Assembly (NCBI GenBank): GCA_017305135.1
Contig: JAFKNA010000007.1
Location: 55,441-119,440, forward strand
DNA length: 64,000 bases
Source of the DNA: Lysobacterales bacterium
GTDB lineage: Bacteria > Pseudomonadota > Gammaproteobacteria > Xanthomonadales > Rhodanobacteraceae
Direction: 5' to 3'
In this document: in pieces, positions 1 to 64,000 of the stretch
How positions within the stretch are numbered: the stretch's first letter is position 1
Layout: each line of letters opens with the position of its first letter
Made by a program: the position numbers and the translations under genes
The notes under the pieces: model-generated
The model's database searches: none
What the model was told of the DNA's origin: nothing
Seen by the model: the letters and a program-made list of their open reading frames with translations, nothing else

Positions 1-1
1 C

Positions 2-487
2 CGCCGCGCCCGGCGGCCGCGTCGGAATGGCCCCTGGCTCGCCGCCTGTGCCCTGCTGCTGGTGGCGCTCGCCGCGCAGGCGGCCTGGTCCGAGCGCGAC
101 CGCTGGCTGGACGCGCCGCGCGTCCGCGCCTGGCTGGATCCGGCGTGCGCGCGCCTCGGCTGCACCTTGCCGCTGCGGCGCGACGCCGCGCGGCTGGTGC
201 TGTCCTCGCGCGACATCCGCCCGCACCCGTCGGCCCCCGGCGCGCTGATCATTTCCGCCACGCTGCGCAACGACGCGCCGTTCGCGCAGGCCTATCCGAC
301 GCTCAAGATCACCCTTTCCAACCTCGACGAGCGGCGGGTGGCGATGCGCCGCTTCCGTCCCGACGAGTACATCGGCGACCGCCGCGAACTCGCCGCGGGG
401 CTCGGCCCCGGCGCGAGCAGCGCGCTGGCTTTCGAGGTGGTGGACCCGGGCCAGGACGCGGTCGCCTTCGAGTTCGACTTCGAGTAG
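2..487 (+). CDS. DUF3426-type membrane protein, 5' end outside window
   Basis: Frame is open back to position 2. TM stretch WLAACALLLVALAAQAAW is followed by a beta-rich C-terminal domain (ATLRNDAPFAQAYPTLKITLSNLDERRVAMRRFRPDEY...AFEVVDPG). Position upstream of fis-purH-purD is typical. Confidence 0.55.
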   Translation, partial: RRARRPRRNGPWLAACALLLVALAAQAAWSERDRWLDAPRVRAWLDPACARLGCTLPLRRDAARLVLSSRDIRPHPSAPGALIISATLRNDAPFAQAYPTLKITLSNLDERRVAMRRFRPDEYIGDRRELAAGLGPGASSALAFEVVDPGQDAVAFEFDFE

Positions 488-625
488 CGGTGGTCGCAAC
501 GAAGGGCATTTTCGCGCCCGCCCTTATCAACGGCGGCGGGCGGCGCTAGAATCCCCTCCCGGTACGCGATCGGGGGCGCGTACCGGCGCTCATGGAAGCG
601 ACTGTTGCAAAGGGGAGCCACCACC

Positions 626-910
626 GTGAACGCCGCCATCTCGCTGTACCCGACCGAAGCCGTGCAAGACGCCATGCTCCAGCCCGCCTTGCACGAATGC
701 GTCGCGCAGGCCGTGCGCCGTTACCTGGCCGATGTCGAGTCGGAACCGGCCGAAGGGCTGCACGGGCTGGTGATGCACGAGGTGGAGCAGCCGCTGCTGC
801 GCGAGGTGCTGGCCTGGTATGGCGGCAACCAGAGCCGCAGCGCGGCAGCGCTCGGCATCAGCCGCGCCACCCTGCGCAAGAAACTGCAGCAGTACGGCCT
901 GGCCGGCTGA
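626..910 (+). CDS. fis: DNA-binding protein Fis
   Basis: C-terminal HTH GNQSRSAAALGISRATLRKKLQQYGL. GTG at 626 is preceded by GGGGAG (612-617). The longest ORF starts at TTG 605. Confidence 0.85.
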   Translation: MNAAISLYPTEAVQDAMLQPALHECVAQAVRRYLADVESEPAEGLHGLVMHEVEQPLLREVLAWYGGNQSRSAAALGISRATLRKKLQQYGLAG

Positions 911-958
911 CGCGCGCCGTCCCGCTATAATCCCGGTTTCGTCCTGCGGGCCCATTCC

Positions 959-2536
959 ATGTTCGATGCCACACTCGTGCCGGTGCGGCGCGCCCTGCTG
1001 AGCGTCTCCGACAAGACCGGGCTGGTCGACCTGGCCCGCGGCCTGGATGCGCTCGGCATCGGCCTCCTCTCCACCGGCGGCACCGCGCGCAGCCTGCGCG
1101 AGGCGGGCCTTGCGGTAACCGACGTCAGCACCCTGACCGGCTTCCCGGAAATCATGGACGGCCGCGTCAAGACCCTGCACCCGGTGGTGCATGGCGGGCT
1201 GCTCGGCCGCCGCGGCCTCGACGACGAGGTGATGGCGCGCCATCACATCGCCGCCATCGACCTCCTGGTCGTCAACCTGTATCCCTTCGAGCAGACCGTC
1301 GCCAACCCCGACTGCACCTTCGAGCTCGCCATCGAGAACATCGACATCGGCGGCCCCGCGATGCTGCGCGCGGCGGCCAAGAACCACGCGCACGTGGCGG
1401 CAGTGGTGGACCCGGCCGACTACGCCGGGGTGCTGGAGGCGCTCGCCCAGGGCGGCACCGCGGCGGCGATGCGCCGGCGCCTCGCCGCCAAGGCCTTCGC
1501 GCACACCGCGCGCTACGACGGCATGATCGCCAACTGGCTCGGCGTGCGCGCCGATCCGGCCCATCCGGAAGCCTTCCCGCCGAGCCTGCGCCTCGCCTTC
1601 GAACGCCGCCAGGTGCTCCGCTATGGCGAGAATCCGCACCAGGGCGGCGCGCTGTACGTCGAGCAGCCGCCGCTGCGCGGCACCATCGCCGCCGCCGAGG
1701 TGCTGGCGGGGAAGGAGCTGTCCTCGAACAACCTCGCCGACGCCGACGCCGCGCTCGAGTGCGTCAAGGCGTTCCAGAAGACGCCGGCCTGCGTGATCGT
1801 CAAGCACGCCAATCCGTGCAGCGTGGCGCTCGGGCCCGACCAGCTCGACGCCTACGAACGCGCCTTCGCCTGCGATCCAGTGTCGGCCTTCGGCGGCATC
1901 ATCGCCTTCAACCACAAGGTCGATGCCGGCACCGCGCGCGCGATCCTCGCCCGCCAGTTCGTCGAGGTGGTGGTCGCGCCCGCCTTCGACGAGGAGGCCG
2001 TCGCCGCCTTCGCGACCAAGCCCAACGTGCGCGTGCTCGCCACCGGCGAGTGGGACGAGACGCCGGCGCACGCGTTCGACTACAAGCGCATCGCCGGCGG
2101 CCTGCTGGTGCAGGACGCCGATCGCGACACCCTGCTGCTGTCCGACCTCCGTATCGTCTCGCGCCGCGCGCCCGATGCCGCCGAACTCCACGACCTGCTG
2201 TTCGCCTGGCACGTGGCGATGTACGTCAAGTCCAATGCCATCGTGTACGCGCGCGATGGCCGCACCATCGGCATCGGCGCCGGCCAGATGAGCCGCGTGG
2301 TGAGTGCGAGGATCGCCGCCATCAAGGCTGCCGAGGCCGAGCTCCAGGTCGCCGGCAGCGTGATGGCCTCCGACGCCTTCTTCCCGTTCCGCGACGGCAT
2401 CGACGCGGCCGCGGAAGCGGGCATCCGCGCGGTAATCCAGCCCGGCGGCTCGATGCGCGACAAGGAAACCATCGCCGCCGCCGACGAGCACGGCATGGCC
2501 ATGGTGTTCACGGGCGTGCGGCATTTCCGTCATTGA
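959..2536 (+). CDS. purH: bifunctional AICAR transformylase / IMP cyclohydrolase
   Basis: 525 aa. N-terminal MGS-like [20 protein letters not shown], and C-terminal [32 protein letters not shown]. Confidence 0.97.
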
Positions 2537-2539
2537 GCG

Positions 2540-2810
2540 GGGAATCGGGAATGGGGAATCGGGAATCGCAACAGCAGACGATTGCCGGCAGCGGCGCGGC
2601 CGTGTCCACCCGGCGCTGCTGGATTCCAGCCTGGGCAGCGACTGGCCTCAGGCCAGCGGGATCTGCTCCCCTTTGTTCACAAGCGGCACAGAGCCGGCCG
2701 AAACGGCATCCCGCCATGAGCGAATGGCTGTTCTCACCCCCAATGCCAGCGCACCTTGGCCCTGGGCGGACCCCGCTCTCCCCATTCCCGATTCCCCATT
2801 CCCGATTCCC
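2540..2810. repeat. MITE-like element bounded by 27-bp perfect inverted repeats
   Basis: GGGAATCGGGAATGGGGAATCGGGAAT at 2540-2566 and its exact reverse complement at 2784-2810. The arms are built of GGGAATC/GGGGAAT heptamers. No credible ORF inside. It fills the purH-purD spacer. Confidence 0.6.
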
Positions 2811-2819
2811 GGCTGTCCA

Positions 2820-4103
2820 ATGAAACTCCTCGTCATCGGTTCCGGCGGCCGTGAGCACGCGCTGGCCTGGAAGCTCAAGCAGTCGCGCCGCGTCAGCGAA
2901 GTGATCGTGGCGCCCGGCAACGCCGGCACCGCGCGCGAGCACGGCGTGCGCAACGCCGACGTGGCGGCGACCGATGTCGACGGCCTCATCCGGCTGGCCC
3001 GCGACGAGGGCGTCGCGCTCGCCGTGGTGGGGCCGGAGGCGGCGCTGGCGGTGGGCGTGGTCGACCAGTTCCGCGCCGCCGGGCTGCGCTGCTTCGGCCC
3101 CAGCCGCACCGCGGCGCAACTGGAAAGCTCCAAGGCCTACGCCAAGGCCTTCCTCGCCCGCCACAACATCCCGACCGCGCGCCACGCGGTGTTCGAGGAG
3201 CTGGCCCCGGCGCTCGCCCACGTGCGCCGCCACGGCGCGCCGATCGTCATCAAGGCCGACGGCCTCGCCGCCGGCAAGGGCGTGGTGGTCGCACTGACAC
3301 TCGCCGACGCCGAGCAGACCCTGCACGACATGCTCGGCGCGCAGTCCTTCGGCGCCGCCTCGGCGCGGGTGGTGATCGAGGAGTGCCTGAGCGGCGAGGA
3401 AGCCAGCTACATCGTCATGAGCGATGGCCGCGACGTGCTGCCGCTGGCCACCAGCCAGGACCACAAGCGCCGCGACGAGGGCGACCTCGGCCCCAACACC
3501 GGCGGCATGGGCGCCTACTCGCCGGCGCCGGTGGTGACGCCCGCGATCGAGCAGCGGATCCTGACAGAGATCGTGCGGCCGACCATCGCCGGCATGGCCG
3601 CCGAGGGCGCGCCCTACATCGGCTTCCTCTACGTCGGCCTGATGATCGGTGCCGACGGCACGCCACGGGTCATCGAGTTCAACGCGCGCCTCGGCGATCC
3701 GGAAACCCAGCCGATCCTGCTGCGCCTGGAATCGGACCTCGTCGACCTGGTCGAGGACGCCCTGGACGGACGCCTCGCCGGGCGCGCCGCCGAGTGGGAC
3801 CCGCGCCCCGCGCTCGGCGTGATCGTGGCCGCCGCCGGCTACCCCGGAAAGGTGCGCAGCGGCGACGTGATCAGCGGCCTCGAGCGCGCGGAAGCACAGG
3901 GCGCCAAGGTGTTCCACGCCGGTACCGGCGTCGATGCCGAAGGCCGCGTGGTCACCACCGGCGGCCGCGTGCTCGCCGTGTGCGCGCTCGGCGAGGACCT
4001 CGCCGCCGCCCGCGAGCAGGCCTACGCCGCGGTGCGCGAGATCCGCTTCGACGGCGCCTTCCATCGCCGCGACATCGGCCACCGCGCCCTGCCGCGCAGC
4101 TGA
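2820..4103 (+). CDS. purD: phosphoribosylamine--glycine ligase
   Basis: Starts MKLLVIGSGGREHALAWKL at ATG 2820 (the longer ORF from 2673 runs through the repeat element). ATP-grasp body, and IEFNARLGDPETQ. Confidence 0.97.
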   Translation: MKLLVIGSGGREHALAWKLKQSRRVSEVIVAPGNAGTAREHGVRNADVAATDVDGLIRLARDEGVALAVVGPEAALAVGVVDQFRAAGLRCFGPSRTAAQLESSKAYAKAFLARHNIPTARHAVFEELAPALAHVRRHGAPIVIKADGLAAGKGVVVALTLADAEQTLHDMLGAQSFGAASARVVIEECLSGEEASYIVMSDGRDVLPLATSQDHKRRDEGDLGPNTGGMGAYSPAPVVTPAIEQRILTEIVRPTIAGMAAEGAPYIGFLYVGLMIGADGTPRVIEFNARLGDPETQPILLRLESDLVDLVEDALDGRLAGRAAEWDPRPALGVIVAAAGYPGKVRSGDVISGLERAEAQGAKVFHAGTGVDAEGRVVTTGGRVLAVCALGEDLAAAREQAYAAVREIRFDGAFHRRDIGHRALPRS

Positions 4104-4224
4104 TTCCGGCGAACCCGCTGGAGGATGTGGGAAGCCGCTGTTTCCGTAGGAGATGTCCCGCCGACTTCGTCGGCGCGCTGTCGCGGAGCAAACATGGTCG
4201 CCGCCACGGGCACATGGCGGTCAT

Positions 4225-4289
4225 GTAGGAGCGCGCTTGCGCGCGACCGCGCGGCGAACACGCCCGGTCGCGCCCGGGTGCGCTCCTAC
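4225..4289. repeat. REP-type GTAG hairpin (GTAGGAGCGC...GCGCTCCTAC)
   Basis: 10-bp terminal inverted repeat GTAGGAGCGC (4225-4234) / GCGCTCCTAC (4280-4289) with a GC-rich interior. A related GTAGGAG copy lies near 4147. Located in the intergenic region between convergent purD and the TPR gene. Confidence 0.6.
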
Positions 4290-4345
4290 AACCGCGTCAG
4301 TTGCAGGAGTCCCACACACGAGGTGGCACGGCTACGCGATGGGGG

Positions 4346-5998
4346 TCAGCCGCCGGCGGCGGTGCCGGCCGTCGGTGGCTGCGGCCGGTACACCTCGGAG
4401 ACGGACGGCCACGGACGCGGCGGCAGCTTGTGCGCCTGGAACAGCTCCAGGAATTCCCGATAGGGCGGAAGCGCAGCGGCGCCTTCCGTCCGCAGCACGC
4501 TGAACATGGCGCCTTGCTGGGTGGCGACGGCATCGTCCCACTTGCCGTTGGCGGCAAGCGCGAGCGCATAGCTTTCGGCGACCACCGGCGCTGCGCCGGC
4601 GCCCTGGTACAGCGTGCCGGCGTAGTCGAGCGCCATGCGCCGCTCCGCCGCGCTGGCCGCCGGGCAGGTGCTGGCCAGGCGCACGAACACCTGCATCAAG
4701 CCGGGGTTGTGGGGCGCCTTGGCGAGCGCGCCGTTGACCTCCTTGAGCGCACCGGCACAGCGCCCCGCGGCCGCCTCGATGGCGGCCACCTGCGTCCACG
4801 CGCTGGAGTTCTGGGGTGCGATGCTGAGGACGGCGCGGAACTGCTGCATCGCGGCCTCGCTGCGCCCGCTCCGCAGCAGCAGGTTGGCCAGTGCGAAGCG
4901 GGGATTGGCTTCGCCGGGCGCCAGCCGGATCGCCTCGGTGTAGGCACCCTCGGCGCCCTTGTTGTCGCCCTTCAGCTCCAGCACGCTGCCCTGGGCGAGG
5001 CGCGCCAGCGGACTGCGGGGATCGGCGCCGACCGCGGCGGCCGCCCGCGAGGTGGCAGCATCCAGGCGCCCCGCCGAGGACTCCACCCCGGCGTACACCG
5101 CCAGCACGTTGACGTTCTTCGGCTCCTGCTTGAGGAAGGCATCCAGGGCGGCCCGCGCCGCCGGATAATCCCCCTTGACCATCGCCGCGACGGCGGCGCC
5201 GATCGCGCGCTGCTCGGGGGTGGCAACCGCGGCGGGAGCGTCGCCACCGGCCTTGGCCTGCCCGATTTCCGGCAGCAGCCGGCTGCCGACGGGGTCGGCC
5301 AGCAGCGGCGGCGCGGCACCGGCCTTGGCGCGCGCCTCGGCCGCCGCCTTGGCGTTGCCGCTGGCCGCATAGGCATCGGCGAGCGGGGTGTAGAGCCGCG
5401 TCGCCTGCGGCTGGATCTTGAGCGCCTGCTCGAGGTCGCGGATCGCATCGGCATGGCGCTTCTGGCGCAGCGCGATCTCGCCGAGCATCGCGTAGGGAAC
5501 GGCCTGGTCGTGGCGGCTGGCGGTGTACTCCTCCAGCAGGCGCCGCGCGCCGTCGAGGTCGCCCGCGCCCATCTTCTGGTTGGCGAGCGCCGTCCGCAGC
5601 GGCAGGTAGTTCCTGCTGATGGCGAAGGCGCGTTCGAAGTCGCGCGTGGCTTCCGCCTGCTGGTCCATGGCCAGCGCCAGCACGCCGCGCGCATACAGCC
5701 AGCGCATGTCCTTGGGCGCCATCACGATCGCGTTGTCGAACGCCGCCGCGGCGGCGTCGGTGAAGCCCGCACGGGCGTATGCGCTGGCCAGCACGCCGTA
5801 GTTCTCGGCCAGCGCCTCGCCGGTGACGATGTCCCTGGACTTGTCGAAATCGGCGCGTGCCTTGCGCAGTTCCGCGGCGCTGGCGGCCGGCAGCTTCGAG
5901 AGATCGGGCACGGGTACCGGCTTCACCGACTGCGCCAGGGCGAGCGGTGCAGCCAGCGCGAGAGCCAGCGCGGCGGTGAGCAGGAAACGAGGAGGCAT
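4346..5998 (-). CDS. secreted tetratricopeptide-repeat (TPR) protein
   Basis: Start chosen at MPPRFLLTAALALALAAPLALAQS (signal peptide; ATG at 5998). The body consists of repeated A/L/Y-rich TPR units. Confidence 0.8.
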   Translation of the reverse strand: MPPRFLLTAALALALAAPLALAQSVKPVPVPDLSKLPAASAAELRKARADFDKSRDIVTGEALAENYGVLASAYARAGFTDAAAAAFDNAIVMAPKDMRWLYARGVLALAMDQQAEATRDFERAFAISRNYLPLRTALANQKMGAGDLDGARRLLEEYTASRHDQAVPYAMLGEIALRQKRHADAIRDLEQALKIQPQATRLYTPLADAYAASGNAKAAAEARAKAGAAPPLLADPVGSRLLPEIGQAKAGGDAPAAVATPEQRAIGAAVAAMVKGDYPAARAALDAFLKQEPKNVNVLAVYAGVESSAGRLDAATSRAAAAVGADPRSPLARLAQGSVLELKGDNKGAEGAYTEAIRLAPGEANPRFALANLLLRSGRSEAAMQQFRAVLSIAPQNSSAWTQVAAIEAAAGRCAGALKEVNGALAKAPHNPGLMQVFVRLASTCPAASAAERRMALDYAGTLYQGAGAAPVVAESYALALAANGKWDDAVATQQGAMFSVLRTEGAAALPPYREFLELFQAHKLPPRPWPSVSEVYRPQPPTAGTAAGG

Positions 5999-6122
5999 GG
6001 CAAGGAGCGGACGCGGAAAGCGTGCATTGTATAGGCAGGGTTGGGGTTGGGGTTGGGGACCGGCATTCCATGCGCGCGCGCTTGCGGGCAAGATGCGGCG
6101 GCCACAAGCCCGCGGGAAGCGC

Positions 6123-8006
6123 ATGTCCGACTCGAACCAGTTCGCCCTGCTCGCCACGCGCCGCTTCGCGCCGTTCTTCGCCACCCAGGCGCTCGGGGCG
6201 TTCAACGACAACGCCTTCCGGCAGGCGTTGATCGTGCTGGTCGCGTTCCACCTCGGCCTCGGCGACGCGGCGGTCGGCTTCTATTCCAACCTCGCGCCGG
6301 CGCTGTTCATCCTGCCCTTCTTCCTGTTTTCGGCGAGCGCCGGGCAACTGGCGGAGAAGTACGAGAAGGCGCGCCTGATCCGTTACGTGAAGCTGTTCGA
6401 GATCGGCGCCATGCTGCTCGCGGCGTGGGGCTTCCACAGCGGCAACGTGGCGCTGCTGCTCGGCGTGCTGTTCCTGATGGGCCTGCACTCGACCGTGTTC
6501 GGGCCGATCAAGTACGCGATCCTGCCGCAGGTGCTGAAATCCCAGGAGCTGGTCGGCGGCAACGCGCTGGTGGAGACCGGCACCTCGCTGGCGATCCTCA
6601 CTGGCATGATCGCCGGCGGCGGGCTGATGGCGGTCAGCGGGGTCGGTCCCACGCTGGCCTCGCTCCTCGCCATCGGCATCGCCGTGGCTGGCTACCTCGC
6701 CAGCCGCGCGATCCCGCCGGCGCCGGCCACCGCGCCCGGGCTGCGCTTCGAGTGGAATCCCTTCGTCGAGACCTGGCGCGTGCTCGGCCAGGTCAGGCGC
6801 GACCGCGTCGTGTTCAACGCGGTGCTGGGCATTTCCTGGTTCTGGTTCTTCGGCGGCATCTTCACCGCGCAGTTGCCGAACTACACGCGGCTCTACCTCG
6901 GTGGCACGGATACCGTGGCGATCCTGGTGCTGGCGCTGTTCTCGATCGGCGTCGGCGCGGGCTCGCTGCTGTGCGAGCGCCTGTCCGGGCGCAAGGTCGA
7001 GATCGGCCTGGTGCCGCTCGGCTCGATCGGGCTCAGCCTGTTCGGCATCGACCTGCATTTCGCGCAGCCGGGACTGGCGACGACGCAGGGCCTCGGCGCG
7101 CTCGCCTTCCTGGCCGCGCCCGGGCACTGGCGGATCGCGCTCGACCTGACCCTGCTCGGCGTCTTCGCCGGCTTCTACATCGTGCCGCTGTTCGCGCTGG
7201 TGCAGAGCCGCGCGCCGCGCGAGGAGCTCTCGCGCGTGATCGCCGGCAACAACATCCTCAATGCGGTGTTCATGGTGGCCGCGGCGGCGCTCGGCATCGG
7301 CCTCACCGCGCTCGGGCTGTCGATCCCGCAGATCTTCCTGGTCGTCGCGCTGCTCAACATCGCCGTCGCCGCCTACATATACACCCTGGTGCCCGAGTTC
7401 CTGATGCGCTTCCTGAGCTGGTTGCTGGTGAGCCTGCTCTACCGCATCCGCAGCCAAGGGCTCGACCAGGTGCCGGCGCACGGGCCGGCGCTGCTGGTGT
7501 GCAACCACGTCAGCTACATGGACGCGCTGATCGTCGCCGGCGCGGTGCGGCGGCCGCTGCGCTTCGTAATGTACTACCGCATCTTCCGCATCCCCGTGCT
7601 GAGCTTCATCTTCCGCACCGCGAAGGCGATCCCGATCGCCGGGCATCGCGAGGATCCGGCGCTGCTGGAGGAAGCCTTCGAGCGCATCGACCAGGCGCTC
7701 GCCGAAGGCCATCTGGTGTGCATCTTCCCGGAGGGCGGGCTGACCCGCGACGGCGCGATCGCGCCATTCCGGGGTGGCGTCGAGCGCATCGTCGCGCGCC
7801 GGCCGGTGCCGGTGGTGCCGCTGGCGCTGCGCGGCCTGTGGGGCTCGGTGTTCAGCCGGCATGACACGGCGCTCGGACGGGCGCGCCTGCCGCGCCGTTT
7901 CCGCGCCCGCGTGGAACTGGTGGCCGGAGCGCCGATCGCGGCCGGAGAAGCCAGCGCGGAGCGCCTGGAGCAGCGCGTGCGCGAGCTGCGCGGCGAAGAG
8001 GCCTGA
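6123..8006 (+). CDS. MFS lysophospholipid transporter fused to PlsC-type acyltransferase (LplT/Aas-like)
   Basis: MSDSNQFALLATRRFAPFFATQALGAFNDNAF opens an MFS-like multi-TM body. The C-terminal acyltransferase has the HX4D motif CNHVSYMDA and FPEGGLTRDG. Confidence 0.85.
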   Translation: MSDSNQFALLATRRFAPFFATQALGAFNDNAFRQALIVLVAFHLGLGDAAVGFYSNLAPALFILPFFLFSASAGQLAEKYEKARLIRYVKLFEIGAMLLAAWGFHSGNVALLLGVLFLMGLHSTVFGPIKYAILPQVLKSQELVGGNALVETGTSLAILTGMIAGGGLMAVSGVGPTLASLLAIGIAVAGYLASRAIPPAPATAPGLRFEWNPFVETWRVLGQVRRDRVVFNAVLGISWFWFFGGIFTAQLPNYTRLYLGGTDTVAILVLALFSIGVGAGSLLCERLSGRKVEIGLVPLGSIGLSLFGIDLHFAQPGLATTQGLGALAFLAAPGHWRIALDLTLLGVFAGFYIVPLFALVQSRAPREELSRVIAGNNILNAVFMVAAAALGIGLTALGLSIPQIFLVVALLNIAVAAYIYTLVPEFLMRFLSWLLVSLLYRIRSQGLDQVPAHGPALLVCNHVSYMDALIVAGAVRRPLRFVMYYRIFRIPVLSFIFRTAKAIPIAGHREDPALLEEAFERIDQALAEGHLVCIFPEGGLTRDGAIAPFRGGVERIVARRPVPVVPLALRGLWGSVFSRHDTALGRARLPRRFRARVELVAGAPIAAGEASAERLEQRVRELRGEEA

Positions 8007-8049
8007 GCGCTTTCGTGGATACACGCCGAGGAAATAGCGCCAGGCGAGA

Positions 8050-8190
8050 GCGGCCGGTCGGGAGACCGGCCCTCCCAGGGAGCGAGGCGGTTCGCGGCGA
8101 AGAGTGCGGTCTGGCAATCGCGGCTGAAGCCGCTCCCACCAAAGCGCCGCGGCCGGTCGGGACCGGCCCTCACAGGAGCTGCAGCGAGGG
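8050..8190. repeat. pair of related GC-rich hairpin repeats
   Basis: CGGCCGGTCGGGAGACCGGCCCTCCCAGGGAGC (from about 8051) and CGGCCGGTCGGGACCGGCCCTCACAGGAGC (from about 8150). Each contains a GGCCGG(TC)...CCGGCC stem. Intergenic, downstream of two convergent genes. Confidence 0.5.
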
Positions 8191-8222
8191 GGCGTGATGC
8201 CGCTGGCGTGGACGGGCGCCCG

Positions 8223-9119
8223 TCAGTGGACAAGGCCGGAGATCACCACCAGCGCCAGCACCGCCAGCCAGACCACCAGGATGCGGCGCAGCACGGTGCG
8301 CGCGTCGGCCAGCTCCAGCAGCGGATTGGCGGCGTCGGTGGCGTAGCCGTCGCCGGCTTCGACCTCCGCGTCCACGCCGGCGCGGGCCAGCGCGCCGAGG
8401 AAGCCCAGGTCGAGGCTGAGCCAGCCGCCCGCATGCGCCGCGTGCCAGTTGCGCCAGGTGCGGATCACCGCGTCGAAGTCCGACACCAGCGCCAGCGTCA
8501 GCGCGACCAGGTGCGCGGGCGCCCAGTCGAGCACGCGCGCGGCGGCGTCGAGCTGGCGGCGCTCGGCCGGGTCGAGTTCCTCGCCGATGGCGGCCTGGCG
8601 GGCAAGGAGCTGCACCAGGCGGTAGCCGAGCGCCCCGGCCGGACCGAGCAGCACGAACCAGAACAGCACGCCGAACCAGCGCGACAGGGCCGACATGAAG
8701 CTCGCTTCGACCAGCGCCGCCGCCTCGAACGGCAGCGGCATGCTGGCCGGGTCGGGGCGCAGTGCCTGCACGGCGGCACGCCGCCGCTCGCCGTCGGGCG
8801 CCTTGAGGACCGCCTCGATGTCGGCATCGAGGTCGCGCGGGCCCCAGCACCAGAACAGCACCGCCACCGCGAAGGCGAAGCCCGGCAGGCCGAACAGCAC
8901 GCGATCCAGCGCGAGCTGCACCAGCGCGCAGGCGACCACCAGCAGGATCGGCAGCAGGATGACCGGCCAGGCCTGGTCGTGATCGGCATCCGCCACGCCG
9001 GGCCAGCGCCGCAGCCACACGCGCAGCCACGAGAAGTCGCGCAGGCGGTAAAGATCGGGCAGCGCCAGCGAGGCGGCAACAACGATGAGGATCGCGAGCA
9101 GGGTGGTGGCCATGGGCAT
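8223..9119 (-). CDS. AmpE-like inner-membrane protein
   Basis: Multi-TM protein. AARVLDWAPAHLVALTLALVSDF resembles the E. coli AmpE segment [22 protein letters not shown] (from memory). The overlapping ORFs on both strands look like GC artefacts. Confidence 0.6.
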   Translation of the reverse strand: MPMATTLLAILIVVAASLALPDLYRLRDFSWLRVWLRRWPGVADADHDQAWPVILLPILLVVACALVQLALDRVLFGLPGFAFAVAVLFWCWGPRDLDADIEAVLKAPDGERRRAAVQALRPDPASMPLPFEAAALVEASFMSALSRWFGVLFWFVLLGPAGALGYRLVQLLARQAAIGEELDPAERRQLDAAARVLDWAPAHLVALTLALVSDFDAVIRTWRNWHAAHAGGWLSLDLGFLGALARAGVDAEVEAGDGYATDAANPLLELADARTVLRRILVVWLAVLALVVISGLVH

Positions 9120-9304
9120 CGGGTCGACGGCGGGCAGGTCCGCCGCATTCTAGGGAAACTCTGCTCGAGCCGTTGACTGGCGCAGGCTGGAGCCCGCCTG
9201 TTTCAAGAGCAAGATGCAAAATGGATCTCCGCTTCCGCGGGAATGACATCGAGAGCTTGGGATCGTCGCTGCAACCATCGCCCCGCGGCGACGCCTCGCG
9301 CGGC

Positions 9305-10258
9305 TCAGCCGCCGGTGAGCCGGGCCAGCTCCAGCCCCGACTGCGTGCGCAGCCAGTCGGCAATCAGCTCGTGCGAGACCGACAGCGGCGGCGGCAGGAT
9401 GAGGCTCCCGCTTTCCACCCCGGCGACCAGTTCGTCGACGCTGAACCAGCGCGCATCGGCGAGTTCCGGCCCGACGCGGATGGTCGGATCCTCCGCTTCC
9501 GCGGTGAAGCCGAGCATCAGCGAGGAGGGGAACGGCCAGGGCTGCGAGGAATGGTAGGTGCAGGCGCCGACGCGCACCCCGGCTTCCTCGTGGACCTCGC
9601 GGCGCACGGCGTCCTCCAGCGATTCGCCGGGCTCGACGAAGCCGGCCAGGGTGGAATAGCGGTTCTCGGCCCAGGACGCGTTGTGGCCGAGCAGGCAGCG
9701 CTCACCCCAGCCGACGATGACGATCATGGCCGGGTCCACGCGCGGGAAATGCTCCAGCGCGCAATCGCGATTGCTGCAGCGGCCGCGATGGCCGAAGGCG
9801 ACCAGCTCCAGCGGCGCGCCGCAGGCGCCGCAGAAGCGCGTGCGCGACTGCCAGAAGGCGAGCGCCCGCGCGTAGGCGAAGATCCCTGCCTCGAACCCGG
9901 CGAGTCGGGCGCCGGCGCTGCGCAGGTCGATGAAACCGGCGCCGAGCGCCACCGCCGCGCGGTTGGCCTGCAGCGGATCGGCGCTGAGCGAGAACAGCGG
10001 TCCCTGCCCGGCGTCGCCGAGGTAGGTCGCCGGCAGCTCGGCGAGCCCGAGCGCGGCGCATTCGTCGCGATCGAGCCAGCGCAGCTGCGTGCTGCCCGGC
10101 GCCACCAGCGCGGGCCGCCCGCCGGCACCCTCGGCGCCCAGCAACAGGAAGCGCGCACGCAGGTCGGCGCGCTGCGCGGCACTGAATTCGAGGTCGTCGC
10201 GGCGCTCGGCATTGCGCTCGAGGGCAAGGCCGGCGAAGGTGTTGATGCGGGCGCTCAC
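9305..10258 (-). CDS. nudC: NAD+ diphosphatase (NADH pyrophosphatase, Nudix)
   Basis: Zn-ribbon CGACGAPLELVAFGHRGRCSNRDC followed by Nudix box GFVEPGESLEDAVRREVHEEAGV. Confidence 0.9.
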   Translation of the reverse strand: MSARINTFAGLALERNAERRDDLEFSAAQRADLRARFLLLGAEGAGGRPALVAPGSTQLRWLDRDECAALGLAELPATYLGDAGQGPLFSLSADPLQANRAAVALGAGFIDLRSAGARLAGFEAGIFAYARALAFWQSRTRFCGACGAPLELVAFGHRGRCSNRDCALEHFPRVDPAMIVIVGWGERCLLGHNASWAENRYSTLAGFVEPGESLEDAVRREVHEEAGVRVGACTYHSSQPWPFPSSLMLGFTAEAEDPTIRVGPELADARWFSVDELVAGVESGSLILPPPLSVSHELIADWLRTQSGLELARLTGG

Positions 10259-10285
10259 GCCGTCGACCTGGCGCCCGCGCAGGGT

Positions 10286-10654
10286 TCAGACCGTGAACGA
10301 GGATCCGCAGCCACAGGTGGTCCGGGCATTGGGATTGCGGATCACGAACTGCGCCCCGCCCAGCGATTCGGTGTAGTCGACCTCGGCGCCGGCCAGGTAC
10401 TGCAGGCTGAGCGGATCGACCAGCAGGGTGACATCGCCGTTGGCCAGGGTGAAATCGTCCTCGGCCGGCGTCTCGTCGAAGCTGAAGCCGTACTGGAACC
10501 CCGAGCAGCCGCCGCCACTGATGTAGACGCGGAGCTTGAGCTCGGGATTGCCTTCCTCGGCGATCAGTTCGCGGACCTTGCCGGCGGCGGCATCGGTGAA
10601 GACCAGCGGGGCGCCCGCGGCGTCCTGGTAGGTGGGCGTGGACATGTCGTTCAT
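10286..10654 (-). CDS. erpA: iron-sulfur cluster insertion protein ErpA (A-type carrier)
   Basis: [22 protein letters not shown] and C-terminal CGCGSSF. The start is uncertain (ATG 10654 or 10645; longest ORF 10690). Confidence 0.9.
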
Positions 10655-10686
10655 GGCATGCGAGATCGGCGCGCGCGGAGGCGTTT

Positions 10687-11106
10687 TCAAGCTTCGGCAG
10701 GGAGGATGTCGGCCATCGACTCCGGCGGCGCGAGGCGCTGCAGCGGCTCGGCCTGGTGCAGCATGCGGCCGTTGACCTGCGCGCCCGCGGCCATTTCCAG
10801 CACCTTGTAGTGCACGTTGCCCTCGACGCGCGCGTGCGCGGCAAGCTCCAGCCGTTCGGCCACGAACACGTCGCCGTGCACCGAGCCGTTGATGACCGCG
10901 TTGGAAACGCGCACCTCGCCGTCGATGCGGCCCTTCTCGCTCAGCGTCAGCACCGCGTCAGCGCCCTCGGCCGACAGCGCGCCCTGCACCAGCCCGTCCA
11001 GGTGCAGGCCGCCGGTGAAGTGCACGTCGCCACGGATGGTGGTGCCTTCGGCGATCAGGGTGCTGATCGCCGCGACGCCTCGGCCGCGCTTGTCATTTCG
11101 AAACAT
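10687..11106 (-). CDS. bactofilin (polymer-forming cytoskeletal protein)
   Basis: Repetitive beta-helix pattern [19 protein letters not shown]...[40 protein letters not shown]. Confidence 0.85.
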
Positions 11107-11818
11107 CCCCGCCCTCCTCGTACTTGACCGCGTCTTCCCAGGAAAACTCCTGCTCGGCGCGGCCGCCGTCGCCTTCCGCCCGCGCGATCACGCGATTGGG
11201 GGCAAATCCCGGCGGCAGCATGATGGTACCGCTCACCCGCTGGAAATACTTGAAGGCGTACTCGATTCCGGAACGCGCCGGCGCCTGCACCAGCTCGTCC
11301 CAGCCGAAGCTGGCCAGCTGGCCGTTGCTGACGCCCTCCAAGCTGAGCGTGAGGCGGCCCTTCACGTCCTGGCCGCGCCTGAAGTTCTGCGTCAGCGTGG
11401 CGGTGAAGTTCCAGGCGCGCGAATCCTTCACCGGCGTCAGCTTCAGCGCGTGCACGGCCAGGCCCTCCCGCTGGCTGCCGCCCACCAGGCGCGAGTAGAA
11501 GGCGAGGTCCGCGCGCAGGGCTTCCAGTTCCTCGTCGCGCTCGCGCAGGTTCTGCTGCACTTCGGCCAGCGCGGCGCGCGCGACCTGTTCGGAGCGCTCC
11601 AGCGTCGCCACCTGGCGCTTCAGGGTCTCGTTGTCGGCGCGTAGCGCCACGCCACCCTCGCCCTCCGCGCCGACAGCGGCCTCGCCGCCGCCCAGGATGG
11701 CCGCCAGCCCGCCGACCAGAACCAGTGAAGCCAGCCACACCAGCGCCAGCGCGATCTGGATGCGCCGCCGGCGCACCAGGTCGTATCGACGGATCACCAG
11801 CGGTCGGGAATTGGGCAT
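11093..11818 (-). CDS. membrane-anchored coiled-coil protein (DUF6776-like), function unknown
   Basis: Start at MPNSRPLVIRRYDL (ATG 11818). Has a TM segment IALALVWLASLVLVGGLAAIL, then a coiled coil LKRQVATLERSEQVARAALAEVQQNLRERDEELEALRADLAFY. Overlaps the bactofilin start by 14 nt. Confidence 0.6.
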   Translation of the reverse strand: MPNSRPLVIRRYDLVRRRRIQIALALVWLASLVLVGGLAAILGGGEAAVGAEGEGGVALRADNETLKRQVATLERSEQVARAALAEVQQNLRERDEELEALRADLAFYSRLVGGSQREGLAVHALKLTPVKDSRAWNFTATLTQNFRRGQDVKGRLTLSLEGVSNGQLASFGWDELVQAPARSGIEYAFKYFQRVSGTIMLPPGFAPNRVIARAEGDGGRAEQEFSWEDAVKYEEGGDVSK

Positions 11819-11938
11819 GCAGGAACCATGGGCATCGCAGCGGTCGCTTATAGTGGCCGGCACGAACCAGGGTCAAGGCGCGGGGCCGGCATTCCGGCTC
11901 CGGTTTATACTCGCCCGCACGTTCACACGGCGTTGGCG

Positions 11939-12364
11939 ATGCTCTGGCTGAAGGCTTTCCACATCATCTTCGTGGTGACCTGGTTCGCAGGACTGTTCTA
12001 CCTGCCGCGCCTGTTCATCTACCACGCCGAAGCGGGCGAGGCGGTGGTCCGCGAGCGCCTCAAGGTGATGGAACGACGCCTGCTCATGATCACCCACATC
12101 GGCGGCGCGCTGGCGGTCGGGTTCGGGCTGCTCACGCTGTGGGCGTTCGCGCGCCCGGGGCTCGGCTATCTGCAGCAGGGCTGGCTGCACGCCAAGCTGG
12201 CGCTGGTCGTGGTGCTGATCGGCTACCACCTGATGCTGGTGCGCATGACCGCGCAGTTCGCGCGCGACGCCAACCGGCGCAGCAGCCGCTGGCTGCGCAT
12301 CTTCAACGAGGTGCCGGCCCTGCTGCTGGTGCCGATCGTGCTGCTGGTGGTGCTGAAGCCGTGA
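11939..12364 (+). CDS. hemJ: protoporphyrinogen oxidase HemJ (CopD/UPF0093 family)
   Basis: MLWLKAFHIIFVVTWFAGLFYLPRLFIYH and four TM segments. Confidence 0.85.
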   Translation: MLWLKAFHIIFVVTWFAGLFYLPRLFIYHAEAGEAVVRERLKVMERRLLMITHIGGALAVGFGLLTLWAFARPGLGYLQQGWLHAKLALVVVLIGYHLMLVRMTAQFARDANRRSSRWLRIFNEVPALLLVPIVLLVVLKP

Positions 12365-13557
12365 ATGCGGCGACGCAACGGCTCTGGCGCCAGCAACTGG
12401 CCGGGCGCATCGCCCGCGTGCGCGAGCGCGCCGCTCGCCTGCAGCGCGAGGGTTGGGACATCAACACGCTGCACCGCCAGGCGGAGGAACTCGAACTCCT
12501 CGCCAGTGCCTGCCGCGACCTCGACGCCATGGAACTGGCCGACGCGCTGGCCGCGCTGCACGCCGCAACCGCCGCCCTGCTGGCGCCGCCGCGCCTGCCG
12601 CAGCAGACCGAAACCGCACACCTGGCGGCGCTCGATGCACGGCTCGGGGACATCGCGCTGCCACCGCCGGCAGACGCGGACGGCGATCCGGATATGGAAG
12701 GGCCGGATCGACCGGACCACGAAAGCGGCTTCGCGGGTCCACCCGGCCCTGCCGAGGCGCTTGCCGGGCACGGCGCGAGAGCGGGCGCCGACGCCACGTC
12801 GCCAGCCCCTCCGGCCAGTCTTGCCGAGCAGATCCGCGATGCGCTGGCCGCGAACCGGCTGCAGCTCGTGTTCCAGCCGCTGCTGGCGCTGCGTGGCGAC
12901 GCGGAGGGCCAGTTCCAGGCGTTGCTCCGCATGCGCGATGCGCACGGACAGCTGCGCGCGGCCGCCGAGCTGCTGCCGGTCGCCACCGACGCCGGGCTGC
13001 TCGCCGCGGTCGATCGCTGGGTGCTCGAGCACTGCGTGATGCTGTTGGCCCGGCACAAGGCCGAGCACGGCGTCGAGCGGCTCTTCGCCAGCCAGGCCCT
13101 GTCCAGCGTGAGCGATCCGGCGGTGATCGCCCGCCTCGGTCGCTGGCTGGCCGAATGGCACGTGGATCCGGCGGCGCTGGCGGTGGAGATCCGCCTCGAC
13201 GAAGTCGCCGCCGAACCGGTCGACGGATTGCGCCTGGCGGAGCTGCTGCAGGAACTCGGGGTGGGCCTGGTCCTCTCCGGTTACCAGCCCGGCACGCCGG
13301 CCGCCAGCATGCTGGAGCGCCTTCCTGCGCGCTTCGCGAAGCTCGACGGCCGTCTGGCCGGAACCGCCGCCGCGGCGGAACTCCGCGACCACGTCGACAC
13401 CCTGCGCGAGCGCGGCATGGAGGTGATCGCCCCGCGCGTGGAGAACGCCCGCGGCGCCGCCTTCTGGCACGGCGTGGGCGTCGATTTCATCCAGGGCAAC
13501 TTCGTCCAGGCGGCGGCAAGCGAGCTCGCCTTCGAGTTCACCGAGGCGACGCTGTAG
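12361..13557 (+). CDS. EAL-domain protein with degenerate QAL signature
   Basis: GTG 12361 overlaps the hemJ stop (GTGA). EAL fold LQLVFQPLLALRGDAEGQFQALLRMRD...DRWVLEH...VEIRLDE...AKLDG...IAPRVEN...GVDFIQG. Confidence 0.85.
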   Translation: MNAATQRLWRQQLAGRIARVRERAARLQREGWDINTLHRQAEELELLASACRDLDAMELADALAALHAATAALLAPPRLPQQTETAHLAALDARLGDIALPPPADADGDPDMEGPDRPDHESGFAGPPGPAEALAGHGARAGADATSPAPPASLAEQIRDALAANRLQLVFQPLLALRGDAEGQFQALLRMRDAHGQLRAAAELLPVATDAGLLAAVDRWVLEHCVMLLARHKAEHGVERLFASQALSSVSDPAVIARLGRWLAEWHVDPAALAVEIRLDEVAAEPVDGLRLAELLQELGVGLVLSGYQPGTPAASMLERLPARFAKLDGRLAGTAAAAELRDHVDTLRERGMEVIAPRVENARGAAFWHGVGVDFIQGNFVQAAASELAFEFTEATL

Positions 13558-13569
13558 CCACAGCGGGGC

Positions 13570-13660
13570 GCCCGAGGTCGCGCCCAGGTGCGCTCCTACG
13601 CGCGCATGAGTCATCCGACGCTCCCGTAGGAGCCTGCGTGCAGGCGATCACGCGGCGCCA
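13570..13660. repeat. REP-type GTAG half-elements
   Basis: GGTCGCGCCCAGGTGCGCTCCTAC (to 13599) nearly matches 4266-4289. GTAGGAGC occurs at 13626-13633. Confidence 0.4.
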
Positions 13661-13687
13661 TCCCGCCTGCTGTCGTGCCGCCGATCC

Positions 13688-13706
13688 GGTATTGACAATC
13701 ATTCTC
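13688..13706. promoter_or_regulatory. candidate Fur box upstream of bfd
   Basis: GGTATTGACAATCATTCTC matches the 19-bp consensus GATAATGATAATCATTATC (from memory) at 15/19 by hand alignment. It lies 45 nt upstream of the bfd ATG. Confidence 0.5.
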
Positions 13707-13750
13707 ATTCGCGTTCAAATGCGCGCCATCTGTTCCGGTGCGTCTCCCAC

Positions 13751-13948
13751 ATGTACGTCTGCATCTGCAACGCGGTCACCGACCGCGCGATCCGCCAGGC
13801 CGCGGAAAGCGGCCACAGCTTCGTCGAGCTCAGCCGGGCGACCGGTTGCAGCGATTGCTGCGGAAACTGCGAGGAACTGGCGCGCGAGATCTTCGACACT
13901 GCCGCCGCGCGCGCGCTCGACCTCCCGCTGTTGCCGATGGCGGCCTGA
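13751..13948 (+). CDS. bfd: bacterioferritin-associated ferredoxin
   Basis: MYVCICNAVTDRAIRQA...CSDCCGNC, the 2Fe-2S BFD-like motif. Adjacent to bfr. Confidence 0.9.
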   Translation: MYVCICNAVTDRAIRQAAESGHSFVELSRATGCSDCCGNCEELAREIFDTAAARALDLPLLPMAA

Positions 13949-14123
13949 GCCGCCGCGCTGCGGCCACACGCTCGGCATTTCCCCACCGGCGCACTGCCGC
14001 CAGGGCCGTGCGCGCATGCAAATGCGTGCGATTCCCGTTTCCTCGCCGTCATCCGGCGCGCGCTATAGTCGCCGCTCCGATCAGACGGCCGGCGCCTTCG
14101 CGCCGCGCAAGGAGACTTGAGCG

Positions 14124-14594
14124 ATGAAGGGCGATCCCAAGGTCATCGAGCACCTCAACAAGGCGCTGTACAACGAACTCACGGCGATCAACCAGTACTT
14201 CCTGCATTACCGGATGTACAAGCATTGGGGCTACGAGGAACTCGCCGAGCACGAGTACAAGGAATCGATCGACGAGATGAAGCACGCCGATCGCCTGATC
14301 GAGCGCATCCTGTTCCTCGATGGCCTGCCCAACCTGCAGCACCTCGGCAAGCTCCTGATCGGCGAATCGCCGCGCGAAGCGCTGGAATGCGACCTGCGCC
14401 TGGAGATGCAGGCGGTGCCGGACCTGCGCGAGGCGATCGCCTACTGCGAGGGCGTGCGCGACTACGTCAGCCGCGATCTCTTCTCCGACATCCTGGAATC
14501 CGAGGAAGAGCACATCGACTGGCTGGAAACCCAGCTCGGCCTGATCGGCCAGCTCGGCGAGGTGCCTTACCTGCAGACCAAGGTGGACGACTGA
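14124..14594 (+). CDS. bfr: bacterioferritin
   Basis: [36 protein letters not shown]...[12 protein letters not shown]. Confidence 0.95.
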
Positions 14595-14609
14595 CCCTTC
14601 TCGCGACCC

Positions 14610-14629
14610 GCGCGTGCACCCGCACGCGC
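14610..14629. terminator. GC hairpin between convergent bfr and rppH
   Basis: GCGCGTGC ACCC GCACGCGC, a perfect 8-bp stem with no T-tract. Confidence 0.35.
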
Positions 14630-14640
14630 AGGTCTCGGGC

Positions 14641-15168
14641 TCAGGTCGCCGCCAGTTCCGCCGACCAGGTCTGGGTGCGCAGCGACACCCGGCAACTGTC
14701 CTCGGCCAGGATCACCAGGTGGCGCAGCGCCTGCTCGTAGACGCGGCGCTTGAAACTCACCACGTGCACCGGCGGATACCAGAAATCCACCCAGCGCCAG
14801 AGGTCGAACTCCGGCCGCTCGTTGGCATCGAGGCGGAACGCCGACTCCGCGCCGACCAGCCGCAGCAGGAACCAGACCTGCTTCTGGCCGATGCAGACCG
14901 GTCGCGAATGGCGCCGGATCAGCCGCGGCGGCAGCCGGTAGCGAAGCCAGCCCGGGGTCGCGCCAAGCACCTCGACGTGGTGCGGCAGGAGGCCGGTCTC
15001 CTCCTCCAGCTCGCGGTACATCGCTTCCACCGGCGTTTCGTCGCTGCGCATCCCGCCCTGCGGGAACTGCCAGCCATCGCGGCCCACGCGCCGCGCCCAG
15101 AACACACGCCCCTCGTCGTTCAACACAATGATGCCGACGTTCGGTCGGTAGCCATCCGGATCGATCAT
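14641..15168 (-). CDS. rppH: RNA pyrophosphohydrolase
   Basis: [17 protein letters not shown] and Nudix box [23 protein letters not shown]. Confidence 0.93.
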
Positions 15169-15348
15169 GGCAAGGCCCGTAACGTAGATGCCCCGATTCT
15201 TCCACGCACCGCCGCAGGCGGCAAGGCAAAGCCGCCAGAGCTTGACAGCACCGCGTTCCGCAATAGAATCGTGCGCCCCTTCGCCGCCGATGCGACCCGT
15301 TCGCCGCGGCCGGACGTACCGCCCGCGCGGCAGTACCTTTCAGCACAT

Positions 15349-15387
15349 GGCTATGTAGCTCAGACGGTTAGAGCGCGAGACTCATAA
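15349..15387 (+). pseudogene. orphan 5' half of tRNA-Met (acceptor arm to anticodon loop)
   Basis: The 39 nt GGCTATGTAGCTCAGACGGTTAGAGCGCGAGACTCATAA are identical to 15421-15459 of the intact gene. Sequence then diverges for 33 nt. Confidence 0.8.
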
Positions 15388-15420
15388 GGTCAGGGTCATA
15401 GGGGCAGGATTCAAAAATTT

Positions 15421-15497
15421 GGCTATGTAGCTCAGACGGTTAGAGCGCGAGACTCATAATCCCGAGGTCGGTGGTTCGATCCCACCCATAGCCACCA
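15421..15497 (+). tRNA. tRNA-Met (anticodon CAT), elongator type
   Basis: 77-nt cloverleaf folded by hand: GGCTATG / GCTC..GAGC / CGAGA CTCATAA TCCCG / GGTGG TTCGATC CCACC / CATAGCC A CCA. The G1-C72 pair and similarity to E. coli elongator Met argue against initiator. There is one A-C mismatch in the anticodon stem. Confidence 0.93.
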
Positions 15498-15521
15498 GAA
15501 TTCAAGCACTTGGCTTCAATC

Positions 15522-15547
15522 AAGCCCGCCATCAAGCGGGCTTTTTT
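15522..15547 (+). terminator. rho-independent terminator after tRNA-Met
   Basis: AAGCCCGC (15522-15529) pairs with GCGGGCTT (15536-15543), and the run continues as a T-tract to 15547. Confidence 0.7.
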
Positions 15548-16020
15548 GCGACAGATCCCTACCGCAGAGAGGCCGAGGTCGCTTGCGGCAGCGATCGTTT
15601 CGACCCTTGCGCAGCGGCTCCGCAGCCCCTTGTGACAGTTTCTGTGACACCTTGAAGTGTCACAGGCGCAGGTGAGTGGTGTAGAACGACCCCCGCACTC
15701 AATCGGCAACCTCGCGAAGAGGTCCTTGCGACGCCCGCACGGCTCGGTTCTGCCGGCGCAAGGCTTGAATTAAGGCCACCTCGAACCGCCACTCGATCAG
15801 CCGAGACTCCTGCAGAGGCGGTGATCTGCGGCAGCCGACACTTGCGACCTGATCGCGGTCCAGGAAGACCCGCTACAAATTGCGGTTTTCTCGAGCCGCG
15901 TCTCAACGAGGAGCGCCAATAGCGAGTGCCTCGGCCAACCGGGCCAGGACCGCGCGGCGGCCGCCGAACTGGCCGGCTCCAGTCAGGGATTTCGCGGGGC
16001 CAACCGCAGATCCGAGAGGG

Positions 16021-16257
16021 TCAGACCGTCCCGGCCTCTTCGTCGATGTACGTCAGCAATTCGCCCGGCTGGCACCCAAAGTACCTGCAGAGCTTGTCGA
16101 CGACATCCGTACCGATGTTCGCGCCCGGTTGATTCGCGATCTTCGACAGCGTCGCGCGGTGGATTCCCGTGGACTCAGCCACCTCCGTCAGCGGGACGAC
16201 GCGGCGCTCGTTGAACGCCTTGTCCGCGATCAGCTCAGTCAGCCGGAATCTAATCAT
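16021..16257 (-). CDS. XRE/Cro-CI family HTH regulator
   Basis: 78 aa. VVPLTEVAESTGIHRATLSKIANQ is an HTH_3-like motif. Divergent from xis-int. Confidence 0.8.
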   Translation of the reverse strand: MIRFRLTELIADKAFNERRVVPLTEVAESTGIHRATLSKIANQPGANIGTDVVDKLCRYFGCQPGELLTYIDEEAGTV

Positions 16258-16299
16258 GAACGTTACATGAATGATGTCGCCAAGAGGCGACGTTAGTTG

Positions 16300-16327
16300 T
16301 TGACAATCGCCACTAGTCGCCTATGAT
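16300..16327 (+). promoter_or_regulatory. sigma70-like promoter for xis-int
   Basis: TTGACA (16300-16305), a 16-nt spacer, then TATGAT (16322-16327). It is flanked and overlapped by three TGTTGAC repeats and the palindrome GTCGCCAAGAGGCGAC (16276-16291). Confidence 0.5.
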
Positions 16328-16385
16328 CGTCAACAGGTGTCGCTCATAAACGACAGCTGTTGACCAGAATCGACTGGAGGCTCAG

Positions 16386-16637
16386 ATGGAAACTTACATC
16401 ACCACCGATGAACTAGCTACCCGGATCCACTATGACGTCCGGACCATCCGGACACGTCTGAAGGACGCGGTGCTGCTGGAAGGCGTGCACTACATTCGAC
16501 CGTTCGGGGGTCGAAAGCTTCTCTTCGTCTGGGAGGCGATCCAGCGCGACATCGGCAAGTTCTCGGCCGGTCGTGCTCCGGTTGTGCATCGGGACATCGG
16601 CATTCCCATGGCCAATGGCGCGGTGAGCCATGGCTAA
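16386..16637 (+). CDS. excisionase / AlpA-like DNA-binding protein
   Basis: 83 aa. YITTDELATRIHYDVRTIRTRLKDAVLLEGVHYIRP is a MerR/Xis-type HTH. Overlaps the int start by 8 nt. Confidence 0.6.
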   Translation: METYITTDELATRIHYDVRTIRTRLKDAVLLEGVHYIRPFGGRKLLFVWEAIQRDIGKFSAGRAPVVHRDIGIPMANGAVSHG

Positions 16638-17997
16638 GGTTCGTGCCCGTCCTGAGACGGGGATGCTCTACCTGGACTTCTTCTACAGAGGCGTCCGTTG
16701 CCGAGAGCAGACGGCCCTGCTTGACACCGCGGAGAACCGTCGCCGGGTACAGGCCTTGATGAACCGGGTCTCGAAGGAGATCAAGCAGGGCTTGTTCGAT
16801 TATGCGGCGACGTTCCCGGGGAGTCCAAGGGCAGCCCAGTTCGGCGGGCCAGGTGTAGGCGCCGAGGGGATCCTTCCGGCCGGCCCTCCTCAAGCCGCAG
16901 GTCCAATCGCTTCCGATACGCCCACCTTCGCCGACTTTTCCGTGACGTGGCGGAAGGAGATGGCGCCCCAGTGGCGGCGCCAGCACCGGGACAGCGTGGA
17001 TGCGACGTTCGACGCGCACCTGCTCACGGAGTTCGGTGACCGGCCGGTCGGCTCCATCGCCAAGGCCGATGTGATGGCGTTCAGAGCAAAGCTGGCGGAA
17101 CTGCCCGGCCGTTCCAGCCCGAAGCTGTCCCCGACCACGATCAACAAGACGATGGGCCTCCTGCGCCAGTGCCTGACCGAGGCCAGCGAGCGCTTCGGGA
17201 CGCCGGATGCCTTCAAGGGCGTGAGGCGGCTCAAGGGACGACGTCCCGACGTCAAACCGTTCTCGCTGGAAGAGGTCGAGAAGATCCGGGCCACCATCCG
17301 TCCGGACTACCGGAACTACGTCACCTGCCGCTTCTTCACCGGCATGCGCACCGGCGAGATCAATGGGCTGAAGTGGAAGTACGTCGACTTCGACCATGAA
17401 GTCATACGGGTTCGGGAGACGTTCTCGGCCGGCGAGGCGGAAGAGAACGCCAAGACCGAGAGCTCGATCCGCGACATCCCGATGCTCCCGATGGTGAGGG
17501 AGGCCCTGGAGCAGCAATGGAACGCGCGGGGCCCGAGCGACGAGTACGTGTTTCAGACCCGCGCAGGCCATCCGATTGACGCCCACAACTTCGCCAACCG
17601 CATCTGGTACCCCCTGCTGCGCTACCTCGAGCTTGAGAAGCGCAGGCCCTACCAGACCCGGCACACCGCCGCGACGCTGATGCTGGCCTCGGGCGAGAAC
17701 CCGGAGTGGATCGCCCGGCTCATGGGGCACACCAACACCCAGATGCTCTTCACCGTCTACTCGCGCTTCGTGCCGAACCTGACCCGACAGGACGGCCTCG
17801 CCTTCGCAGGGCTGCTGAGCCGGCAAGACAGCAAGCCGCAGCCGGATTCGAGCCCGCCCGAGGTCAACGACCTGGAATCGATGGGCGCTGAGGAACTCCG
17901 GAACGCCCTGAGGGCGATGCTGGCCGGCGAGCGCCGCGGCGGTCCGCGGTCCCGTAAGAAGGCGAGGGCAGCACCACCGCTCTCGCCCACAACCTGA
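16630..17997 (+). CDS. int: tyrosine site-specific integrase (Arm-type N-terminal domain)
   Basis: MAKVRARPETGMLYLDFFYRGVRCRE at the N-terminus. Catalytic region RFFTGMRTGE...HTAATLMLASGENPEWIARLMGHTNTQMLFTVYSRF. Confidence 0.93.
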   Translation: MAKVRARPETGMLYLDFFYRGVRCREQTALLDTAENRRRVQALMNRVSKEIKQGLFDYAATFPGSPRAAQFGGPGVGAEGILPAGPPQAAGPIASDTPTFADFSVTWRKEMAPQWRRQHRDSVDATFDAHLLTEFGDRPVGSIAKADVMAFRAKLAELPGRSSPKLSPTTINKTMGLLRQCLTEASERFGTPDAFKGVRRLKGRRPDVKPFSLEEVEKIRATIRPDYRNYVTCRFFTGMRTGEINGLKWKYVDFDHEVIRVRETFSAGEAEENAKTESSIRDIPMLPMVREALEQQWNARGPSDEYVFQTRAGHPIDAHNFANRIWYPLLRYLELEKRRPYQTRHTAATLMLASGENPEWIARLMGHTNTQMLFTVYSRFVPNLTRQDGLAFAGLLSRQDSKPQPDSSPPEVNDLESMGAEELRNALRAMLAGERRGGPRSRKKARAAPPLSPTT

Positions 17998-18006
17998 GGA
18001 AAAGCC

Positions 18007-18405
18007 ATGCAGCTCATCTCAACAGGAAGCTTCCTCGGCTACACGCTGGAGGCCTACCTGCCGGACAACGGTTCGCTCGACCGCCTGACGTTGTGGGTGG
18101 TCAGCGCGGGTCGAGTGGTCGCCGAGTACGAGTGCCAGCGACCGCACGCATGCAGCGCCGACAGCCTCGCATGGGTCCTACCCACGCTCCGGAAGATGGC
18201 CCGGCAAGCCGCGAAACACCTGGCCAGTGTCCCGGATATGGGACAGGTCGCGCCGCGGCAGCCGGCGGTGAGAAGGCGTTCACCACACTGCCGACAAGAG
18301 CGGCCGGGAACTCGGCGGATGACCGCCCCAGGCCGGGCCGGCCAATCAAGCGCGCACACCCGGGTGCCCGCGACCACGTCCATTACAAAAGGAAGCCCAC
18401 GATGA
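18007..18405 (+). CDS. hypothetical protein
   Basis: The only support is the position and an ATGA stop/start overlap with the next gene. The C-terminal half is basic and low-complexity. Confidence 0.35.
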   Translation: MQLISTGSFLGYTLEAYLPDNGSLDRLTLWVVSAGRVVAEYECQRPHACSADSLAWVLPTLRKMARQAAKHLASVPDMGQVAPRQPAVRRRSPHCRQERPGTRRMTAPGRAGQSSAHTRVPATTSITKGSPR

Positions 18406-19286
18406 CTGCATCAACGGATTGTCCCGTCCATGTCACGACCGGCGTCATCGATCGCTGGGGATACACGCTCGACGACGGCCTCGCGCCCATCCGGTTCAAG
18501 TTGTATGTACACGACGGTGCCTACGCGATCGCCACCTGGTGCCCGCCGTTCGTGCTCGCCGACGATCTCCACGTCGATCCCGTGCGGGTGACGCTGGTGC
18601 CTTGCCGCATCGATGCCGACACGTTGTGGGTCGCCACGGCGGTAGAGTTCGAGCCGGAAGCTCCCGTCCTCGATCTCATCCCGGAGGACTTCGGGGCGGA
18701 CGAAGAGATCGTTTCAAGGCTGCGGCACGTCGTGGACCGCATCGGGAATGATGCGCTGGTTCGGCTGATCAACGACATCTGGAAGTTGCGCCGCGTGTTC
18801 CACAACTTCTGGACCTGTCCCGCCTCGCAAGCCCACCATCACGCATACCGTGGCGGGCTTGCCGCCCATACGCTGGAGATGGCCGAGCGGGTTGCGGACA
18901 CGCCGTCGCTGTCAGGCAGCGACCGCGACATCGGCATCGCGTACGCACTGCTGCACGACCTAGGCAAGCTCTGGTGCTACGGCGACGGCGGCTTTGAGCC
19001 GGAGGCCCAACTTGGCCACGAGCTCGTCACGCTGACGCGGCTGAACTCGGAGTTCGATGGCCTCCAGCGTGACTGGCCGGAGGGCGCGGTCGCGCTGCGC
19101 TCGCTCATCTCCGGGCTCTGGAAGACAAAGGGGCGGAAGCCGATCCTGGCGGTCGGGAAGCTGGTGCAGGCGTACGACCAGATGAGCGTGGAGGAAGACC
19201 TGCGCGGTCGCGCCGCACGCCGCCACCAGCCGCGCGCGGTGATGGGCTATGCGGACAACGTGCGCCCGTTCCCGATCAGGCTTTGA
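18402..19286 (+). CDS. HD-domain protein (resembles N-terminal TraI_2/MobH-relaxase-type HD module)
   Basis: ATG 18402 is preceded by AAAAGGAAG. Motifs SQAHHHAYRGGLAAHTLEMAERV and IAYALLHDLGKLW (HD). Confidence 0.7.
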   Translation: MTASTDCPVHVTTGVIDRWGYTLDDGLAPIRFKLYVHDGAYAIATWCPPFVLADDLHVDPVRVTLVPCRIDADTLWVATAVEFEPEAPVLDLIPEDFGADEEIVSRLRHVVDRIGNDALVRLINDIWKLRRVFHNFWTCPASQAHHHAYRGGLAAHTLEMAERVADTPSLSGSDRDIGIAYALLHDLGKLWCYGDGGFEPEAQLGHELVTLTRLNSEFDGLQRDWPEGAVALRSLISGLWKTKGRKPILAVGKLVQAYDQMSVEEDLRGRAARRHQPRAVMGYADNVRPFPIRL

Positions 19287-19507
19287 CCTGGTTCGCCGGA
19301 AACCCGGTGCAGAAGCGCGCTGTTCCAGATCCAAGCGAACGACTAAGGTCTCGCCGTGCGAACATCGTGCCTGGGGCTCTTCCGGGCGGGAAGCGAATGC
19401 CGTAGCTATTCCGCCTCGCGGAGCACGCTGCCCACCTGTGAACTCACCGCCGGCCCGGCTCCGCCCCGCCAGTGGACGGCAAGCTGCAACTGAACTGGAT
19501 ACCACCG

Positions 19508-21998
<2,491 letters not shown>

Positions 21999-22006
<8 letters not shown>

Positions 22007-23348
22007 AACGACGCCCCCGTCTTTCTCGCAATATCAGCTGGCAGAACTCGCAGCGCCAGGCTCAGACACATTTGTGGATGGTCCCTTCGGTTCGAGCCTT
22101 AAATCACACGAGTACGTCGATGCCGGTGTGCGCCTAATTCAGCTGCAAAACATCGGCGAAGGCGTGTGGCGCGATGAGAACAAGAAATTTATCACTGCTC
22201 GAAAGCTCAAGACTCTCGAACGTCATCGGGCGATCCCAGGCGACATTGCGATCGCGAAGATGGCCGACCCAGTGGCGAGGGCGTGCCTTGTTCCGCCAGT
22301 GGCAGAACAGTTTGTCGTGGTAGCCGATTGCATCCGGCTTCGGTTGGACGAGGCTCGATTTGACCCCGGCTTTGTGGTTCGAGCAATCAACAGCCCGTAC
22401 ACTCGCCGCGAGGCCGAGAAGAAGGCCATCGGTTCGACACGAGTCCGAATCAACCTCAGCGTGTTGAAAACAGTTGCTTGCCTCGCTCCTGGACTGCCAG
22501 AGCAACAAGCAATCTCGCGCATCCTCGACACCCTCGACACCGCCATTCACGAAACCGAGGTGATCATCGCCAAGCTCAAGGCCGTCAAGCAGGGCCTGCT
22601 GCACGACCTGCTGACGCGCGGCATCGACGCCAACGGCGAACTGCGTTCGCCTCAAGCCGAGGCGCCGCATCTCTACAAGGAGTCGCCGCTGGGGCGGATT
22701 CCGAAGGAATGGGACGCCACCCCACTCAGGAACCTGCTCTCCGACACATACCGCTACCCCAGCTATTACGGCATAAATTATGTCGAGGACGGCGTATCTG
22801 AAATAAGAGGCGAACTCGTGCGATCGGATGGCACCTTGTCTGACTCTACGGTCGAATATCGTCACATCAGCGAGAAAACTGCCTCGCGCTTTCCGCGAGT
22901 TCGGCTTTGTTCTGACGACGTTGTCATGACTGTGCGCGGGACAATTGGAAAGTTCGCACTGGTCCCTGGCTGGCTGGAAGGGTCTGTGATAACTGCCAAC
23001 CTGCTCAAACTTTCACCAAACCGGACTGCTGTCGAGCCAGCTTGGCTGATGCATATGCTCTTGTCTTCGGCATTTCAGGAGCGATTGGATGCGGCTTGCT
23101 CGGCAACGACCATCAAGACCATCCAGGTTCCCGCCCTGCTCGACATCCGCACTGCCACTCCTCTGAGATCCGAGCAGAAGGAGATAGGTGCCAGACTCTC
23201 AGCGATAGACAGACGCATATCACTGGAGTTGGTGGAGCTGGAAAAGCTAAAGATCAATAAATCCGGCCTCATGCACGACCTCCTCACCGGCCGCGTCCGC
23301 GTCACGCCGCTGCTTGCCGAGGCGGAGCAACACGAACGGAGTACCTGA
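21999..23348 (+). CDS. hsdS: type I R-M specificity subunit
   Basis: Overlaps the hsdM stop. Two target-recognition halves are separated by conserved helices [20 protein letters not shown] and [20 protein letters not shown]. Confidence 0.9.
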
Positions 23349-23417
23349 AGGCCGCGGGCCGGAAATGACGCGAACGGGCTTCCCCATCGAATCCATGCGA
23401 TAAAGTCGCTTCCTTGC

Positions 23418-24542
23418 ATGACGCATCAGGGGGCGCTCATGGAATCGACTGCTTCGGCGCGTGCCGTTTCGACATCGGCCGCGCAGCCTGTCATTGGCCC
23501 GCGCGATCTGGTGGCGGGCCTCGGCAGCGCGCCCCGCGATCTGCTGGCGGCCTGCCTGGCGCTGTTCGAGGACAGCACCCTCCGGAGGCGGCTGACCCAT
23601 CTGCTGGAAAGCTGGACGCCCACGGTAATGCCTCGGGACGATGGCGCCGCTGACGTGGGCCACGCCGCCGACTCGCTGCGCAGCACGATCGACGCGATCC
23701 GCGACAGCCAAGTTTCCGACGATGCCTTGCGGGTGCGCTTGTGGATCTACCTGCGCTCGGCGTTTGGCCTGCCGCCACGCACCTTCGGCACGCTGCGCTC
23801 GGCCGCCACCTCGGCCGATGACCTGGTCGCCACCGCCGTGCATGGTTTGCAGCCGGGCTTTGCCGAAAGGCAATGGGAATGGCTCAAACGCAGCACCGGC
23901 ATGGGGACGCCGATCGAGGTTCCCGACAGCTTCGATGGGCTGGCGCGGAAGACGCTGGAGGAGCTGGCGGCGCAGGTGATGGCCGGAACGGATGCCGCGT
24001 CGAAGGAGGCGCGCGATCAGGTCCTCGCCGAACTGCGCGAGCGTGTGAAAGGACTGAACGCCGACGATCAACAAGTCCTGATGGACGCCATCGGCGTCGA
24101 CCAGCTCAACGACGAGGCGCTGCTCAAGATCCTGATGACCGGCGGCGGTCTCGCCGCCTTGAATGTCGGCGTCGGCATGGCCGGATTCGCGGCCTACATC
24201 CTGGCAGCCAAGGTCTCCGCGTTCATCCCGCTGGTCAGCGGCCCGGCGCTGGTTTCCCTGCTGGCGGTGCTCTCCAATCCGATCACGCTGGTGCTGGCGA
24301 CGCTCGGCATGGGTTGGCTCGCCACGTCGTCGGCCGAGACACAGATCCAGCGCGCGGTGGCGCTGCGCGTGATGTCGCTGCTGGCGCTGCACGGCCTGTC
24401 ATCCGGCGGGGATGGCCTGCGCAGCGCAGCGCGGGCCTTCCATGCGCTGCCGGAAATGCGCCCGATGGGCCGGCTGGATGATGCGCGCTTGCGGCCCTAC
24501 CAGCACGACTGGGCGGTCATTGCACCGGCTCACCGCCAGTAG
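23418..24542 (+). CDS. unknown membrane protein A embedded in the hsd operon
   Basis: 374 aa (alternative start ATG 23439 behind CAGGGGG). Soluble N-terminal half, then Gly/Ala-rich TM hairpins GGGLAALNVGVGMAGFAAYILAAKVSAFIPLVSGPALVSLLAVLSNPITLVLATLGMGWLA. No family recognised. Confidence 0.7.
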   Translation: MTHQGALMESTASARAVSTSAAQPVIGPRDLVAGLGSAPRDLLAACLALFEDSTLRRRLTHLLESWTPTVMPRDDGAADVGHAADSLRSTIDAIRDSQVSDDALRVRLWIYLRSAFGLPPRTFGTLRSAATSADDLVATAVHGLQPGFAERQWEWLKRSTGMGTPIEVPDSFDGLARKTLEELAAQVMAGTDAASKEARDQVLAELRERVKGLNADDQQVLMDAIGVDQLNDEALLKILMTGGGLAALNVGVGMAGFAAYILAAKVSAFIPLVSGPALVSLLAVLSNPITLVLATLGMGWLATSSAETQIQRAVALRVMSLLALHGLSSGGDGLRSAARAFHALPEMRPMGRLDDARLRPYQHDWAVIAPAHRQ

Positions 24543-24548
24543 GAGCCT

Positions 24549-25928
24549 TTGGATGACGAAGTCGCGCAGCTGACGGACCGCTGTCCGCACGGCGAGCACG
24601 GCCAGAGCCGCTGGGGGCGCCTGCTCGAAGCCGACCCGGACGCGGCCGCCGACACCGCGATTCTCGCCTCGCTCACGCTGGGCGAGCTGGTCTACAACAT
24701 CCATCGGCTCGATCCGAACGTGCTGCAGGCGGCCGATTTCTCGCGTGTGGAGGATCTGGCTGATCCGATCGAGTTTGCCGGCTTCGCGCATCGCATCGCC
24801 GAGATGGGTGCGGCCAGCCAGCTTGGCGCATTCAGCAATCTGAGGGGCTACGTCGCCGAACAACTGGTCGCCGCGCAGTTGATCGAGCAAGGTCACCTCG
24901 TCGAGTTCCCCGTCACCTCGAACCAGGCCGGCTGGGATCTGAGCGTCGATGGCGTGAAGTTCCAGGTGAAGAACGCTTCGGACCTGTCGCTGCTGCATCG
25001 ACATTTCGACATGGGGTACGACTACCCGGTCATCGCCAACTCCGAAGTGGCGGACATGCTGGCGCGCCATGCGCCCGACTCGTTGCCGGACTGGGCCGAC
25101 CAGGTCCACTTCGTCGAGGGGTACAGCCGTTCGGCCGTCGAGCATGTGACGCACCAGACGCTGGATGCCGGCGACGACCTGCTGCATCCGGACGTGCCGG
25201 TGTTCACCGTCATGCTGGTTGGACTGCGACACCTGCTGCGCTTCAACAGCGGCGAACTGTCTGCGACTCAGGCGGTGCAGGAGGTCCTGGTCGATGGCAG
25301 CGTGCGCGCCGGCCTGGCGGCCGTGGGCAATTACGCGGGGGTGACCATCGGCTTGTTGGTATTCGGCCCCGCTGGCGCCCTGATACTGGGCTCGGCGCTC
25401 CCCGTGCTGAGCCGCTGGCACGCCACCTCGGTCAGGAAGGGACTCGACGCGTTGGTGCGGAGCGACAGCTACATGGCATGGGACCGCGACTGCCGCGAGG
25501 CTCAGCGGGCGCTGATCGCCGTGCTGGAGCGCAAGCTGCAGGACAAGGCCGAGCGGATGAAGCAACGCGTGCCCGATTCATCCGACGGCGTGGTCGGGCG
25601 TTATCTGCGCTGGCGTTTCGATGATGAACTCAGGTTTCTTCGGGAAGCCTGGTGTCGCTTGAAGGTGATCGGCGCCGATGCGTCGGTTCCGATGGAGGAA
25701 GCAGGTCCGCAACTCCTGACCTGGCTAAGCACCAGCACGCTGCATCCGGTGGTGTACCAGGTGCCGCTTCGGCAGTGGTCGGCGATCATGTCGAAGCGAC
25801 CTGCGCTGGGTGAGCGGGTCGTAGAAACTGCGGCGGATGTGGGTAAGAAGGCCGTCGATACCGGCAAGGAAATGTTCGGCAGCGTCATGGGCTGGCTCAG
25901 CGAGCGCCAAGGCAGGAGAGAAGAGTGA
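24549..25928 (+). CDS. unknown membrane protein B with Mrr/PD-(D/E)xK-like N-terminal motif
   Basis: TTG start 6 nt after the stop of A, with AGGAG overlapping that stop. YVAEQLVAAQLIEQGHLVEFPVTSNQAGWDLSVDGVKFQVK shows an E...D...QxK pattern. Also a glycine-zipper TM AGLAAVGNYAGVTIGLLVFGPAGALILGSALPVL and a helical C-terminal region. Confidence 0.7.
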   Translation: MDDEVAQLTDRCPHGEHGQSRWGRLLEADPDAAADTAILASLTLGELVYNIHRLDPNVLQAADFSRVEDLADPIEFAGFAHRIAEMGAASQLGAFSNLRGYVAEQLVAAQLIEQGHLVEFPVTSNQAGWDLSVDGVKFQVKNASDLSLLHRHFDMGYDYPVIANSEVADMLARHAPDSLPDWADQVHFVEGYSRSAVEHVTHQTLDAGDDLLHPDVPVFTVMLVGLRHLLRFNSGELSATQAVQEVLVDGSVRAGLAAVGNYAGVTIGLLVFGPAGALILGSALPVLSRWHATSVRKGLDALVRSDSYMAWDRDCREAQRALIAVLERKLQDKAERMKQRVPDSSDGVVGRYLRWRFDDELRFLREAWCRLKVIGADASVPMEEAGPQLLTWLSTSTLHPVVYQVPLRQWSAIMSKRPALGERVVETAADVGKKAVDTGKEMFGSVMGWLSERQGRREE

Positions 25929-26000
25929 AGTGAGGCCGACTGGCGGCGAAGCGGTACGCGGGTAGCATGTGCTATGCGTGACAAGCAACAGGGGGCGGCA

Positions 26001-29000
26001 ATGGGCTGGGAAAACGAGGATGTCGAAAGACCATTCATTGCTCAGCTGCAGGCGCTGGGCTGGTCGCACATCGAGGGCAGCCTCGATGACCCGGGCGTTT
26101 CCGGCCGCGCGAGCTTTGCCGAGGTCATCCAGGAGCACGTGCTGCGCGAGCACCTGCGTGCCCTGAATCCCGGTCCGGATGGAACTCCCTGGCTGGATGA
26201 TGCGCGCTTGTCCGAAGCGGTGGCGGCCATCACCCGGCTCGGCACGCACAAGCTATTGGAGGCCAACCAGAAGGCCACCGAGCTGTTGATCAAGGGTCTG
26301 ACCGTCGAGGGTCTGCCGGGCTGGGACGGCGGACGCGGCCAGACGATCCGCTTCATCGACTGGGATACGCCGGCCAACAACCGCTTCACGGTGGTCAACC
26401 AGTACCGCGTCTATTGTCCGCCCGGCTTCAACTGCGCCAAGGCCTTCATCGTGCCGGATCTGGTGCTGCTGGTGAACGGCATCCCGGTGGTGGTGGTGGA
26501 GTGCAAGAGCCCGTTGATCCCCGAGCCGCTGACTGAGGCGGTCGACCAGTTGCGCCGCTACAGCAACCAGCGCAAGGCGGCCTTCGAGGTGGACGAGAAC
26601 GAGGGCAACGAGGCGCTGTTCGCCACCAACCAGTTGTTGATTGCCAGCAGCTTCGATGAGGCGCGCGTCGGCAGCGTCGGCGCGGCCTTCGAGCATTTCG
26701 CGCAGTGGAAGACGGTAGTCGGCCCTGATGGTCACGGGTCCGAGATCGACGTTGCGCGGGCCTTGGGCAAGCCGGCCCTGTCGGAACAGGAGCGCCTGAT
26801 TGCCGGCCTGTTGAAGCCCGATCACCTGCTCGACGTGGTGCGGCACTTCCTGCTGTTCCTGCAGCCGGGCGGCCAGGCCATCAAGTCGGTCTGCCGCTAC
26901 CAGCAGTACCGGGCGGTGAATCGCGCCATCGCACGGCTGAAGACCGGGCAGACGCGCCTGCAACACGGCGAGCACGACCAGCGCGGCGGCATCATCTGGC
27001 ACACCCAGGGCTCGGGCAAGTCGCTGACCATGGTGTTCCTGGTGCGCAAGATGCGCGCGGATGCGCAGCTGCGGCGCTTCAAGGTTATCGTCGTCACCGA
27101 CCGCAAGGACCTGCAGCGCCAGCTTTCCGACACCGCCACGCTCACTGGCGAGGTGGTCGAGGTCGCGAACAGCTCTGCGGGCGTGAAGGCGCTGGCACGC
27201 CGCAAGGGGCCGGGGCTGATCTTCGCCACCATCCAGAAGTATCGCGACACCGATACGGCGGGTGAGGCGCCGCTGACGGCCGAAGACCTGCCCAAAGTGA
27301 ATGAACCGGAGGCCGCGTACGCGGCGCGCGAGTCGTTCGAGGTGCTCAACGAGGACGACGGCATCCTCGTGCTGGTGGACGAGGCGCATCGCACGCAGGC
27401 CGGCGATCTGCACGCAAGCTTGCTGGCGGCGCTGCCGAATTGCGCGCGCATCGGCTTCAGCGGCACGCCGATCATCATGGGCGAGAAGAAGCGCACGCAC
27501 GAGATCTTCGGCGAATTCATCGATCGCTACACGATCAAGCAAGCCGAGGCCGACGGCGCCACGGTGCCGGTGCTCTACGAAGGGCGCACCGCCACCGGCG
27601 CGATCAAGGATGGTGCCAGCCTCGACGAGCTGTTCGAGGACCTGTTCCGCCAGCACACGCCCGAGGAGCTGGAGGCGATCAAGCAGAAGTACGCCACCAA
27701 GGGGCACATCTTCGATGCCCCGGCGCTGATTGCCGACAAGGCGCGCGACATGCTGCGCCACTACGTCACCAACATCCTGCCCAACGGCTACAAGGCGCAG
27801 GTCGTGGCCTACAGCCGGCTGGCCGCGATCCGCTACTTCGAGGCGTTGCGCAAGGCGCGAGACGAACTGCTGGCCGAGGCCGAGGCGCTCGCTGCCGACG
27901 ACAAGGCGCTGGACGACGAGGCGCTGTGCCAGCGCCCACCCCGCGTGCAGGCAACGGTGCAAGCCTGGCGCTATCGCGACATCCTGGCCCGCCTCGAGTT
28001 CGCGCCGATCATCTCCGGCAGCAACAACGACGATCCGGCGTGGAGCCCGTGGACCGATGGCACGGCGCAGGAACGGCTGATCAAGCGCTTCAAGAAGCCG
28101 CTGTTCCACGCCGACCCCACCAAGACCGACCCGCTGGCCTTCCTGGTCGTGAAGTCTATGCTGCTGACCGGCTTCGATGCCCCGATCGAGGGTGTGATGT
28201 ACCTGGACCGGCCGATCCGCGAAGCGGAGCTGCTGCAGGCGATCGCGCGCGTCAACCGCACCGGCTTCGGCAAACGCTGCGGCATCGTGGTGGACTACTA
28301 CGGCGTGGCGCGGCATCTGAAGGAAGCGCTGGCCGCCTACGCAGACGAGGATGTGCAAGGCGCGCTGGCCAGCCTCAAGGACGAGGTGCCGGTGCTGCGC
28401 GACCGCCATCTGCGCGTGGTCGACCTGTTCCGCAGGCAGGGCATCGAATCGCTGGACGACGAGGAGGCGTGCGTCGCGGCCTTGGCCAGCGAGAAGCTGC
28501 GTGCCGAGTTCGCGGTCAAGCTCAAGGCGTTCCTGGCCTCGCTGGACACGGTGCTGCCGCGCCCGGAAGGACTGCCTTTCTCCGCCGATGCCAAGCGGCT
28601 GGCCTACATCTATGCGCGGGCCCGCAACCGGTACAAGGACACGCCCGTCCTCGGCAAGGACGTCGGCGCCAAGGTGCGCAAGCTGATCGACGACCACGTG
28701 ATCTCGCTGGGCGTCGATCCGAAGATTCCGCCGATCCAGCTCACCGATGCCGAGTTCGACATGCATCTGGCCCGCTCGGCGAGCGACCGCGCCAAGGCGT
28801 CGGAGATGGAACACGCGATCCGCTCGCACATCCGCAAGCACGTGGACGAGGACCCGGTGCTGTACCGCAAGCTGTCCGAACGCCTGAACGACATCCTGAA
28901 GACGCTGGGCGAGCAGTGGAACGAGGTGATTGCGCAGTTGCAGAAGATCATCGACGAATTGCGTACGGGCAAGGCCGCCACCGCCGATGCGCCCGTCGAC

Positions 29001-29321
29001 CTGCCCGAGCACTGCGCCCCGTTCCTGCGCACCGTTCTCGACGTCGTCCGCGCCGACCAGGACGCCACGCCGGCAGAATTGATGCGTCTGAAGGATGTGA
29101 CCGTCGAGCTGGTTGAACTGCTGTCGCAGGAATTGAAAGCCAACCCGAGGATCTGGACCCCGAACAAGATCCCCGACCAGGAAAACCTGCGCGACGGCGT
29201 GCTGTTCGAGCACCTGATGCGCCTGCGCCCGGCGCTGGTGGATGCGGACAAGGCGGGTGTGCTGGCCGACAGGCTGATGGAACAGGCGCGCGCCAACCAC
29301 GATCGGCTGGTGCAGGTGTGA
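26001..29321 (+). CDS. hsdR: type I restriction enzyme endonuclease/helicase subunit
   Basis: ATG 26001 behind AGGGGG. Motifs HTQGSGKSLTMVFL (Walker A), LVLVDEAHRTQ (DEAH) and TGFDAP. About 1106 aa. Confidence 0.95.
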   Translation: MGWENEDVERPFIAQLQALGWSHIEGSLDDPGVSGRASFAEVIQEHVLREHLRALNPGPDGTPWLDDARLSEAVAAITRLGTHKLLEANQKATELLIKGLTVEGLPGWDGGRGQTIRFIDWDTPANNRFTVVNQYRVYCPPGFNCAKAFIVPDLVLLVNGIPVVVVECKSPLIPEPLTEAVDQLRRYSNQRKAAFEVDENEGNEALFATNQLLIASSFDEARVGSVGAAFEHFAQWKTVVGPDGHGSEIDVARALGKPALSEQERLIAGLLKPDHLLDVVRHFLLFLQPGGQAIKSVCRYQQYRAVNRAIARLKTGQTRLQHGEHDQRGGIIWHTQGSGKSLTMVFLVRKMRADAQLRRFKVIVVTDRKDLQRQLSDTATLTGEVVEVANSSAGVKALARRKGPGLIFATIQKYRDTDTAGEAPLTAEDLPKVNEPEAAYAARESFEVLNEDDGILVLVDEAHRTQAGDLHASLLAALPNCARIGFSGTPIIMGEKKRTHEIFGEFIDRYTIKQAEADGATVPVLYEGRTATGAIKDGASLDELFEDLFRQHTPEELEAIKQKYATKGHIFDAPALIADKARDMLRHYVTNILPNGYKAQVVAYSRLAAIRYFEALRKARDELLAEAEALAADDKALDDEALCQRPPRVQATVQAWRYRDILARLEFAPIISGSNNDDPAWSPWTDGTAQERLIKRFKKPLFHADPTKTDPLAFLVVKSMLLTGFDAPIEGVMYLDRPIREAELLQAIARVNRTGFGKRCGIVVDYYGVARHLKEALAAYADEDVQGALASLKDEVPVLRDRHLRVVDLFRRQGIESLDDEEACVAALASEKLRAEFAVKLKAFLASLDTVLPRPEGLPFSADAKRLAYIYARARNRYKDTPVLGKDVGAKVRKLIDDHVISLGVDPKIPPIQLTDAEFDMHLARSASDRAKASEMEHAIRSHIRKHVDEDPVLYRKLSERLNDILKTLGEQWNEVIAQLQKIIDELRTGKAATADAPVDLPEHCAPFLRTVLDVVRADQDATPAELMRLKDVTVELVELLSQELKANPRIWTPNKIPDQENLRDGVLFEHLMRLRPALVDADKAGVLADRLMEQARANHDRLVQV

Positions 29322-29325
29322 CGCG

Positions 29326-30078
29326 ATGCTGGCACCCGTGAAATCGACCGCCACCCTGGCGGACCTAGCCGCCTCGACGCCGGGGCGCGGCCTGACCGTG
29401 GACGACCTGCACTTCGCGGTACGTCACAGCTCGCGCCGCAAGACGATGCAGATCACGGTGGAGCGCAACGGCGAGCTGGTGCTGAGCGCGCCTCCCGGCG
29501 TGAGCACAACCCGCCTGCGCGAGTTCGTGCTGGCCAAGCGCTTCTGGATCTACACCAAGCTGGCCGAAAGGGACCGCCTGCAGCGGCACGCGCCGCGCAA
29601 GCAGTTCGTCGGCGGCGAGGGTTTCCTGTACCTGGGCCGCAGCTACCGGCTGAAGCTGGTCGACGACCAGGATGTCCCGCTGAAACTCGCGAGCGGCCGC
29701 TTCTGCCTTCGCCGCGAAGCCCTGCCCGCCGCGCGCGATCACTTCATCCGTTGGTACGCCGAACGCGCCCGCGCCTGGCTCTCCAGCCGTGTCGCCGACT
29801 ATGAGACTCGGATGGAGGTAAATCCGGCCGGCGTGAAGGTGCAGGATCTGGGCTACCGCTGGGGATCATGCGGCAAGGGCGATTGGCTGTACTTCCATTG
29901 GAAGGCGATCCTGCTGCCGGCTCGCATTGCCGAGTACGTAGTCGTGCACGAGATCGCACATCTGCACGAGCCGCACCACACACCGGCGTTCTGGCTGCGG
30001 GTAGAGCGTGCGATGCCGGATTACGCGCAACGAAAGGACTGGTTGGCTGAGCATGGAATCGATGTCGAGGGGATCTGA
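29326..30078 (+). CDS. DUF45/YgjP-like (M48-type) metallohydrolase
   Basis: WGSCGKGDWLYFHWKAILLPARIAEYVVVHEIAHLHEPHH (HExxH). A common companion of hsdR. Confidence 0.85.
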   Translation: MLAPVKSTATLADLAASTPGRGLTVDDLHFAVRHSSRRKTMQITVERNGELVLSAPPGVSTTRLREFVLAKRFWIYTKLAERDRLQRHAPRKQFVGGEGFLYLGRSYRLKLVDDQDVPLKLASGRFCLRREALPAARDHFIRWYAERARAWLSSRVADYETRMEVNPAGVKVQDLGYRWGSCGKGDWLYFHWKAILLPARIAEYVVVHEIAHLHEPHHTPAFWLRVERAMPDYAQRKDWLAEHGIDVEGI

Positions 30079-30083
30079 GAACA

Positions 30084-32528
30084 ATGGCGAACTACATCAC
30101 CGGTGACCATTTCAAGCTGCTGAACAAGTGGAAGGGGCAGAAGCGCGACGAGTCGAATCCCGAGCAGAACCGCGCCTACGACGAACTGAAGCAGGCCTAC
30201 GAGCTGGTTGCCGCATGGGCCGACAAGCTGAGGGCACGCTGCTTCCCCGACGGTCGTGTCGAAGTCCGCAGGAGGCCGACCAATCAGGCCAACAACTTCG
30301 CCGGTTACCTGTGGGCCAGGATCTATCCGTCACCTGATGCACCCAAGGAGCTTGCGTACACCGTCGATATCGCAGCGGGCACCGGCTTCACTGTGAAGAT
30401 CGACACCGCGGGTCTGGATGACACCGGGGCAACCCGACAGGCTTACCTCTCACTCCGCGACGCGCCCGGAACCCCGGGTTTTGTTGCGAACCTGACCGCC
30501 GAAGCTGGGCTGGGAATGAGCCTCGATGAGTTGGCCGAATGGAGCGCGAACGCGATCGGTGACTTTGTGCCGTCTTACGAGCAGCTCTGTGACGAACTCG
30601 ACCTCACGCCCCAGGCGACCGGCTTCGTGCACCAGGAACCCATGGAATTTCTCAATGGCGCGCATGGCGTGACGCTCCCGACACCACCGCCGAAACGGAA
30701 AGGACATTGCATGGATGTCTGGGTGGTGTCCCAGTCGCGCCAGCGGGAAGCCGGGAAGACGCCCTCTCGCGAGGAGGTCGCCGGCGATCCCCGATTGGCC
30801 CGATCCAACACGAACAACGTTGAACAGGAGTTCAATCGCTGGCGCAGGTGGTGGAACGAGGGGCGGTCGCCAGCTGCGGATGCCGACCATCACCCGGGTG
30901 GTGTCGCCCAGGCACGGGTACCTGGAAGGCGCGCGGCCTGGCCGATGCCAGTGAACCGCATCCTCTACGGCCCGCCTGGCACGGGCAAGACCCACCGCAC
31001 CATCGACGAGGCGGTGAAGCTGCTGGATCCGGACTTCGAAGCTGCCGCCGGCGAGGATCCCCGCGCGAGCCTCAAGGCACGTTTTGATGAACTCGTCCGC
31101 GAGAAGCGCATCCGCTTCGTCACCTTCCACCAGAGCTTCAGCTACGAGGACTTCGTCGAAGGGATTCGCGCCAAGCCGGCTGATGGTGGACCAAAGTTCG
31201 ACATCGAGCACGGAATCTTCCGCCAGATCTGCAGGGCTGCCGCAGGCTCGGCCAAGGTGGCCGAGGAGGTTGGTGTGCGCGACGGCGCGCGTATCTGGAA
31301 GCTGTCGATCGATGGCACCGACTCTAGCCAGACGCGCGACTACTGCCTGGCACACGGCGAGGCCCGCATAGGCTGGGCACATGTTGGCGATCTCCGCGAT
31401 GCGCACTTGACCGAAAACCCCGACTTCATCGCTCTGGGTAGCAATGATCGAAACACCCTGCTGACGTTCGCGTGCGAAACCGAACCTGGTGACGTGGTCC
31501 TGTGCATCGGTTCCGACACCACGGTACAAGCGATCGGCGTGATCCAGGGCGAGTATGACCATCAGCCGGAAACGCCCCTCGGCGTTCGGTCCGACTACGC
31601 GAACATCCTGCCGATCAATTGGTTGGCGACCGGACTCTCGCTGGACATCCGCCCAATCAACGATGGACGGCGGTTCACGCAGAAGACGATCTATGAAATC
31701 GACCGCTTCGGTTGGCCAAAGCTGTCGGATTTCCTCGATGCCAACGCGGTCGTTCTCGAAAGCAGCACGAAAGGAGAGCACCTGCGGGAGCTGCCGCACG
31801 TCCTCATCATCGACGAGATCAATCGCGGCAACATCTCGCGCATTTTCGGCGAGCTCATCACCCTGATCGAGCCGTCCAAGCGCAAGGGCATGCCGGAGGC
31901 GCTAGAAGTGGTGCTTCCTTATTCGAAAGATCCATTCAGCGTACCTGCCAACCTGCACCTGATCGGCACCATGAATACCGCCGACCGCTCGCTGGCGGGA
32001 CTGGATCTGGCGCTGCGCCGGCGCTTCGAGTTCGTCGAGATGCTGCCCGAGCCCGAGCTGCTGTCCAAAGTCGTCGTTGCGGGCATTCCCATCAAGGCCT
32101 TGCTCGAAAAGATCAACAGCCGCATCGAAGCCCTGCTTGGCCGCGACTACACGATCGGGCACGCCTACTTCATGGGACTCAACTCGGAATCTCCCATCGG
32201 GGAGCTCGCAGATGTATTCCAACGCAAGGTGATGCCGCTGCTGCAGGAGTACTTCTTCGAGGACTGGGAGAAGATCGCGTGGGTCTTGAACGACCACCGG
32301 AAAGAGGACGCGTCCCTGCAGTTCGTGCGCAAAAATGGCCGCAACCAGGACCTGTTCGGCCCCGACGTGGACCTGCCGCGCGCCCCGCAGGACTGGTACG
32401 TCGATCCGAAAGTCTTCACGAACGCGGCGGCCTACCGAGCAATCATTGACGCGCCAGCAGCGGGTGCGCCCGTTCCAGGCGCACCAACATCCGGCGCGGC
32501 GACAGCGGTAGCGCTGGTCACCGAATGA
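30084..32528 (+). CDS. mcrB: McrB-like GTPase (AAA+), long N-terminal sensor region
   Basis: NRILYGPPGTGKTH, FVTFHQSFSYEDFVEGIR, LIIDEINRGNISRIFGELITLIE, TMNTADRSLAGLDLALRRRFEF. The N-terminal roughly 290 aa resemble a DUF3578-type DNA reader, and there is a central insertion. Confidence 0.9.
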   Translation: MANYITGDHFKLLNKWKGQKRDESNPEQNRAYDELKQAYELVAAWADKLRARCFPDGRVEVRRRPTNQANNFAGYLWARIYPSPDAPKELAYTVDIAAGTGFTVKIDTAGLDDTGATRQAYLSLRDAPGTPGFVANLTAEAGLGMSLDELAEWSANAIGDFVPSYEQLCDELDLTPQATGFVHQEPMEFLNGAHGVTLPTPPPKRKGHCMDVWVVSQSRQREAGKTPSREEVAGDPRLARSNTNNVEQEFNRWRRWWNEGRSPAADADHHPGGVAQARVPGRRAAWPMPVNRILYGPPGTGKTHRTIDEAVKLLDPDFEAAAGEDPRASLKARFDELVREKRIRFVTFHQSFSYEDFVEGIRAKPADGGPKFDIEHGIFRQICRAAAGSAKVAEEVGVRDGARIWKLSIDGTDSSQTRDYCLAHGEARIGWAHVGDLRDAHLTENPDFIALGSNDRNTLLTFACETEPGDVVLCIGSDTTVQAIGVIQGEYDHQPETPLGVRSDYANILPINWLATGLSLDIRPINDGRRFTQKTIYEIDRFGWPKLSDFLDANAVVLESSTKGEHLRELPHVLIIDEINRGNISRIFGELITLIEPSKRKGMPEALEVVLPYSKDPFSVPANLHLIGTMNTADRSLAGLDLALRRRFEFVEMLPEPELLSKVVVAGIPIKALLEKINSRIEALLGRDYTIGHAYFMGLNSESPIGELADVFQRKVMPLLQEYFFEDWEKIAWVLNDHRKEDASLQFVRKNGRNQDLFGPDVDLPRAPQDWYVDPKVFTNAAAYRAIIDAPAAGAPVPGAPTSGAATAVALVTE

Positions 32529-33829
32529 ACCTGATCAGCGTCCGCGAGCACGCCCGGATTGCCGCAGGGCCGCTGGCGGCGGAAAGCCTCGATTCGGCGA
32601 CGATCCCACATTCCGCGTTCGACTGGCTATGCCGCGAGTCGGCACGCCTGCGGAAGAACGGCGCGGTGTTGGTGCAGCTCGAGGAGCGGCACGCGCTGCG
32701 CCTCGACAACTATGTGGGCGTGCTGGAAACCCCGTGCGGCACCCGCATCGAGATCCTGCCCAAGCATGTGGATGGCGTGGCAGGCACCGCCGCCGCACGC
32801 AAGGCATTGGTCAACATGCTGCGCCATGGGCTGCACCTTCCGACTCGCGACACCGGGCCAACGGCGCTGCACACCTTTGACAGGCCGGTTAGCGAATGGA
32901 TCCTCGGCGAGTTCCTTTCCGAGCTGGATGCGCTGGTCCGGCGCGGTCCCAGGTTCGACTACAAGACTGTCGAGGAAGAAGCCCGTTTCCTTCGCGGCCG
33001 TCTGCGCGTGGCCGCCCAGATCCGCCAGCCAACCGGGCGCCAGCACCTGTTCCAGGTGGAGCACCAGATCTTCGATGCCGATTGCGCGGAGAACCGGCTG
33101 CTCGTTTCCGCTCTCGCCAAGGCGGCGGCCCTGACTCGCGACCCCGGCAACTGGCGCCGCGCGCACGAGCTGCAGCACCAGCTTGCCGATATCCAGCGCA
33201 GCCATGACATCGGCGACGACTTCCGGCGCTGGCGCGACGACCGACTGATGGCGCGCTACCGCGCGCTGCGGCCTTGGTGCGAGCTGATCCTGAAGGACCG
33301 CGATCCGAGTTCCGTGCTCGGCGACTGGACCGGGCGCAGCCTGCTGTTCCCGATGGAAAGGGTGTTCGAGACGTATGTCGGTGTTTGTCTTCAACGCACG
33401 CTTGCTGCCGGTATCCGGCCCGGCAAGCCTCGCTCGGAATATCTCTGCCGCCAGGGCGAGCGCCGCGCGTTCCAGTTGAAGCCGGACTTCCTGATCAGGC
33501 ATGGAGATTCGGCCTGGGTGGTGGACGCCAAGTGGAAGCGCCTCGACAGCGCTGCGCAGGACACCAACTACGGGCTTGGCCAAGGCGATGTCTACCAGCT
33601 TCATGCCTACGCCCACCACTATGCGAAGGGCTGCGGACAACTCATCCTGGTGTTCCCGCGGACCGGCTCGTTCAGCGCGCCGCTGGAACCCTTCGTCTTC
33701 CAGGGAGGCCACCAGTTGCACGTCATCCCGCTCGATGTGACCAGCGGTACATTCGTCACGGACGTGTCTGGGCACTTCCCCTGGGCTCCGCAATCGCGCG
33801 CGCACCACGGAAGCTCACTGGTAGGATGA
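32525..33829 (+). CDS. mcrC: McrC-like nuclease subunit
   Basis: ATGA overlap with mcrB. PD-(D/E)xK core LKPDFLIRHGDSAWVVDAKWKRL. Confidence 0.85.
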   Translation: MNLISVREHARIAAGPLAAESLDSATIPHSAFDWLCRESARLRKNGAVLVQLEERHALRLDNYVGVLETPCGTRIEILPKHVDGVAGTAAARKALVNMLRHGLHLPTRDTGPTALHTFDRPVSEWILGEFLSELDALVRRGPRFDYKTVEEEARFLRGRLRVAAQIRQPTGRQHLFQVEHQIFDADCAENRLLVSALAKAAALTRDPGNWRRAHELQHQLADIQRSHDIGDDFRRWRDDRLMARYRALRPWCELILKDRDPSSVLGDWTGRSLLFPMERVFETYVGVCLQRTLAAGIRPGKPRSEYLCRQGERRAFQLKPDFLIRHGDSAWVVDAKWKRLDSAAQDTNYGLGQGDVYQLHAYAHHYAKGCGQLILVFPRTGSFSAPLEPFVFQGGHQLHVIPLDVTSGTFVTDVSGHFPWAPQSRAHHGSSLVG

Positions 33830-33853
33830 CCCGAATCCACGGCGAGTCCGACC

Positions 33854-34128
33854 ATGTGCTCCTCGACTCAGATCCAGCAGGACTACAAGAAGTACGTGCT
33901 CCTGTGGGGCGCCGATATCAGCCAACGAGCCGGACCTGCTGTCCTTTGCCGCCATCACCGACGAGCCACCGCACGAGGTGGCCGCGGCTGGCCATGATCG
34001 CTGCGTATTCCGATCAAGCCAGAACACGTGGGCGCATGGCTGAATCCCGATCCTGCGATTCTGGCCGCATTGCAGGCCATCCTCGACGATCGCGAACGGC
34101 CATATACGAGCACCAGAAAGCGGCGTGA
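33854..34128 (+). pseudogene. SOS-response-associated peptidase (SRAP/YedK family) remnant
   Basis: Starts MCSS (catalytic Cys2). After an internal deletion it reads LSFAAITDEPPHEVAAAGHDRCV, then a frameshift into IPIKPEHVGAWLNPDPAILAALQAILDDRERP. Confidence 0.6.
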
Positions 34129-34367
34129 GGCGAGGAAGCGGACTCGGGTACCGTGGTCTGACAGCCGTCAATCCGGGTAGGCTGCTTTCGGCCAGAGGTA
34201 GCCTTGCGGCTGCTGTGGGACGCTGTGGGACGCCATGGAGCAGTCATTCGACCGCACCTGATCTGGTCACGCCCGAGAACCGATCAAGCTATTAGCAGTG
34301 GCGTCGCCGCGAGACAAGTGCATGCGTTACAATTCCAGAACATAAAAATAGGGGTGGCTGGGGCGCG

Positions 34368-36233
34368 ATGTGGTCAGATAACGAGACAACAGTTGACTAC
34401 CTAAACTTCGGTGTCGTCGCCGACGCGTGTGCGAACCTTTTACAGCAAGCTAGGGGAATGCCGCTCTCGGTCGGCATCTCCGGCGGCTGGGGGGTCGGCA
34501 AGACCTCGCTCGTCCGGATGATTGAGGGCCGACTGAAACAGGCCGATACGCCAGGGCAGAACAGCTATGTCGTCGTTACTTTCAACCCTTGGCTCTATCA
34601 GGACTTCGAGGGCGCCCGCAACGCATTGCTGCAACTCGTCGGCGACGAAATCCTGCGGCTCGCGGCCAAGGACGAGGGCCTGCTGAAGAAGGCCAAGAGG
34701 CTCCTGAAACGCATCAACCTCCTTCGACTGGCTCAATTGGGCGGTGAAGCTGCCGCAACGCTCTACACAGGCGTGCCGGTCGGCAACATCGGCGCTGCCG
34801 TCATGAAGGTGGCAGGGATCTTCGGGCTCGGTACCGGGGACGACGCCGAGGAGGGCGGGAAAGGCAAGGCGGACAAGGAGAAGGATGATGGCTTGCTCAG
34901 GCCAGCCGAACCGATATCGTTGCCCAACGAGATTCAGGCCTTCCGCAACGCCCTCGAGGAGCTGCTTGAGCAGTTGAAGGTCACGCTGGTCGTCTTCGTC
35001 GATGACTTGGACCGCTGTCTTCCGAAGACTGCCATCTCAACGCTCGAGTCGATTCGTCTCCTCCTCTTCCTAAAGCGGAGTGCCTTCGTCGTTGCGGCCG
35101 ACAACGAGTTCATTCGTGGAGCAGTACGCGTTCACTTCGAGGGCACGGGCATCTCGGGCGAGGTTGCGACAAACTACTTCGACAAGCTCATCCAGGTTCC
35201 GTTGCATGTCCCTCGTCTGGGCATCAACGAGGCGAAGGCCTACTTGGCGCTCCTGCTAATGGAGCGGGCGCATGCCGACGGCCGCTTTGACGCCAGCAAG
35301 TTCGAGGCTGCCAGGAAGGCCATTCCCGAGCAGCTGCAAACGAGCTGGAAAGGCAATGCCGTCACGACCGATTTCCTGCAGAGTCAGGTCGGTGCGGACA
35401 ATGCTGAGATGATGGCGCTGATGCAGTTGGCGGAAGGATTGGCGCCGTTGCTGACCACCTCCAGCGCGGTGAACGCAAACCCGCGGTTAATGAAGCGGTT
35501 CTTGAACACGGTGTACCTCCGGTCTGCCCTGGCTGCGCCACAAGGCATCAGTCTCGACATCCCGTCCCTCGCAAAGTGGCACCTTGTCGAACGTTGCGAC
35601 GAGACGCTGGCGAACGCTTTGGCAGCGAGGGTCACATCTGCGTCTGACGGCCGGGTACCTGCACTGCAAGCCGCAGAGGCAGCCGCGGCTGGCGGCCCCG
35701 ACGAGCACCTGCCGGAACCTTTCAAAGACGATGTCTTCACGCGCGAGTGGCTGCAATTGCGGCCCGCGCTGGGCGAGACAGACCTTCGCCCCTTGCTGCA
35801 CCTCAGCAGAGATACTGCAACGCGGGACTTTGGCGCTGACAACATGACTGCTGAAGGCCGCGCCCTCCGGGACGCTTTGGCTAGCGCAACGGCGCCAAAT
35901 GGTCCGCTGACCGAAGCCATCAAGGCGGCTGGAGCAATCCAAGCAGGGATGGCGATGGGCAAAGCATGGCAGTTGAAGGCCTCAAAGCGAACGTGGCGCT
36001 CGCTCGAGGATGTCGTGCCGCTTATCGAGCCTTGCAAGGTCTATTCAGAGCTGGCGGCCCAAGCATCAGCGCTGCTGGCTGAAGCACCAGTGGCGAAGGT
36101 CGGACCTGGCGTCATTCCCCTCCTGTACGCGCAAGCGTGGGCTCGCCCAACAGTCGACAAGTGGGAGACGGACGCGTCCGTCGACAAGCCAACCAAGGCG
36201 GCTATTCAGCAGGCAAAGAAGGGGACGCGGTAG
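34368..36233 (+). CDS. qatA: KAP-family P-loop NTPase, QatA
   Basis: ISGGWGVGKTSLV (Walker A), LVVFVDDLDRCLP (Walker B), YFDKLIQVPLHVP. First gene of the four-gene Qat arrangement. Confidence 0.9.
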   Translation: MWSDNETTVDYLNFGVVADACANLLQQARGMPLSVGISGGWGVGKTSLVRMIEGRLKQADTPGQNSYVVVTFNPWLYQDFEGARNALLQLVGDEILRLAAKDEGLLKKAKRLLKRINLLRLAQLGGEAAATLYTGVPVGNIGAAVMKVAGIFGLGTGDDAEEGGKGKADKEKDDGLLRPAEPISLPNEIQAFRNALEELLEQLKVTLVVFVDDLDRCLPKTAISTLESIRLLLFLKRSAFVVAADNEFIRGAVRVHFEGTGISGEVATNYFDKLIQVPLHVPRLGINEAKAYLALLLMERAHADGRFDASKFEAARKAIPEQLQTSWKGNAVTTDFLQSQVGADNAEMMALMQLAEGLAPLLTTSSAVNANPRLMKRFLNTVYLRSALAAPQGISLDIPSLAKWHLVERCDETLANALAARVTSASDGRVPALQAAEAAAAGGPDEHLPEPFKDDVFTREWLQLRPALGETDLRPLLHLSRDTATRDFGADNMTAEGRALRDALASATAPNGPLTEAIKAAGAIQAGMAMGKAWQLKASKRTWRSLEDVVPLIEPCKVYSELAAQASALLAEAPVAKVGPGVIPLLYAQAWARPTVDKWETDASVDKPTKAAIQQAKKGTR

Positions 36234-37096
36234 TGGGAACCTCGACATCAAGCTCGGGTGGCAAGGCCGGCTCCCCCTTCGATCCTGAGTGGCTAACACC
36301 CGAGGGATCCGCTGCGGGCACAGCCGGTGGCGATGACGCTGCTGGCGACGGAGACCAAGATGGGAGTGACGACTCCGCCGCGTCGGGCGGCGTCGACACA
36401 CAGGCCGGTCCTGGCGAGGAAGGTGCAGCAGAAGCGGCCTTCGCACCCAGTCGCAGATTCGCCGACGCGCGAACCAAGATGTCTGCCTACTTGGGCGGCG
36501 GCGGACGTGAGTTATTAAGGTCGGCCACAAAGAGCATGGTTACCAGGGGCATGGGTGGGGCGCGCCGCGCCGCTTCGACCATGCGAGGCACGGCCCAAGG
36601 CACCGGAGCCCTCGGTGAGTTCTTGGCGTCCGCCCGCGACAGGTCCAACCCTCGTGTCGTCGACTGGGTCAATCGAACTCGGCAGGCGAACCTGGCCGCC
36701 GACGACCTCATTTTGGAGCTGGTCAAGGAGGTCATGCCGGGAACCGGCAGCGTCGACGACGAATCGCTGCGCAATGCCGCAGCAGAAGCACTTGGGCAAC
36801 TCTATGAGTTGAACCCCAATGTCGACATCTTCGACCTCACCGACGCGCAGATTCACGAAGTCATGGCCATCACGATTGCCAACGACGTCTGCAATCGCAT
36901 GGACCTTCAGCTCGGGCAGGCATACGAGAAGCTGAAGTACAACGCGCTACAGATTCAGCTGTATCGGAAAGACGTGAAGGAATACGTGCAGTCGGCGGTT
37001 CGCGTCGTCATGGAGCGACTCGGCGCGGCGGGACTCGACCCCAAGCGTCTCGCTCGTGAAGTGCTCCAGTCTGCAATGGAGGTGTTCGCATCATGA
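36233..37096 (+). CDS. qatB: QatB (unknown function)
   Basis: GTG 36233 overlaps the qatA TAG (TAGTG). Disordered acidic/Gly N-terminus, then a helical domain. Assigned by position in the Qat operon. Confidence 0.75.
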   Translation: MGTSTSSSGGKAGSPFDPEWLTPEGSAAGTAGGDDAAGDGDQDGSDDSAASGGVDTQAGPGEEGAAEAAFAPSRRFADARTKMSAYLGGGGRELLRSATKSMVTRGMGGARRAASTMRGTAQGTGALGEFLASARDRSNPRVVDWVNRTRQANLAADDLILELVKEVMPGTGSVDDESLRNAAAEALGQLYELNPNVDIFDLTDAQIHEVMAITIANDVCNRMDLQLGQAYEKLKYNALQIQLYRKDVKEYVQSAVRVVMERLGAAGLDPKRLAREVLQSAMEVFAS

Positions 37097-38358
37097 TGAA
37101 GGTGCTTTGCACGTCCGTTGACCATCTGCCCGCGACACTCGCGCAAGGCGAACGTGCCTTCACGCTGTTCAAGAGCGCCAAGCGTGCTGGCGTTGGAACC
37201 ATCGCGCAGGGCTGGCGCGGGTCGCTGAAGCGGAAGGGCTTTGCGCCAAGCGTCCAAGCTTGGGACTTCGCGCAGTTCTGCCTGTCCGTATGCGCGGCTG
37301 ACCTCAGCTGCCCACGGAACAACAGCGCCGACGGCTGGACGCGAGCCATTGAGCTGACGGTCGCGCTGCACGAACCTCTTCGGTGGGCGCCATGGAAGGC
37401 CCATGTTGAGGCCCTGCTAAAGGTCCTGACTGGGGACTACTGGACGCTCAACTTTGTAGGCGGAGGTGTTGCGCCACCGAGCGGAAGGCCGCAGCCACTG
37501 GCGCACGATTGCGTTTGCCTGCTGTCTGGGGGACTCGACAGTCTCATCGGGGGCATCAACCTGGTTACCGACGGGCGTCGTCCGGTATTCGTCTCGCAGC
37601 TGGCGCACGAAGACTCTGAGCGGCAGCGCCGATACGCCACCTTGCTCGGCGGGGGCGCGACCCACATGCAGTGGAGCCACGGCATCAGCTTTTCGGGTAG
37701 CCGAGAACCATCGACGCGAGGTCGCTCACTGGCGTTCTATGGGTTCGCAATTATGGCCGCGTCAAGGATTGCAGGCGCACCGGTGCAGGTCTTCATCCCC
37801 GAGAACGGCTTCATCTGCGTCAACCCGCCACTGGTCCCTGGCCGCGTATCCAGCCTTAGCACCCGCACGACGCACCCGATGTTCATCGCCGAGCTGCAGG
37901 AGCTCCTTGATGGCCTCGGCATCGCCGTAAAGTTCGAATTGCCCTATCGATTCAAGACGAAGGGCCAGATGCTCCGCGAGTGTGCGGATCAGACCTTGCT
38001 GAGCACCGTAGCCGCTGACTCAACGAGCTGCGGACGATTCCGAACGTACAACCGTGTGCATTGCGGACGCTGCGTTCCCTGCATGATTCGTCGGGCTGCG
38101 TTTTTGGCCTGGGGGCCGCGGCGCGACACGACCCGGTACAAGTTCCCGTCCGTCGTTGGCTCGGACAAGTCGAGTGGACCGGATGACCCGATGGCCGCGG
38201 CGCTGGCGGTACTGTCTGTGCGCGAAATGGGGTTGGACCGCTTCCTCGGCGCCACCCTGGCCTTTGCTTCGCCCGCTGAGCGGGCCACGTATCGGCAGGT
38301 GCTCCAATCGGGGCTCAACGAGCTTGAGGCGCTACTACAGGCAGATGGGCTTCTATGA
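37093..38358 (+). CDS. qatC: QueC-like PP-loop ATPase, QatC
   Basis: ATGA overlap with qatB. PP-loop CLLSGGLDSLIGG and Cys cluster CGRFRTYNRVHCGRCVPCMIRR. Confidence 0.88.
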   Translation: MMKVLCTSVDHLPATLAQGERAFTLFKSAKRAGVGTIAQGWRGSLKRKGFAPSVQAWDFAQFCLSVCAADLSCPRNNSADGWTRAIELTVALHEPLRWAPWKAHVEALLKVLTGDYWTLNFVGGGVAPPSGRPQPLAHDCVCLLSGGLDSLIGGINLVTDGRRPVFVSQLAHEDSERQRRYATLLGGGATHMQWSHGISFSGSREPSTRGRSLAFYGFAIMAASRIAGAPVQVFIPENGFICVNPPLVPGRVSSLSTRTTHPMFIAELQELLDGLGIAVKFELPYRFKTKGQMLRECADQTLLSTVAADSTSCGRFRTYNRVHCGRCVPCMIRRAAFLAWGPRRDTTRYKFPSVVGSDKSSGPDDPMAAALAVLSVREMGLDRFLGATLAFASPAERATYRQVLQSGLNELEALLQADGLL

Positions 38359-39095
38359 TGGACTTTCACTGCCACCTTGACCTCTACCCCGGGGCAAGGG
38401 AGGTCTATCGTGAAGCGGCTCAGCGCAACGAGTTCACATGGTTGGTGACCACGAGCCCGAGGGCGTTCGCAGCCACATCGCGAGCGTTGGAGGCCTATCC
38501 CGCAGTGCTCATCACGCCTGGTCTGCATCCAGAGATTGCGCACGAGCGAGCATCAGAACTGGACCTGCTGCTAGAGCAGATTGCTGGGGCGAAGGGCGTC
38601 GGTGAGGTAGGCCTTGATGGGTCGCCACGGTTCAAGCCTCATTACGACGTCCAGCGTCGCATCTTTAGGGCGGTTATCGCGCGCTGCGCTGAGTTGGGTG
38701 GCCGCACGCTCAGCATTCACTCCCGGCGCGCAGTGAGAGATGTACTGGCCGACCTGGAGCGATATCCGAACTTCGGGACCGCTGTCTTGCACTGGTTCTC
38801 GGGATCCTCGGCTGAGCTCAAGGCAGCAGCAGCCCGTGGATGCTGGTTCAGCGTCGGGCCAGCGATGTGCGCTTCTGCGAGCGGGCGTGCGTTGGCGGCA
38901 GCCATGCCCCGCGACCGAGTCGTGCCGGAGAGCGATGGCCCCTTTGCCAAGATTGAAGGCAAGCTGGTAATGCCTTGGAGCGCGAGGCAGACAGCCGAAG
39001 CGCTGAGCCCTCTGTGGGGGCTATCTCGCAACGCGACCATCGACACCATCACACGAAACGGACGCAAGTTGGTGCGCCTTATTGAGAAGACGTAG
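38355..39095 (+). CDS. qatD: TatD-family metallo-hydrolase, QatD
   Basis: ATGA overlap with qatC. Motifs MMDFHCHLD, GEVGLDG, SIHSR, HWFSG. Confidence 0.9.
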   Translation: MMDFHCHLDLYPGAREVYREAAQRNEFTWLVTTSPRAFAATSRALEAYPAVLITPGLHPEIAHERASELDLLLEQIAGAKGVGEVGLDGSPRFKPHYDVQRRIFRAVIARCAELGGRTLSIHSRRAVRDVLADLERYPNFGTAVLHWFSGSSAELKAAAARGCWFSVGPAMCASASGRALAAAMPRDRVVPESDGPFAKIEGKLVMPWSARQTAEALSPLWGLSRNATIDTITRNGRKLVRLIEKT

Positions 39096-39227
39096 AGCTA
39101 ACCAGTCGGCCGAACGGGCTCCGGCAAGCTTTGATCTCCCCCAGGTGCGCCGAGTATGCGCTGGCTCTTGTCCATCGCACGGGCTTGAGCGGCGGAGCTT
39201 TGGGGTCGGAAGCAGCCTTGGGCGGTC

Positions 39228-40235
39228 TCAAGAATCAAGTGCAACACGTGAGCGGTAATCAGCCATTTCCTGGGCCAGCGCTTCTTCGGGGGTTTTCCAG
39301 CCCAGCGTCTGGCGGGGACGGCCGTTCATGAGACGCGCGATGTCATTGAGTTCGGTCTGGCTGACCTGCGACAGGTCGGTGCCCTTGGGCAGGAACTGGC
39401 GCAGGAGACCGTTGGTGTTCTCGTTGCTGCCGCGCTGCCAGGGGGCGTGGGGATCGGCGAACCAGATGTCGATGTTGAGGCGCTTGGCCAGGTCGGCATG
39501 GCAGGCCATCTCGCTGCCGCGGTCGTAGGTCAGGCTCTCGCGCAGGAACGCAGGGAGCTTGCGCATCTGCCGGGTGAAGCCCGCGAGCGCGTCCTGCGCG
39601 GTGCAGCCGTCCATGCGGCATAGCACCACAAAGCGCGTCTTGCGCTCGACCAGGGTGCCGACGGCGGAGCGGTTGTACGCGCCCTTGATGAAGTCGCCCT
39701 CCCAGTGGCCCGGGAGCTTGCGCGCGGACACGTCTTCGGGTCGGTGCACGATACGCAGTTCTTCGGGGACGAAGCCGCCGCGCGCCGCGGTGGTGCGTCG
39801 TCGCCCGCGGGTCTGCTTGGCCTGTCGCAGCGCCTCGACCAGCCCCTTCTTCAAGGCGCCACGCGGGTGCGCGTAGATGGCGGCGTAGATGGTCTCGTGG
39901 CTGACCTGCCGGGCAGGTTCATGCGGGTACATGGTGCGCAGTCTGGCGGCAATCTGCTGGGGCGACCAGCGCCAGTAGAGCAGTCGATCATGCACGTGCT
40001 GGTACAGCCAGGTGCCACGGCCAAGCTTGTGCCTTCGCACACTCCGGGCGCGACGACAGCGGTAGCCATGCGCCGCGACGGTCGCGTCGTATCCGCCACC
40101 AGATTGATATGTCCGAACCGGTTCCTCACAGCAAGAGCCCGTGCCTCCTGCATTTGAGACTCGATATTCTGCACCTGAGCGGGATACGAGCGTTCGATAA
40201 TGTAACTGGCCGCATAATTGCATTACTGACCACAT
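39228..40235 (-). CDS. IS30-family transposase
   Basis: WSPQQIAARL, GHWEGDFIKG, TLVERKTRFV, LTYDRGSEMA, FADPHAPWQRGSNENTNGLLRQFLPKG (DDE). The N-terminal HTH region looks degenerate and the start is uncertain. The element ends were not resolved. Confidence 0.85.
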   Translation of the reverse strand: MWSVMQLCGQLHYRTLVSRSGAEYRVSNAGGTGSCCEEPVRTYQSGGGYDATVAAHGYRCRRARSVRRHKLGRGTWLYQHVHDRLLYWRWSPQQIAARLRTMYPHEPARQVSHETIYAAIYAHPRGALKKGLVEALRQAKQTRGRRRTTAARGGFVPEELRIVHRPEDVSARKLPGHWEGDFIKGAYNRSAVGTLVERKTRFVVLCRMDGCTAQDALAGFTRQMRKLPAFLRESLTYDRGSEMACHADLAKRLNIDIWFADPHAPWQRGSNENTNGLLRQFLPKGTDLSQVSQTELNDIARLMNGRPRQTLGWKTPEEALAQEMADYRSRVALDS

Positions 40236-40861
40236 ATTTTGCGTGGCCAGAGAACTTGGCTCTTGTTGCCGAACGAGGACATCGCTGAAAATCCTAGCTT
40301 CTTAATAAGCGGCCTATAGTCACTTGTAAAATCTTCCAGGCTCTTCATCGGCTTGCTGACGTGAGTTGGCTTATCCCGCCATTCAACGTAGACGGAGTGT
40401 ATCAGGGCGAGATCGAGCAAAGTGGACTCCAGCCAATCTACTTCTTTTGTATATCCTGAAACAAACGTAGCGCCTGACGCCTCTTGCAAACTCACGAGCA
40501 ACTTGCGACGAAGGCCGTCATCAGGTTGTAGTATGTGGCAACAACCAAAATGAAGAAATCCTATGCGTTGGGGGAAGGCGCTCTTGAGAATGTCAAGGAG
40601 GGTCGCCATAGTGATCCTGCTCTTCTTGTCTGATGGCTCGAGAAGCCCCACTTCTCCGTGACAGGCTATGTAGACCAGAGCCCTTTGGCGCGCAGGAATT
40701 TTCGCCAGGTAATAGGCGAGGTCCTCACCATTGCGAAAGCTTCGGTGGTGAACGCGTGTTCCGGGGAATGTTTGTTCGTAGGCTTGCATAAATTTGAGCA
40801 TCTGTGGCGGCTCTGTCGCCTTCTCCCAGGCGCCTTCAAACATGTAGATGTTAGCGATCAC
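40223..40861 (-). CDS. small caspase/CHAT-like protein (His-Cys dyad), function unknown
   Basis: GTG 40861 sits 5 nt after AGGAG. ALVYIACHGEVGLL (His) and IGFLHFGCCHIL (Cys). GC content is visibly lower than the surroundings. The last codons overlap the 5' end of the IS30 transposase ORF (its longest-ORF start is 40235). Confidence 0.65.
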   Translation of the reverse strand: MIANIYMFEGAWEKATEPPQMLKFMQAYEQTFPGTRVHHRSFRNGEDLAYYLAKIPARQRALVYIACHGEVGLLEPSDKKSRITMATLLDILKSAFPQRIGFLHFGCCHILQPDDGLRRKLLVSLQEASGATFVSGYTKEVDWLESTLLDLALIHSVYVEWRDKPTHVSKPMKSLEDFTSDYRPLIKKLGFSAMSSFGNKSQVLWPRKICGQ

Positions 40862-40884
40862 GGTCTCTCCTAAAGAGGGCTGTC

Positions 40885-41076
40885 TCAGGTTGTGATTGAG
40901 TCTCGCAGGTGCGTAGGCAGGAGACCCACAATGACGAGTCCGCGCATCTCGTCGTAATGGAGAAGCCGGAACTGCACTGTCTGGTCGTAGCTCCCACTGG
41001 AAGTTTTCGCGTGGAGATCAAGCGTGATCCGACGCGCTTCGTGCGTGCGCCGGTAGATTTCGCGGTAGTGGCACAT
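40885..41076 (-). CDS. hypothetical 63-aa ORF upstream of the caspase-like gene
   Basis: Only ORF geometry supports it (23 nt upstream of the next start). No motif recognised. Confidence 0.25.
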   Translation of the reverse strand: MCHYREIYRRTHEARRITLDLHAKTSSGSYDQTVQFRLLHYDEMRGLVIVGLLPTHLRDSITT

Positions 41077-41400
41077 GGCGGTTGCATCGGCCGTCGCGAT
41101 ACCTCGCCGGCGCTCTGTTCTTGCCGGTGCTTGGGTGACTCATCATCAGGATGACGGCGGCGCATCGTTCACGTTCTCGTGCGTTAGGAGGTGAATCACT
41201 TGTTAGGCAAAAGCGGTCTCCCGGAGGCGGATTCCCGAGCGGACTTGATGGCCTGTGGCAGCAGTACGGGCCGCCATTCCCCCGTGGACCTCTGCCCAGC
41301 TTTCGAGCTCCTCGCAAGACTCTGGAAAGACGGGCGCTTGCGGCACGTGCTCGAACTCTTGGTCCCATGCGGCCCAAGCTTCGGCGAGCTGGCGTTGCCG

Positions 41401-44400
41401 TCATTCAGTAAAACTCGCTTCGTGGGTTGCTTCCTTCCGAATGGCCCGCCTGACGCGATCCAGCACAGCATCCCGGTCGCGCAGCCACTCGAGGCCATCG
41501 ACGTGGAACACCCGCCAGCCTCGATTCCGGAGGAGGGCCGCGCGTTGCGTGCGGCGATACGGTCCGTCGTCGTCGACGCCTTCGTCGCACAGGATCGCGA
41601 TGCGGTAGGGCGTGCCGTCCGACTCACCCTCGATTGCGACGTCCACCTTGAAGGGTGACGCTCCCACGTTCGAAGTGGCTTCGTGACCGCTGGCCAGCAG
41701 CAGGTCGACCAGCTGCCCTGCGAGCGGAACATGGCCCGGCAGCGATGAGGAAATCCCCTCTGGAGCGGAGCGCTGGGGTCCAGAGCGAACCAGGTCGAGG
41801 GTGCGGGCAGCCTGGCTCCGGGCTCCCGATGAAAGGTGGAAAACGTACTCGAGATAGGCCTTGAACAGGCGCGGCCCATCGTTCTTGGCGCGTGCCACGC
41901 TCAATTGGTCAGGGTGGAAGGAGGCCACGACGGCCACTTCCTGGCGCGCCCTCGAGACCGCGACGTTGAGGCGGCGCTCGCCGCCGCGCTGGCCCAGGGG
42001 TCCGAACCTGGCGGGCACATAGTGCTGCACGCCGCGTGTCTTGTGTACCCGCTCGACCGGGGCGTGGCCCAACGAGAAGATGATCACGTCCCGCTCGTCG
42101 CCCTGGACACTCTCGATGTTCTTCACGAACGGGCGGTCGTCGAGCTGCTCGGCTGCATCGGCGGCTGTGAACAGGCGCGCGAACTGCTCATCGGATGCGC
42201 GCCGGCTGTCGATGGCGTCCAGTATGGCGAGGCGCTGGGAAAGGTTGAATGTGACGATTCCCGCGGTGGGCTTGTGGGGTCGGCCGAGGATCTCCTGCAG
42301 CACGTCGACGACCTTCTCGGCCTCGACCTCGTTCCTGCCGTCCTCGTAACGTCCGTCCGGAACGGCAATCCAACGCAACGCGGGGGGAACCTGTGGCCTG
42401 GATGATGCGGGCGCCGTCAGGAGCGTCCCTTCATACATGGAGTGGTTGGAGAACGCGATCAGGTCCTCGTCGCGGCAGCGGTAATGCCAGTCGAGGCGTT
42501 TCGCCGGCACTCGCTGGCGGGCGAGCGTCAACAGCGATTCCGACTCCAGGACCCCGTCGACCGGATCTGCCTCGTCCGCTTCCATCTCGCCACGGCCGGC
42601 CTTGAAGAAGGCGGTCGGCGGCATCTGCCGGTCGTCTCCCGCGATGACCACACGCCGCGCGCGCAGCAATGCAGGAAACCCGTTGGCGACGGTGCATTGC
42701 GAGGCTTCATCGAAGATCACGACGTCGAAGATCGGCTTGCGGGGGAACAGCACGGCAAGTGTCTCGGGTGAGACCAGCCACACCGGAATGGCGTCGAAGA
42801 CGCCGCGCTCCGCGTAGTTGCGGACGAAGGTGCGCAGCGGCAGGAGCCTGCGCTGCTTGGAAACCTCGCGCAGGAGATCCTCGCGCGTGGCCTGTTGCGG
42901 GGTCCGACGCGCGCGCTTCTCGGGGGGAGGCACCTGCAGGAGCGGCGCCGAATTGACCCGGTCCATGACCCGGACCCGGCTTGCGAGGGTGCGTGCGCCC
43001 AGTATTTCGCTCAGCTCCAAGGTGGCATGGTCGTCCACCGACCCCGTGCGGAGCTCGCGTGGCAGTGCATCCTCGGCGGACTCCAGGCGGCGCAGCGCCC
43101 AGGCCTTGAGCAGGACATCCGACCAGTGTGGCACGGCGGCATCGTGGCAACTCGCGATCGCTTCCGCGCCACGAGGGTCGACGGCATTCGCCTGGTCCAG
43201 CAAGCGGTCAAGTTCCGCAACGCGTGCGGCATCCTTCGCAAAGCGGGCATGCAGCAACCGCAGTTCCGCTGCAGGCGTGCGAACGTCAACAAGCTGGAAG
43301 ATGGCCTTCGCCGCTGCGATTGCAGCTTCATGCTTGCGCCAGGCCTGCGCAGACGCGAAGCGCTCGATCACGGTCTTGTGCCATGCGCCTGGATCGTGCG
43401 GCAGCCAGGCCTGCACGGATTCCAGCACGCTCCTGGATCGACGCAGGTCGCGGATGCCTTCCTGCGCTTCGTGGACCGCCTCGAGCGATCCCGCGATCTG
43501 CACGGCATCGCCGTTCAACAACGGGGCGAGCTTCGCCTCACGGGCGGCGGCCTGGTCGCGGCGTTCCCACAACGATGCCAGCCGCAAGCGCTGATGGATG
43601 TCCTTCAGACAGGCGACATCGAGCCGGCGCCCAACCGCATCCGGCCAGAAGTTGGCCAGCTGGCGGGTGACCATCGCACGCTGACGCCACCACTCCATGG
43701 ACAAGAAACGAAGGGGCGAACCGCTTCGCCCGAGGAGGGCGACCACGGCGGCCCTGAACTCCCGGGTGGCGCTTCCGCGGACCGGCGCCGGGAATGCGCT
43801 CCAGGCCGCCGATTCACCCATCCACTCCGCCCGCAGTGCCAGCAGCGGCTCGCACGGGTCATCGGCTGCCTCCAGCAATGCGGGGAGATGCGCAAAGTCG
43901 CTCTTCAGCGAGCGCAGCGCCTTGTTGCTCGCCAGGAGTGCCTCGACCCCGGTTGCTGCTTGCGCGGGATCGACCCCCTGCTGCTTTGCCATCGCCTCGA
44001 CCGCATGGGCAGATTCTGCAGCGGTGGCGAGCAGCCTGGCCATCTCCGCGCGTTCATCCGGAGACGTGCCGGCCAGGGATCGCCGTGTTGCCGTGGCGCT
44101 CGGGCGCCACGGGCTTCCCTCCGCCAGGAGGTCGGCCCAGGTGCGCCCCACGGCAGCGAGCTTCCCCAGCTTCAGCGCGGAGGCGACCGGGAGGTGACCG
44201 AGGCGCGGCATGGCCGCAGGCACGGGCGCGGCCTGCCCCGCGGCGAAAACGGCCAGATGGCCAAGGCTGGGCTCACCCTCCTGGCGGTGGCGAAGATGCC
44301 TGATGCGTTTGCGCATGCGCTCGGCAAGCGCGTCGGGAGAAGCGTCCGGTGCGCCTGCGGGGCCAGGTTCGGTCATGCCTTCCAACCGCGATCGGATCTT

Positions 44401-47085
44401 CCGGAAGAGTTCCTTGCGATCGTCCACCGGATCGTGGACGACGCCGAAGATCTCCTCGAAGCCGCTGCCGGCCAGGCGATTGGCCACGACGTCGAGCGCC
44501 GCGCGCTTCTCGGAAACCACCGCCACGCGCTCACCACGTGCCAGCGCGTCGGCAACCAGGTTGACGATCACCTGGCTCTTGCCGGTTCCGGGTGGCCCGT
44601 CCACCACCAGGGCCGGGACCTTGCTGGCCAGGCGAACGACTTCGACCTGCGAAGGATCGGCGCCAATCACGAGGGCCGGCGCGGCGCCGTCCATGGCCGT
44701 CGCGGGCTCTGCAGGTGCGGCAGGGCGCATCGACGCCGGGAGGATCTCGTTCGCGCAACCGAGCAACGCGGACGCGTCAGCGCCCCGCTGCCCGAGCTCG
44801 GAAAGCAGCTGTTCGTAATCGTGGAGGAGTTCGGACCGGGATTGGGGGAACAATCCCAGTACGACGCACCCCTCCTGCTCCAATCGGCGGCCCTTCCATG
44901 CGGGCACATCCTCGTCGAGTGCGTCGAGGGCACGGAGGTCCGTATCGAGGGCGAACACATCGATGCCGATCCGCTTCAGGTGATCGGTGATCGCTGCAAG
45001 CCCGACCGCAGGATCACCTGCGTTGGTATCCAATTCCAGGGCGAGTTCTTCCGAGAGCGGAATCCCGGCTTTCAGGTGGATGAGCCGGAGCAGAGCCTGG
45101 TTCGCGACGGCGGGCTCGTCGCGGACCTGCACCAAGGCCATTCCGCCGCCGCCGTCCAGCTCGAGTTCCACCGGCTGCAGCATGAGCGGTGCGCGGACTA
45201 CGTAGCCATCGATCACGCCGCGCACGAAGCCCGTGCCGAGGTAAAGGTCGCGCGCCCCCGATTCTTCCCGCCGCGCATGGTGTTCGCGCCTGAGTTCCAC
45301 GAGTTGCCGAAGCAGCGACGCCGCGTCACGCGATTGTCCGGTCTGCTCGCCATCGACGAGTACCACGCGCCGTCCTGCCTGGGCCAGGGCGAGGCAACGC
45401 TCCGCGTGGCCGACCGAAACGCGGGACAAGGCATACAAATCGAACGAGCGCCCCACGCGACACTCGCGCAGACGGATGGAAGGACTCCGCCCGTCGCCGC
45501 TGATCAGCTCATCACGCAGGCGCTGGATGGCCCGCTTCAATTCGTCTGGAGCCGGCGGCGCCTCCCTGGGCTTCTCCGGGCCTGCATGCTCAACGACGAG
45601 CGTGAATTCCTGGTCCAGATCGATGACCGGGAGCTCGGCGTCGCACTTCAAGCCGGCTTGCCGGAGCGCCGCCTCGATCCTTGCCAGTGCAGGCCCGGTG
45701 CGTCCGGTTTCGCCCAGCAGGCGGAGCAGGTGGCGCAAGGTGGCCCCTGCGCTGCCCCGCCGGACGACCGAAGCCAAGTACGCATCCAGGGCTTCGACGG
45801 TGTCCTTCGCTCGAACGGGCAACGGTTTGGCCTGCTGCTGCTCTCGCTCATCAATGGCGATCCGGCGTAAGGTGGGCCGCAGCATCGCCTTGAAGAGCTC
45901 TTCGCCATCGAGCAGCCGGCCGATCTCGACAATCCGCGCGAACTCCCGCGATTCGGCTACGCCGTCGGACGCCAGGACGTGCATCAGCAGGTTGAACAAT
46001 GGCCGGAGGAAGCCGGGTCCCCACGCGCGAGCAACGGGAGCGAGCTCCTCGAGCCGCTGCGCGGCGTGCTCGGGCGCCAGGAAACTTCGCCAGTCCGGTA
46101 CGAGCGAGGCGAAGGTGCGCTCGATGACCTCGGCCTCCTCGTCGCTGAGCACCTCGTCGGCTACCGCCACCAGCACCGCGCACGCGAGTGCAAGTTCGTG
46201 CAGCTCGACCGGCGGCTTCTCCAGATACTGGAACGATCCGTCCAAACCCGGCTTGCGAAGGACGCGCTCGATCAGCGCGTCGACCTCGTCGATCGGGAGG
46301 GTTCCGGGCCCGAGCCCGGTCAGCTCGTGGTACAGGTCCGATTCGCTGAAGAGCCAGGCGGCCCACGCCCTGACGCCGTGCTCGGGATGGGTAACACCTT
46401 GCGCGGTGTCACCGCCGGCCAGGCAGCCTTCGACGAGTTCGCGGCATTGGGCGAGATAGCCTGCCGTGTCCCCTCCCAGGTCATCGGCCGGGAGGCCGGT
46501 CGTGGCGACCATCTCGAGGCGCAGGAGGGCATCAAGGTCCCGCGCCGCCAACAATCCGTAGCGGTCCGCGGTCAACTCACGCGCCATCGAAAGCGTGGAA
46601 GCCAGCGATGCGAGATCCCCGGGAACGCCTTCCGCGAGCGCGAGGTGGGTGGCCAGCGCGCTCACCTCCGCGTGGGGGGAGTCGGGCCCGTGGGCAATGA
46701 AATGCCCCAGCTCGTGGCCGATCACCGCCCTCAGGGCACCCTCGTCAAGCAAGGAAAGCAGGCGTCCCTGCACCTCGACCAGGATCGGGTGCCGGAGCAG
46801 GTGAATCGCGGCGTTCTCGCGACCGGCGGATTGGTAGATCTCGATCGGGGCCACCAAGCCGAAGCGGCGGCAGATGTCCTCTGCGCAGGCGGTCGCGGTG
46901 GGCGCCATGGTCGGCGTGAGCCGGACCGCCTTGCCGAGGAGTTGCCGGCGGATGACGTCCGGCTCCGGCAAGGCGCGCTCGGCCGAGAGGAACGCTATTT
47001 GCGGAATCCGTGCGATTCGTTCGAGGAGCGAGAGCTCCAAAGCGACGCGAACACGGTCGCTCCGCGCGATGACTTCAGCGTCCAA
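41401..47085 (-). CDS. 1894-aa multidomain protein: M48-like peptidase + TerB-like + DUF4011 + SF1 (Upf1-like) helicase + C-terminal DUF559/Vsr-like REase
   Basis: TTG start behind GGAAGGGAAG. HELGH at aa 124-128 (46702-46716). TerB-like LVAVADEVLSDEEAEVIERTF and LMHVLASDGVAESREFARIVEIG. DUF4011-like LYLGTGFVRG...APLMLQPVEL. Helicase motifs GPPGTGKS (44575-44598), VIFDEASQ, IAGDDRQMPP, LDWHYRCRDEDLIAFSN and NVAVSRARQ. C-terminal KVDVAIEG...RIAILCDEG...RRTQRAALLRNRGWRVFHV. Confidence 0.9.
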   Translation of the reverse strand: MDAEVIARSDRVRVALELSLLERIARIPQIAFLSAERALPEPDVIRRQLLGKAVRLTPTMAPTATACAEDICRRFGLVAPIEIYQSAGRENAAIHLLRHPILVEVQGRLLSLLDEGALRAVIGHELGHFIAHGPDSPHAEVSALATHLALAEGVPGDLASLASTLSMARELTADRYGLLAARDLDALLRLEMVATTGLPADDLGGDTAGYLAQCRELVEGCLAGGDTAQGVTHPEHGVRAWAAWLFSESDLYHELTGLGPGTLPIDEVDALIERVLRKPGLDGSFQYLEKPPVELHELALACAVLVAVADEVLSDEEAEVIERTFASLVPDWRSFLAPEHAAQRLEELAPVARAWGPGFLRPLFNLLMHVLASDGVAESREFARIVEIGRLLDGEELFKAMLRPTLRRIAIDEREQQQAKPLPVRAKDTVEALDAYLASVVRRGSAGATLRHLLRLLGETGRTGPALARIEAALRQAGLKCDAELPVIDLDQEFTLVVEHAGPEKPREAPPAPDELKRAIQRLRDELISGDGRSPSIRLRECRVGRSFDLYALSRVSVGHAERCLALAQAGRRVVLVDGEQTGQSRDAASLLRQLVELRREHHARREESGARDLYLGTGFVRGVIDGYVVRAPLMLQPVELELDGGGGMALVQVRDEPAVANQALLRLIHLKAGIPLSEELALELDTNAGDPAVGLAAITDHLKRIGIDVFALDTDLRALDALDEDVPAWKGRRLEQEGCVVLGLFPQSRSELLHDYEQLLSELGQRGADASALLGCANEILPASMRPAAPAEPATAMDGAAPALVIGADPSQVEVVRLASKVPALVVDGPPGTGKSQVIVNLVADALARGERVAVVSEKRAALDVVANRLAGSGFEEIFGVVHDPVDDRKELFRKIRSRLEGMTEPGPAGAPDASPDALAERMRKRIRHLRHRQEGEPSLGHLAVFAAGQAAPVPAAMPRLGHLPVASALKLGKLAAVGRTWADLLAEGSPWRPSATATRRSLAGTSPDERAEMARLLATAAESAHAVEAMAKQQGVDPAQAATGVEALLASNKALRSLKSDFAHLPALLEAADDPCEPLLALRAEWMGESAAWSAFPAPVRGSATREFRAAVVALLGRSGSPLRFLSMEWWRQRAMVTRQLANFWPDAVGRRLDVACLKDIHQRLRLASLWERRDQAAAREAKLAPLLNGDAVQIAGSLEAVHEAQEGIRDLRRSRSVLESVQAWLPHDPGAWHKTVIERFASAQAWRKHEAAIAAAKAIFQLVDVRTPAAELRLLHARFAKDAARVAELDRLLDQANAVDPRGAEAIASCHDAAVPHWSDVLLKAWALRRLESAEDALPRELRTGSVDDHATLELSEILGARTLASRVRVMDRVNSAPLLQVPPPEKRARRTPQQATREDLLREVSKQRRLLPLRTFVRNYAERGVFDAIPVWLVSPETLAVLFPRKPIFDVVIFDEASQCTVANGFPALLRARRVVIAGDDRQMPPTAFFKAGRGEMEADEADPVDGVLESESLLTLARQRVPAKRLDWHYRCRDEDLIAFSNHSMYEGTLLTAPASSRPQVPPALRWIAVPDGRYEDGRNEVEAEKVVDVLQEILGRPHKPTAGIVTFNLSQRLAILDAIDSRRASDEQFARLFTAADAAEQLDDRPFVKNIESVQGDERDVIIFSLGHAPVERVHKTRGVQHYVPARFGPLGQRGGERRLNVAVSRARQEVAVVASFHPDQLSVARAKNDGPRLFKAYLEYVFHLSSGARSQAARTLDLVRSGPQRSAPEGISSSLPGHVPLAGQLVDLLLASGHEATSNVGASPFKVDVAIEGESDGTPYRIAILCDEGVDDDGPYRRTQRAALLRNRGWRVFHVDGLEWLRDRDAVLDRVRRAIRKEATHEASFTE

Positions 47086-47331
47086 CTTCCCTTCCCCTGT
47101 AACACCCCTCCCGGGTTGCTTCTAGCAGGATGCGGCCGCCTGCGCAACGTACCGCAGCTTCGCGGATGAAAGTCAGATGGCGAGTTCAGCGCGCGCAAAG
47201 ACCAGGAGCGCTCGGTCGCGGACCATCAGGGGAAAACTGGGCGGGGCTTGTCCATCCAAGCAGGGACCGGTGACCCATCAAGGAGGTTATGGTGGCATGC
47301 GCGACGCAATCGCCAAGCGTGCGCCGATGCC

Positions 47332-47538
47332 CTACGACTGCGCCCCGGAGGCGGCCTGAGCGGCATCAGCGGTTGCTGCTGCGCTTGCCTTCGCGTCGAG
47401 CTTCTCGGCAATGCGCTTCCGAGACTCGACCAGGAGGGCGGCAGCCTCGTCGGGCGGAAACCCGAGATCGGCAAAGATGTTCCCATCGGCGGGAGTGATG
47501 TGAGCGGTGTGGGTTTCGATCGGCATCATCATGTCCAT
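47332..47538 (-). pseudogene. N-terminal remnant of an XRE/HigA-like antitoxin
   Basis: ITPADGNIFADLGFPPDEAAALLVESRKRIAEKL is the typical leader of this family, but the HTH that should follow is missing and is replaced by an Ala-rich tail. Confidence 0.4.
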
Positions 47539-47618
47539 GCGTGGGCGAGGATGGATTCCATTGAAATCAGTAGCTTGTCGGATCTTAGCCAAAATTATGC
47601 GTCGGCACATAATTTCGA

Positions 47619-48125
47619 CTAAAACAGGCGTTCAGCCGGGCGGGGACCTGGGCATCCCGGAGATTCTCGCAGCTGCCGGACGAGCCTGACTGTCCCGAGC
47701 CCACTGCTCCAGTTCGGGAAGGCTTGTCGCGGCGACCGGCGGTCTGGCGGGCGCTGGCCGAGTGCGGGATTGAGAGAACAGCAGCGCTCCAGTCCCGGCA
47801 CCGTTGGAGAGCCTGAGCGGCTCAGGCGGAGTTTTGAGAGGCGCGTGCCCGGCTCGAGCAGCACATGGCCCCACGCGTCAGGCCCAGCATCGGCCAGCAC
47901 GCCCGGTACTCCATTGTTGACGCGTACATGCATGTCGCCCTGGAGGCGGCGCAGATTGATCGGGTGCAGCTCGTACCCCTCGGCGCTGGCAAGCCAGTCC
48001 GGGGCATATCGAAATGTTCCGGCGCCCTCGGCCCACTGGACGCGCCCGCAGAGCACCGGCTCCTTTTCCAGCGGTCCTTCCGGGTTTGCAAGCGGCGGTG
48101 CAAAGACGTAGAGCTCAGAAGTCAT
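47619..48125 (-). pseudogene. hipA: hipA toxin remnant (N-terminal coupling domain only, frameshifted)
   Basis: LYVFAPP...GTFRYAPDWL...GVPGVLADAGPDAWGHVLL matches HipA_N. It continues in another frame (RLSNGAGTGALLF). The kinase domain is absent. Confidence 0.7.
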
Positions 48126-48429
48126 CGCGGCTCACGACGCGGGCAGGAAGCCGCTGCCGTTCGAGGGCTTTGCCGATCGGATCGTCCTCAACACCTTGCA
48201 CGACGCTCCGCATCATGTCCGGATCGAAGACGGCCAGGATCTCAAGGAACGCACTCAGGGCCAGCCCGGGATGCCCAGCTTCCGCCTTGAGTACCGTTTC
48301 CCGGCTGAGGCCGGCCCGTTCCGCAACCTGCTGTTGGGTCAGTCGTCGCCGTCGCCGTGCAACACGCAGCTCCTGCCCGATCTGGCGCACGGCGCGCAAG
48401 ATGTCTGGTGATGCTGATCCCGATTTCAT
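48115..48429 (-). CDS. hipB: HipB-like XRE antitoxin/regulator
   Basis: ARRRRRLTQQQVAERAGLSRETVLKAEAG (HTH). Overlaps the hipA remnant start. Confidence 0.8.
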   Translation of the reverse strand: MKSGSASPDILRAVRQIGQELRVARRRRRLTQQQVAERAGLSRETVLKAEAGHPGLALSAFLEILAVFDPDMMRSVVQGVEDDPIGKALERQRLPARVVSRDDF

Positions 48430-48575
48430 GTGGGCGATACTACACCTTGTAGGCGATAAGGTATAGAAAACTTCACATTCTTGCGCTTTGTTCTTACTGC
48501 AGGAAGATCGCGCCTTCCTCGCTTGCTATCTTGACTTATCGAGCGGTAGAAACAAACGCGGGCGAACTACTCGGG

Positions 48576-48842
48576 ATGAACGTCATGCCCAACACGACAC
48601 CAGCCGCCGAAGCTGCGCCGGGAGACACGGCTCACCTCCTCGAGGTGGCCGAACGCATGCTCGCCAACAGCACGGCGCCAGAGTCCGAAGGGCTCGACCC
48701 GGTGGAATGGCTCGATCGGTGGGTGCAGACGCCGCAGCCGGCACTGGGGGGCAAGAGGCCACGGGAGTTCCTCGACACCCCAGGTGGAGGGGTCGTGGTC
48801 GCCAGGGTGCTGGGGGCCATCGAGAGCGGCGCGTACCAGTGA
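48576..48842 (+). CDS. DUF2384 (Xre/MbcA/ParS toxin-binding) antitoxin, orphan
   Basis: DPVEWLDRWVQTPQPALGGKRPREFLDTPGGGVVVARVLGAIESGAY. The alternative start is TTG 48531. No RES toxin follows. Confidence 0.7.
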   Translation: MNVMPNTTPAAEAAPGDTAHLLEVAERMLANSTAPESEGLDPVEWLDRWVQTPQPALGGKRPREFLDTPGGGVVVARVLGAIESGAYQ

Positions 48843-48981
48843 GATCCTGCGTGTACCGCGGCTAATTTCCCAAGCCGGAGACCTCAACGATGATGGTCGC
48901 GAAGGGCAGGGAAGCCGTTGCGGGTCGCGCCCGCTCCCTTCCCGTACCAGGTCACGGAACGGCCTGGTGCGGGAGTCCTCG

Positions 48982-49209
48982 ATGGAGCACCGCCCGATGT
49001 CCGGACTTGCCAGGCCAGAGCTCACTTTGATCCCCGGCGGCCAGGAGCGCCTGTGGAAGGAGATCATCCAGGACCTCCTCCATTTCCGCAGCGCCGAAGC
49101 ACGCCGGAAATGTGACCGTCTCAGTCACCGGGGCAGCCTGCGGCTGGTGGGTGGTCAACGCGCCGAGGCCTGCGCGGCCAGCGCGCCGGCCGCTTCGCCT
49201 GACGAGTAG
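48982..49209 (+). CDS. small conserved hypothetical (paralogue of 59749-59934)
   Basis: LTLIPGGQERLWKEIIQDLLHFRSAEARRKCDRLSHRGSLRLV aligns with the second copy. The start is uncertain. Confidence 0.4.
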   Translation: MEHRPMSGLARPELTLIPGGQERLWKEIIQDLLHFRSAEARRKCDRLSHRGSLRLVGGQRAEACAASAPAASPDE

Positions 49210-49241
49210 CACGGCGCGGGGCGCCGTGTTCCGTTGACGGG

Positions 49242-49532
49242 CTACCCGGTTGCCCCGCCGCTGATCGAGGCGAGGTAATCCACGACGGCCTGGGCGTGTC
49301 CTTCGAGGACCAGCTGGAGCGGGGTTCGATCCCCGAAGACGGCAACAGGAATGTCGCGCATCCAGCGCGCCACGGCGTCGATGTCGTCGTTGACCTCCAT
49401 TGCGGCGGCCATGACCCGGAGTACCGCTGGAGCGGAATCGCGGTCTGCGAAGATTCCCGCGGGCACGCCGAGCATTTCGGCGAGCTCCTCGGCTCCCATG
49501 CCTGCGAAGGCCAGCGGGGCGGGTGAAGTCAT
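49242..49532 (-). CDS. DUF2384 (Xre/MbcA/ParS) antitoxin, orphan
   Basis: IDAVARWMRDIPVAVFGDRTPLQLVLEGHAQAVVDYLASISGGA. Confidence 0.7.
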   Translation of the reverse strand: MTSPAPLAFAGMGAEELAEMLGVPAGIFADRDSAPAVLRVMAAAMEVNDDIDAVARWMRDIPVAVFGDRTPLQLVLEGHAQAVVDYLASISGGATG

Positions 49533-49540
49533 CGGTGCAC

Positions 49541-49854
49541 CGTGTCCGGCAGGTCATGCCATTGTACTTCCGCTCGGAGCAACACGGGTGCGTGGCTTGC
49601 GGATGAAGCGGCGCAACGAGCAGGTGAGTGCCGCTCGATGGGGCCGCTGCTGTGCCGCTGGGTCCGATCCGCTGATGGGAACGCCATGTAGGAGATGACA
49701 TCCCTCCGCGGTGCTATCCATGAGGTGGGCGCGGCTTCAGGAAGCTCGGGAAGTAGCTGCCCCGACGGAGCTTTGGGATCCGCGGCTCGGTGTGGCCGGC
49801 CCCATCCCGATGGAGGTCGCGGTTAGCATTGCGCTGCACCAGACGGGTCGGACT
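49541..49854 (-). pseudogene. IS256-family transposase remnant (left part, internally deleted)
   Basis: QRNANRDLHRDGAGHTEPRIPKLRRGSYFPSFLKPR (IPKLRxGSYFPSFL signature). In another frame, MAFPSADRTQRHSSGPIERH is a C-terminal-type motif. Confidence 0.6.
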
Positions 49855-51193
49855 CTGAGGTTTCCCCACGAACTTCCGTTCAGGCTCAGAGGCTTACCGC
49901 TTCGTAGGGTGGAAAGAGATGCGCGCATGGCGCAGTCTTCCAGGTGACGAACCAACGAAGGCTGCAGGCCCATGCGCGCCCAACGAGGATTGCAGAAGTG
50001 CCTGTCCGAGTGTCTGGAAGCCATGCACGCGATGCGGTGCCGAGTGCTGCTGCGTGCGGTGGAGGCGCTGATCGTGGGCCGCAGGTTGACCCTGATGGAT
50101 GTCGCACGCAGCTGGCCCGGCGCCGAACGGGTACGGGCGCCGCTGAAGGCCTTCGACCGCTTGCTCAGCAACCATCACCTGCACGCAGAGCGCGAGCGGC
50201 TGTATGCAGGAATGGCCCGATGGTTGTTGCGCGGCGAGCAACCGGTGATCGTCATCGACTGGTCGGACCTCAAGGCCGACAAGTCCTGGTGCCTGCTGCG
50301 CGCCGCGGTGCCCGTTGGCGGGCGCACCCTGCCGGTGCTGGACATGGTGTTTCCGGGCTCGCAGGCCGGCTCGCCCGCAGCGGAGCAACGCTTCCTGCAG
50401 CGCTTGCGCCATCTGGTTCCGGTGGGTGCCACGCCCATCCTCGTGACCGATGCCGGGTTCCGCAGCCCTTGGTTCCGCGCCGTGGAGAAGCACGGCTGGT
50501 ATTGGCTGGGCCGCCTGCGCCACCGCACCCTGATCAAGCCGGTGGACGCGCATGGCGATGACCAGTGGGTGCCCTCGCGTGCGCTGTACGAGCTGGCGGG
50601 CACACGGCCGCGCGACATGGGCCTCATGGATACGGTGCGGGGCCAACCCTGGACGTGCCGGGTGGTGTTGTATCGAAAGGCGCAGCGGGGCCGGAAGCAC
50701 CGCACGCTCCGGGGTGGCGCCGTGCGCAGCAGCCAGAGCCGCAAGTCTGCGCAGCGCGAACGTGAGCCTTGGCTGCTGGTGGCTTCCCCCGCGCTGGGCC
50801 TGAGCGCCCGCAACCTGGTGACGCTCTACGGCCGCCGCATGCAGATCGAGTCCTCGTTTCGCGACCTCAAGTCGCACCGCTACGGGCAAGGCTTCGAGGA
50901 CAGCCTCACCCGCACCGGGGCGCGCATCGAAATCCTTCTACTGGTGAGCGCGCTTGCCGCATTCGCCTGCTGGCTCGCCGGCCTGGCGAGCGAAGCACTG
51001 GGCATCGCGCACTGGCTCTCGCCCTATCGCACCATCCGCAAGCTCTACTCGATCCTTCGCATCGGCCGTGAGGCGCTGATCCGTGGCTGGCCGCTTGAGC
51101 GAACGACCCAGTGGCTCAGCCGCCTGCACGCCTTGCCCGATTCCGTTCTTGATCAGATGCAGGCCCCCGCGTGACTTCGTGGGGAAACCTCAG
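49855..51193 (+). mobile_element. IS10-like (IS4 family) insertion sequence, apparently intact
   Basis: 1339 bp. The 18-bp terminal inverted repeat CTGAGGTTTCCCCACGAA lies at 49855-49872 and inverted at 51176-51193. The 9-bp direct target duplication GGTCGGACT lies at 49846-49854 and 51194-51202. Confidence 0.9.
49972..51174 (+). CDS. IS4-family (IS10-like) DDE transposase
   Basis: 400 aa. Colinear with IS10 transposase as remembered: VIVIDWSDLK, ILVTDAGFRSPWFRAVEKHGWYWLGRLR, YGRRMQIESSFRDLKS. Confidence 0.93.
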   Translation: MRAQRGLQKCLSECLEAMHAMRCRVLLRAVEALIVGRRLTLMDVARSWPGAERVRAPLKAFDRLLSNHHLHAERERLYAGMARWLLRGEQPVIVIDWSDLKADKSWCLLRAAVPVGGRTLPVLDMVFPGSQAGSPAAEQRFLQRLRHLVPVGATPILVTDAGFRSPWFRAVEKHGWYWLGRLRHRTLIKPVDAHGDDQWVPSRALYELAGTRPRDMGLMDTVRGQPWTCRVVLYRKAQRGRKHRTLRGGAVRSSQSRKSAQREREPWLLVASPALGLSARNLVTLYGRRMQIESSFRDLKSHRYGQGFEDSLTRTGARIEILLLVSALAAFACWLAGLASEALGIAHWLSPYRTIRKLYSILRIGREALIRGWPLERTTQWLSRLHALPDSVLDQMQAPA

Positions 51194-51288
51194 GGTCGGA
51201 CTCTTCTCCGTGCCCGCCACCGTATTCGCCTTCCAGCGCCATCAGGCAGTGGCTGCCAAAGGCGATCCCCTCCCCGGCAGATCGGTGT
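51194..51288 (-). pseudogene. IS256-family transposase remnant (right part)
   Basis: The reading frame continues across the IS10 target site (..VAGTEKSPTRLVQRNANRD..) and carries stops and frameshifts. Confidence 0.4.
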
Positions 51289-51435
51289 CCGCCGGATCCA
51301 GCCGGTGTAGGCCTGTTCGGTGCGCAAGCTGTAGTGCTTGGCGCGGATGCGGCTGCGCACCAGGCCCGTCAGGCGCGGCAGCCGGTCCGCGCCCTTCATC
51401 TCCGTTACGCCCCTGTTTGCAAGCTCGTAATCCAT
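51289..51435 (-). pseudogene. intI: integron integrase remnant (first ~49 codons only)
   Basis: [49 protein letters not shown] matches the IntI N-terminus (IntI1: [33 protein letters not shown], from memory). It is divergent from the cassette array. Confidence 0.7.
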
Positions 51436-51599
51436 TACATGCCCACCTGGCCCGGATACCACCGCCATATTCAGCTTGGCCGGCCCGAGCCGACACCGGC
51501 AAACTCTTGTGTTTCTGTAGGAAATCCGCTTGACCAGGCCGACGAAGTGTCGGAGGATCAGCGCTAGGCCCCGGCTTGGGGTGCTATATCTAGTTAGGT
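51436..51599 (+). other. attI region with recombination core GTTAGGT (51593-51599)
   Basis: Lies between the intI start and the first cassette. The core matches the GTTRRRY shared by all downstream attC R' sites. Confidence 0.5.
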
Positions 51600-52392
51600 G
51601 CGCTTGGAAATATCCTCGCAAAAGCAACTCCGGGAGCATGGCCAGCCAGACTTCTGCTACCTGTGCGGAGAGCCACTAGCGAACGGACTGCCTACCGACC
51701 GCGATCACTGCCCGCCGAAGGGATTCTTCTCACCCGCGGATCGTGAGAACTACCCGATCATTTTGCGGACCCACAAGCCGTGCAATCACCTCTGGCATGG
51801 CGCCGACGAACTTGTCGGCATCGTCGCTGATGCTCTACACACGAGAAGGAAGAGCTTTGACACGTCATTTAAAAAAAAGCTCGATGCAACCCTAGTCCCG
51901 TTCGGCCAAGCACTTGCCGCGGCTGTAACAAACCTTCCTCTCGCGCCCGCAGCGGCGCGGATCGTGCGCGGCATGCACGCACTGCTCTACAACGATTTCC
52001 TGCCACAACGCACTCAGAGCAAGTTCCACATTCCGCTGCCAGAAGCTGATCCACAAACGGGTCGCATGGTTCAGCCCCTAGATCAAACCTATGCGTTCTC
52101 TAGCACGGTGCGTAGGGCCATACTCACTGGCACAGCCGATGAGGTGCGTGCGTATAACGGCAGTTTCAGGTACGCGTGCACCTGGGACCGCTTGGATAGC
52201 GGAACGCCGATCTGCCTCGTGGTCTTTAACATCTACGCCTTCCATACACTCGCGCCAAAGGTCAGTAACTTTCCCAAGTGCTTCGTCGGCATGTACATTC
52301 CACGTCAGGCACCCGTAACCGCATCTTGGGTGTCTCCGCTAAAGGTGGAGCTGAAACGTGGAGAGGTGTTGGATCCGCTGCAGCGCACCTAA
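51598..52392 (+). CDS. cassette 1: HNH-like zinc-finger protein, unknown function
   Basis: FCYLCGEPL...DRDHCPPKGFF...HKPCNHLWH. GTG 51598 or TTG 51604 is the start. The stop TAA lies inside attC1. Confidence 0.6.
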   Translation: MRLEISSQKQLREHGQPDFCYLCGEPLANGLPTDRDHCPPKGFFSPADRENYPIILRTHKPCNHLWHGADELVGIVADALHTRRKSFDTSFKKKLDATLVPFGQALAAAVTNLPLAPAAARIVRGMHALLYNDFLPQRTQSKFHIPLPEADPQTGRMVQPLDQTYAFSSTVRRAILTGTADEVRAYNGSFRYACTWDRLDSGTPICLVVFNIYAFHTLAPKVSNFPKCFVGMYIPRQAPVTASWVSPLKVELKRGEVLDPLQRT

Positions 52393-52446
52393 CAATTCGT
52401 CCAAGCCGACGCCGCTTCTCGGCGCGGCTTAACTCAGGCGTTAGGC
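52387..52446 (+). repeat. attC 1 (60 bp)
   Basis: ACCTAAC...GCCGACGCCGCTTCTCGGCGCGGC...GTTAGGC, with internal dyad symmetry. Confidence 0.85.
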
Positions 52447-52479
52447 CGCTATCAACCGCTTCGACAACCGGAGAGAATC

Positions 52480-52752
52480 ATGGTCGAGCTGTTTGACAAT
52501 GACGAGACTGGATACCTCAGGTGGGTTCAGGCCAACCCGCACGGCTTCGTCGCAAACGTCGATCGCGCTGGGAGGGTGCCGCAATACCCCATGGTTCACG
52601 CAGCGACTCATGGCTCAATGTCCAGCGCCAAGATTGGCAACTTCACAACCGGCGACTACATCAAGTTCTGTAGCACTGATCTGGCTGCCCTGGAGCAATA
52701 TTCACAAACCAAGTTTGATCGGTCGCTGACCCGTTGTTCTACTTGTATGTAG
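52480..52752 (+). CDS. cassette 2: hypothetical 90-aa protein
   Basis: A single ORF fills the cassette. MVELFDNDETGYLRWVQANPHGFVANV... Confidence 0.6.
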   Translation: MVELFDNDETGYLRWVQANPHGFVANVDRAGRVPQYPMVHAATHGSMSSAKIGNFTTGDYIKFCSTDLAALEQYSQTKFDRSLTRCSTCM

Positions 52753-52765
52753 TCATGCGGGCGCG

Positions 52766-52876
52766 GCCTAACAGTTCGTTCAATCCGACGCCGCTTCGTT
52801 ACGCGAGCCACATGGCAGATAAAGCTTGCCATGTGTTCGCTCCACTACGCGGCGCGGCTTAACTCAGGCGTTGGGC
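52766..52876 (+). repeat. attC 2 (111 bp, long variant)
   Basis: GCCTAACAGTTCGTTCAATCCGACGCCGCTTCG...CGCGGCGCGGCTTAACTCAGGCGTTGGGC. Confidence 0.8.
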
Positions 52877-53169
52877 TGCAATTCGGATTGGAGGTTTTCA
52901 GTCGTGTCGCGTTGCCGTATCGGGTTCTGCAATCGCCAGCGCCAGAAAAGCAGTTTCGGCCAGGCTGCGCGGCGCGCACGGGCGTGGCGTGTGGAGGCTT
53001 CGGCTTCGGGGTGGCGCATCTTTCGGGGTATCGCAACGTCAGTAGTGCGGCTTCTTTCGGCCCGCCTCATCGCGGCTGTCTCTGGCAGGCTTCCGTCATG
53101 CGCTCCAGGCGTGGCGGGCTTCGCTTGCAGGCGCTTCGTGTTTCGGTCGCGGCGATTTGATACATTGCT

Positions 53170-53229
53170 GCCCAACAAGTCATTCAAGCCGACCGCGTTT
53201 CACGCGGCGGCTTAATTTCGGCGTTAGGC
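53170..53229 (+). repeat. attC 3 (60 bp)
   Basis: GCCCAACAAGTCATTCAAGCCGACCGCGTTTCACGCGGCGGCTTAATTTCGGCGTTAGGC. Confidence 0.85.
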
Positions 53230-53233
53230 GGCA

Positions 53234-53623
53234 ATGGACGAGAAGGTTAGCTCTCTACACAAAATTCTTGAGGCCATAGCTTCGCAACGAGGGCTACGCC
53301 TTGCTTATGACACGCACTACGATGCGGGGAACCTAGAACTTTCGTGGTGGCAGGGAAAGACGCGGCACCGTTTGGACTTTCAGCCGCTGCACGCTGAGCC
53401 TCTGCAAGTCACTCACCTGCTAGACACATATCCGTTCTTGCCAAAGCTGCTCCTTTGGTGTCGTCGCTACGTCCCAATGTTTCCCGTTCTTCCAAAAGTG
53501 CAATGGCAAACCCTTGGTTCTCTGCCGGAGCCCTACGCAAGGGAAAGCGTCGAGGAGTTGATACTAAGTGTGTTGCCACCTAACAGTTCATTCAAGCCGA
53601 CGCCGCTTCGCGGCGCGGCTTAA
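53234..53623 (+). CDS. cassette 4: hypothetical 129-aa protein
   Basis: The ATG lies 4 nt after the attC3 core. The ORF reads into attC4. Confidence 0.6.
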   Translation: MDEKVSSLHKILEAIASQRGLRLAYDTHYDAGNLELSWWQGKTRHRLDFQPLHAEPLQVTHLLDTYPFLPKLLLWCRRYVPMFPVLPKVQWQTLGSLPEPYARESVEELILSVLPPNSSFKPTPLRGAA

Positions 53624-53637
53624 TTCAGGCGTTAGGT
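53578..53637 (+). repeat. attC 4 (60 bp)
   Basis: ACCTAACAGTTCATTCAAGCCGACGCCGCTTCGCGGCGCGGCTTAATTCAGGCGTTAGGT. Confidence 0.85.
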
Positions 53638-53647
53638 GATTGAATAC

Positions 53648-54187
53648 ATGACTCGGCCAGTTATACGAAAGGCAACAGCCGACGATGCCGCAGAGCTGTC
53701 GATTCTCGCCGAATCCACATTCCGAGCGACATTCGCTGAAGCGAATACGGAGGCCAACCTTGCTCAACACTGTCGAGCCGCGTACGGTGAACCGATCCAG
53801 CGCTCTGAAATTCTTAGCTCAGAGGTACGCACCATCCTCGCAGAGTGCAACGAGTCATTAGTTGCGTATGCCCAGCTGCGCCTGTCAAAAGCACCGTCCT
53901 GTGTTGTGGGCACTCGGGCAATAGAGATTCAGCGGCTTTACGTCGCCCAGTCCTGGCATGGCCGAGGGCTTGCTCAGGCGCTAATGAGTGCTTGCCTCAC
54001 AGAGTCTCAGGCAGTTCAGGCCGATGTTGTGTGGCTCGGTGTGTGGGAGCACAATCCAAGAGCCATCGCATTCTACAAAAAGTTCGGCTTCGTCGAGGTT
54101 GGCGAGCACATATTCCAACTTGGCGAGGATCCCCAGCGGGACATTATCATGGTCAGGTTCAGCGAAGGCTCCCGTGCAATCACCTAA
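53648..54187 (+). CDS. cassette 5: GNAT-family N-acetyltransferase
   Basis: IRKATADDAAEL...IEIQRLYVAQSWHGRGLAQALMSA...NPRAIAFYKKFGFVEVG. The stop TAA lies in attC5. Confidence 0.85.
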   Translation: MTRPVIRKATADDAAELSILAESTFRATFAEANTEANLAQHCRAAYGEPIQRSEILSSEVRTILAECNESLVAYAQLRLSKAPSCVVGTRAIEIQRLYVAQSWHGRGLAQALMSACLTESQAVQADVVWLGVWEHNPRAIAFYKKFGFVEVGEHIFQLGEDPQRDIIMVRFSEGSRAIT

Positions 54188-54271
54188 CTATGCGTTCAAG
54201 CGGACCTGCGGGGAGAGGCTTTCTATGAACCGAGCGATGTCGGCCGCAGGCCGCTTAACGCGGCGTTAGGG
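54182..54271 (+). repeat. attC 5 (90 bp)
   Basis: ACCTAACTATGCGTTCAAGCGGACCTGCGG...CCGCAGGCCGCTTAACGCGGCGTTAGGG. Confidence 0.8.
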
Positions 54272-54275
54272 GCCT

Positions 54276-54713
54276 ATGAAAGGGACGTTCAATCGGATAG
54301 CACCAGCAGCATTCGCTGAGAAGACTGGCATTCCGCTGGGATGGATAGTCATTTCGCACCGCTGGATGCCTGACAAGTCCGAGCGCAGACGCGCGCACGG
54401 CAAGTGGTTTCGGCTTAAGAGTGCACATGGCACTTCCTACCGTGTCTTGCGTTTCTCAGCCAACCTCACGGGATCGCCTCCAGATAACCCAGGGGACTTG
54501 GTCTTGGACTGGCCTGCTTGGCTTGAGCTCAACGGCTATGCGGATGACGTGTCAGGGCCGCTTCAACTTGAGATCACTAAGGCAAGCTTGTGGCAGCTAC
54601 CTCAGCTCGCAGCATCCCACCCAGATCCTGCCATGCGCCTGTCCAGCATGCTGGGTCTTGTATCGGTCATTCTTGGCGTCTTATCCATCATTTTGGCGGT
54701 CGCACTTACGTAA
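54276..54713 (+). CDS. cassette 6: hypothetical protein with C-terminal TM helix
   Basis: 145 aa, ending MLGLVSVILGVLSIILAVALT. Confidence 0.6.
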   Translation: MKGTFNRIAPAAFAEKTGIPLGWIVISHRWMPDKSERRRAHGKWFRLKSAHGTSYRVLRFSANLTGSPPDNPGDLVLDWPAWLELNGYADDVSGPLQLEITKASLWQLPQLAASHPDPAMRLSSMLGLVSVILGVLSIILAVALT

Positions 54714-54720
54714 GGGCGGC

Positions 54721-54780
54721 CCCTAACAATTCGTCCAAGCCGACGCCGCTTCGCGGCGCGGCTTAACTCAGGTGTTAGGG
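54721..54780 (+). repeat. attC 6 (60 bp)
   Basis: CCCTAACAATTCGTCCAAGCCGACGCCGCTTCGCGGCGCGGCTTAACTCAGGTGTTAGGG. Confidence 0.85.
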
Positions 54781-54783
54781 CGC

Positions 54784-55125
54784 ATGACCAGCCTCACCGA
54801 AGATTGGCCAGACGATGCAGACGGCAGCGTGTTTCGCCGGCTTGTTGAACACGGCTTTGACTTCTCCAAACCGCACTCAGTTGACTACAACGTTGACTTT
54901 GAGAGTTGGCCGCCTGCCCAAGGCGCGATTGAGCTTCTAGACTCGCTGTACGGCCCTCTTACGCTCTACGATCCGGACGAGCATGGCGACGGCTACATCC
55001 AGTTTCAGATCCATGCGCCGGTAACGTATGAGGGCGTGACCGCCGTCCAGCGCAAGGTAAGTGCTGCCATGGAGCCGTATGGCGGTGTTTGCGAGTCCTG
55101 GGGAGTCATGCAAGATGCGCCCTAA
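54784..55125 (+). CDS. cassette 7: RraB-like (regulator of ribonuclease activity B family) protein
   Basis: WPDDADGSVFRRLVEHGFDFSKPHSVDYNVDFESWP. The family call is from memory of the RraB/DUF1260 pattern. The stop TAA lies in attC7. Confidence 0.55.
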   Translation: MTSLTEDWPDDADGSVFRRLVEHGFDFSKPHSVDYNVDFESWPPAQGAIELLDSLYGPLTLYDPDEHGDGYIQFQIHAPVTYEGVTAVQRKVSAAMEPYGGVCESWGVMQDAP

Positions 55126-55179
55126 CAATTCATTCAAGCCGACACCGCTTCGCGGCGCGGCTTAATTCAGGCGTTAGCC
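55120..55179 (+). repeat. attC 7 (60 bp)
   Basis: CCCTAACAATTCATTCAAGCCGACACCGCTTCGCGGCGCGGCTTAATTCAGGCGTTAGCC. Confidence 0.85.
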
Positions 55180-55189
55180 GCTACAGACC

Positions 55190-56446
55190 ATGCCAATCGG
55201 ACCGATCGCGCTCTTCGACAAATCCTTCATCCAGTCGCTCTCGGCTGATGAGGCCGTCTGGTTCGACCATTTTTTCCTATCCAACATTTGTCCAATTTTC
55301 TACGTTGAAACCTTAGCTGACCTATCGAAGGAGTTGAAAGAGGGGCGAACTGCAGAACACTTGGTCTCAACGATCGCCGACAAAACGCCTGAAATTCATG
55401 GCTCACCTTGTGTGCACCACTCCGAGCTCTGCGAAGCAAGTTTGTTTGGCTACGACGTTCCATTGACTGGTCAAATCCCACTAGCAGGCGGCAGACCTGT
55501 TCAAACCGGGGATCATCGGGGCGTTGTGTTCGTCAGGTCCCCTGAAGCGCAAGCCTTCCACAGGTGGCAACAACAGCGTTTCGACCTCGTAGAGCGTGAC
55601 TTCGCCTCCAATTGGCGGACTGCACTTAGCCAGACAAATCTTAAGAACTCCGCGAATAGGCTTGAGGCAATTGGCTGTCCTTCCTCTCCTTGCAAATCGC
55701 TTGACTTGGCCGCTCAGGTAGCCCGATCTACCGTTGATAACTTAGAAAATACCCACCTCAAGATCTCGTATCTGACTGCCTTGCTCGGGTTGAAGAACAA
55801 GCAAAGAGAGGAGGCCCTCTCTCTCTGGCGAAGAGCTGGATGCAGGCCTCTTCGAACGCACGCTCCTTATGCAGCGCACGTTCTAGAGATTGAAATATTC
55901 TTCCAGCTTGCCCTGACTTCAAGCTTGATCAGCGCCGATCGTCCTTCAAACAGAGTTGACATCGCCTACCTTTATTACCTTCCTTTTGCTCATTTTCTTG
56001 TCTCATCAGACAAGCTACATCGCTCCTCTACTCAAGCAATCGCCGGAGCAGATCGATTCGTGTGGGGCCCCGACCTAAAAAGAGACCTTCAAGCAATCAA
56101 CCTAGCGTTTCAGGCGACTACTCCACAGGAGCGTGAGAGCGGCCTTTCCGTTATCGCCCCTCACCCGCCGGACACGGGCGAATCGCTTGTCATCGAACTT
56201 TGGGACAAGTTCACACCCGCTTGGAGACGCATAAAAGAGGTTTCAACAGGCGCGTCGGGAGCCTCCAATTCAGCCCTAGCGCGCAGCATTCAAGAACTTC
56301 CCAATGCACCTACTGCCACAGGCCGTGAAGCGATTGAAATCATGCGTGACCCGCCATCTGTTTCAATCGAGAGACACGTCAGGGCACAGCGCGGTAGCTG
56401 GTGGCAGCTTCCCAAGTCGGTCACCGAGAAAAAGCGTAGCGGCTAA
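55190..56446 (+). CDS. cassette 8: 418-aa protein with PIN-like acidic motifs
   Basis: IALFDKSFIQSL, PIFYVETLADL and DIAYLYYLPFAHFLVSSDK suggest a PIN-like fold with a large insert. The stop TAA lies in attC8. Confidence 0.6.
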   Translation: MPIGPIALFDKSFIQSLSADEAVWFDHFFLSNICPIFYVETLADLSKELKEGRTAEHLVSTIADKTPEIHGSPCVHHSELCEASLFGYDVPLTGQIPLAGGRPVQTGDHRGVVFVRSPEAQAFHRWQQQRFDLVERDFASNWRTALSQTNLKNSANRLEAIGCPSSPCKSLDLAAQVARSTVDNLENTHLKISYLTALLGLKNKQREEALSLWRRAGCRPLRTHAPYAAHVLEIEIFFQLALTSSLISADRPSNRVDIAYLYYLPFAHFLVSSDKLHRSSTQAIAGADRFVWGPDLKRDLQAINLAFQATTPQERESGLSVIAPHPPDTGESLVIELWDKFTPAWRRIKEVSTGASGASNSALARSIQELPNAPTATGREAIEIMRDPPSVSIERHVRAQRGSWWQLPKSVTEKKRSG

Positions 56447-56530
56447 CAATTCGTTCAAGCCGAGCCCGCTTCGCGGCCTCGGCGCCACCCGGTTCGCCTC
56501 GGGCGGGCCGGCTTAACTCAGGCGTTAGCA
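56441..56530 (+). repeat. attC 8 (90 bp)
   Basis: GGCTAACAATTCGTTCAAGCCGAGCCCGCTTCGCGG...GGGCGGGCCGGCTTAACTCAGGCGTTAGCA. Confidence 0.8.
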
Positions 56531-56534
56531 CTGC

Positions 56535-57026
56535 ATGGACACTCCTCTGAAAGCCCGAGATATCATTCGATCAATTGTCGGGGGCGATCTTGCTGCCGCG
56601 CTCAAGTCAGCTGGGTTCAGGAAATCTGGCCTCACCTTTACGCGCCGCACCGGCTCTACAGGACAACTGATTCAGATACAGCTTTCTAGCTGGAGCCATG
56701 GGTCGTCCGGCACTTTCTTTGTGAACGTCGCTGTCATGTTTGATGACATGTGCGCAAAAGATAGAACTCCTCCAGTCCAGCCAAAATACGACGACTGCCA
56801 GTTCATGGCTCGACTTGAGCGAATTGTCCCGGAGGCACCTGCGCATTGGGGCGTTGATGCACAAACTTCCAGCGATGAAGTGTCAAGACTGCTAACCAAT
56901 TACCTAGTTAAGTCGGTAATTGAACCTCTAGATCAGGTTGCTTCATTGGCGGATTTCGAGAGAACGGGATGGGTCAAGGCAATCCCTTGGAGCTTCCCTG
57001 CGCCAACTTCCGCACTTCCCCTCTGA
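56535..57026 (+). CDS. cassette 9: DUF4304-like protein; no attC follows
   Basis: LKSAGFRKSGLTFTRRTGSTGQLIQIQLSSWSHGSSGTFFVNVAV. The downstream sequence runs into an IS1634-family element instead of an attC. Confidence 0.6.
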   Translation: MDTPLKARDIIRSIVGGDLAAALKSAGFRKSGLTFTRRTGSTGQLIQIQLSSWSHGSSGTFFVNVAVMFDDMCAKDRTPPVQPKYDDCQFMARLERIVPEAPAHWGVDAQTSSDEVSRLLTNYLVKSVIEPLDQVASLADFERTGWVKAIPWSFPAPTSALPL

Positions 57027-57160
57027 TTCCTTCGACCAGAAACCCCCGCCAGTCATGGGTTTCCGGGCTTTTTCGGGTTCATTCCAAGAAGGTCGTGTTG
57101 TGCCACGTCATGCGCTAAAGCGTCTTGCATGGCGCGTGATGTGTGTTGTACTGTCGTGCC

Positions 57161-58801
57161 ATGTACGTACGCATCAAGCAAAGCGGGCCGCGGCAGTACC
57201 TGCAGCTGGTGGAAGGTCGCCGCGAGGACGGCAAGGTGCGCCAACGGGTCGTGGCTACCCTCGGCCGGGTCGATCAGCTTCAGCAGGGCGCGCTGGATGC
57301 ACTGATCGCGGGGCTGCAGCGCGTCGCCGGCCAGGCGACGGGGTCGGCGGAGCCGCAGTTCCAGTTCGCCCAGGCGTTCGGCCACGTCTACCTGCTGCAT
57401 GAGCTTTGGCAGCCGCTGGGCCTGGAAGCGGCCCTGGCTCGGGCGCTACGCTCCTCGCGCCGCCAGTTCGATGCCGCGCAAGTGGTGCGCGCCATGGTGT
57501 TCAACCGCCTGTGCGAGCCCACCTCCAAGCTGGGCGTGCTGCGTTGGCTGGAGACGGTGAGCCTGCCCGAGGCGCCCGAGAAGGTGACGCACGACCAGTT
57601 GCTGCGGTCGATGGACGCCTTGATGGATCACATCGACGCGGTCGAGCTGGCCGTGGCGGCGCAGCTGCGCCCGCTCCTTGATCAATCGCTATCGATCGTG
57701 TTCTACGACCTCACCACAGTGCGCATCCATGGCGAGGGCACGGTGGGCGAGGACGTGCGGGCGTTCGGGCTCAACAAGGAAATCCGCGGCATTGCGCGCC
57801 AGTTCGTGCTCGGCGTGATCCAGACGGCGGAAGGAGTGCCGATCGCCCACCAGGTCCATGCCGGCAACGTGGGCGAGGTGTCCACGCTCCTGCCCGCCAT
57901 CGAGAAGGCCATCGCCCAATACCGGATCGAGCGGGTGGTGCTGGTGGCCGATCGCGGCCTGCTGAGCCTGGACAACCTGGACGCGGTGGAGCGGCTTCGA
58001 ACCGCCCAGGGCGCAGGCGTTGAATACATCCTGGCCGTGCCGGCGCGCCGCTATGCCGACTTCGGGGAACGCGTCGCGAGCATGCGCTTGGACGCAGGCG
58101 TGGGCGAAACCACGTGGGAAGATCGGCGCCTGGTGGTCGCGCACGATCCCGCGCGGGCCGTCGAGCAAGGCGCCAAGCGCCGTCGCCTGATCGAGAGCAT
58201 CGAGGCGGAAGGCGAGCGCATGGCCCAGCGGCTGGATGCTGCCGATGACGGCAAGCCCCTGCGCGGGCGCAAGTCAACCGATCGGCGCGCCTACCTGCGC
58301 TTCTGCGAACAGGTCAAGGAGGCGGGCTTAAGCCGTATCCTCAGGGCGGACCTGGAGGCCGACCGCTTCAGCTTCCATCGCGACGAGGCGGCGCTCGCCC
58401 ACGCCGAGCAGCTCGATGGCAAGCTGTTGCTGGTCACCAATACCGGACTCAAGGCCGACGACGTGGTGGCGCGCTACAAGGCGCTTGCCGACATCGAACG
58501 CGGCTTCCGTGTGCTCAAGAGCGACATCGAGATCGCACCCGTCCATCACCGCTTGCCCGAGCGCATCCGCGCCCACGCGCTGATCTGCTTCCTGGCGCTG
58601 GTGCTGCACCGGGTGATGCGGATGCGGCTCAAGGCGGCCGGCAGCAACCAGTCGCCGACAGCGGTCCTCAGGATCCTGCAGACCATCCAGCGCCATCAGG
58701 TCAAGGTCGGCACAGAAACCCTGCGCGGCATCAACGCGCCCACCCTTGCCCAGCAAGAACTCTTCACCGCACTCGGCACCCAAACCCCGCCCAACCACTA
58801 G
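57161..58801 (+). CDS. IS1634-family (IS4 superfamily) transposase
   Basis: MYVRIKQSGPRQYLQLVEGRREDGKVRQRVVATLGR is the typical N-terminus. Also VVLVADRGLLS and YKALADIERGFRVLKSDIEIAPVHH. Element ends were not resolved (roughly 57.03-58.86 kb). Confidence 0.9.
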   Translation: MYVRIKQSGPRQYLQLVEGRREDGKVRQRVVATLGRVDQLQQGALDALIAGLQRVAGQATGSAEPQFQFAQAFGHVYLLHELWQPLGLEAALARALRSSRRQFDAAQVVRAMVFNRLCEPTSKLGVLRWLETVSLPEAPEKVTHDQLLRSMDALMDHIDAVELAVAAQLRPLLDQSLSIVFYDLTTVRIHGEGTVGEDVRAFGLNKEIRGIARQFVLGVIQTAEGVPIAHQVHAGNVGEVSTLLPAIEKAIAQYRIERVVLVADRGLLSLDNLDAVERLRTAQGAGVEYILAVPARRYADFGERVASMRLDAGVGETTWEDRRLVVAHDPARAVEQGAKRRRLIESIEAEGERMAQRLDAADDGKPLRGRKSTDRRAYLRFCEQVKEAGLSRILRADLEADRFSFHRDEAALAHAEQLDGKLLLVTNTGLKADDVVARYKALADIERGFRVLKSDIEIAPVHHRLPERIRAHALICFLALVLHRVMRMRLKAAGSNQSPTAVLRILQTIQRHQVKVGTETLRGINAPTLAQQELFTALGTQTPPNH

Positions 58802-58857
58802 CGTTGTGCCACAAATGCCACTTCGAGCATAAGTGGATCAAGCACTTACGTCGTTAG

Positions 58858-59271
58858 CTGCGGAACTTGGGGGAGCAGCAACTGCTCGGCCAGCCCGTGC
58901 TCTGCCTCTCGCGCTACTTCCTGCGCCGGCGTGCCGACTATCACCGCCTGCTGCTCGCCGTCACCCGCGATGACGCCTGGGAAGAGTGGATCGCCTTCAT
59001 GCTGGAAGCGGTCACCCAAGCCGCACACTGGACCAGTGACAAGATTCGCGCGATCCAGTGCCTGCACGCGCAGGCTTCGGACTTTGTGCGCACCCGCGCG
59101 GGAAAGATCTACAGCCGTGAGCTGGTCGAGGCCTTGTTCGTGCACCCGTACTGCCGCATCCAGAACCTCCTGGATGCCGGGATCGCCCAGCGCCAGACCG
59201 CCTCTGTCTATCTCAAGAAGCTGGTCGACCTCGGCATGGTGATTGAGCTCAGGGCCGGACGGGAAAAGTAG
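58858..59271 (+). pseudogene. Fic-family protein, C-terminal fragment only
   Basis: PVLCLSRYFLRRRADYHRLLLAVTRDDAWEEWIAFMLEAV...LKKLVDLGMVIELRAGREK is the region after the Fic core plus a winged helix. The 5' part is missing at the IS junction. Confidence 0.65.
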
Positions 59272-59748
59272 TTCCTGCATTCCCATCTCGTCCACCTGCT
59301 CACCAGCGAGGGCCACTCCGTGCTGTCGTACGACATCAGCACCCACGGTCAGTGACAGGTGTCATTGCCGGCAAGATTGCGCAGCGCAGGCCACTATCGG
59401 GGCGGGTCCCATGTGATGGGACGTGTCGCGCTCGGGAAGATCGCCGGCTGGCCGAGCGATTGGGCCTGGAAGCCGGGCAACTGGGGGACGCCTCTGTGCG
59501 TCAGGAGATTCTCCATGGCGTCCTGCAGGTCCTCGCCGAAGCGTCGGAATCCAGCTTGACCTGCAGGTGGCGATCCGGAGGGTCCGGGATGTCCCGATCC
59601 CCTCCTTAGATTCACTCAGCCTGCTCGAGCTCACAGTCTGCGCCGACCGGACGCAGCCGTACGCTACCTGCACTCCGTCGCCGGCGGGGCCGCAGGGTGA
59701 CGGCGTGTGGCTTCGGGTCCAGAACCAGGTGCGGCAGGTAATCCGTGG

Positions 59749-59934
59749 TTACGTACGGGAGCTGGCGCGCGGCTCCGTCTTTGGAACTACCTGCAGCTGA
59801 CCCCGACGCCGCAGGATTTCGCATTTCGCCCGCGCCTCGGCAGTGCGGAAGGCGAGAAGGTCCCGCACGACCTCGCGGTGCAAGGACTCCCTGCCACCAT
59901 CGATCCGGGTGAGCTTGGCCTCTATCGTATCCAT
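59749..59934 (-). CDS. small conserved hypothetical (paralogue of 48982-49209)
   Basis: MDTIEAKLTRIDGGRESLHREVVRDLLAFRTAEARAKCEILRRRGQLQVV. Confidence 0.35.
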   Translation of the reverse strand: MDTIEAKLTRIDGGRESLHREVVRDLLAFRTAEARAKCEILRRRGQLQVVPKTEPRASSRT

Positions 59935-60489
59935 CCGAAACCCTCCGTACGTGACGCGGTCACGCAGTTGATCCGCTGGGACCAAGCGGCCGCTTGGATC
60001 TCTTCGTCGATCGCGCTATGGCTCATGTCTTGGGCATCTTGTGTGGGCTCCGCGGACGCGAGCCGGGCACGCTTAGCCTCGGCGGCGCTCCATCGACGAG
60101 CGTCCATCCAGATGGGACCTCGGTCGCCAATAGATACGCTCCGCTCACGACCGACCCTACCACCTGGGCCACCGCCGCACCCCTTTCCGGCGTGGCCGAC
60201 AGGTCAAGGGCTTCCGACCCCCCGAGCGAAGGCTGTGGGATCTGAAGCTACCGGTTCCAGCCATGCCGCAGGGTCCGTATCCCCGGCGTCCATGCCCTAC
60301 TGTGGGCCAGCATCCGCGTGGCCATCCATGAGATGCACCATGTGTGCGGCCACCGCGGCTGGACCAGGAGCAGGTGGCACTCCGATTTTCAGGCATCTTC
60401 AGGCCTCCTTGGAAAATTATGCGTCCGCGCATAATTGGGGCTAACTCGCTGGCGAGCCATCGTCGTGCCCGGAGGGTGCAGCCCCTCGG

Positions 60490-61086
60490 TCATGACACGT
60501 TGCTTTCAAAGACGCCGTAGTACCACGCCGTGCCGAGAGGGCTGGTCAGGATTGAATCCATCGCCGGTTGCGGGATCCACGCCATGATCCGGATCATGCT
60601 ATCCGTACATGCCCCCGTGATGGCCTGTACCTTCAGGCCACGGTGGAGGAACTCGGGCGCGTTCTGCAGGAACACGGACTTGGCGCCCTCTGCGGAACCG
60701 CAGGCCGCCACAGGCAAGGTCCGACCCTCGCCGGTTGCGAAGTGGTCGGAATAGGCGACATGGAAGTCAGTAAGGAGGAACCGGTCCCCCGCGGACCCGA
60801 GTGTGCTGGGGCGACCCCTGGCCCGGCCAACAAGCTCCTGCAGGACTTCCTCGTGCCTGCCGATTGCGAGCGCTTCCAGGGGTGGTCGTCCGAGCGCGTT
60901 GCTCCACTCGGTGAGGTACTCCCCCAGCCGGTGGTGGTGCGGGAACCCGCCCGTGGGCCCTGTGTCGAGCGCTTCGGCGGACACGGCGTAGATTTCGGGA
61001 AAGTCGTCCCTGAGCGCATACACCGCCTGGGCGCGCACGCTCCATAACGAGCGCCAGATTTCCTTGAACCGTTCTCCGGTATTCAC
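60490..61086 (-). CDS. hypothetical protein
   Basis: GTG start behind GGAG. 198 aa with ordinary composition. No family recognised. Confidence 0.55.
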   Translation of the reverse strand: MNTGERFKEIWRSLWSVRAQAVYALRDDFPEIYAVSAEALDTGPTGGFPHHHRLGEYLTEWSNALGRPPLEALAIGRHEEVLQELVGRARGRPSTLGSAGDRFLLTDFHVAYSDHFATGEGRTLPVAACGSAEGAKSVFLQNAPEFLHRGLKVQAITGACTDSMIRIMAWIPQPAMDSILTSPLGTAWYYGVFESNVS

Positions 61087-61443
61087 GATTTCTCCTTGGA
61101 TATCGTCGGTGCGAAAGCTCGCCCTACCTGCCGAGCAATGAACTCGCGGTGCTGAGCTCCGGGACGGGCGTGCGCCTCGGCAGCATCGGTCATGCGAGTC
61201 TCAGAAGCTAAGACGATCCTCGCGACCGGAGGGTCTGCGCACCGCCTGGTGCCACGCAAACCCCCCGACAGAATGGGCATTTACGCGACATTTCTCCCAG
61301 ATCCGTCCGCCAGACTGGTACCTAAGCCAAGGCGGCCCTCACCGCCATGGCGCGAAACACCCCCCCACTGTGGGGTGCTTTCGACCCTACCGAGGCGGCA
61401 CGCACCACGTATCGTGGTTGCATGACATGGAGGAGAACTTACC

Positions 61444-62154
61444 GTGACAGATAGCACCGATGGGGTATTGCTCTACCGCCTGCCGCGGGAAAACAACACT
61501 GGCAAAGTGCCGGTCCCCCGCACGGATTTGATTGACCGCACTACGTTAGTGCGGACTGCCCTGTTGCTAGATATTTTTCTGCCGGGGCACGGCGAGCCGA
61601 GACTCGTATTCACAGTGGATCTAGGATTTATTGAGCTCCCCCCACAATTGATGGCGAGTGTGTACCCGTCTGTCTCTGCTCTGATAGACGACGTGGAAGA
61701 CCTCAATACCTGGCTAGCCGACTGGGCAAGCTCGACGGAACGTCTACCCGATTGTCGCCCGGAATGGGCGTCGCGCCACGGGATCGCGGAAGAGGTCGTG
61801 AGGCGGATTGCCCATCGGCTCGCGCATGAGCTCGCCCAGAGCAGAGCCAAGGAGATCCCCCTCTGCACGATGGCTGAGAGTACTAACGTACTGCGAGTAC
61901 CGGCACGCTCTCAGCTGGTCCCACCTGCGCCTCCTGTCGAGCGGGACCTTATCGGTGCACGGCTGTGTCACGCATACCGAACCGTGACCGCAGTCACTTC
62001 GACAGGGGCATCGATCTACTTGATGGCCGACGGAGCCGTTGTGTTCCCAGAGACGACTAGTTATTCGATTCCTTATCGCGTGGTTCAACGCAGAAAGGCC
62101 TTCGATGCAACAACAGTCTCAGCTTCGGGAGTGTTGGACAATGAGGAAGGCTGA
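61444..62154 (+). CDS. hypothetical protein
   Basis: GTG 61444 sits 8 nt after GGAGGAG. 236 aa. No family recognised. Confidence 0.6.
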   Translation: MTDSTDGVLLYRLPRENNTGKVPVPRTDLIDRTTLVRTALLLDIFLPGHGEPRLVFTVDLGFIELPPQLMASVYPSVSALIDDVEDLNTWLADWASSTERLPDCRPEWASRHGIAEEVVRRIAHRLAHELAQSRAKEIPLCTMAESTNVLRVPARSQLVPPAPPVERDLIGARLCHAYRTVTAVTSTGASIYLMADGAVVFPETTSYSIPYRVVQRRKAFDATTVSASGVLDNEEG

Positions 62155-62782
62155 AACCGTGCATATCGGCGTGGCGGCTGCCATAGAGGGGATGCCAGAC
62201 AGGCCCTCGATGGCGCTACAGGATTACCTCTGCCACGTCGATCAGCTACATCGTGTTTGCCGGGGGCTGGCCATCGATCCTGCCGGCGTGGTTCCCCGGC
62301 GCGTCGATGAGAAGTATATCCACTATGTTCTCACCGAACACGTGAGTAATTTGCCATCCACAGTGGACGGAGCCTGCGATGAAACGCCGGTGGACACCGA
62401 CGAAAAAGAATCTATTACGATCGAGGCCAGATCCAAGGCGCTCAGCGAGGAACAGACAAGCGCAGCGCCCGATGAAATCCTACGAACGCGTAGTGTTCCG
62501 CCACCGCCTGTCATAATAAACGGAGTAGCTGCACCCGCAGCCCTGTGGCAGCGCCAGCGATCTCCAGGTCGGCCCGGGGATGGTCCGTCTATTCTGGCGA
62601 CGATTGCGGGCCCAGGCCCCATGTACTACGTTCTGCCCCACGCGAATGTCATAGGGCCAGCGCTGGCGGGAGGTGCGGTACCCGGCATGCTCGTGGACAT
62701 CCTCGGCGCCTCGCAGACAACCATCCTCTTGGCGGACGCCGATGTACTGCAGCGTGCGCTGCCTTTCCCTTCCCAAGAGTGA
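62141..62782 (+). CDS. hypothetical protein
   Basis: ATG 62141 overlaps the upstream gene by 14 nt. 213 aa with an acidic middle and a Pro/Gly-rich C-terminal half. Confidence 0.5.
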   Translation: MRKAETVHIGVAAAIEGMPDRPSMALQDYLCHVDQLHRVCRGLAIDPAGVVPRRVDEKYIHYVLTEHVSNLPSTVDGACDETPVDTDEKESITIEARSKALSEEQTSAAPDEILRTRSVPPPPVIINGVAAPAALWQRQRSPGRPGDGPSILATIAGPGPMYYVLPHANVIGPALAGGAVPGMLVDILGASQTTILLADADVLQRALPFPSQE

Positions 62783-62784
62783 CA

Positions 62785-64000
62785 TCAGCAGTTATCGCCA
62801 CGCTGGAGCTCGATGGTCATGCCTATGACCGCAAGTACGCGCCGCATCCCCATGCCGTGATACCGCTGCCCCTGCGCGCTGTCGCCGCCACCGCGCTGGA
62901 TCGCCAGTTCGACCCGCCCGCCCGACAGGTCGGCGGTACGGATTTGGGAGTGAACTCCGGCCCGTGTGAGGTAAGCGACGAGCTCATTGGCTTCGGCGCG
63001 TGGCAGTACCACCTCGTGCCCACGCGAGGGAGACAGCCAGCAGAAGAATGCTGAAATCACCCTCCGATAGCTCTCGGCTTCGGCTCCGGAGTCATATTCG
63101 CGCCATAGTCGCTCGAGCAGTCGGTCTGCGTGCACGGCACGCACGGCGCGACCGGGACACCGGCGGTTGACTCCGCCCACGCGCGCAGGAATCAGCCTGA
63201 GGCCCAGCTTGGCTTCCCATCGCTCCGCAATCTCCACGACGAGATCGAGGTCGCGCATGGGTGCCCCGACCGACCGCATTGCCGGCTCGACATCCTGCGA
63301 CCGAGCCGCAAGGTCCACCAGCTTGCCGACGAGTAAGGCAGTCCAGCCGACACTAGCTTGCGGAGCAGCGGGCCCGACTGGCGGCGCAGGTATCGCGGGC
63401 ACGTGGCGACTTGGCCGGAAGTGGCCGAACCAGGCCCAAACCGGCGCGACCTTCCTGTTGCGGAGAAGCGAATCCACGGTGGCGCACGTGTAGCCCAGTG
63501 CGCCCGCGGCATAGCGTCTCGTCAGGTAGCGCGCCCGGGAATGCTGGGCACTCCGGGAATCCAGCAGCCAGGGCAGGTGGAGGTACCACTGTATGGTGGT
63601 GCGCCAGTGATAGTGCCCCATGGGCACGGCTATCCCGGCCAGATGTCGCGGCAGGAGAAATCCCGGATCCTTCGCTTCGCCGCTTGCGGACTCCATCCAC
63701 ATGGCGTCCTCAGGCGCGAGCGCTACCGGGATCAGTGCTTCCATCGCTGCCAGATGGCGCAATCGATGCAGCCGCTGGCTCGGCTGCCCGGTCGCTCGTG
63801 CAAGGACATCCCGGATCATCTGGCCCACCGCGCCCGCGGGATGGGCTTCACCCTCGTCGGCCGCAAAATCGGTGGCCACAAAAGCGGACTCGGGCTTGCG
63901 CGGTCCGGTGTGCCGGCGAACGTCTTCCAATCTCTGCTTTACCCGGACCCTGTGCTCTGACTCACCGGAACCGTTGCGGAACACCAGGGTACGCGAGGCA
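62785..64000 (-). CDS. tyrosine recombinase, N-terminus beyond window, with ~270-aa C-terminal extension
   Basis: Catalytic box II HRLRHLAAMEAL and MGHYHWRTTIQWYLH (Tyr nucleophile) lie near the window edge. The frame is open to position 63999. Confidence 0.65.
   Translation of the reverse strand, partial: ASRTLVFRNGSGESEHRVRVKQRLEDVRRHTGPRKPESAFVATDFAADEGEAHPAGAVGQMIRDVLARATGQPSQRLHRLRHLAAMEALIPVALAPEDAMWMESASGEAKDPGFLLPRHLAGIAVPMGHYHWRTTIQWYLHLPWLLDSRSAQHSRARYLTRRYAAGALGYTCATVDSLLRNRKVAPVWAWFGHFRPSRHVPAIPAPPVGPAAPQASVGWTALLVGKLVDLAARSQDVEPAMRSVGAPMRDLDLVVEIAERWEAKLGLRLIPARVGGVNRRCPGRAVRAVHADRLLERLWREYDSGAEAESYRRVISAFFCWLSPSRGHEVVLPRAEANELVAYLTRAGVHSQIRTADLSGGRVELAIQRGGGDSAQGQRYHGMGMRRVLAVIGMTIELQRGDNC

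Follow-up and report, generated by a model that had tools for sequence, protein, structure and literature searches.

A gene interrupted by a recent stop codon between hsdS and hsdR belongs to a widespread family of candidate membrane-anchored, nuclease-type defence proteins

The gene prrC sits between hsdS and hsdR, and its product, an ATPase-anticodon nuclease, is functionally coupled to the type I enzyme. The gene analysed here occupies the same hsdS-hsdR niche, but the two have no domains in common and, unlike PrrC, the family of this gene is usually found away from hsd genes. PrrC has been singled out as almost exclusively embedded in type I restriction-modification (R-M) systems (Payne et al. 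2024). TgvAB, a two-protein GmrSD-like type IV system found in type I R-M operons, has no domains in common with the family either. PDC-M72, a guilt-by-embedding defence candidate (Payne et al. 2024), comprises two genes (FAM_01979>>FAM_01904), its B profile having ~193 positions, whereas the present family is single-gene; both were found nested in defence systems, type I R-M among them.

Shield ShdA is a membrane-bound nuclease with an N-terminal TM segment and an RmuC domain, present in defence islands, which suffices alone against phage (PMC10270631). The family described here resembles ShdA in its predicted membrane anchoring and in a nuclease-like domain of the restriction-endonuclease-like superfamily, and ShdA is our working analogy for the mechanism; what sets the family apart is a large helical module at the N-terminus, a C19orf12-like zipper and the presence of two membrane hairpin regions. 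Neither half of the window gene matched RmuC (Pfam) or gave a ShdA-type match, the likeness being functional alone. SNIPE, composed of a single TM segment, DUF4041 and a GIY-YIG nuclease, cuts phage DNA during injection (10.1101/2025.11.03.685801). The family would share with SNIPE the concept of a nuclease sequestered at the inner membrane, where it cuts phage DNA on entry and spares the cell's own, but the GIY-YIG fold is unrelated to PD-(D/E)xK-like domains, the membrane anchoring is different, and no DUF4041 or GIY-YIG match was found in either half (Pfam). The best structural match to the core domain, I-Ssp6803I/PDDEXK_5 (PF11645), corresponds to soluble homing/restriction-type enzymes without membrane segments. 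C19orf12, the human MPAN/NBIA4 protein, is a transmembrane glycine-zipper protein (PMC4470416); its Pfam profile matches the hairpin described below in some of the relatives, but it is a eukaryotic protein without a nuclease domain.

In the window, i.e. the whole stretch of 64,000 nucleotides that was analysed, a type I R-M operon with the one-strand order hsdM-hsdS-gene-hsdR lies within a defence island (Table 1). The initial annotation had placed two co-directional ORFs, A and B, between hsdS and hsdR, and both coordinates and strand agree with this; the 6 nt between the stop of A and the TTG of B, and the AGGAG overlapping the TAG, are present. It had assigned neither ORF to a named family, and A and B are indeed without a curated Pfam or NCBIfam family. 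No promoter- or terminator-like signals were found in the region 23200-26100.

Table 1. Features of the hsd operon and of the interrupted gene, in window coordinates
Feature	Coordinates	Strand	Remarks
hsdM	19472..22006	+	Pfam N6_Mtase/HsdM_N
hsdS	21999..23348	+	Pfam Methylase_S
Whole interrupted gene	23418..25928	+	836 codons on readthrough; one frame, single internal stop
ORF A	23418..24542	+	374 aa, ATG start
N-terminal module	23418..24539	+	Conserved all-helical soluble region, then membrane region (alignment A1)
First hydrophobic membrane region	24147..24335	+	aa 244-306; hydropathy; 2-3 predicted membrane helices
In-frame TAG nonsense codon	24540..24542	+	CAG (Gln) in closest relative L007; poorly conserved inter-module linker
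ORF B	24549..25928	+	459 aa, TTG start
C-terminal module	24549..25928	+	Helical lead-in, PD-(D/E)xK-like core, glycine-zipper hairpin, helical tail
PD-(D/E)xK-like core	24801..25073	+	B aa 85-175
Putative catalytic residues	E104 24858-24860; D130 24936-24938; Q139 24963-24965; K141 24969-24971	+	Conservation
Glycine-zipper membrane hairpin	25314..25418	+	B aa ~256-290; C19orf12-like; hydropathy
C-terminal helical, coiled-coil-like tail	25419..25925	+	~170 aa; alignments A1, A3
hsdR	25974..29321	+	Pfam HSDR_N, SWI2_SNF2, ResIII
YgjP-like metallopeptidase	29326..30078	+	Pfam YgjP-like; downstream of hsdR, same operon

B continues the reading frame of A, with one TAG and two sense codons between them. 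The orthologue in the closest relative (L007, a Dokdonella MAG of 94% nucleotide identity) is uninterrupted, with 836 aa and zero indels compared with the window gene; it has CTA (Leu) at the position of the TTG, and the AGGAG belongs there to Gln-Glu codons. Homologues are single proteins of ~750-860 aa, and 32 full-length ones align without a break over the A/B junction (alignment A1). Family ORFs were present in 76 of 80 related loci, mostly as one continuous ORF of ~800 aa (median 811 aa). The CAG and CTA codons of L007, together with the mostly continuous ORF of the related loci, argue that A and B are almost certainly a single gene carrying a recent nonsense mutation, and the comparison with L007 indicates that the stop arose by a recent C→T change (CAG→TAG). 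The two-gene module proposed initially is thus not retained: in L007 and in nearly all 80 loci, A and B form the N- and C-terminal parts of a single protein. The true start of the gene is likely the ATG at 23439, corresponding to the 367-aa call of NCBI and Logan. The two "hypothetical proteins" of the deposited record would then be one interrupted gene.

The N-terminal module had been described as a soluble half followed by Gly/Ala-rich TM hairpins, and hydropathy shows hydrophobic Gly/Ala-rich segments there. The N-terminal helices reach pLDDT ~90 (AF2 model of homologue P0019); the soluble region carries the conserved motifs AGLG..R..L..LALFED and LRLxLW, and the columns of the first membrane region, GFxAYILAAxxSAFIPLVSGPALVS..., are nearly invariant (alignment A1). 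This module gave no match in Pfam, NCBIfam or the PDB.

The C-terminal module, which is also found elsewhere as stand-alone proteins of ~430 aa, contains the catalytic-type motif of the PD-(D/E)xK superfamily, with an acidic residue on α1, D on β2 and QxK on β3. The E...D...QxK pattern first noticed in B corresponds to E104…D130…Q139xK141, and these putative catalytic residues are near-invariant (E in 167, D in 166, Q in 168 and K in 167 of 169 family representatives). An AF2 model of the core domain (pLDDT 82 overall, >90 in the core) presents the order α-β-β-β-α-β and places the four residues, with pLDDT >90, on α1, β2 and β3. The domain model was used in place of the whole chain for Foldseek, and its best PDB match was I-Ssp6803I (2ost; probability 0.99, rmsd 2.2 Å, 52 residues, 29% identity), with a non-significant E of 0.2. 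The other leading matches, namely the R2 RLE domain, DdmD, ThaI, Ecl18kI, EcoRII, Vsr and resolvases, are PD-(D/E)xK nucleases; with best E values of 0.2 against the PDB and 0.01 against BFVD, none is statistically significant. The full-length model, searched as a whole chain against the PDB, returned long helical transporters alone (TM ≤ 0.1, E ≥ 9e-3) and was uninformative.

At the profile level, PDDEXK_5 is the only recurrent nuclease match in Pfam, with 9 of 33 relatives at E ≤ 0.1 (best 1.2e-3), while Mrr_cat matches 1 of 33; window B scores 13.3 bits against PDDEXK_5, below the cut-off of 26.1, and no curated nuclease family model (PDDEXK_5, Mrr_cat) was above threshold for it in Pfam. 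Profiles of the B-module and full-length alignments gave nothing significant against PDB sequences. The noise in these searches consisted of glycine-rich phage tape-measure and cargo proteins and of coiled coils. The nuclease-like site first noticed in B is upheld by its conservation, and the order of elements in the model fits PD-(D/E)xK; the Pfam and Foldseek scores are sub-threshold. A closer profile is the PADLOC candidate PDC-M72B, homologous to the B core. Among 33 relatives of the B module it finds 32, down to an E of 8e-10, and in window B it aligns to aa 85-172 with an E of 6e-4; it covers the core domain alone (profile positions 32-124). The A half gave no match to the PADLOC model PDC-M72A, and the two cassette components are not both present. 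Taken from the conservation and the domain model, the family protein is quite probably a membrane-associated PD-(D/E)xK-like enzyme.

Downstream of the core, the glycine-zipper TM segment (GNYAGVTIGLLVFGPAGALILGSALPVLS, KD maximum 2.04) noticed at first inspection was recovered by hydropathy, as a hydrophobic stretch at B aa 262-288 (readthrough aa 639-665). Window B has there a hydrophobic hairpin with a small-xxx-small Gly pattern around a central turn; it is short, with ~27 uncharged residues around the FGPAG turn. G268 and A275 are invariant (169 of 169 representatives), and G260, G268, G273, P274, A275 and G276 are kept in 164-169 of the 169. Pfam C19orf12 (PF20721) matches 12 of 33 relatives, one of them above the gathering score (P0052, 30.6 bits vs 30), and window B has no match to it at E ≤ 0.1; relatives also match the glycine-zipper/bacteriocin-type families DUF1269, Gly-zipper_Omp, Bacteriocin_IIc and XhlA. 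An internal duplication as the origin of the two membrane hairpins was rejected (hhalign probability 0.3%). The helical tail of ~170 aa, also foreseen at the outset, agrees with the alignments and with helices 669-802 of the AF2 model of P0019. Two features are therefore strictly conserved in the family: the active site of nuclease type and the membrane hairpin with its glycine zipper.

The family is large, with 1,286 clusters at 50% identity in Proteobacteria and several other phyla, and has no model of its own in Pfam, NCBIfam or PADLOC. Literature searches on PDC-M72, on C19orf12 with phage and on glycine-zipper nuclease defence found no description of it. As far as sequence can tell, it is a widespread, unnamed family of ~800-aa proteins predicted to be associated with the inner membrane, and a moderately interesting defence candidate. 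Only 2 of 72,556 plasmid records carry a copy, one of them in Paracoccus and surrounded by metabolic genes, and copies were found in 0 GenBank phage records and 2 IMG/VR contigs; a phage- or plasmid-borne element was rejected on these counts.

The island of the window comprises a tRNA-Met, an integrase, the type I R-M system, McrBC, a KAP/QueC-like cluster and an Hhe-like gene. The R-M embedding stated earlier is thus confirmed, and the operon that holds the gene lies in a defence island. The island is integrase-bounded and also holds a TraI_2-like gene. Nested on the same strand between hsdS and hsdR, and being neither a mobility nor a housekeeping gene, the window gene has the arrangement sought by guilt-by-embedding (type I R-M, BREX or DISARM). 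Embedded layouts, the same as in the window or other, occur in L003, L004, L005, L011, L036, L069 and L073. Among the 80 loci, Hsd genes are near the family gene in 10, in at least four different layouts, and none occurs within 10 kb in 70. Other adjacent genes include GmrSD, DrmD/BrxH-like, Tiamat TmtA, PDC-S37/Hhe and DpdF/GajB-like genes, while many loci have no recognisable defence neighbours and have transposases and housekeeping genes among the immediate ones; PADLOC and Pfam, run in batch on the genes next to each copy, give coarse counts and not a share of defence-island loci measured against a background. When 1,234 neighbour ORFs of the 80 loci were clustered, no cluster was found in more than 6 loci, and an obligate multi-gene system is therefore rejected. 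Judged by these neighbourhoods, the family is independent of the type I restriction system, though often in defence islands.

A defence role is plausible by guilt-by-embedding, and anti-MGE defence is the function that we favour for the family, with some reservation, from its sequence and context. Overall, we give slightly better than an even chance to the best explanation, in which a single gene encodes a membrane-anchored defence candidate of nuclease type and its copy in the window is disrupted. The gene would be a stand-alone, horizontally mobile cargo of defence islands, repeatedly and independently nested in or beside type I R-M operons. Its product would be a Mg2+-dependent nuclease tethered to the membrane, whose anchors would keep it off the chromosome and which, like Shield ShdA and SNIPE, would attack the incoming DNA of phages or plasmids at the membrane or close to it, with regulation or sensing falling to the N-terminal module. 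That the membrane-bound protein cleaves DNA directly, rather than permeabilising the membrane, is a tentative proposal by analogy, held at somewhat less than even. Membrane-localised nucleases that distinguish self from non-self by location are a growing class, for which the family is a concrete candidate.

Conservation of the full catalytic-type tetrad is as strict as that of the zipper, which argues for chemistry and not for binding alone. This bears against a pore former acting by abortive infection, in which the nuclease-like domain would sense phage DNA or protein and the zipper hairpins would oligomerise, depolarise the membrane and kill the infected cell; the short hairpin, moreover, could be a simple monotopic anchor. 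The invariant zipper core, the matches of relatives to C19orf12 and bacteriocin-type families, and the two separate membrane regions with a coiled-coil tail suited to oligomerisation are all consistent with such a pore, as is the disruption of ~9% of family copies (in MAG-rich data), expected of a costly or toxic gene. We consider this reading rather unlikely, though it is the strongest of the alternatives.

Somewhat less probable is that the gene is not an immune gene, and encodes instead a membrane nuclease-like protein serving a mobile element or the cell, e.g. by taking up or transferring DNA, in entry exclusion or under envelope stress. The many loci without defence neighbours, adjoined by transposases and housekeeping genes, would suit this, as would the position of the window gene, whose island is bounded by an integrase and includes a TraI_2-like gene. 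Against it stand the repeated, independent nesting of the gene within or next to type I R-M operons and further defence genes, the homology of the core to PDC-M72B, the near-absence from plasmids and phages, and the fact that no conjugation genes are conserved beside the family gene in the 80 loci.

Beyond the membrane-anchored nuclease that we prefer, the two conserved features might define a hitherto unrecognised class of single-protein immune effectors, in which an active PD-(D/E)xK nuclease is held in the membrane by a C19orf12-type hairpin, foreign-DNA recognition or cleavage is coupled to zipper oligomerisation or permeabilisation, and the N-terminal module serves as an exchangeable sensor, given that B modules are also found on their own or joined to other N- or C-terminal partners. 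This extended proposal is improbable as it stands; if true, the bacterial relatives of C19orf12, a human neurodegeneration protein, would have a functional context for the first time. More generally, the family could help to explain the function of C19orf12-like zippers.

Because it is interrupted, the window gene may be inactive and do nothing here. Most probably it is a pseudogene of recent origin, and at best a gene that has only just been split; as a non- or barely functional allele it is of limited value alone. Conserved columns show no excess changes in the window lineage and indels are absent, and an ancient pseudogene is therefore rejected; no further decay was detectable, and synonymous and nonsynonymous codon counts are alike in the A and B halves. 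In a functional split, ribosomes would reinitiate at the TTG after the TAG and yield a membrane/regulatory subunit A and a nuclease-zipper subunit B, which corresponds to the two-gene module proposed initially. The stop falls precisely at the module boundary, in a variable linker, with the TTG 6 nt past it and the AGGAG close by; stand-alone B-module proteins begin naturally at the equivalent position, and neither half has decayed further. However, the spacing between SD and start is just 3 nt, and the coupled TTG start with AGGAG that had been proposed is not conserved: because L007 has CAG and CTA at the stop and start codons, the A/B arrangement is one mutation old. Family members are nearly all fused, and the other split copies are broken at different, unrelated positions, and a conserved natural A/B split is therefore rejected. 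A functional split is on balance quite unlikely.

A sequencing or consensus error in a gene that is intact in the organism is less probable still, and we give it little weight. The window apparently comes from a metagenome-assembled genome, and the share of broken copies quoted above was obtained in MAG-rich data, but the same TAG is present in the NCBI record and in the Logan assembly of run SRR13325152, which may share reads with it. Pipelines that drop pseudogenes, or that split the halves into families, would miss or mis-cluster the gene; the guilt-by-embedding pipeline of Payne et al. (2024) left out pseudogenes, and the window allele would therefore have been missed.

The weakest reading, a PrrC-like guard that the type I R-M complex keeps inactive until a phage anti-restriction protein attacks that complex, has in its favour the hsdS-hsdR position of prrC and the almost exclusive type I R-M embedding of PrrC named by Payne et al., but it is highly improbable, as is the initial suggestion that the type I enzyme keeps the module in check, given the 70 of 80 loci without an Hsd gene within 10 kb, the varied layouts where Hsd genes occur, the intact L007 gene beside a deleted and truncated hsd operon, and the lack of an ATPase or anticodon-nuclease domain or of any PrrC match in Pfam and PADLOC. 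The window (R-M intact, gene broken) and L007 (the reverse) might suggest an incompatibility between R-M and the gene; this idea is rejected because L003 and L004 keep both intact.

The DNA between hsdS and hsdR had initially been annotated as two genes, A and B, and the coordinates, strand and position of both ORFs were found as listed (see table). The sequence features reported for them are real, but their common frame had been missed: A and B are separated by a single TAG (24540-24542) and two sense codons. Searches with B retrieved mainly proteins of 747-804 aa, two of which also match A, and an alignment of 32 full-length homologues shows no break across the position of the window's stop, which sits within a poorly conserved linker. 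Among 80 genomic loci drawn from the GTDB species set, 76 carry ORFs of the family (median 811 aa), most of them continuous. These comparisons indicate that A and B are one gene, not the two-gene module proposed. The TAG, an ordinary stop codon in the window, stands also in the NCBI record, whose protein P0061 has 367 aa, and in a Logan assembly of SRR13325152 with identical calls of 367 aa for A and 459 aa for B. The window thus carries a nonsense allele, and this particular locus is of less value for it.

The closest relative, a locus in a Dokdonella MAG (L007), is 94.3% identical in nucleotide sequence over the gene and has 836 codons, like the window, with zero indels. The window's TAG is CAG (Gln) in L007, the TTG proposed as the start of B is CTA (Leu), and the accompanying AGGAG is merely Gln-Glu codons; the internal start is thus not conserved. 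When the differences were polarised by the family consensus, two changes at conserved columns were window-derived and three L007-derived, and the synonymous:nonsynonymous codon counts were 37:39 in A and 24:27 in B. On these similar values, the nonsense change is recent. The two loci have just one 3.6-kb block in common, at 94.5% identity, while the backbone around it is 71-84% identical and the synteny is broken at about 15227 of the window. As hsdM and hsdS are absent from L007, where the gene is intact, the gene persists without a working type I system. The block suggests either a recent horizontal exchange or decay of the hsd operon around a retained gene.

Broken family copies were found in about seven further loci, at positions unrelated to the window's stop, and a conserved A/B split was rejected on this ground. 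They include frameshifts in the inter-module linker (L019) and in the nuclease region (L022, L034) and, again in the nuclease region, an in-frame stop (L073), and represent sporadic inactivation or MAG error. L017 and L019 are paralogues in one MAG, Proteobacteria bacterium OH_HBrB_243, one copy being intact (792 aa) and the other frameshifted in the linker.

An exhaustive profile search gave 1,286 representatives (50% clusters) at E ≤ 1e-3, of which 390 at E ≤ 1e-30. The B module was found alone, in proteins of ~410-460 aa beginning at the equivalent boundary, behind different N-termini of ~500 aa, and with C-terminal extensions of ~300 aa; therefore, the core unit is B, and A is accessory to it. 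Modular diversification is seen in P0119 (967 aa), a full-length member bearing a DksA/TraR zinc finger at its C terminus, in P0196, P0200 and P0211 (725-752 aa), whose B modules continue into C-terminal coiled-coil extensions of ~300 aa with a conserved RN..AH motif at the end, and in P0173, P0182 and P0191 (~955 aa), with unrelated ~500-aa N-termini ahead of B. In agreement with the initial annotation, which could assign neither ORF to a named family, the models of Pfam, NCBIfam and PADLOC include none for this family: NCBIfam returned nothing for either ORF, Pfam nothing for A, and relatives of the N-terminal module were not detectable in Pfam or PDB. A literature search found no paper describing the family.

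The nuclease-like E...D...QxK pattern noticed in B was borne out by conservation. In 33 B-module proteins of 25% mean identity, F64, G100, E104, G115, D130, Q139, K141, H152, P160, N164, G268 and A275 (ORF B numbering) are invariant, and in 169 representatives E104 is kept in 167, D130 in 166, Q139 in 168 and K141 in 167. AF2 modelling of aa 40-270 of window B (pLDDT 82 overall, >90 over the core) gives the order α-β-β-β-α-β, in which E lies on α1, D at β2 and the QxK on β3, so that the predicted core is of PD-(D/E)xK topology. The sole Pfam match of ORF B, PDDEXK_5, is sub-threshold (E 0.086); this model matches 9 of the 33 B-module proteins. Foldseek with the core model gave no significant E-value in PDB or BFVD. 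At a non-significant E, I-Ssp6803I, a homing endonuclease of the PD-(D/E)xK type, heads the PDB list (52 residues aligned at rmsd 2.2 Å, probability 0.99), which also holds the R2 RLE domain, a splicing endonuclease, DdmD, ThaI, Ecl18kI, EcoRII and Vsr, and the BFVD list holds VRR-NUC proteins, resolvases and restriction enzymes, none of them significant. Four of the 169 representatives (P0030, P0048, P0175, P0193) have lost one or more of E, D and K and may be inactivated or repurposed; in P0030, from a Hyphomonas MAG, H, H and RIL replace E, D and QVK, and the full-length ORF and zipper are kept.

Hydropathy points to membrane segments at A aa 244-306 and B aa 262-288, and the zipper residues G268 and A275 are present in 169/169 representatives, which upholds both the membrane segments and the glycine zipper first described. 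Homology between the two membrane regions was looked for and was not detectable. In the Pfam scan of the 33 B-module proteins, the C19orf12-like family PF20721 matched 12, one of them over threshold, and several other glycine-zipper families matched as well.

As both the zipper and the nuclease-type tetrad hardly vary, the sequences argue for an enzyme that needs its membrane association. The best-supported model, which we infer from these features, is a membrane-tethered putative nuclease that would act on invading DNA, with anchors that would keep it off the nucleoid and an N-terminal module that may be regulatory. Analogues are Shield ShdA, a TM plus RmuC domain protein (PMC10270631), and SNIPE, with TM, DUF4041 and GIY-YIG, whose nuclease is toxic once the TM is removed (10.1101/2025.11.03.685801); both are experimentally characterised. 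The family is rated as a candidate membrane-localised nuclease-type defence cargo. The main rival is an abortive-infection effector in which the same zipper would form pores. That the protein depends on the type I enzyme as PrrC does, with this enzyme holding it in check, is unlikely because of the family's distribution: Hsd-like genes lie ≤10 kb from the family gene in only 10/80 loci, in several layouts, and the L007 gene is intact without hsdM and hsdS. The original interpretation is supported in part: the likeness to nucleases, the zipper and the embedding in a defence setting stand, and the two-gene module and the type I link do not.

The PADLOC PDC systems are untested candidates from "guilt-by-embedding" in BREX, DISARM and type I R-M (Payne et al. 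2024). One of them, PDC-M72, is a two-gene cassette of which just the B component is related to the family, at domain level; PDC-M72B matches 32/33 B-module proteins (best E 8e-10), window B weakly (E 6e-4).

No neighbour is conserved across the 80 loci, the best cluster occurring in six. The window layout recurs in L003, L004 and L005 and as a remnant in L007; other layouts are hsdR-hsdS-gene-hsdM-GmrSD with overlapping stops (L011, L036), hsdMSR-ygjP-gene (L069) and hsdR-gene (L073). The family gene also adjoins TmtA of Tiamat (L024), a DpdF/GajB-like helicase (L062), transposases and housekeeping genes, and in L041 PDC-S37/Hhe, related to the window's Hhe-like protein, lies directly upstream. 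In L020, L030, L031 and L034 a DrmD/BrxH-like SNF2 helicase of ~950-990 aa (L030 6092-9055; L034 7050-9968) is directly upstream, with stop and start overlapping or abutting, possibly a two-gene variant system of this sub-clade. In six loci of distant lineages (L001, at 8808-9860, L002, L050, L053, L055, L056) the adjoining gene, 54-140 nt upstream, encodes an NYN (RNase) plus OST-HTH/LOTUS protein, with no PADLOC match. Plasmids and phages hardly ever carry the family: it occurs in 2 of 72,556 plasmid records, where the copy on Paracoccus pPZ03 bears the annotation "hypothetical protein", in no GenBank phage genome and in 2 IMG/VR contigs.

Features of the window island
Feature	Coordinates	Strand	Remarks
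tRNA-Met	15421-15497		left boundary
Tyrosine integrase, Arm-DNA-binding domain	16630-17997		left boundary, after tRNA-Met
TraI_2-like ORF	18093-19286	+	directly upstream of hsdM
hsdS	21999-23348		upstream flank of A
Block common with L007	23298-26903		L007 9849-13465; last 50 nt of hsdS, gene, first ~900 nt of hsdR
ORF A	23418-24542	+	374 aa
ORF B	24549-25928	+	459 aa, TTG start
hsdR	25974-29321		downstream flank of B
McrBC pair	30084-33829	+	immediately after ygjP
KAP-NTPase/QueC-like cluster	34368-39095	+	four ORFs in the same direction, following McrBC
KAP-family P-loop NTPase	34368-36233	+	
ORF in cluster	36137-37096	+	
QueC-like protein	37093-38358	+	
ORF in cluster	38355-39095	+	
Transposase			between the cluster and the Hhe-like gene
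Hhe-like DUF4011 helicase-nuclease	41401-47085	−	1,893 aa

In the window, the tRNA-Met and integrase bound a defence island, and the defence setting proposed for the gene was confirmed, the order hsdM-hsdS-gene-hsdR-ygjP (HsdM, HsdS, HsdR and the YgjP-like peptidase verified by Pfam) lying on the same island as McrBC and the Hhe-like gene. No promoter- or terminator-like signal was found in 23200-26100. The TraI_2 ('putative helicase') match upstream of hsdM is significant and short (~30 residues), and falls in an HD-like region, HHHAYRGGLAAHTLEM. The long McrB (814 aa) has ~550 aa ahead of the AAA_5 GTPase, and DUF8426 and McrB_lid are among the Logan precomputed Pfam matches of McrBC. The KAP/QueC-like cluster, two of whose four ORFs were covered by the domain scan, is similar to a defence system of the Qat type (QueC-like associated ATPase/TatD). 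The Hhe-like protein contains DUF4011, an AAA_11/AAA_12 helicase and an MTES_1575 REase (Hhe/PDC-S37-like), and has a weak N-terminal Peptidase_M48 match, an unusual fusion.

Follow-up and report, generated by a model that had tools for sequence, protein, structure and literature searches.

The question raised by this locus is whether a metallopeptidase and a TerB domain, fused to the front of a large helicase-nuclease, are working parts of a defence protein, and whether such a fusion amounts to a new kind of system. The gene lies within the window, a term that denotes the whole stretch of 64,000 nucleotides analysed here, and consists of a complete ORF of 1894 amino acids (41401..47085) with a TTG start and a TGA stop, as given by the ORF list and by its homologs. 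It is encoded on the minus strand, as are all domains and motifs described below. The third-codon-position GC content (GC3) of 0.80 is coding-like, and the purine-rich run GGGGAAGGGAAG (47086..47097, minus strand), which abuts the TTG codon on the upstream side, is read from the sequence as a putative Shine-Dalgarno element. Since a full-length homolog of likewise 1894 residues is 97% identical (P0001) and alignments with more than 110 homologs span 97–100% of the protein, the frame is neither truncated nor frameshifted, in agreement with the single uninterrupted ORF proposed in the initial annotation. Two further ORFs at the locus were rejected as genes. The opposite-strand ORF at 42895-45870 (991 amino acids) represents a high-GC shadow. 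The 128-residue ORF at 41018-41404, which shares an ATGA overlap with the helicase stop codon and was considered as a coupled partner, is probably not a gene, judging from its Arg/Pro-rich translation, a GC2 that exceeds GC3 and its lack at the ortholog loci.

From the N- to the C-terminus, the protein comprises an M48-like peptidase, a TerB domain, a winged-helix-like domain, a DUF4011 region, a Upf1-like SF1 helicase interrupted by a helical insert of about 500 residues, and an MTES_1575 tail. A sequence search of the PDB with the whole protein retrieved no close relative. The peptidase domain (46300..46953, approximately residues 45–262) lacks a transmembrane segment and is modelled by AF2 with pLDDT values mostly between 80 and 97. 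Residues 105–237 match Pfam Peptidase_M48 (PF01435) with 25.2 bits against a gathering score of 20.3. Its zinc-binding and catalytic motif HELGH (46702..46716, residues 124–128 with His124, Glu125 and His128, followed by His132) is invariant in the family alignment and carried by 119 of 120 homologs. Downstream, the motif ELTADRYG (46555..46578, residues 170–177) contributes Glu170, presumably the third zinc ligand as in gluzincins; Glu170, Thr172, Ala173, Asp174 and Arg175 are invariant, and the motif is found in at least 115 of the 120 homologs. A third motif, THPEHGVR (46369..46392), is of the M48-type THPxxxxR, with invariant residues His233, Pro234, Glu235, His236 and Arg239. Together, HExxH, the glutamate of ExxAD (here ExTADR) and THPxxxxR (here THPEHxxR) form the motif set of HtpX/BepA-type M48 sequences, and all three are invariant or nearly so in the 120 homologs, at identities down to 35%. 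The peptidase homology suggested earlier is thus borne out, both by the Pfam score and by the motifs.

Structural comparison of this region is suggestive at best, as every Foldseek match of the 590-residue N-terminal model has an E-value above 1 and falls below significance. These matches include the TerB-like protein 2h5n, minigluzincins (4qhf/4jix), BepA, Ste24 (ZMPSTE24) and a BlaI-like winged helix, those to the peptidase domain being weak. In a few divergent members of the clade (P0158, P0159, P0166 and P0178) HExxH is lost, with GHQLGH, AHALAH, ACELAH or GGESGN in its place, while the fold and the TerB domain are kept. Peptidase chemistry is therefore not needed universally in the family. 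For the lineage of the window protein, retained catalysis is favoured by the strict conservation of the three M48 motifs, with their catalytic glutamate, in no fewer than 115 of the 120 homologs.

The TerB domain follows directly (45826..46218, approximately residues 290–420). It contains two half-repeats of the ADGxxxxxE type, ADEVLSDEE at residues 309–317 and SDGVAESRE at residues 373–381, with the acidic positions Asp310/Glu317/Glu322 and Asp374/Glu381. The initial annotation had read them as two TerB-like repeats, but there is one TerB domain, of which each makes up half. A Pfam scan of the full-length protein gave no TerB match, and residues 283–425 alone score 17.9 bits with PF05099 (E 0.004), below the gathering score of 24.4. 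At the level of the family the TerB homology claimed earlier is confirmed, since all 28 of the 28 aligned homolog segments match Pfam TerB (best 9e-11) and a profile of the region finds the TerB-like entries 2h5n, 2jxu (TerB itself) and 2ou3 as its sole matches in the PDB. Foldseek likewise places the region with 2h5n at a probability of 0.96. Between TerB and DUF4011, AF2 secondary structure (pLDDT about 90) delineates a small alpha/beta domain (45586..45810, approximately residues 426–500), for which Foldseek matches to BlaI, PadR and eWH domains, all of them weak, tentatively suggest a winged-helix-like fold.

The origin of the N-terminal module can be traced to a family of free-standing proteins. 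Comparison of residues 4–400 with a standalone M48-TerB family of about 400 residues by hhalign yields a probability of 99.9 and an E-value of 4e-36; the alignment pairs THPEHGVR with STHPFSPLR and runs on through the TerB region. Homology thus extends over the whole length of the standalone proteins, including the three M48 motifs and TerB, and the module is a fused copy of this abundant cytosolic protein. The standalone proteins differ in that they are unfused, very abundant and mostly from marine Gammaproteobacteria. They form at least 2364 clusters and, among the matches listed, all carry PF01435 together with PF05099. In the PDB, the family matches the HtpX homolog 3cqb (E 9e-4), the M48 entry 3c37 and the TerB-like 2ou3 (E 1e-4). 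With their uniform length of 399 residues and without conserved defence neighbours, the standalone proteins look housekeeping-like; no conserved neighbour gene was found at 45 of their loci. They are annotated as 'M48 family metalloprotease' or 'tellurite resistance protein'. At one locus, the standalone gene is located directly 3' of genes for an XPB-like helicase and a DUF790/Bax1 nuclease.

The C-terminal part of the protein starts with the DUF4011 region (44986..45543, approximately residues 515–700), which opens with the conserved sequence LRDxLxSGDGRSPSxRL (Arg524, Leu527, Gly532, Ser534 and Arg538 invariant) and matches PF13195 at residues 588–667 (36.9 bits, cut-off 22.2). The first part of RecA1 (44386..44688; Pfam AAA_11/AAA_30/AAA_19) harbors the invariant Walker A motif GPPGTGKS (44575-44598, residues 830–837). 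It is separated from the second part (42586..42885) by an insertion of about 500 residues (42886..44385, approximately residues 901–1400), which is all-helical in the AF2 model m684b27652006 with pLDDT values of 80–95 and shows the lowest conservation of the whole protein. Located in the second part are GDxxQMPP and motif II, DEASQ, with the invariant residues Asp1459, Glu1460 and Gln1463; positions 213–255 of the 257-residue AAA_11 profile fall here, at residues 1452–1493, and PDB sequence matches to IGHMBP2 and Sen1 map to the same segment. AAA_11 scores 59.4 bits (cut-off 27) and RecA2 (41920..42516, residues 1524–1722) matches AAA_12, PF13087, with 57.2 bits (cut-off 27). In Foldseek, the core resembles Upf1, Aquarius, Senataxin, IGHMBP2 and Dna2 at E-values of about 1e-11 to 1e-9, and a wider Upf1-like set including ZNFX1 at 1e-11 to 1e-7, with identities of 12–22%. 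Both RecA domains are thus alike in fold and motifs to Upf1-like SF1B helicases (Upf1, IGHMBP2, Senataxin/Sen1, Aquarius, Dna2, ZNFX1). These are, however, eukaryotic RNA/DNA surveillance enzymes without M48-TerB, DUF4011 or MTES_1575.

The tail (41440..41724, approximately residues 1788–1882) represents a restriction-endonuclease-fold domain of the MTES_1575/DUF559-like type. Residues 1792–1882 match PF18741 with 45.8 bits against a cut-off of 38.2, and the AF2 model displays an alpha-beta-beta-beta-alpha-beta core at approximately residues 1788–1863 with a pLDDT of about 90. Among its acidic residues, Asp1834 and Glu1835 are conserved. Asp1815, which comes first among the acidic residues in the core of the nuclease, is confined to the subclade of the window protein (28/121 sequences) and is replaced by proline in 81 of the 121 family members, which makes nuclease activity uncertain across the family. 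The initial annotation was thus right on the order of the domains, and equally on the M48 motifs, the TerB-like region, the Upf1-type helicase and the tail resembling an endonuclease.

The complete M48-TerB-helicase-nuclease architecture recurs end to end in over 115 protein clusters, whose members come from Xanthomonadales-like Gammaproteobacteria, Betaproteobacteria, Myxococcota and Verrucomicrobiota. A phylogenetic survey of the extension among DUF4011 helicases, as the initial annotation had proposed, placed all 32 representatives with a long N-terminus in one clade within a set of 132 core sequences; this fusion clade accounts for about 32 of the 6877 representative clusters of the DUF4011 helicase-nuclease superfamily and occurs in about 27–33 of 185,579 species representatives, patchily distributed over four phyla. 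The M48-TerB module was acquired once in evolution. Conservation scores of 0.53–0.75 along residues 41–400 and of about 0.6–0.8 in the helicase blocks suggest that the module is an integral part of the protein, conserved like the helicase motifs. Elsewhere in the superfamily N-termini have been exchanged, with plain DUF4011 in P0195, TPR in P0200 and an extra DnaQ-like exonuclease in P0032. In P0124, a 547-residue M48-TerB protein precedes a 1523-residue helicase; this seeming split most likely reflects a frameshift in the assembly, since NrdD is fragmented in the same MAG. Homologs of the N-terminal module were absent from 72,556 plasmids, 50,697 phages and IMG/VR contigs. In public databases, the full-length proteins are unannotated or labelled 'DUF4011/AAA/TerB family', and searches of the literature on ProA, PDC-S37, PLuB, DUF4011 and M48+TerB+helicase returned no account of the fusion. 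The view in the initial annotation that the N-terminal extension was undescribed thus holds for the publications searched but not for databases: it is catalogued but not characterised, which weighs against its novelty in a weak sense.

The initial annotation had the gene sitting alone, which turned out to be incorrect. It belongs to a tRNA-Met-linked island that is densely packed with defence genes (type I R-M, McrBC and QatABCD) and carries IS elements; IS30 and IS4 elements, remnants of TA systems and a TraI_2-like gene lie on its flanks. A location next to defence genes is shared by three relatives, which adjoin a Z1/DUF4420/Dcm cluster, AbiEii, or a type I-F CRISPR-Cas system with FitAB and NERD; two of the six inspected contexts have no defence genes nearby. 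The flanks differ even between relatives that are 96–97% identical, owing to IS activity. Apart from antisense shadow ORFs, no neighbour gene is conserved at 27 ortholog loci, so the protein works on its own, as a single-gene unit. When 112 neighbouring ORFs at these 27 loci were scanned with PADLOC, Ser/Thr-kinase matches from myxobacteria dominated and nothing informative emerged.

In combination, these features lead us to propose, with a probability of about 0.6, that the gene encodes a single-polypeptide helicase-nuclease for defence against phages or mobile DNA, in which the M48-TerB module senses or regulates. The effector half (approximately residues 515–1894) would use ATP through Lys836 of Walker A and Asp1459/Glu1460 of motif II to translocate on nucleic acid, as Upf1-like helicases do, with DNA or RNA as presumed substrate and a polarity that is likewise presumed, and the restriction-endonuclease-fold tail might then cut or mark the substrate. 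The N-terminal 420 residues or so would most likely form a sensing or licensing module. TerB domains are found in the validated defence systems Shango (SngA), Bunzi (BnzA) and Dionysus (DinB), where they have been proposed to act as membrane- or metal-linked sensors (bioRxiv 10.1101/2025.09.30.679545), and by analogy TerB could serve here as a metal- or membrane-responsive sensor. The zinc peptidase could cleave an inhibitory or linker segment of its own protein, or a phage-encoded protein, and thereby couple an infection cue to the helicase-nuclease. A more specific sequence of events seems rather unlikely, in which TerB reads metal flux or a membrane-proximal cue and switches M48 on, and the peptidase cleaves either the protein's own linker or winged-helix region or a DNA-bound phage protein and so licenses the Upf1-like motor and the nuclease.

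Several of these observations would also fit a role in nucleic-acid repair or quality control, with the metalloprotease stripping off blocking or cross-linked proteins while helicase and nuclease process DNA or RNA, much as SprT/Wss1 proteases act with helicases. The best structural matches of the core (Upf1, Senataxin, Dna2, IGHMBP2) are repair or surveillance enzymes, overlapping SprT-like Pfam matches occur in some distant relatives of the N-terminal domain (P0144, P0145, P0151), and two ortholog contexts are housekeeping in appearance. Moreover, in P. aeruginosa the gene for a DUF4011 helicase is non-mobile and part of the core genome (PMC10250203), and hence not every superfamily member need be a defence gene. 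The XPB-Bax1 neighbourhood points in the same direction but is a single case among standalone genes without a conserved neighbour, and the rarity and patchiness of the clade speak against a conserved core function. Since defence genes and IS elements surround the gene in the window and in three relatives, and the curated models nearest to it (PDC-S37, ProA and Hhe) are all anti-phage, we regard a repair role as unlikely.

Within a defence function, the M48-like domain could alternatively be a non-proteolytic scaffold or binding module, such as a pseudo-enzyme or autoinhibitory clamp, leaving regulation to TerB alone. Divergent members that retain the fold and TerB without HExxH are consistent with this, as is a Pfam M48 score barely over its cut-off, and neither cleavage site nor substrate can be deduced; yet the strict conservation of the three motifs and the catalytic glutamate renders a loss of proteolysis in the window protein distinctly improbable. 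The IS elements, TA remnants and TraI_2-like gene in a tRNA-Met-linked island, together with the IS-driven turnover of the flanks, might instead mark the gene as island cargo that serves the mobile element itself by competitor exclusion or addiction and not host immunity against phages. Such a role, whose separation from defence is partly semantic, appears very unlikely for a module without homologs in the plasmid, phage and IMG/VR collections and a gene whose immediate neighbours are classic host defence systems.

Under the preferred reading as a defence helicase-nuclease, the conserved zinc peptidase and TerB provide a concrete handle on how such enzymes are regulated. The fusion clade ties the TerB domain of Shango, Bunzi and Dionysus to a different class of effector and draws attention to thousands of uncharacterised standalone M48-TerB proteins. 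If gating by proteolysis were true, prokaryotic immunity would have its first metalloprotease-licensed SF1 helicase-nuclease, and the very abundant free-standing proteins would gain a function. Should the N-terminus be decorative and the gene otherwise a plain Hhe-like one for defence, the gain would be limited to one more subfamily in the catalogues of defence systems.

Anti-phage activity has been validated for single-gene helicase-nucleases such as Hhe, and comparison with the available models places the window protein in the same superfamily but below the curated cut-offs for Hhe and ProA. Its nearest PADLOC model is PDC-S37 (PDLC05009; E 6.3e-150, 499.5 bits), a candidate single-gene helicase-nuclease, and the match spans the core of the helicase together with its helical insert and the tail of the nuclease. 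Residues 741–1889 align with positions 225–1345 of the 1550-position profile, leaving 1–224 and 1346–1550 unmatched; a start of 224 positions is too short to hold an M48-TerB module of about 430 residues. ProA (NCBIfam NF058533) is alike in its DUF4011, SF1 helicase and nuclease tail and in total length (profile 1903). The window protein scores 531.9 bits against an equivalog cut-off of 1500, with residues 588–1889 aligned to positions 453–1710; the first 452 and last 190 or so positions remain unaligned, so the N-terminus of ProA is not detectably M48-TerB. Eight superfamily members tested outside the fusion clade reach 510–722 bits, so ProA shows no special closeness to the fusion clade within the superfamily, and none of 10 superfamily representatives reached 1500 bits as a true equivalog. 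A literature search found no published work on PDC-S37 or ProA.

Hhe, reportedly described as a single-gene defence system by Gao et al. in 2020, likewise consists of one large protein, which combines DUF4011 and a Upf1-like helicase with an endonuclease tail of the Vsr/DUF559-like type. The resemblance to Hhe stressed in the initial annotation holds at the superfamily level, since the C-terminal 480 residues or so align, but not beyond it: NCBIfam NF042953 gives 307.4 bits against an equivalog cut-off of 2000, limited to residues 1403–1883 (profile 1231–1681/1797), the PADLOC model PDLC02194 covers residues 1406–1884 only, and PDC-S37 and ProA are nearer. There is a report of an anti-hhe gene in a phage (bioRxiv 10.1101/2024.04.14.589459). 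The looser likeness to Nhi and Mokosh did not hold up, as no Nhi model is among the PADLOC matches at E <= 1, MkoA (E 1.7e-28) and MkoC (E 7.5e-21) match only approximately residues 1450–1748, and Pfam shows no PLD domain. In profile searches, the N-terminal 420 residues are absent from the models of Hhe, ProA, PDC-S37, Mokosh and Nhi, as the initial annotation had supposed. Shango, Bunzi and Dionysus, whose models are likewise not among the matches at E <= 1, resemble it in having a TerB-family domain alongside effectors that are ATP-dependent or lethal, but differ in being multi-gene systems without an M48 peptidase or a DUF4011 helicase-nuclease. In conclusion, the window protein does not represent a new kind of system but belongs to an uncharacterised and widespread branch of the Hhe/ProA-like single-gene helicase-nucleases.

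The gene under study is a single ORF of 1894 codons on the minus strand (41401–47085), starting with a TTG codon that directly adjoins an upstream purine-rich, Shine-Dalgarno-like run (GGGGAAGGGAAG). Its GC content, 0.80 at third versus 0.48 at second codon positions, is coding-like. Since a metagenome homolog with 97% identity comprises exactly 1894 aa and the alignments of more than 110 further homologs span 97–100% of the protein, the gene is intact and its start correctly placed, which confirms the single uninterrupted reading frame proposed in the initial annotation. Long ORFs on the opposite strand, e.g. 42895–45870, were rejected as genes, being shadows of this one.

The C-terminal part of the protein combines DUF4011 (aa 588–667), AAA_11, interrupted by a long insert (Walker A GPPGTGKS at 830–837, motif II DEASQ at 1459–1463), AAA_12 (aa 1524–1722) and MTES_1575 of the restriction-endonuclease fold (aa 1792–1882), all exceeding the Pfam gathering scores. 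In the PDB, no solved structure closely related in sequence was found. An AlphaFold2 model of aa 700–1894 (pLDDT 88) matched Upf1, Aquarius, Senataxin/Sen1, IGHMBP2, Dna2, nsp13 and ZNFX1 in Foldseek (E about 1e-11 to 1e-7), and its C-terminal end displays the alpha-beta-beta-beta-alpha-beta unit typical of PD-(D/E)xK nucleases. Inserted into the first RecA domain of the model is an all-helical region of about 500 residues (aa ~901–1400), the least conserved part of the whole protein. The nuclease-like domain (41440–41724, minus strand; aa 1788–1882) occurs in two active-site configurations within the family, D1815/G1820/Q1847 in the subclade of the window protein and P1815/D1820/H1847 in the majority, with D1834/E1835 kept in both. 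D1815, the first acidic residue of the predicted nuclease, gives way to Pro in two-thirds of family members.

The N-terminal extension is genuine. Peptidase_M48 (aa 105–237) scores 25.2 bits against a Pfam gathering score of 20.3, and in an alignment of the protein with 48 homologs (33–69% N-terminal identity) H124, E125 and H128 (HExxH), H132, E170, T172, A173, D174 and R175 (ExTADR) as well as H233, P234, E235, H236 and R239 (THPEHxxR) are invariant. By comparison with HtpX/BepA-type sequences, we take these three signatures to be M48 motifs. A regular-expression check recovered HExxH in 119 of 120 listed homologs and ExxADxx(G/A) in nearly all of them. Conservation of aa 41–400 (0.53–0.75 per window) comes near the level of the helicase blocks (about 0.6–0.8). 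The M48-like peptidase of the initial annotation is borne out, whereas each of its two TerB-like repeats is half of a single TerB domain, marked by an invariant acidic pattern (A307, D310, E317, E322 and D374, E381) in which ADGxxxxxE is repeated twice. TerB gave no Pfam match when the full-length protein was scanned and stayed sub-threshold for aa 283–425 alone (E 0.004, 17.9 versus 24.4 bits); PF05099 was matched by all 28 aligned homolog segments (best 9e-11), and the only three PDB matches of the family profile are TerB-like (2h5n, 2jxu, 2ou3). The AlphaFold2 model of aa 1–590 is confident (pLDDT 84.5). Its Foldseek matches are all weak (E > 1), yet of the expected kinds: 2h5n (probability 0.96), the soluble 'minigluzincins' selecase and jannalysin, BepA, ZMPSTE24 and, for aa ~426–500, winged-helix domains.

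Searching with aa 1–440 retrieved gene fragments and free-standing proteins of about 400 aa carrying PF01435 and PF05099, annotated in databases as 'M48 family metalloprotease' or 'tellurite resistance protein'. This family comprises at least 2364 clusters, with a length of 399 aa in nearly every case. Among genomes scanned at one per species, about 45 genes of this type turned up, most of them from marine Gammaproteobacteria, and these 45 loci (among L033–L079) share no conserved neighbour. In the PDB, its profile matches the HtpX homolog 3cqb (E 9e-4), the M48 peptidase 3c37 and the TerB-like 2ou3 (E 1e-4). Because the same profile aligns over its whole length to aa 4–400 of the window protein (hhalign probability 99.9, E 3.9e-36), the helicase carries, as its N-terminus, a fused copy of an M48-TerB protein that is cytosolic and self-contained. 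In one case (contig of cluster P0146, JGI 3300056388), the free-standing gene is found immediately downstream of genes for an XPB-like helicase and a DUF790/Bax1 nuclease.

With aa 700–1894 as query, exhaustive HMMER searching returned 6877 representative clusters (E <= 1e-30), only the top 32–35 or so of which have the Walker A near residue 830–950 together with an M48-TerB N-terminus. The others are mostly 'plain' DUF4011 helicase-nucleases of 1200–1450 aa, and further N-termini occur: a TPR array replaces M48-TerB in P0200 (1929 aa), and a DnaQ-like exonuclease (PF00929) precedes it in P0032 and P0033 (Nannocystis, 2239 aa). Neighbour joining of 132 core sequences grouped all 32 with the long N-terminus into a single clade, so the module has been gained once. 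A few divergent clade members have lost HExxH and kept TerB. Members of the clade are rare and patchily distributed, with about 27–33 species representatives (one genome per species) in Rhodanobacteraceae, Fulvimonas, Hydrocarboniphaga, Betaproteobacteria, Myxococcota, Bradymonadia and Verrucomicrobiota, and none in plasmid, phage or IMG/VR collections. An apparent split into a 547-aa M48-TerB ORF and a 1523-aa helicase ORF in a Propionivibrio MAG (L001, 10001–16175) is probably a frameshift artefact, since NrdD is also fragmented on that contig.

The initial annotation placed the gene alone, which holds for its immediate neighbours only, as type I R-M, McrBC and QatABCD lie nearby in the window. 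A tRNA-Met (15421–15497, plus strand) separates housekeeping genes, such as a ferritin-like gene (14124–14594), from this defence island and is probably its integration site; the adjoining 469-aa ORF (16417–17826) contains no detectable integrase domain. A TraI_2-like gene (18093–19286) is followed by the type I R-M operon (19472–29321; hsdS 21999–23348, hsdR 25974–29321). Genes lodged within R-M operons are known to yield novel defence candidates, and here two plus-strand ORFs between hsdS and hsdR (374 aa, 23418–24542; 459 aa, 24549–25928) gave no Pfam or PADLOC match. Further on the plus strand are a YgjP-like metallopeptidase directly after hsdR (29326–30078), McrBC (30084–33829; McrB-like AAA_5 protein 30084–32528, McrC 32525–33829) and a complete QatABCD (34368–39095; PADLOC E 1.7e-115, 6e-30, 3e-91 and 4e-72 for QatA to QatD).

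Next to the gene lie an element initially annotated as an IS30-like transposase (39228–40235; Pfam rve integrase core) and a 212-aa orphan of lower GC content (40223–40861, minus strand), earlier labelled caspase-like, which has no Pfam or PADLOC match. On the other side, a 168-aa ORF (47619–48125, minus strand), by eye a possible HipA-N-like remnant with no Pfam or other family match, overlaps an HTH_31/HTH_3 gene (48115–48429, minus strand), beyond which are an element assigned by eye to the IS4 type (49841–51207; 32-nt terminal inverted repeats 49841–49872 and 51176–51207) and a DDE transposase (57143–58801). The related contig L080 (96–97% DNA identity) is collinear with the window from 49856 to 40100, lacks the IS4-type element, carries Xre_MbcA_ParS_C antitoxin-like genes just upstream and diverges at the IS30-like element: its orphan counterpart (10071–10913), at 280 aa, leads into a Z1/DUF4420/DUF6339/Dcm cluster, not into IS30 and Qat. 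The flanks are being reshuffled by IS activity. The orphan is not conserved beside other orthologs. One of these lies beside AbiEii, one beside type I-F CRISPR-Cas, FitAB and a NERD helicase, and two among ordinary genes; the 27 ortholog loci compared share no conserved neighbour.

Most economically, the protein may be read as a single-gene defence protein of the kind of Hhe and ProA (NCBIfam NF042953 and NF058533) and PDC-S37 (PADLOC phage-defence candidate PDLC05009). A Upf1-like, ATP-driven translocase acting on DNA or RNA would be coupled to the restriction-endonuclease-fold domain, and the N-terminal module, differing between clades, would serve as sensor or regulator, here as a soluble M48 zinc peptidase with TerB. 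Sensors and regulators usually differ between clades in defence systems. TerB could read an infection-linked cue, an idea based on its presence in Shango, Bunzi and Dionysus, validated systems in which its sensing of membranes or metals is likewise a proposal (bioRxiv 10.1101/2025.09.30.679545); the peptidase might transduce this cue by cleaving its own protein or a phage protein. Proteolytic licensing of a helicase-nuclease, if true, would raise the interest of the gene. The Pro at position 1815 in two-thirds of the family and the loss of the peptidase motif in some members weaken the defence and licensing reading. The main alternative, a repair or quality-control enzyme, is suggested by the structural relatives Upf1 and Dna2, by the DUF4011 gene that is core in P. 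aeruginosa (PMC10250203) and by the standalone M48-TerB gene following the XPB-Bax1 pair.

Overall, the initial interpretation is supported in part. The M48-TerB helicase-nuclease is conserved and monophyletic; it is new only with respect to the defence catalogues and literature searched, which yielded no paper on ProA, PDC-S37 or the fusion, as the architecture is already present in public databases, solely under hypothetical, DUF4011, AAA or 'TerB family' names. The best PADLOC model, PDC-S37 (E 6e-150), covers only aa 741–1889, and the models of Hhe and of the Mokosh proteins MkoA and MkoC are likewise limited to the C-terminal helicase/nuclease part. On the NCBIfam models the protein reaches 532 bits for ProA (cut-off 1500) and 307 bits for Hhe (cut-off 2000). 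Ten other superfamily members also fall below both cut-offs (467–722 bits on ProA), which indicates that ProA and Hhe are narrow families; by these scores, the M48-TerB clade is no closer to either than the rest of the superfamily.

Follow-up and report, generated by a model that had tools for sequence, protein, structure and literature searches.

A nine-cassette integron array with eight attC sites and an attI region beside a truncated integrase gene in a Lysobacterales bacterium

The integrase stump, the attI region and the flanking elements

Our analysis of a 64-kb window (the whole stretch of DNA) revealed, from 51289 to ~56997, a minus-strand intI stump, an attI region, eight attC sites on one strand, nine cassettes and an IS1634-family element, in that order. 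Several independent tests identify the locus as an integron, a bacterial platform for gene capture, whose ninth and last cassette is truncated. The stump (delta-intI, 51289-51435, minus strand) holds the first ~49 codons of an integron integrase, as judged from profile matches, tblastn and locus alignments. Two NCBIfam integron-integrase models matched it, NF011946 over profile positions 19-43 (E 2.3e-5) and TIGR02249 over positions 5-28 (E 5e-4), both with scores far under their cut-offs because only the stump is left. In tblastn, residues 20 to 42 of IntI1 aligned with 51360-51292 at 70% identity, and no further IntI pieces were found with this query in the 64-kb window. When the stump is aligned with the intI genes of 15 other loci, homology ends in every case at ...WIRR (51290), next to an IS256-like relic; relatives share the start codon at 51435. 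The divergent intI remnant reported in the first-pass annotation is present but limited to ~49 codons; intI beyond that point is deleted.

The relic adjoining the stump is tentatively assigned to the IS256/Mutator transposase family (minus strand, 51203-51288, continuing at 49714-49845). It scored 19.1 bits (E 6.5e-4) with the Pfam model Transposase_mut, whose cut-off is 21, and matched no NCBIfam model; its frames after in silico removal of the intervening IS read ...RIPKLRRGSYFPSFLKPR.... That intervening element (49855-51193, plus strand) is an intact, ISXac1-like member of the IS4 family with inverted repeats (NF033591, E 8e-96); it is 66% identical to ISXac1, with homology from ~49848, and lies 96 bp from the stump. 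A 9-bp target duplication, GGTCGGACT, can be read directly at 49846-49854 and 51194-51202. The IS4-like element did not cause the intI truncation: it is a simple, later insertion with a 9-bp duplication into the older IS256-like relic. On the other side, the array does end, as had been noted, at an IS1634-family element (56998-58875, ends approximate, plus strand; NF033559, E 7.5e-110) with weak terminal inverted repeats at 56998-57014 and 58859-58875. To its right lies an unrelated Fic C-terminal fragment (58876-59271, Fic model positions 213-344 of 361).

The attI region (51436-51599, plus strand) was recognized by homology to the intI-attI regions of relatives and carries the previously noted GTTAGGT core at 51593-51599. 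In an alignment with the intI-attI regions of eight loci with full intI genes, GTTAG is invariant and similarity stops right after it. The TTAGGT of the core is the exact complement of the R'' box of cassette 1, and homology to the relatives of this cassette in loci L129 and L127 starts at the core boundary. The region also contains a short GC hairpin (51569-51582) and a promoter-like pair directed toward the cassettes, TTGACC (51530-51535) and GAGGAT separated by 17 nt; six of nine sequences have such a pair at an identical distance (-63) from the core. The pair agrees with the consensus at 8 of 12 positions, a consensus match only, and a generic scan of the plus strand from 51150 to 57100 returned no promoter-like site. 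Transcription of the first cassettes probably still starts from this pair, whose position is conserved in relatives.

The attC sites and their cassettes

The first-pass annotation had described eight imperfect repeats of 60 to 111 bp with a palindromic center, spaced 0.3 to 1.3 kb apart. All eight were recovered where it had placed them, palindromic center included, and all on the plus strand; they start with NNCTAAC or GCCCAAC and end with GTTRGNN, and the units measure 353 to 1351 bp. The 19-mer GGCTTAAYTCAGGCGTTAG, searched with up to three mismatches, has seven copies, all on the plus strand and inside the array, against zero expected (100 shuffles). We built a covariance model, R1, from 60 attC sites of other genomes only. 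In these sites the structure is 93.7% paired and 97 double-change cells were counted, compared to 31.5 in shuffles, with none of 500 shuffles reaching the observed value. R1 found six of the eight sites and no other convincing attC in the 64 kb. Five are 60 nt long, with E values from 2e-19 to 4e-25: attC1 (52387-52446, E 1.2e-21, full length, canonical R''/L''/L'/R' boxes), attC3 (53170-53229, E 2e-19), attC4 (53578-53637, E 4e-25), attC6 (54721-54780, E 4e-23) and attC7 (55120-55179, E 1.1e-22). The sixth is the 90-nt attC8 (56441-56530, E 2.8e-11), which has a 31-nt loop insertion.

The other two are putative sites assigned by their box anatomy and by the register test described below, and attC2 also by its similarity to a long class of sites. 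The 111-nt attC2 (52766-52876) matched the 60-nt model weakly (E 0.18), is 91% identical to an attC of the 112-nt class in L003 and 72 to 87% identical to many attC sites in L064, L039, L038 and elsewhere; the ~112-nt class accounts for about 50 of 278 sites in relatives. The 90-nt attC5 (54182-54271), the most divergent site, matched R1 in its L-box/stem part only (E 0.09), yet by inspection has all boxes and both bulged positions, with a DNA fold of -25 to -27 kcal/mol and a register match of 7/7. Canonical boxes and both bulged positions are kept in all eight sites.

In the register test, the first seven bases of a cassette are compared with its own R'' box. They are its exact complement in seven of eight cassettes, versus two of eight when the comparison is made within the site; the corresponding values in relatives are 73/103 and 11/103. 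Even the variant R'' box of attC3, GCCCAAC, pairs with the GTTGGGC that starts its own cassette. Such complementarity in the cassette register is what crossover by IntI at G|TT leaves behind.

As had been observed, the GC content of the cassettes (0.52-0.62) is lower than that of the flanks (0.65-0.67); the window as a whole lies at 0.65-0.70. The expectation of one ORF per unit holds in eight of nine units. The exception is cassette 3 (52871-53223, 353 bp, GC 0.62), which has no convincing ORF: its only reading frames are arginine-rich and extend into the attC sites, no family (Pfam, PADLOC, PHROGs) or Rfam match was found, and its folding z-score is -0.2. Three products are recognizable by Pfam, the same three named in the first-pass annotation, and NCBIfam, PADLOC and PHROGs returned nothing for the cassette proteins beyond the acetyltransferase. 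That protein is the GNAT acetyltransferase of cassette 5 (53632-54265, 634 bp; ORF 53636/53649-54187; PF00583, E 3.5e-16), whose nearest NCBIfam model is the PaiA-like NF053587 (E 3e-33, under its cut-off). Cassette 7 (54775-55173, 399 bp; ORF 54772/54784-55125) encodes an RraB-family protein (PF06877, E 3.9e-15). The truncated cassette 9 (56525-56997; ORF from 56535) encodes a DUF4304 protein (PF14137, E 3.6e-17, profile positions 2-114 of 115); its last codons and attC are replaced by the IS1634-family element, and neither the 19-mer scan nor R1 detected an attC after it.

The remaining cassettes, all likewise on the plus strand, encode proteins of unknown function. The 262- to 264-aa product of cassette 1 (51594-52440, 847 bp; ORF 51598/51604-52392) had no Pfam, NCBIfam, PADLOC or PHROGs match; it belongs to a family of 54 members, with Lysobacter, Pseudoxanthomonas and Rhodanobacter as named sources, and its AlphaFold2 model (pLDDT 93) had no fold match in the PDB. 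Cassette 2 (52441-52870, 430 bp; ORF 52480-52752) encodes 90 aa, cassette 4 (53224-53631, 408 bp; ORF 53234-53623) 129 aa, and cassette 6 (54266-54774, 509 bp; ORF 54276-54713) 145 aa with a hydrophobic C terminus; the ORFs of cassettes 4 and 6 had no match in Pfam, NCBIfam, PADLOC or PHROGs. The 418-aa product of cassette 8 (55174-56524, 1351 bp; ORF 55190-56446) belongs to a large uncharacterized family with at least 1693 homologs, has no Pfam domain, and was modeled by AlphaFold2 with a pLDDT of 88 and no fold match in the PDB or BFVD. Four ORFs, those of cassettes 1, 5, 7 and 8, have their TAA stop inside R''. Homologs of four cassettes occur with their own attC in other genomes: that of cassette 1 in L129 and L127, that of cassette 2 (61% identical) between two attC sites in L114, that of cassette 7 (63% identical) in L019 (Xanthomonas sp. 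Leaf148) between attC 6391-6450 and attC 6788-6847, and that of cassette 8 (P0014) in L123, in a cassette also of 1351 bp with a different attC type.

Type, assembly and decay of the array

Taken together, the locus is very probably a sedentary Xanthomonadales/Lysobacteraceae-type integron that no longer has its integrase. Its location is likely chromosomal, given that the window also holds a tRNA-Met gene and a purH-like reading frame. The original assignment to a Xanthomonas-type integron was right as to integron and too narrow as to type, as the same attC family is found in Luteimonas, Lysobacter, Pseudoxanthomonas, Thermomonas, Arenimonas and others. The host itself is probably not a Xanthomonas, given the 0.65-0.70 GC of the window; the GC content of Xanthomonas is nearer 0.64-0.65. 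Gillings et al. reportedly treated chromosomal integrons of Xanthomonas and the Xanthomonadales in 2005. The array shares with the Xanthomonas and Lysobacteraceae integrons the 60-nt and ~112-nt attC classes, an IntI N terminus 57 to 73% identical to most family members compared, a homologous attI region, a majority of cassettes of unknown function, and the intI inactivation and IS involvement frequent in this group. The attC family also agrees with the published "Xanthomonadales-like" clade (PMC8352920). The array differs from the Xanthomonas integrons in that their hallmark is linkage to ilvD, whereas no ilvD motif was found beside intI or elsewhere in the 64-kb window. Truncated intI genes, arrays lacking intI and integrons flanked by transposases are frequent in Xanthomonas (Colombi et al. 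2025, PMC12444791); the 49-codon stump is shorter than the truncated genes described, among them one of 561 bp in X. oryzae pv. oryzicola.

The traces in the array (canonical boxes, G|TT boundaries, attI homology to relatives with intact integrases, one ORF direction) are those of the established integron mechanism, by which we infer that it was built. The divergently encoded tyrosine recombinase IntI would have folded the bottom strand of a circular cassette's attC into a hairpin with paired R and L boxes and an extrahelical G and T, and joined it to attI between the G and TT of GTTAGGN, so that cassettes were added singly beside attI. A deletion would then have removed intI after codon ~49 and fused the stump to the IS256-like relic, into which the IS4-like element would have inserted after that deletion. 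The IS1634-family element, with an associated rearrangement, would have eliminated the end of cassette 9 together with anything that lay beyond.

Since nearly all of intI is deleted, this is an ordinary and probably frozen array, with eight cassettes complete and the ninth cut short. Under the IntegronFinder scheme, in which CALIN denotes clustered attC sites with no integron integrase (PMC4889954), it would be a CALIN with a retained attI and not a complete integron, because no usable intI is present. It resembles a CALIN in its several successive attC sites with no usable intI nearby; unlike an orphan cluster, it keeps attI and the first 49 intI codons, so its origin as a degraded complete integron is still visible.

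Alternative origins and residual mobility

The array should be unable to rearrange itself and would change only through an IntI supplied in trans, from the genome or an incoming element. It is possible, though rather unlikely, that a second intact integrase in the genome or on a plasmid does excise and reshuffle the cassettes, so that the array is not frozen. The attC sites appear intact, with six at E ≤ 3e-11, both bulged positions throughout and perfect complementarity in the cassette register in seven of eight cassettes, and about half of Xanthomonas genomes have arrays without intI alongside loci that carry it (PMC12444791). However, apart from the stump, the 64 kb encode a single tyrosine recombinase, a phage-type integrase at 16630-17997, and stable arrays after intI loss are described in the literature.

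It is doubtful that the integron relic arrived horizontally as a block, as cargo of a tRNA-Met island or as an IS-bounded segment, and is not an ancestral integron. Directly to its left are the tRNA-Met gene, then the phage-type integrase and restriction/defense genes; IS elements lie on both sides, the missing ilvD motif would fit such an arrival, and a relocated, transposase-flanked integron is reported in X. oryzae pv. oryzicola (PMC12444791). Yet a search of the window for a repeat of the tRNA 3' end gave none, which leaves the island without a defined right end, and the IS elements on the two sides, being of different families, form no composite transposon. Moreover, both the attC type and the IntI stump are in keeping with the family inferred for the host.

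A fragment of a mobile, class 1-like resistance integron is highly improbable. This reading draws on attC6, which is 100% identical over 58 to 59 of its 60 nt to the site ending the aadB cassette in thousands of plasmid-borne class 1 integrons. However, the attI region has no similarity to attI1, which effectively refutes it, and there is no resistance cassette, tni gene or 3' conserved segment. The stump matches a Lysobacteraceae IntI (L043; 73% over 30 residues) over a longer stretch than IntI1 (70% over 23), and the named sources of the cassette homologs are Lysobacter, Pseudoxanthomonas, Rhodanobacter and Xanthomonas. The aadB attC is a functional attC. Another intergenic repeat family (REP/BIME, MITEs or a CRISPR array) with a superficial likeness to an integron has next to no probability and is refuted: imperfect palindromic repeats between ORFs are all that speaks for it, whereas the covariance model, the covariation, the register test, attI and the intI stump all fit an integron, one repeat matches the aadB attC, and units of 353 to 1351 bp with ORFs are unlike CRISPR spacers.

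The aadB attC itself is listed as Xanthomonadales-type (PMC8352920). Apart from the shared site, the aadB (ant(2'')-Ia) cassette differs from cassette 6, in which the gene preceding attC6 is the unrelated 145-aa ORF, and the platform here (intI, attI) is not of class 1.

Anatomy, conservation and register of the attC sites

Our analyses bear out the first-pass annotation's reading of the locus as an integron; it is very probably one that has lost its integrase, and an ordinary case of a known element. Eight imperfect direct repeats on the plus strand lie 353-1351 bp apart, and their positions, lengths and spacing, along with a core at 51593, were all confirmed when we re-measured them on the window. 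Five are 60 nt long (attC1, 52387-52446; attC3, 53170-53229; attC4, 53578-53637; attC6, 54721-54780; attC7, 55120-55179), two are 90 nt long (attC5, 54182-54271; attC8, 56441-56530) and one spans 111 nt (attC2, 52766-52876). Four independent lines, namely anatomy, identity to the attC of the aadB cassette, an independently trained covariance model and a register test, agree that these repeats are attC sites.

All eight sites share the same order of boxes: R'' (NNCTAAC/GCCCAAC), a 5-nt spacer, L'' (RTYCAAGC), a stem with one unpaired A and a variable loop, followed in the 3' half by L' (GCTTAAY), a 5-6-nt spacer and R' (GTTRGNN). In every site one C of L'' and the A that follows the L-box stem are unpaired on the top strand, which on the bottom (minus) strand leaves a G and a T extrahelical. 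Such bulged bottom-strand bases are typical of attC sites, which are imperfect palindromes (RYYYAAC ... GTTRRRY) with a central part that varies. The 19-mer GGCTTAAYTCAGGCGTTAG, with up to three mismatches allowed, occurs seven times in the 64-kb window, always on the plus strand and always inside the array; the number of copies expected in shuffled sequence is 0.

Over 58-59 of its 60 nt, attC6 shows 100% identity to the site that closes the aadB/ant(2'')-Ia cassette on its 3' side, a site found in thousands of plasmid class 1 integrons. In an annotated example (locus L002), the match sits exactly between aadB and the following cassette. We take this aadB attC, identical in sequence to attC6, to be a functional site. 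The aadB cassette has been listed among resistance cassettes with Xanthomonadales-type attC (Ghaly et al., PMC8352920), and by its sequence and structure the window array belongs to the same Xanthomonadales-like attC clade (PMC8352920). The clinical aadB attC as a Xanthomonadales-type site is thus illustrated again, here by an identical site that follows an unrelated gene.

Scanning species-representative genomes with the 19-mer yielded at least 120 stretches, mostly from Luteimonas, Lysobacter, Pseudoxanthomonas, Xanthomonas, Thermomonas and Arenimonas. From these stretches (loci L003-L122) we extracted 278 sites, 205 of them 60 nt, ∼50 of ∼112 nt, five of 70 nt and five of 90 nt in length, and these length classes match those in the window. 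A long-class site in L003 shares 91% identity with attC2, which also resembles many others. Arrays of this attC type also occur in metagenome-assembled contigs labelled Burkholderiales, Comamonas, Rhizobium, Bacteroidetes, Acidobacteriota and Gemmatimonadota, labels that could reflect either binning error or true spread beyond Lysobacteraceae.

Among 60 distinct 60-nt sites from relatives, the canonical structure is 93.7% paired. The same 60 sites contain 97 double-change cells compared to 31.5 in shuffles, with none of 500 shuffles reaching the observed value, and sliding the partner columns causes pairing to collapse. A covariance model (R1), trained on these 60 sites and no window sequence, recognized six of the eight window sites. 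The five 60-nt sites scored E-values of 2e-19 to 4e-25 (best score 89.9 bits) and attC8, which has a 31-nt loop insertion, 3e-11; attC5 (E 0.09) and attC2 (E 0.18) were hit weakly. The model found nothing else convincing outside the array in the 64-kb window.

The integrase crossover splits R' after its G, ahead of the TT. Each arrayed site therefore owes its last six bases to the cassette that follows, whose own R'' they are expected to complement. Indeed, seven of eight cassettes begin with the exact complement (7/7) of their own R'', whereas only two of the eight sites are self-complementary. The perfect pairs include the rare variants GTTGGGC/GCCCAAC, GTTAGCC/GGCTAAC and GTTAGGG/CCCTAAC. 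The informative neighbour pairs in relatives behave in the same way, with 73 of 103 in cassette register as against 11 of 103 within the site. The array thus carries the signature of G|TT crossover, and the test also ties the first cassette to the GTTAGGT at 51593.

Cassettes, attI and the integrase stump

Counted from TT to G, the array comprises nine plus-strand units. Three of these, and only these, have Pfam matches, as the first-pass annotation had anticipated: C5 (53632-54265) encodes a GNAT acetyltransferase, C7 (54775-55173) an RraB family protein and C9 (56525 to ∼56997) a truncated DUF4304 protein. Five units hold ORFs of unknown function, of 262-264 aa in C1 (51594-52440), 90 aa in C2 (52441-52870), 129 aa in C4 (53224-53631), 145 aa in C6 (54266-54774) and 418 aa in C8 (55174-56524); NCBIfam, PADLOC and PHROGs searches of the cassettes outside the Pfam-matched three added nothing. 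The earlier description of one ORF per unit thus holds for eight units and fails for C3 (52871-53223), which has no convincing ORF, no Rfam match and a fold that is not unusual. Rfam gave no match over the array as a whole. The TAA inside R'' serves as the stop codon of four ORFs (C1, C5, C7 and C8). GC content is 0.52-0.62 in the units compared to 0.65-0.70 in the flanks, bearing out the lower cassette GC noted previously.

Upstream of the array, a minus-strand frame corresponds to codons 1-49 only of intI. NCBIfam integron-integrase models align with it over their N-terminal positions (E 2.3e-5 and 5e-4), NF011946 giving 23.8 bits against a cut-off of 435. Further comparisons were made with a plasmid-borne IntI1 and with intI of the fetched loci. 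The stump is 70% identical to IntI1 residues 20-42 (tblastn) and matches the intI of 15 fetched loci, the best being L043 (73% over 30 residues); all 15 alignments end at ...WIRR, at 51290. No other IntI fragment, and no functional intI, was found in the 64-kb window by tblastn with IntI1. When proteins were searched with the stump, the matches were five short fragments, none of them a full-length IntI, and a PDB sequence search gave only a spurious antibody match.

Window positions 51340-51660 were aligned with the matching stretch, from intI to attI, of eight loci whose intI is complete. The start codon (window 51435) is conserved, blocks are kept through the intergenic region and GTTAG at 51593-51597 is invariant in all nine sequences. 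Past this core the similarity is gone, in keeping with a start of cassette-specific DNA there. The core is complementary to the R'' of C1, and C1 homology starts at the core. These observations mark the stretch as an attI site that adjoins the 5' end of intI and whose core forms the junction with C1.

The window also contains a promoter-like pair, TTGACC-17 nt-GAGGAT, 63 nt before the core and reading into the array. The pair is at the identical -63 offset in six of the nine sequences, and five relatives have better consensus matches (TTGACG-17 nt-AATACT or similar). By consensus match only, it is a possible cassette promoter; a generic promoter scan of the plus strand from 51150 to 57100 detected no promoter-like site.

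A short GC hairpin (51569-51582) lies ∼10-25 nt upstream of the attI core and is present at the matching place in L043, L053, L064, L050, L117 and L092. Its stems differ between relatives (CCCC/GGGG, CCGC/GCGG, TTCC/GGAA), and RNAalifold on the nine sequences predicted five pairs, with a compensatory double change in four. We know of no described function for this hairpin.

Probable deletion of intI and truncation of the distal array

An IS4-family element resembling ISXac1 (49855-51193) lies close to the intI stump. It is intact (NF033591, E 8e-96), with ISXac1 homology starting at ∼49848, and is bordered by a perfect 9-bp duplication, GGTCGGACT. This target duplication marks the element as a simple insertion and rules it out as the cause of the intI truncation. 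When the element was removed in silico, the minus strand of the DNA abutting 51290 could be read as fragments of an IS256/Mutator transposase (RIPKLRRGSYFPSFLKPR), together forming a relic at 51203-51288 and 49714-49845. Pfam Transposase_mut matched this relic just under its cut-off (E 6.5e-4), and NCBIfam gave no match. A second IntI fragment ('ALEGEYGGGH') at 51203-51289 was rejected, as after the in silico removal its frames read as part of the relic. The relic lacks its own 5' end; thus, 51289/51290 appears to be a joint left by deletion, at which a truncated intI meets a truncated insertion sequence.

At the other end, the array stops, as first described, at an IS1634-family element (approximately 56998-58875; NF033559, E 7.5e-110), which stands in place of the last codons and attC of C9. 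A plasmid search for the ends of this element returned distant relatives only. Directly adjoining its right end is a fragment of a SoFic-like Fic adenylyltransferase (58876-59271) that covers only profile positions 213-344 of 361. Because this fragment starts right at the element's end, the IS1634-family element joins two unrelated truncated genes, and the unrelated Fic C terminus beyond it argues that the distal array was lost or moved by rearrangement rather than interrupted by simple insertion. The locus displays the usual decay route, with integrase deletion, accumulation of insertion sequences and distal array loss.

Cassette mobility, affinities and surroundings

The cassettes might instead have been fixed core genes without flanking repeats, a possibility set aside for every cassette that could be traced, namely C1, C2, C7 and C8. 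A C7 homologue is flanked by two attC sites in Xanthomonas sp. Leaf148, as is a C2 homologue in L114. Pseudoxanthomonas kalamensis and Lysobacter sp. Hz 25 each have a C1 homologue with an attC of its own at the end (E 1.6e-14 and 7e-10). The P. kalamensis copy (L129, 8001-8842) is a lone cassette just after zipA, with an aminotransferase gene on the other side and ligA nearby. Its similarity to the window starts exactly at GTTAGGT, and the R' end of its attC is degenerate (GTAAGGC), as though one cassette had inserted at a secondary site amid core-genome genes. A C8 homologue with 61% identity is a cassette on a metagenomic contig, its unit length likewise 1351 bp. The attC type at its borders is another one, richer in AT, and shows GGCTAAC/GTTAGCC complementarity. 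The C8 family thus occurs as a cassette in two unrelated attC families, and further homologues adjoin a Rep_trans gene or a phage-type integrase.

The C8 protein (ORF 55190-56446) has a family with at least 1693 members, each ∼420 aa long (P0006-P0125 among them) and lacking a Pfam domain, which is represented in Paraburkholderia, Cupriavidus, Acidovorax and Planctomycetota records. Many residues are invariant, among them D20, E21, W24, D26, E40, S253-N254-R255, S272, D274 and H277. AlphaFold2 predicted both folds with confidence (pLDDT 93 for C1 and 88 for C8); in fold searches at E <0.1, C1 had no PDB match and C8 no PDB or BFVD match. A PIN-like assignment for C8, suggested by an N-terminal strand-helix pattern and an invariant D/E/S-x-D, received no support from Pfam scans of 38 family members. 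For C1, residues 14-71 matched the C-terminal region of a group II intron maturase at E 0.18 only, a match that gives a weak hint of an HNH-like motif and on which we base no conclusion. We consider it improbable that C8 represents a new mobile-element accessory function, such as a nuclease-type toxin or defence protein, and that, separately, the attI hairpin is an undescribed functional part of attI. The C1 and C8 families are well populated, unmatched in fold and demonstrably mobile as cassettes, and could be candidates for structural or functional work.

Returning to the integron that has lost its integrase, the locus keeps the attC array and attI of a complete integron and falls short of one in its truncated intI. 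In IntegronFinder terms, its eight clustered attC sites with no functional intI in the 64 kb correspond to a CALIN, but unlike a CALIN it still has attI attached; it would class as a CALIN with retained attI. It resembles the Xanthomonas integrons of Colombi et al. (PMC12444791), in which intI is truncated or absent in most strains and the arrays are stable thereafter. In those integrons intI typically lies immediately downstream of ilvD, although a transposase-flanked integron at a place other than ilvD is described for at least one lineage (PMC12444791). Here, in contrast to the ilvD-linked form, the stump is neighboured by the IS256-like relic, the IS4-like element and toxin-antitoxin-like genes. 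Two IlvD/Edd signature patterns, applied as a motif-level test only, were absent from all six frames of the window. A class 1 integron was rejected, as the attI region is unrelated to attI1: similarity to the attI1 region of L002 was limited to 44 nt of intI coding sequence, and the flanks contain no 3' conserved segment or tni genes. Beyond correct annotation the importance of the locus is small; it adds one decayed integron to a well-studied lineage.

The toxin-antitoxin-like genes form a cluster of antitoxin-like ORFs (48127-49532) for which no toxin partner was recognized. One encodes a HipB/Y4mF-like HTH protein (48127-48429, minus strand), and two more have an Xre/MbcA/ParS antitoxin domain (48567-48842, plus strand; 49242-49532, minus strand). 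Further left, downstream of a tRNA-Met gene (15421-15497), is a genomic island with defence-type content (16630-47085). It encodes a phage-type tyrosine integrase with an Arm DNA-binding domain (16630-17997), type I restriction-modification HsdM (19472-22006) and HsdR (25974-29321), an AAA_5 (McrB-like) protein (30084-32528), an rve transposase (39228-40235) and an 1894-aa DUF4011/AAA_11/AAA_12/MTES_1575 helicase-nuclease (41401-47085). The gene at 39228-40235 matched L045, an attC-bearing locus, but as an rve transposase gene it was rejected as a cassette. An exact 40-nt copy of the 5' half of the tRNA-Met gene lies 72 nt upstream of it (15348-15387); no copy of its 3' end was found elsewhere in the window. 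At the right end of the window (59300-64000), ORFs 60490-61086, 61444-62154 and 62785-63984 have no family matches, the last extending in Logan contig L001 to a 1786-aa protein with no Pfam match, and GC dips to 0.57-0.60 at 61.4-62.6 kb.
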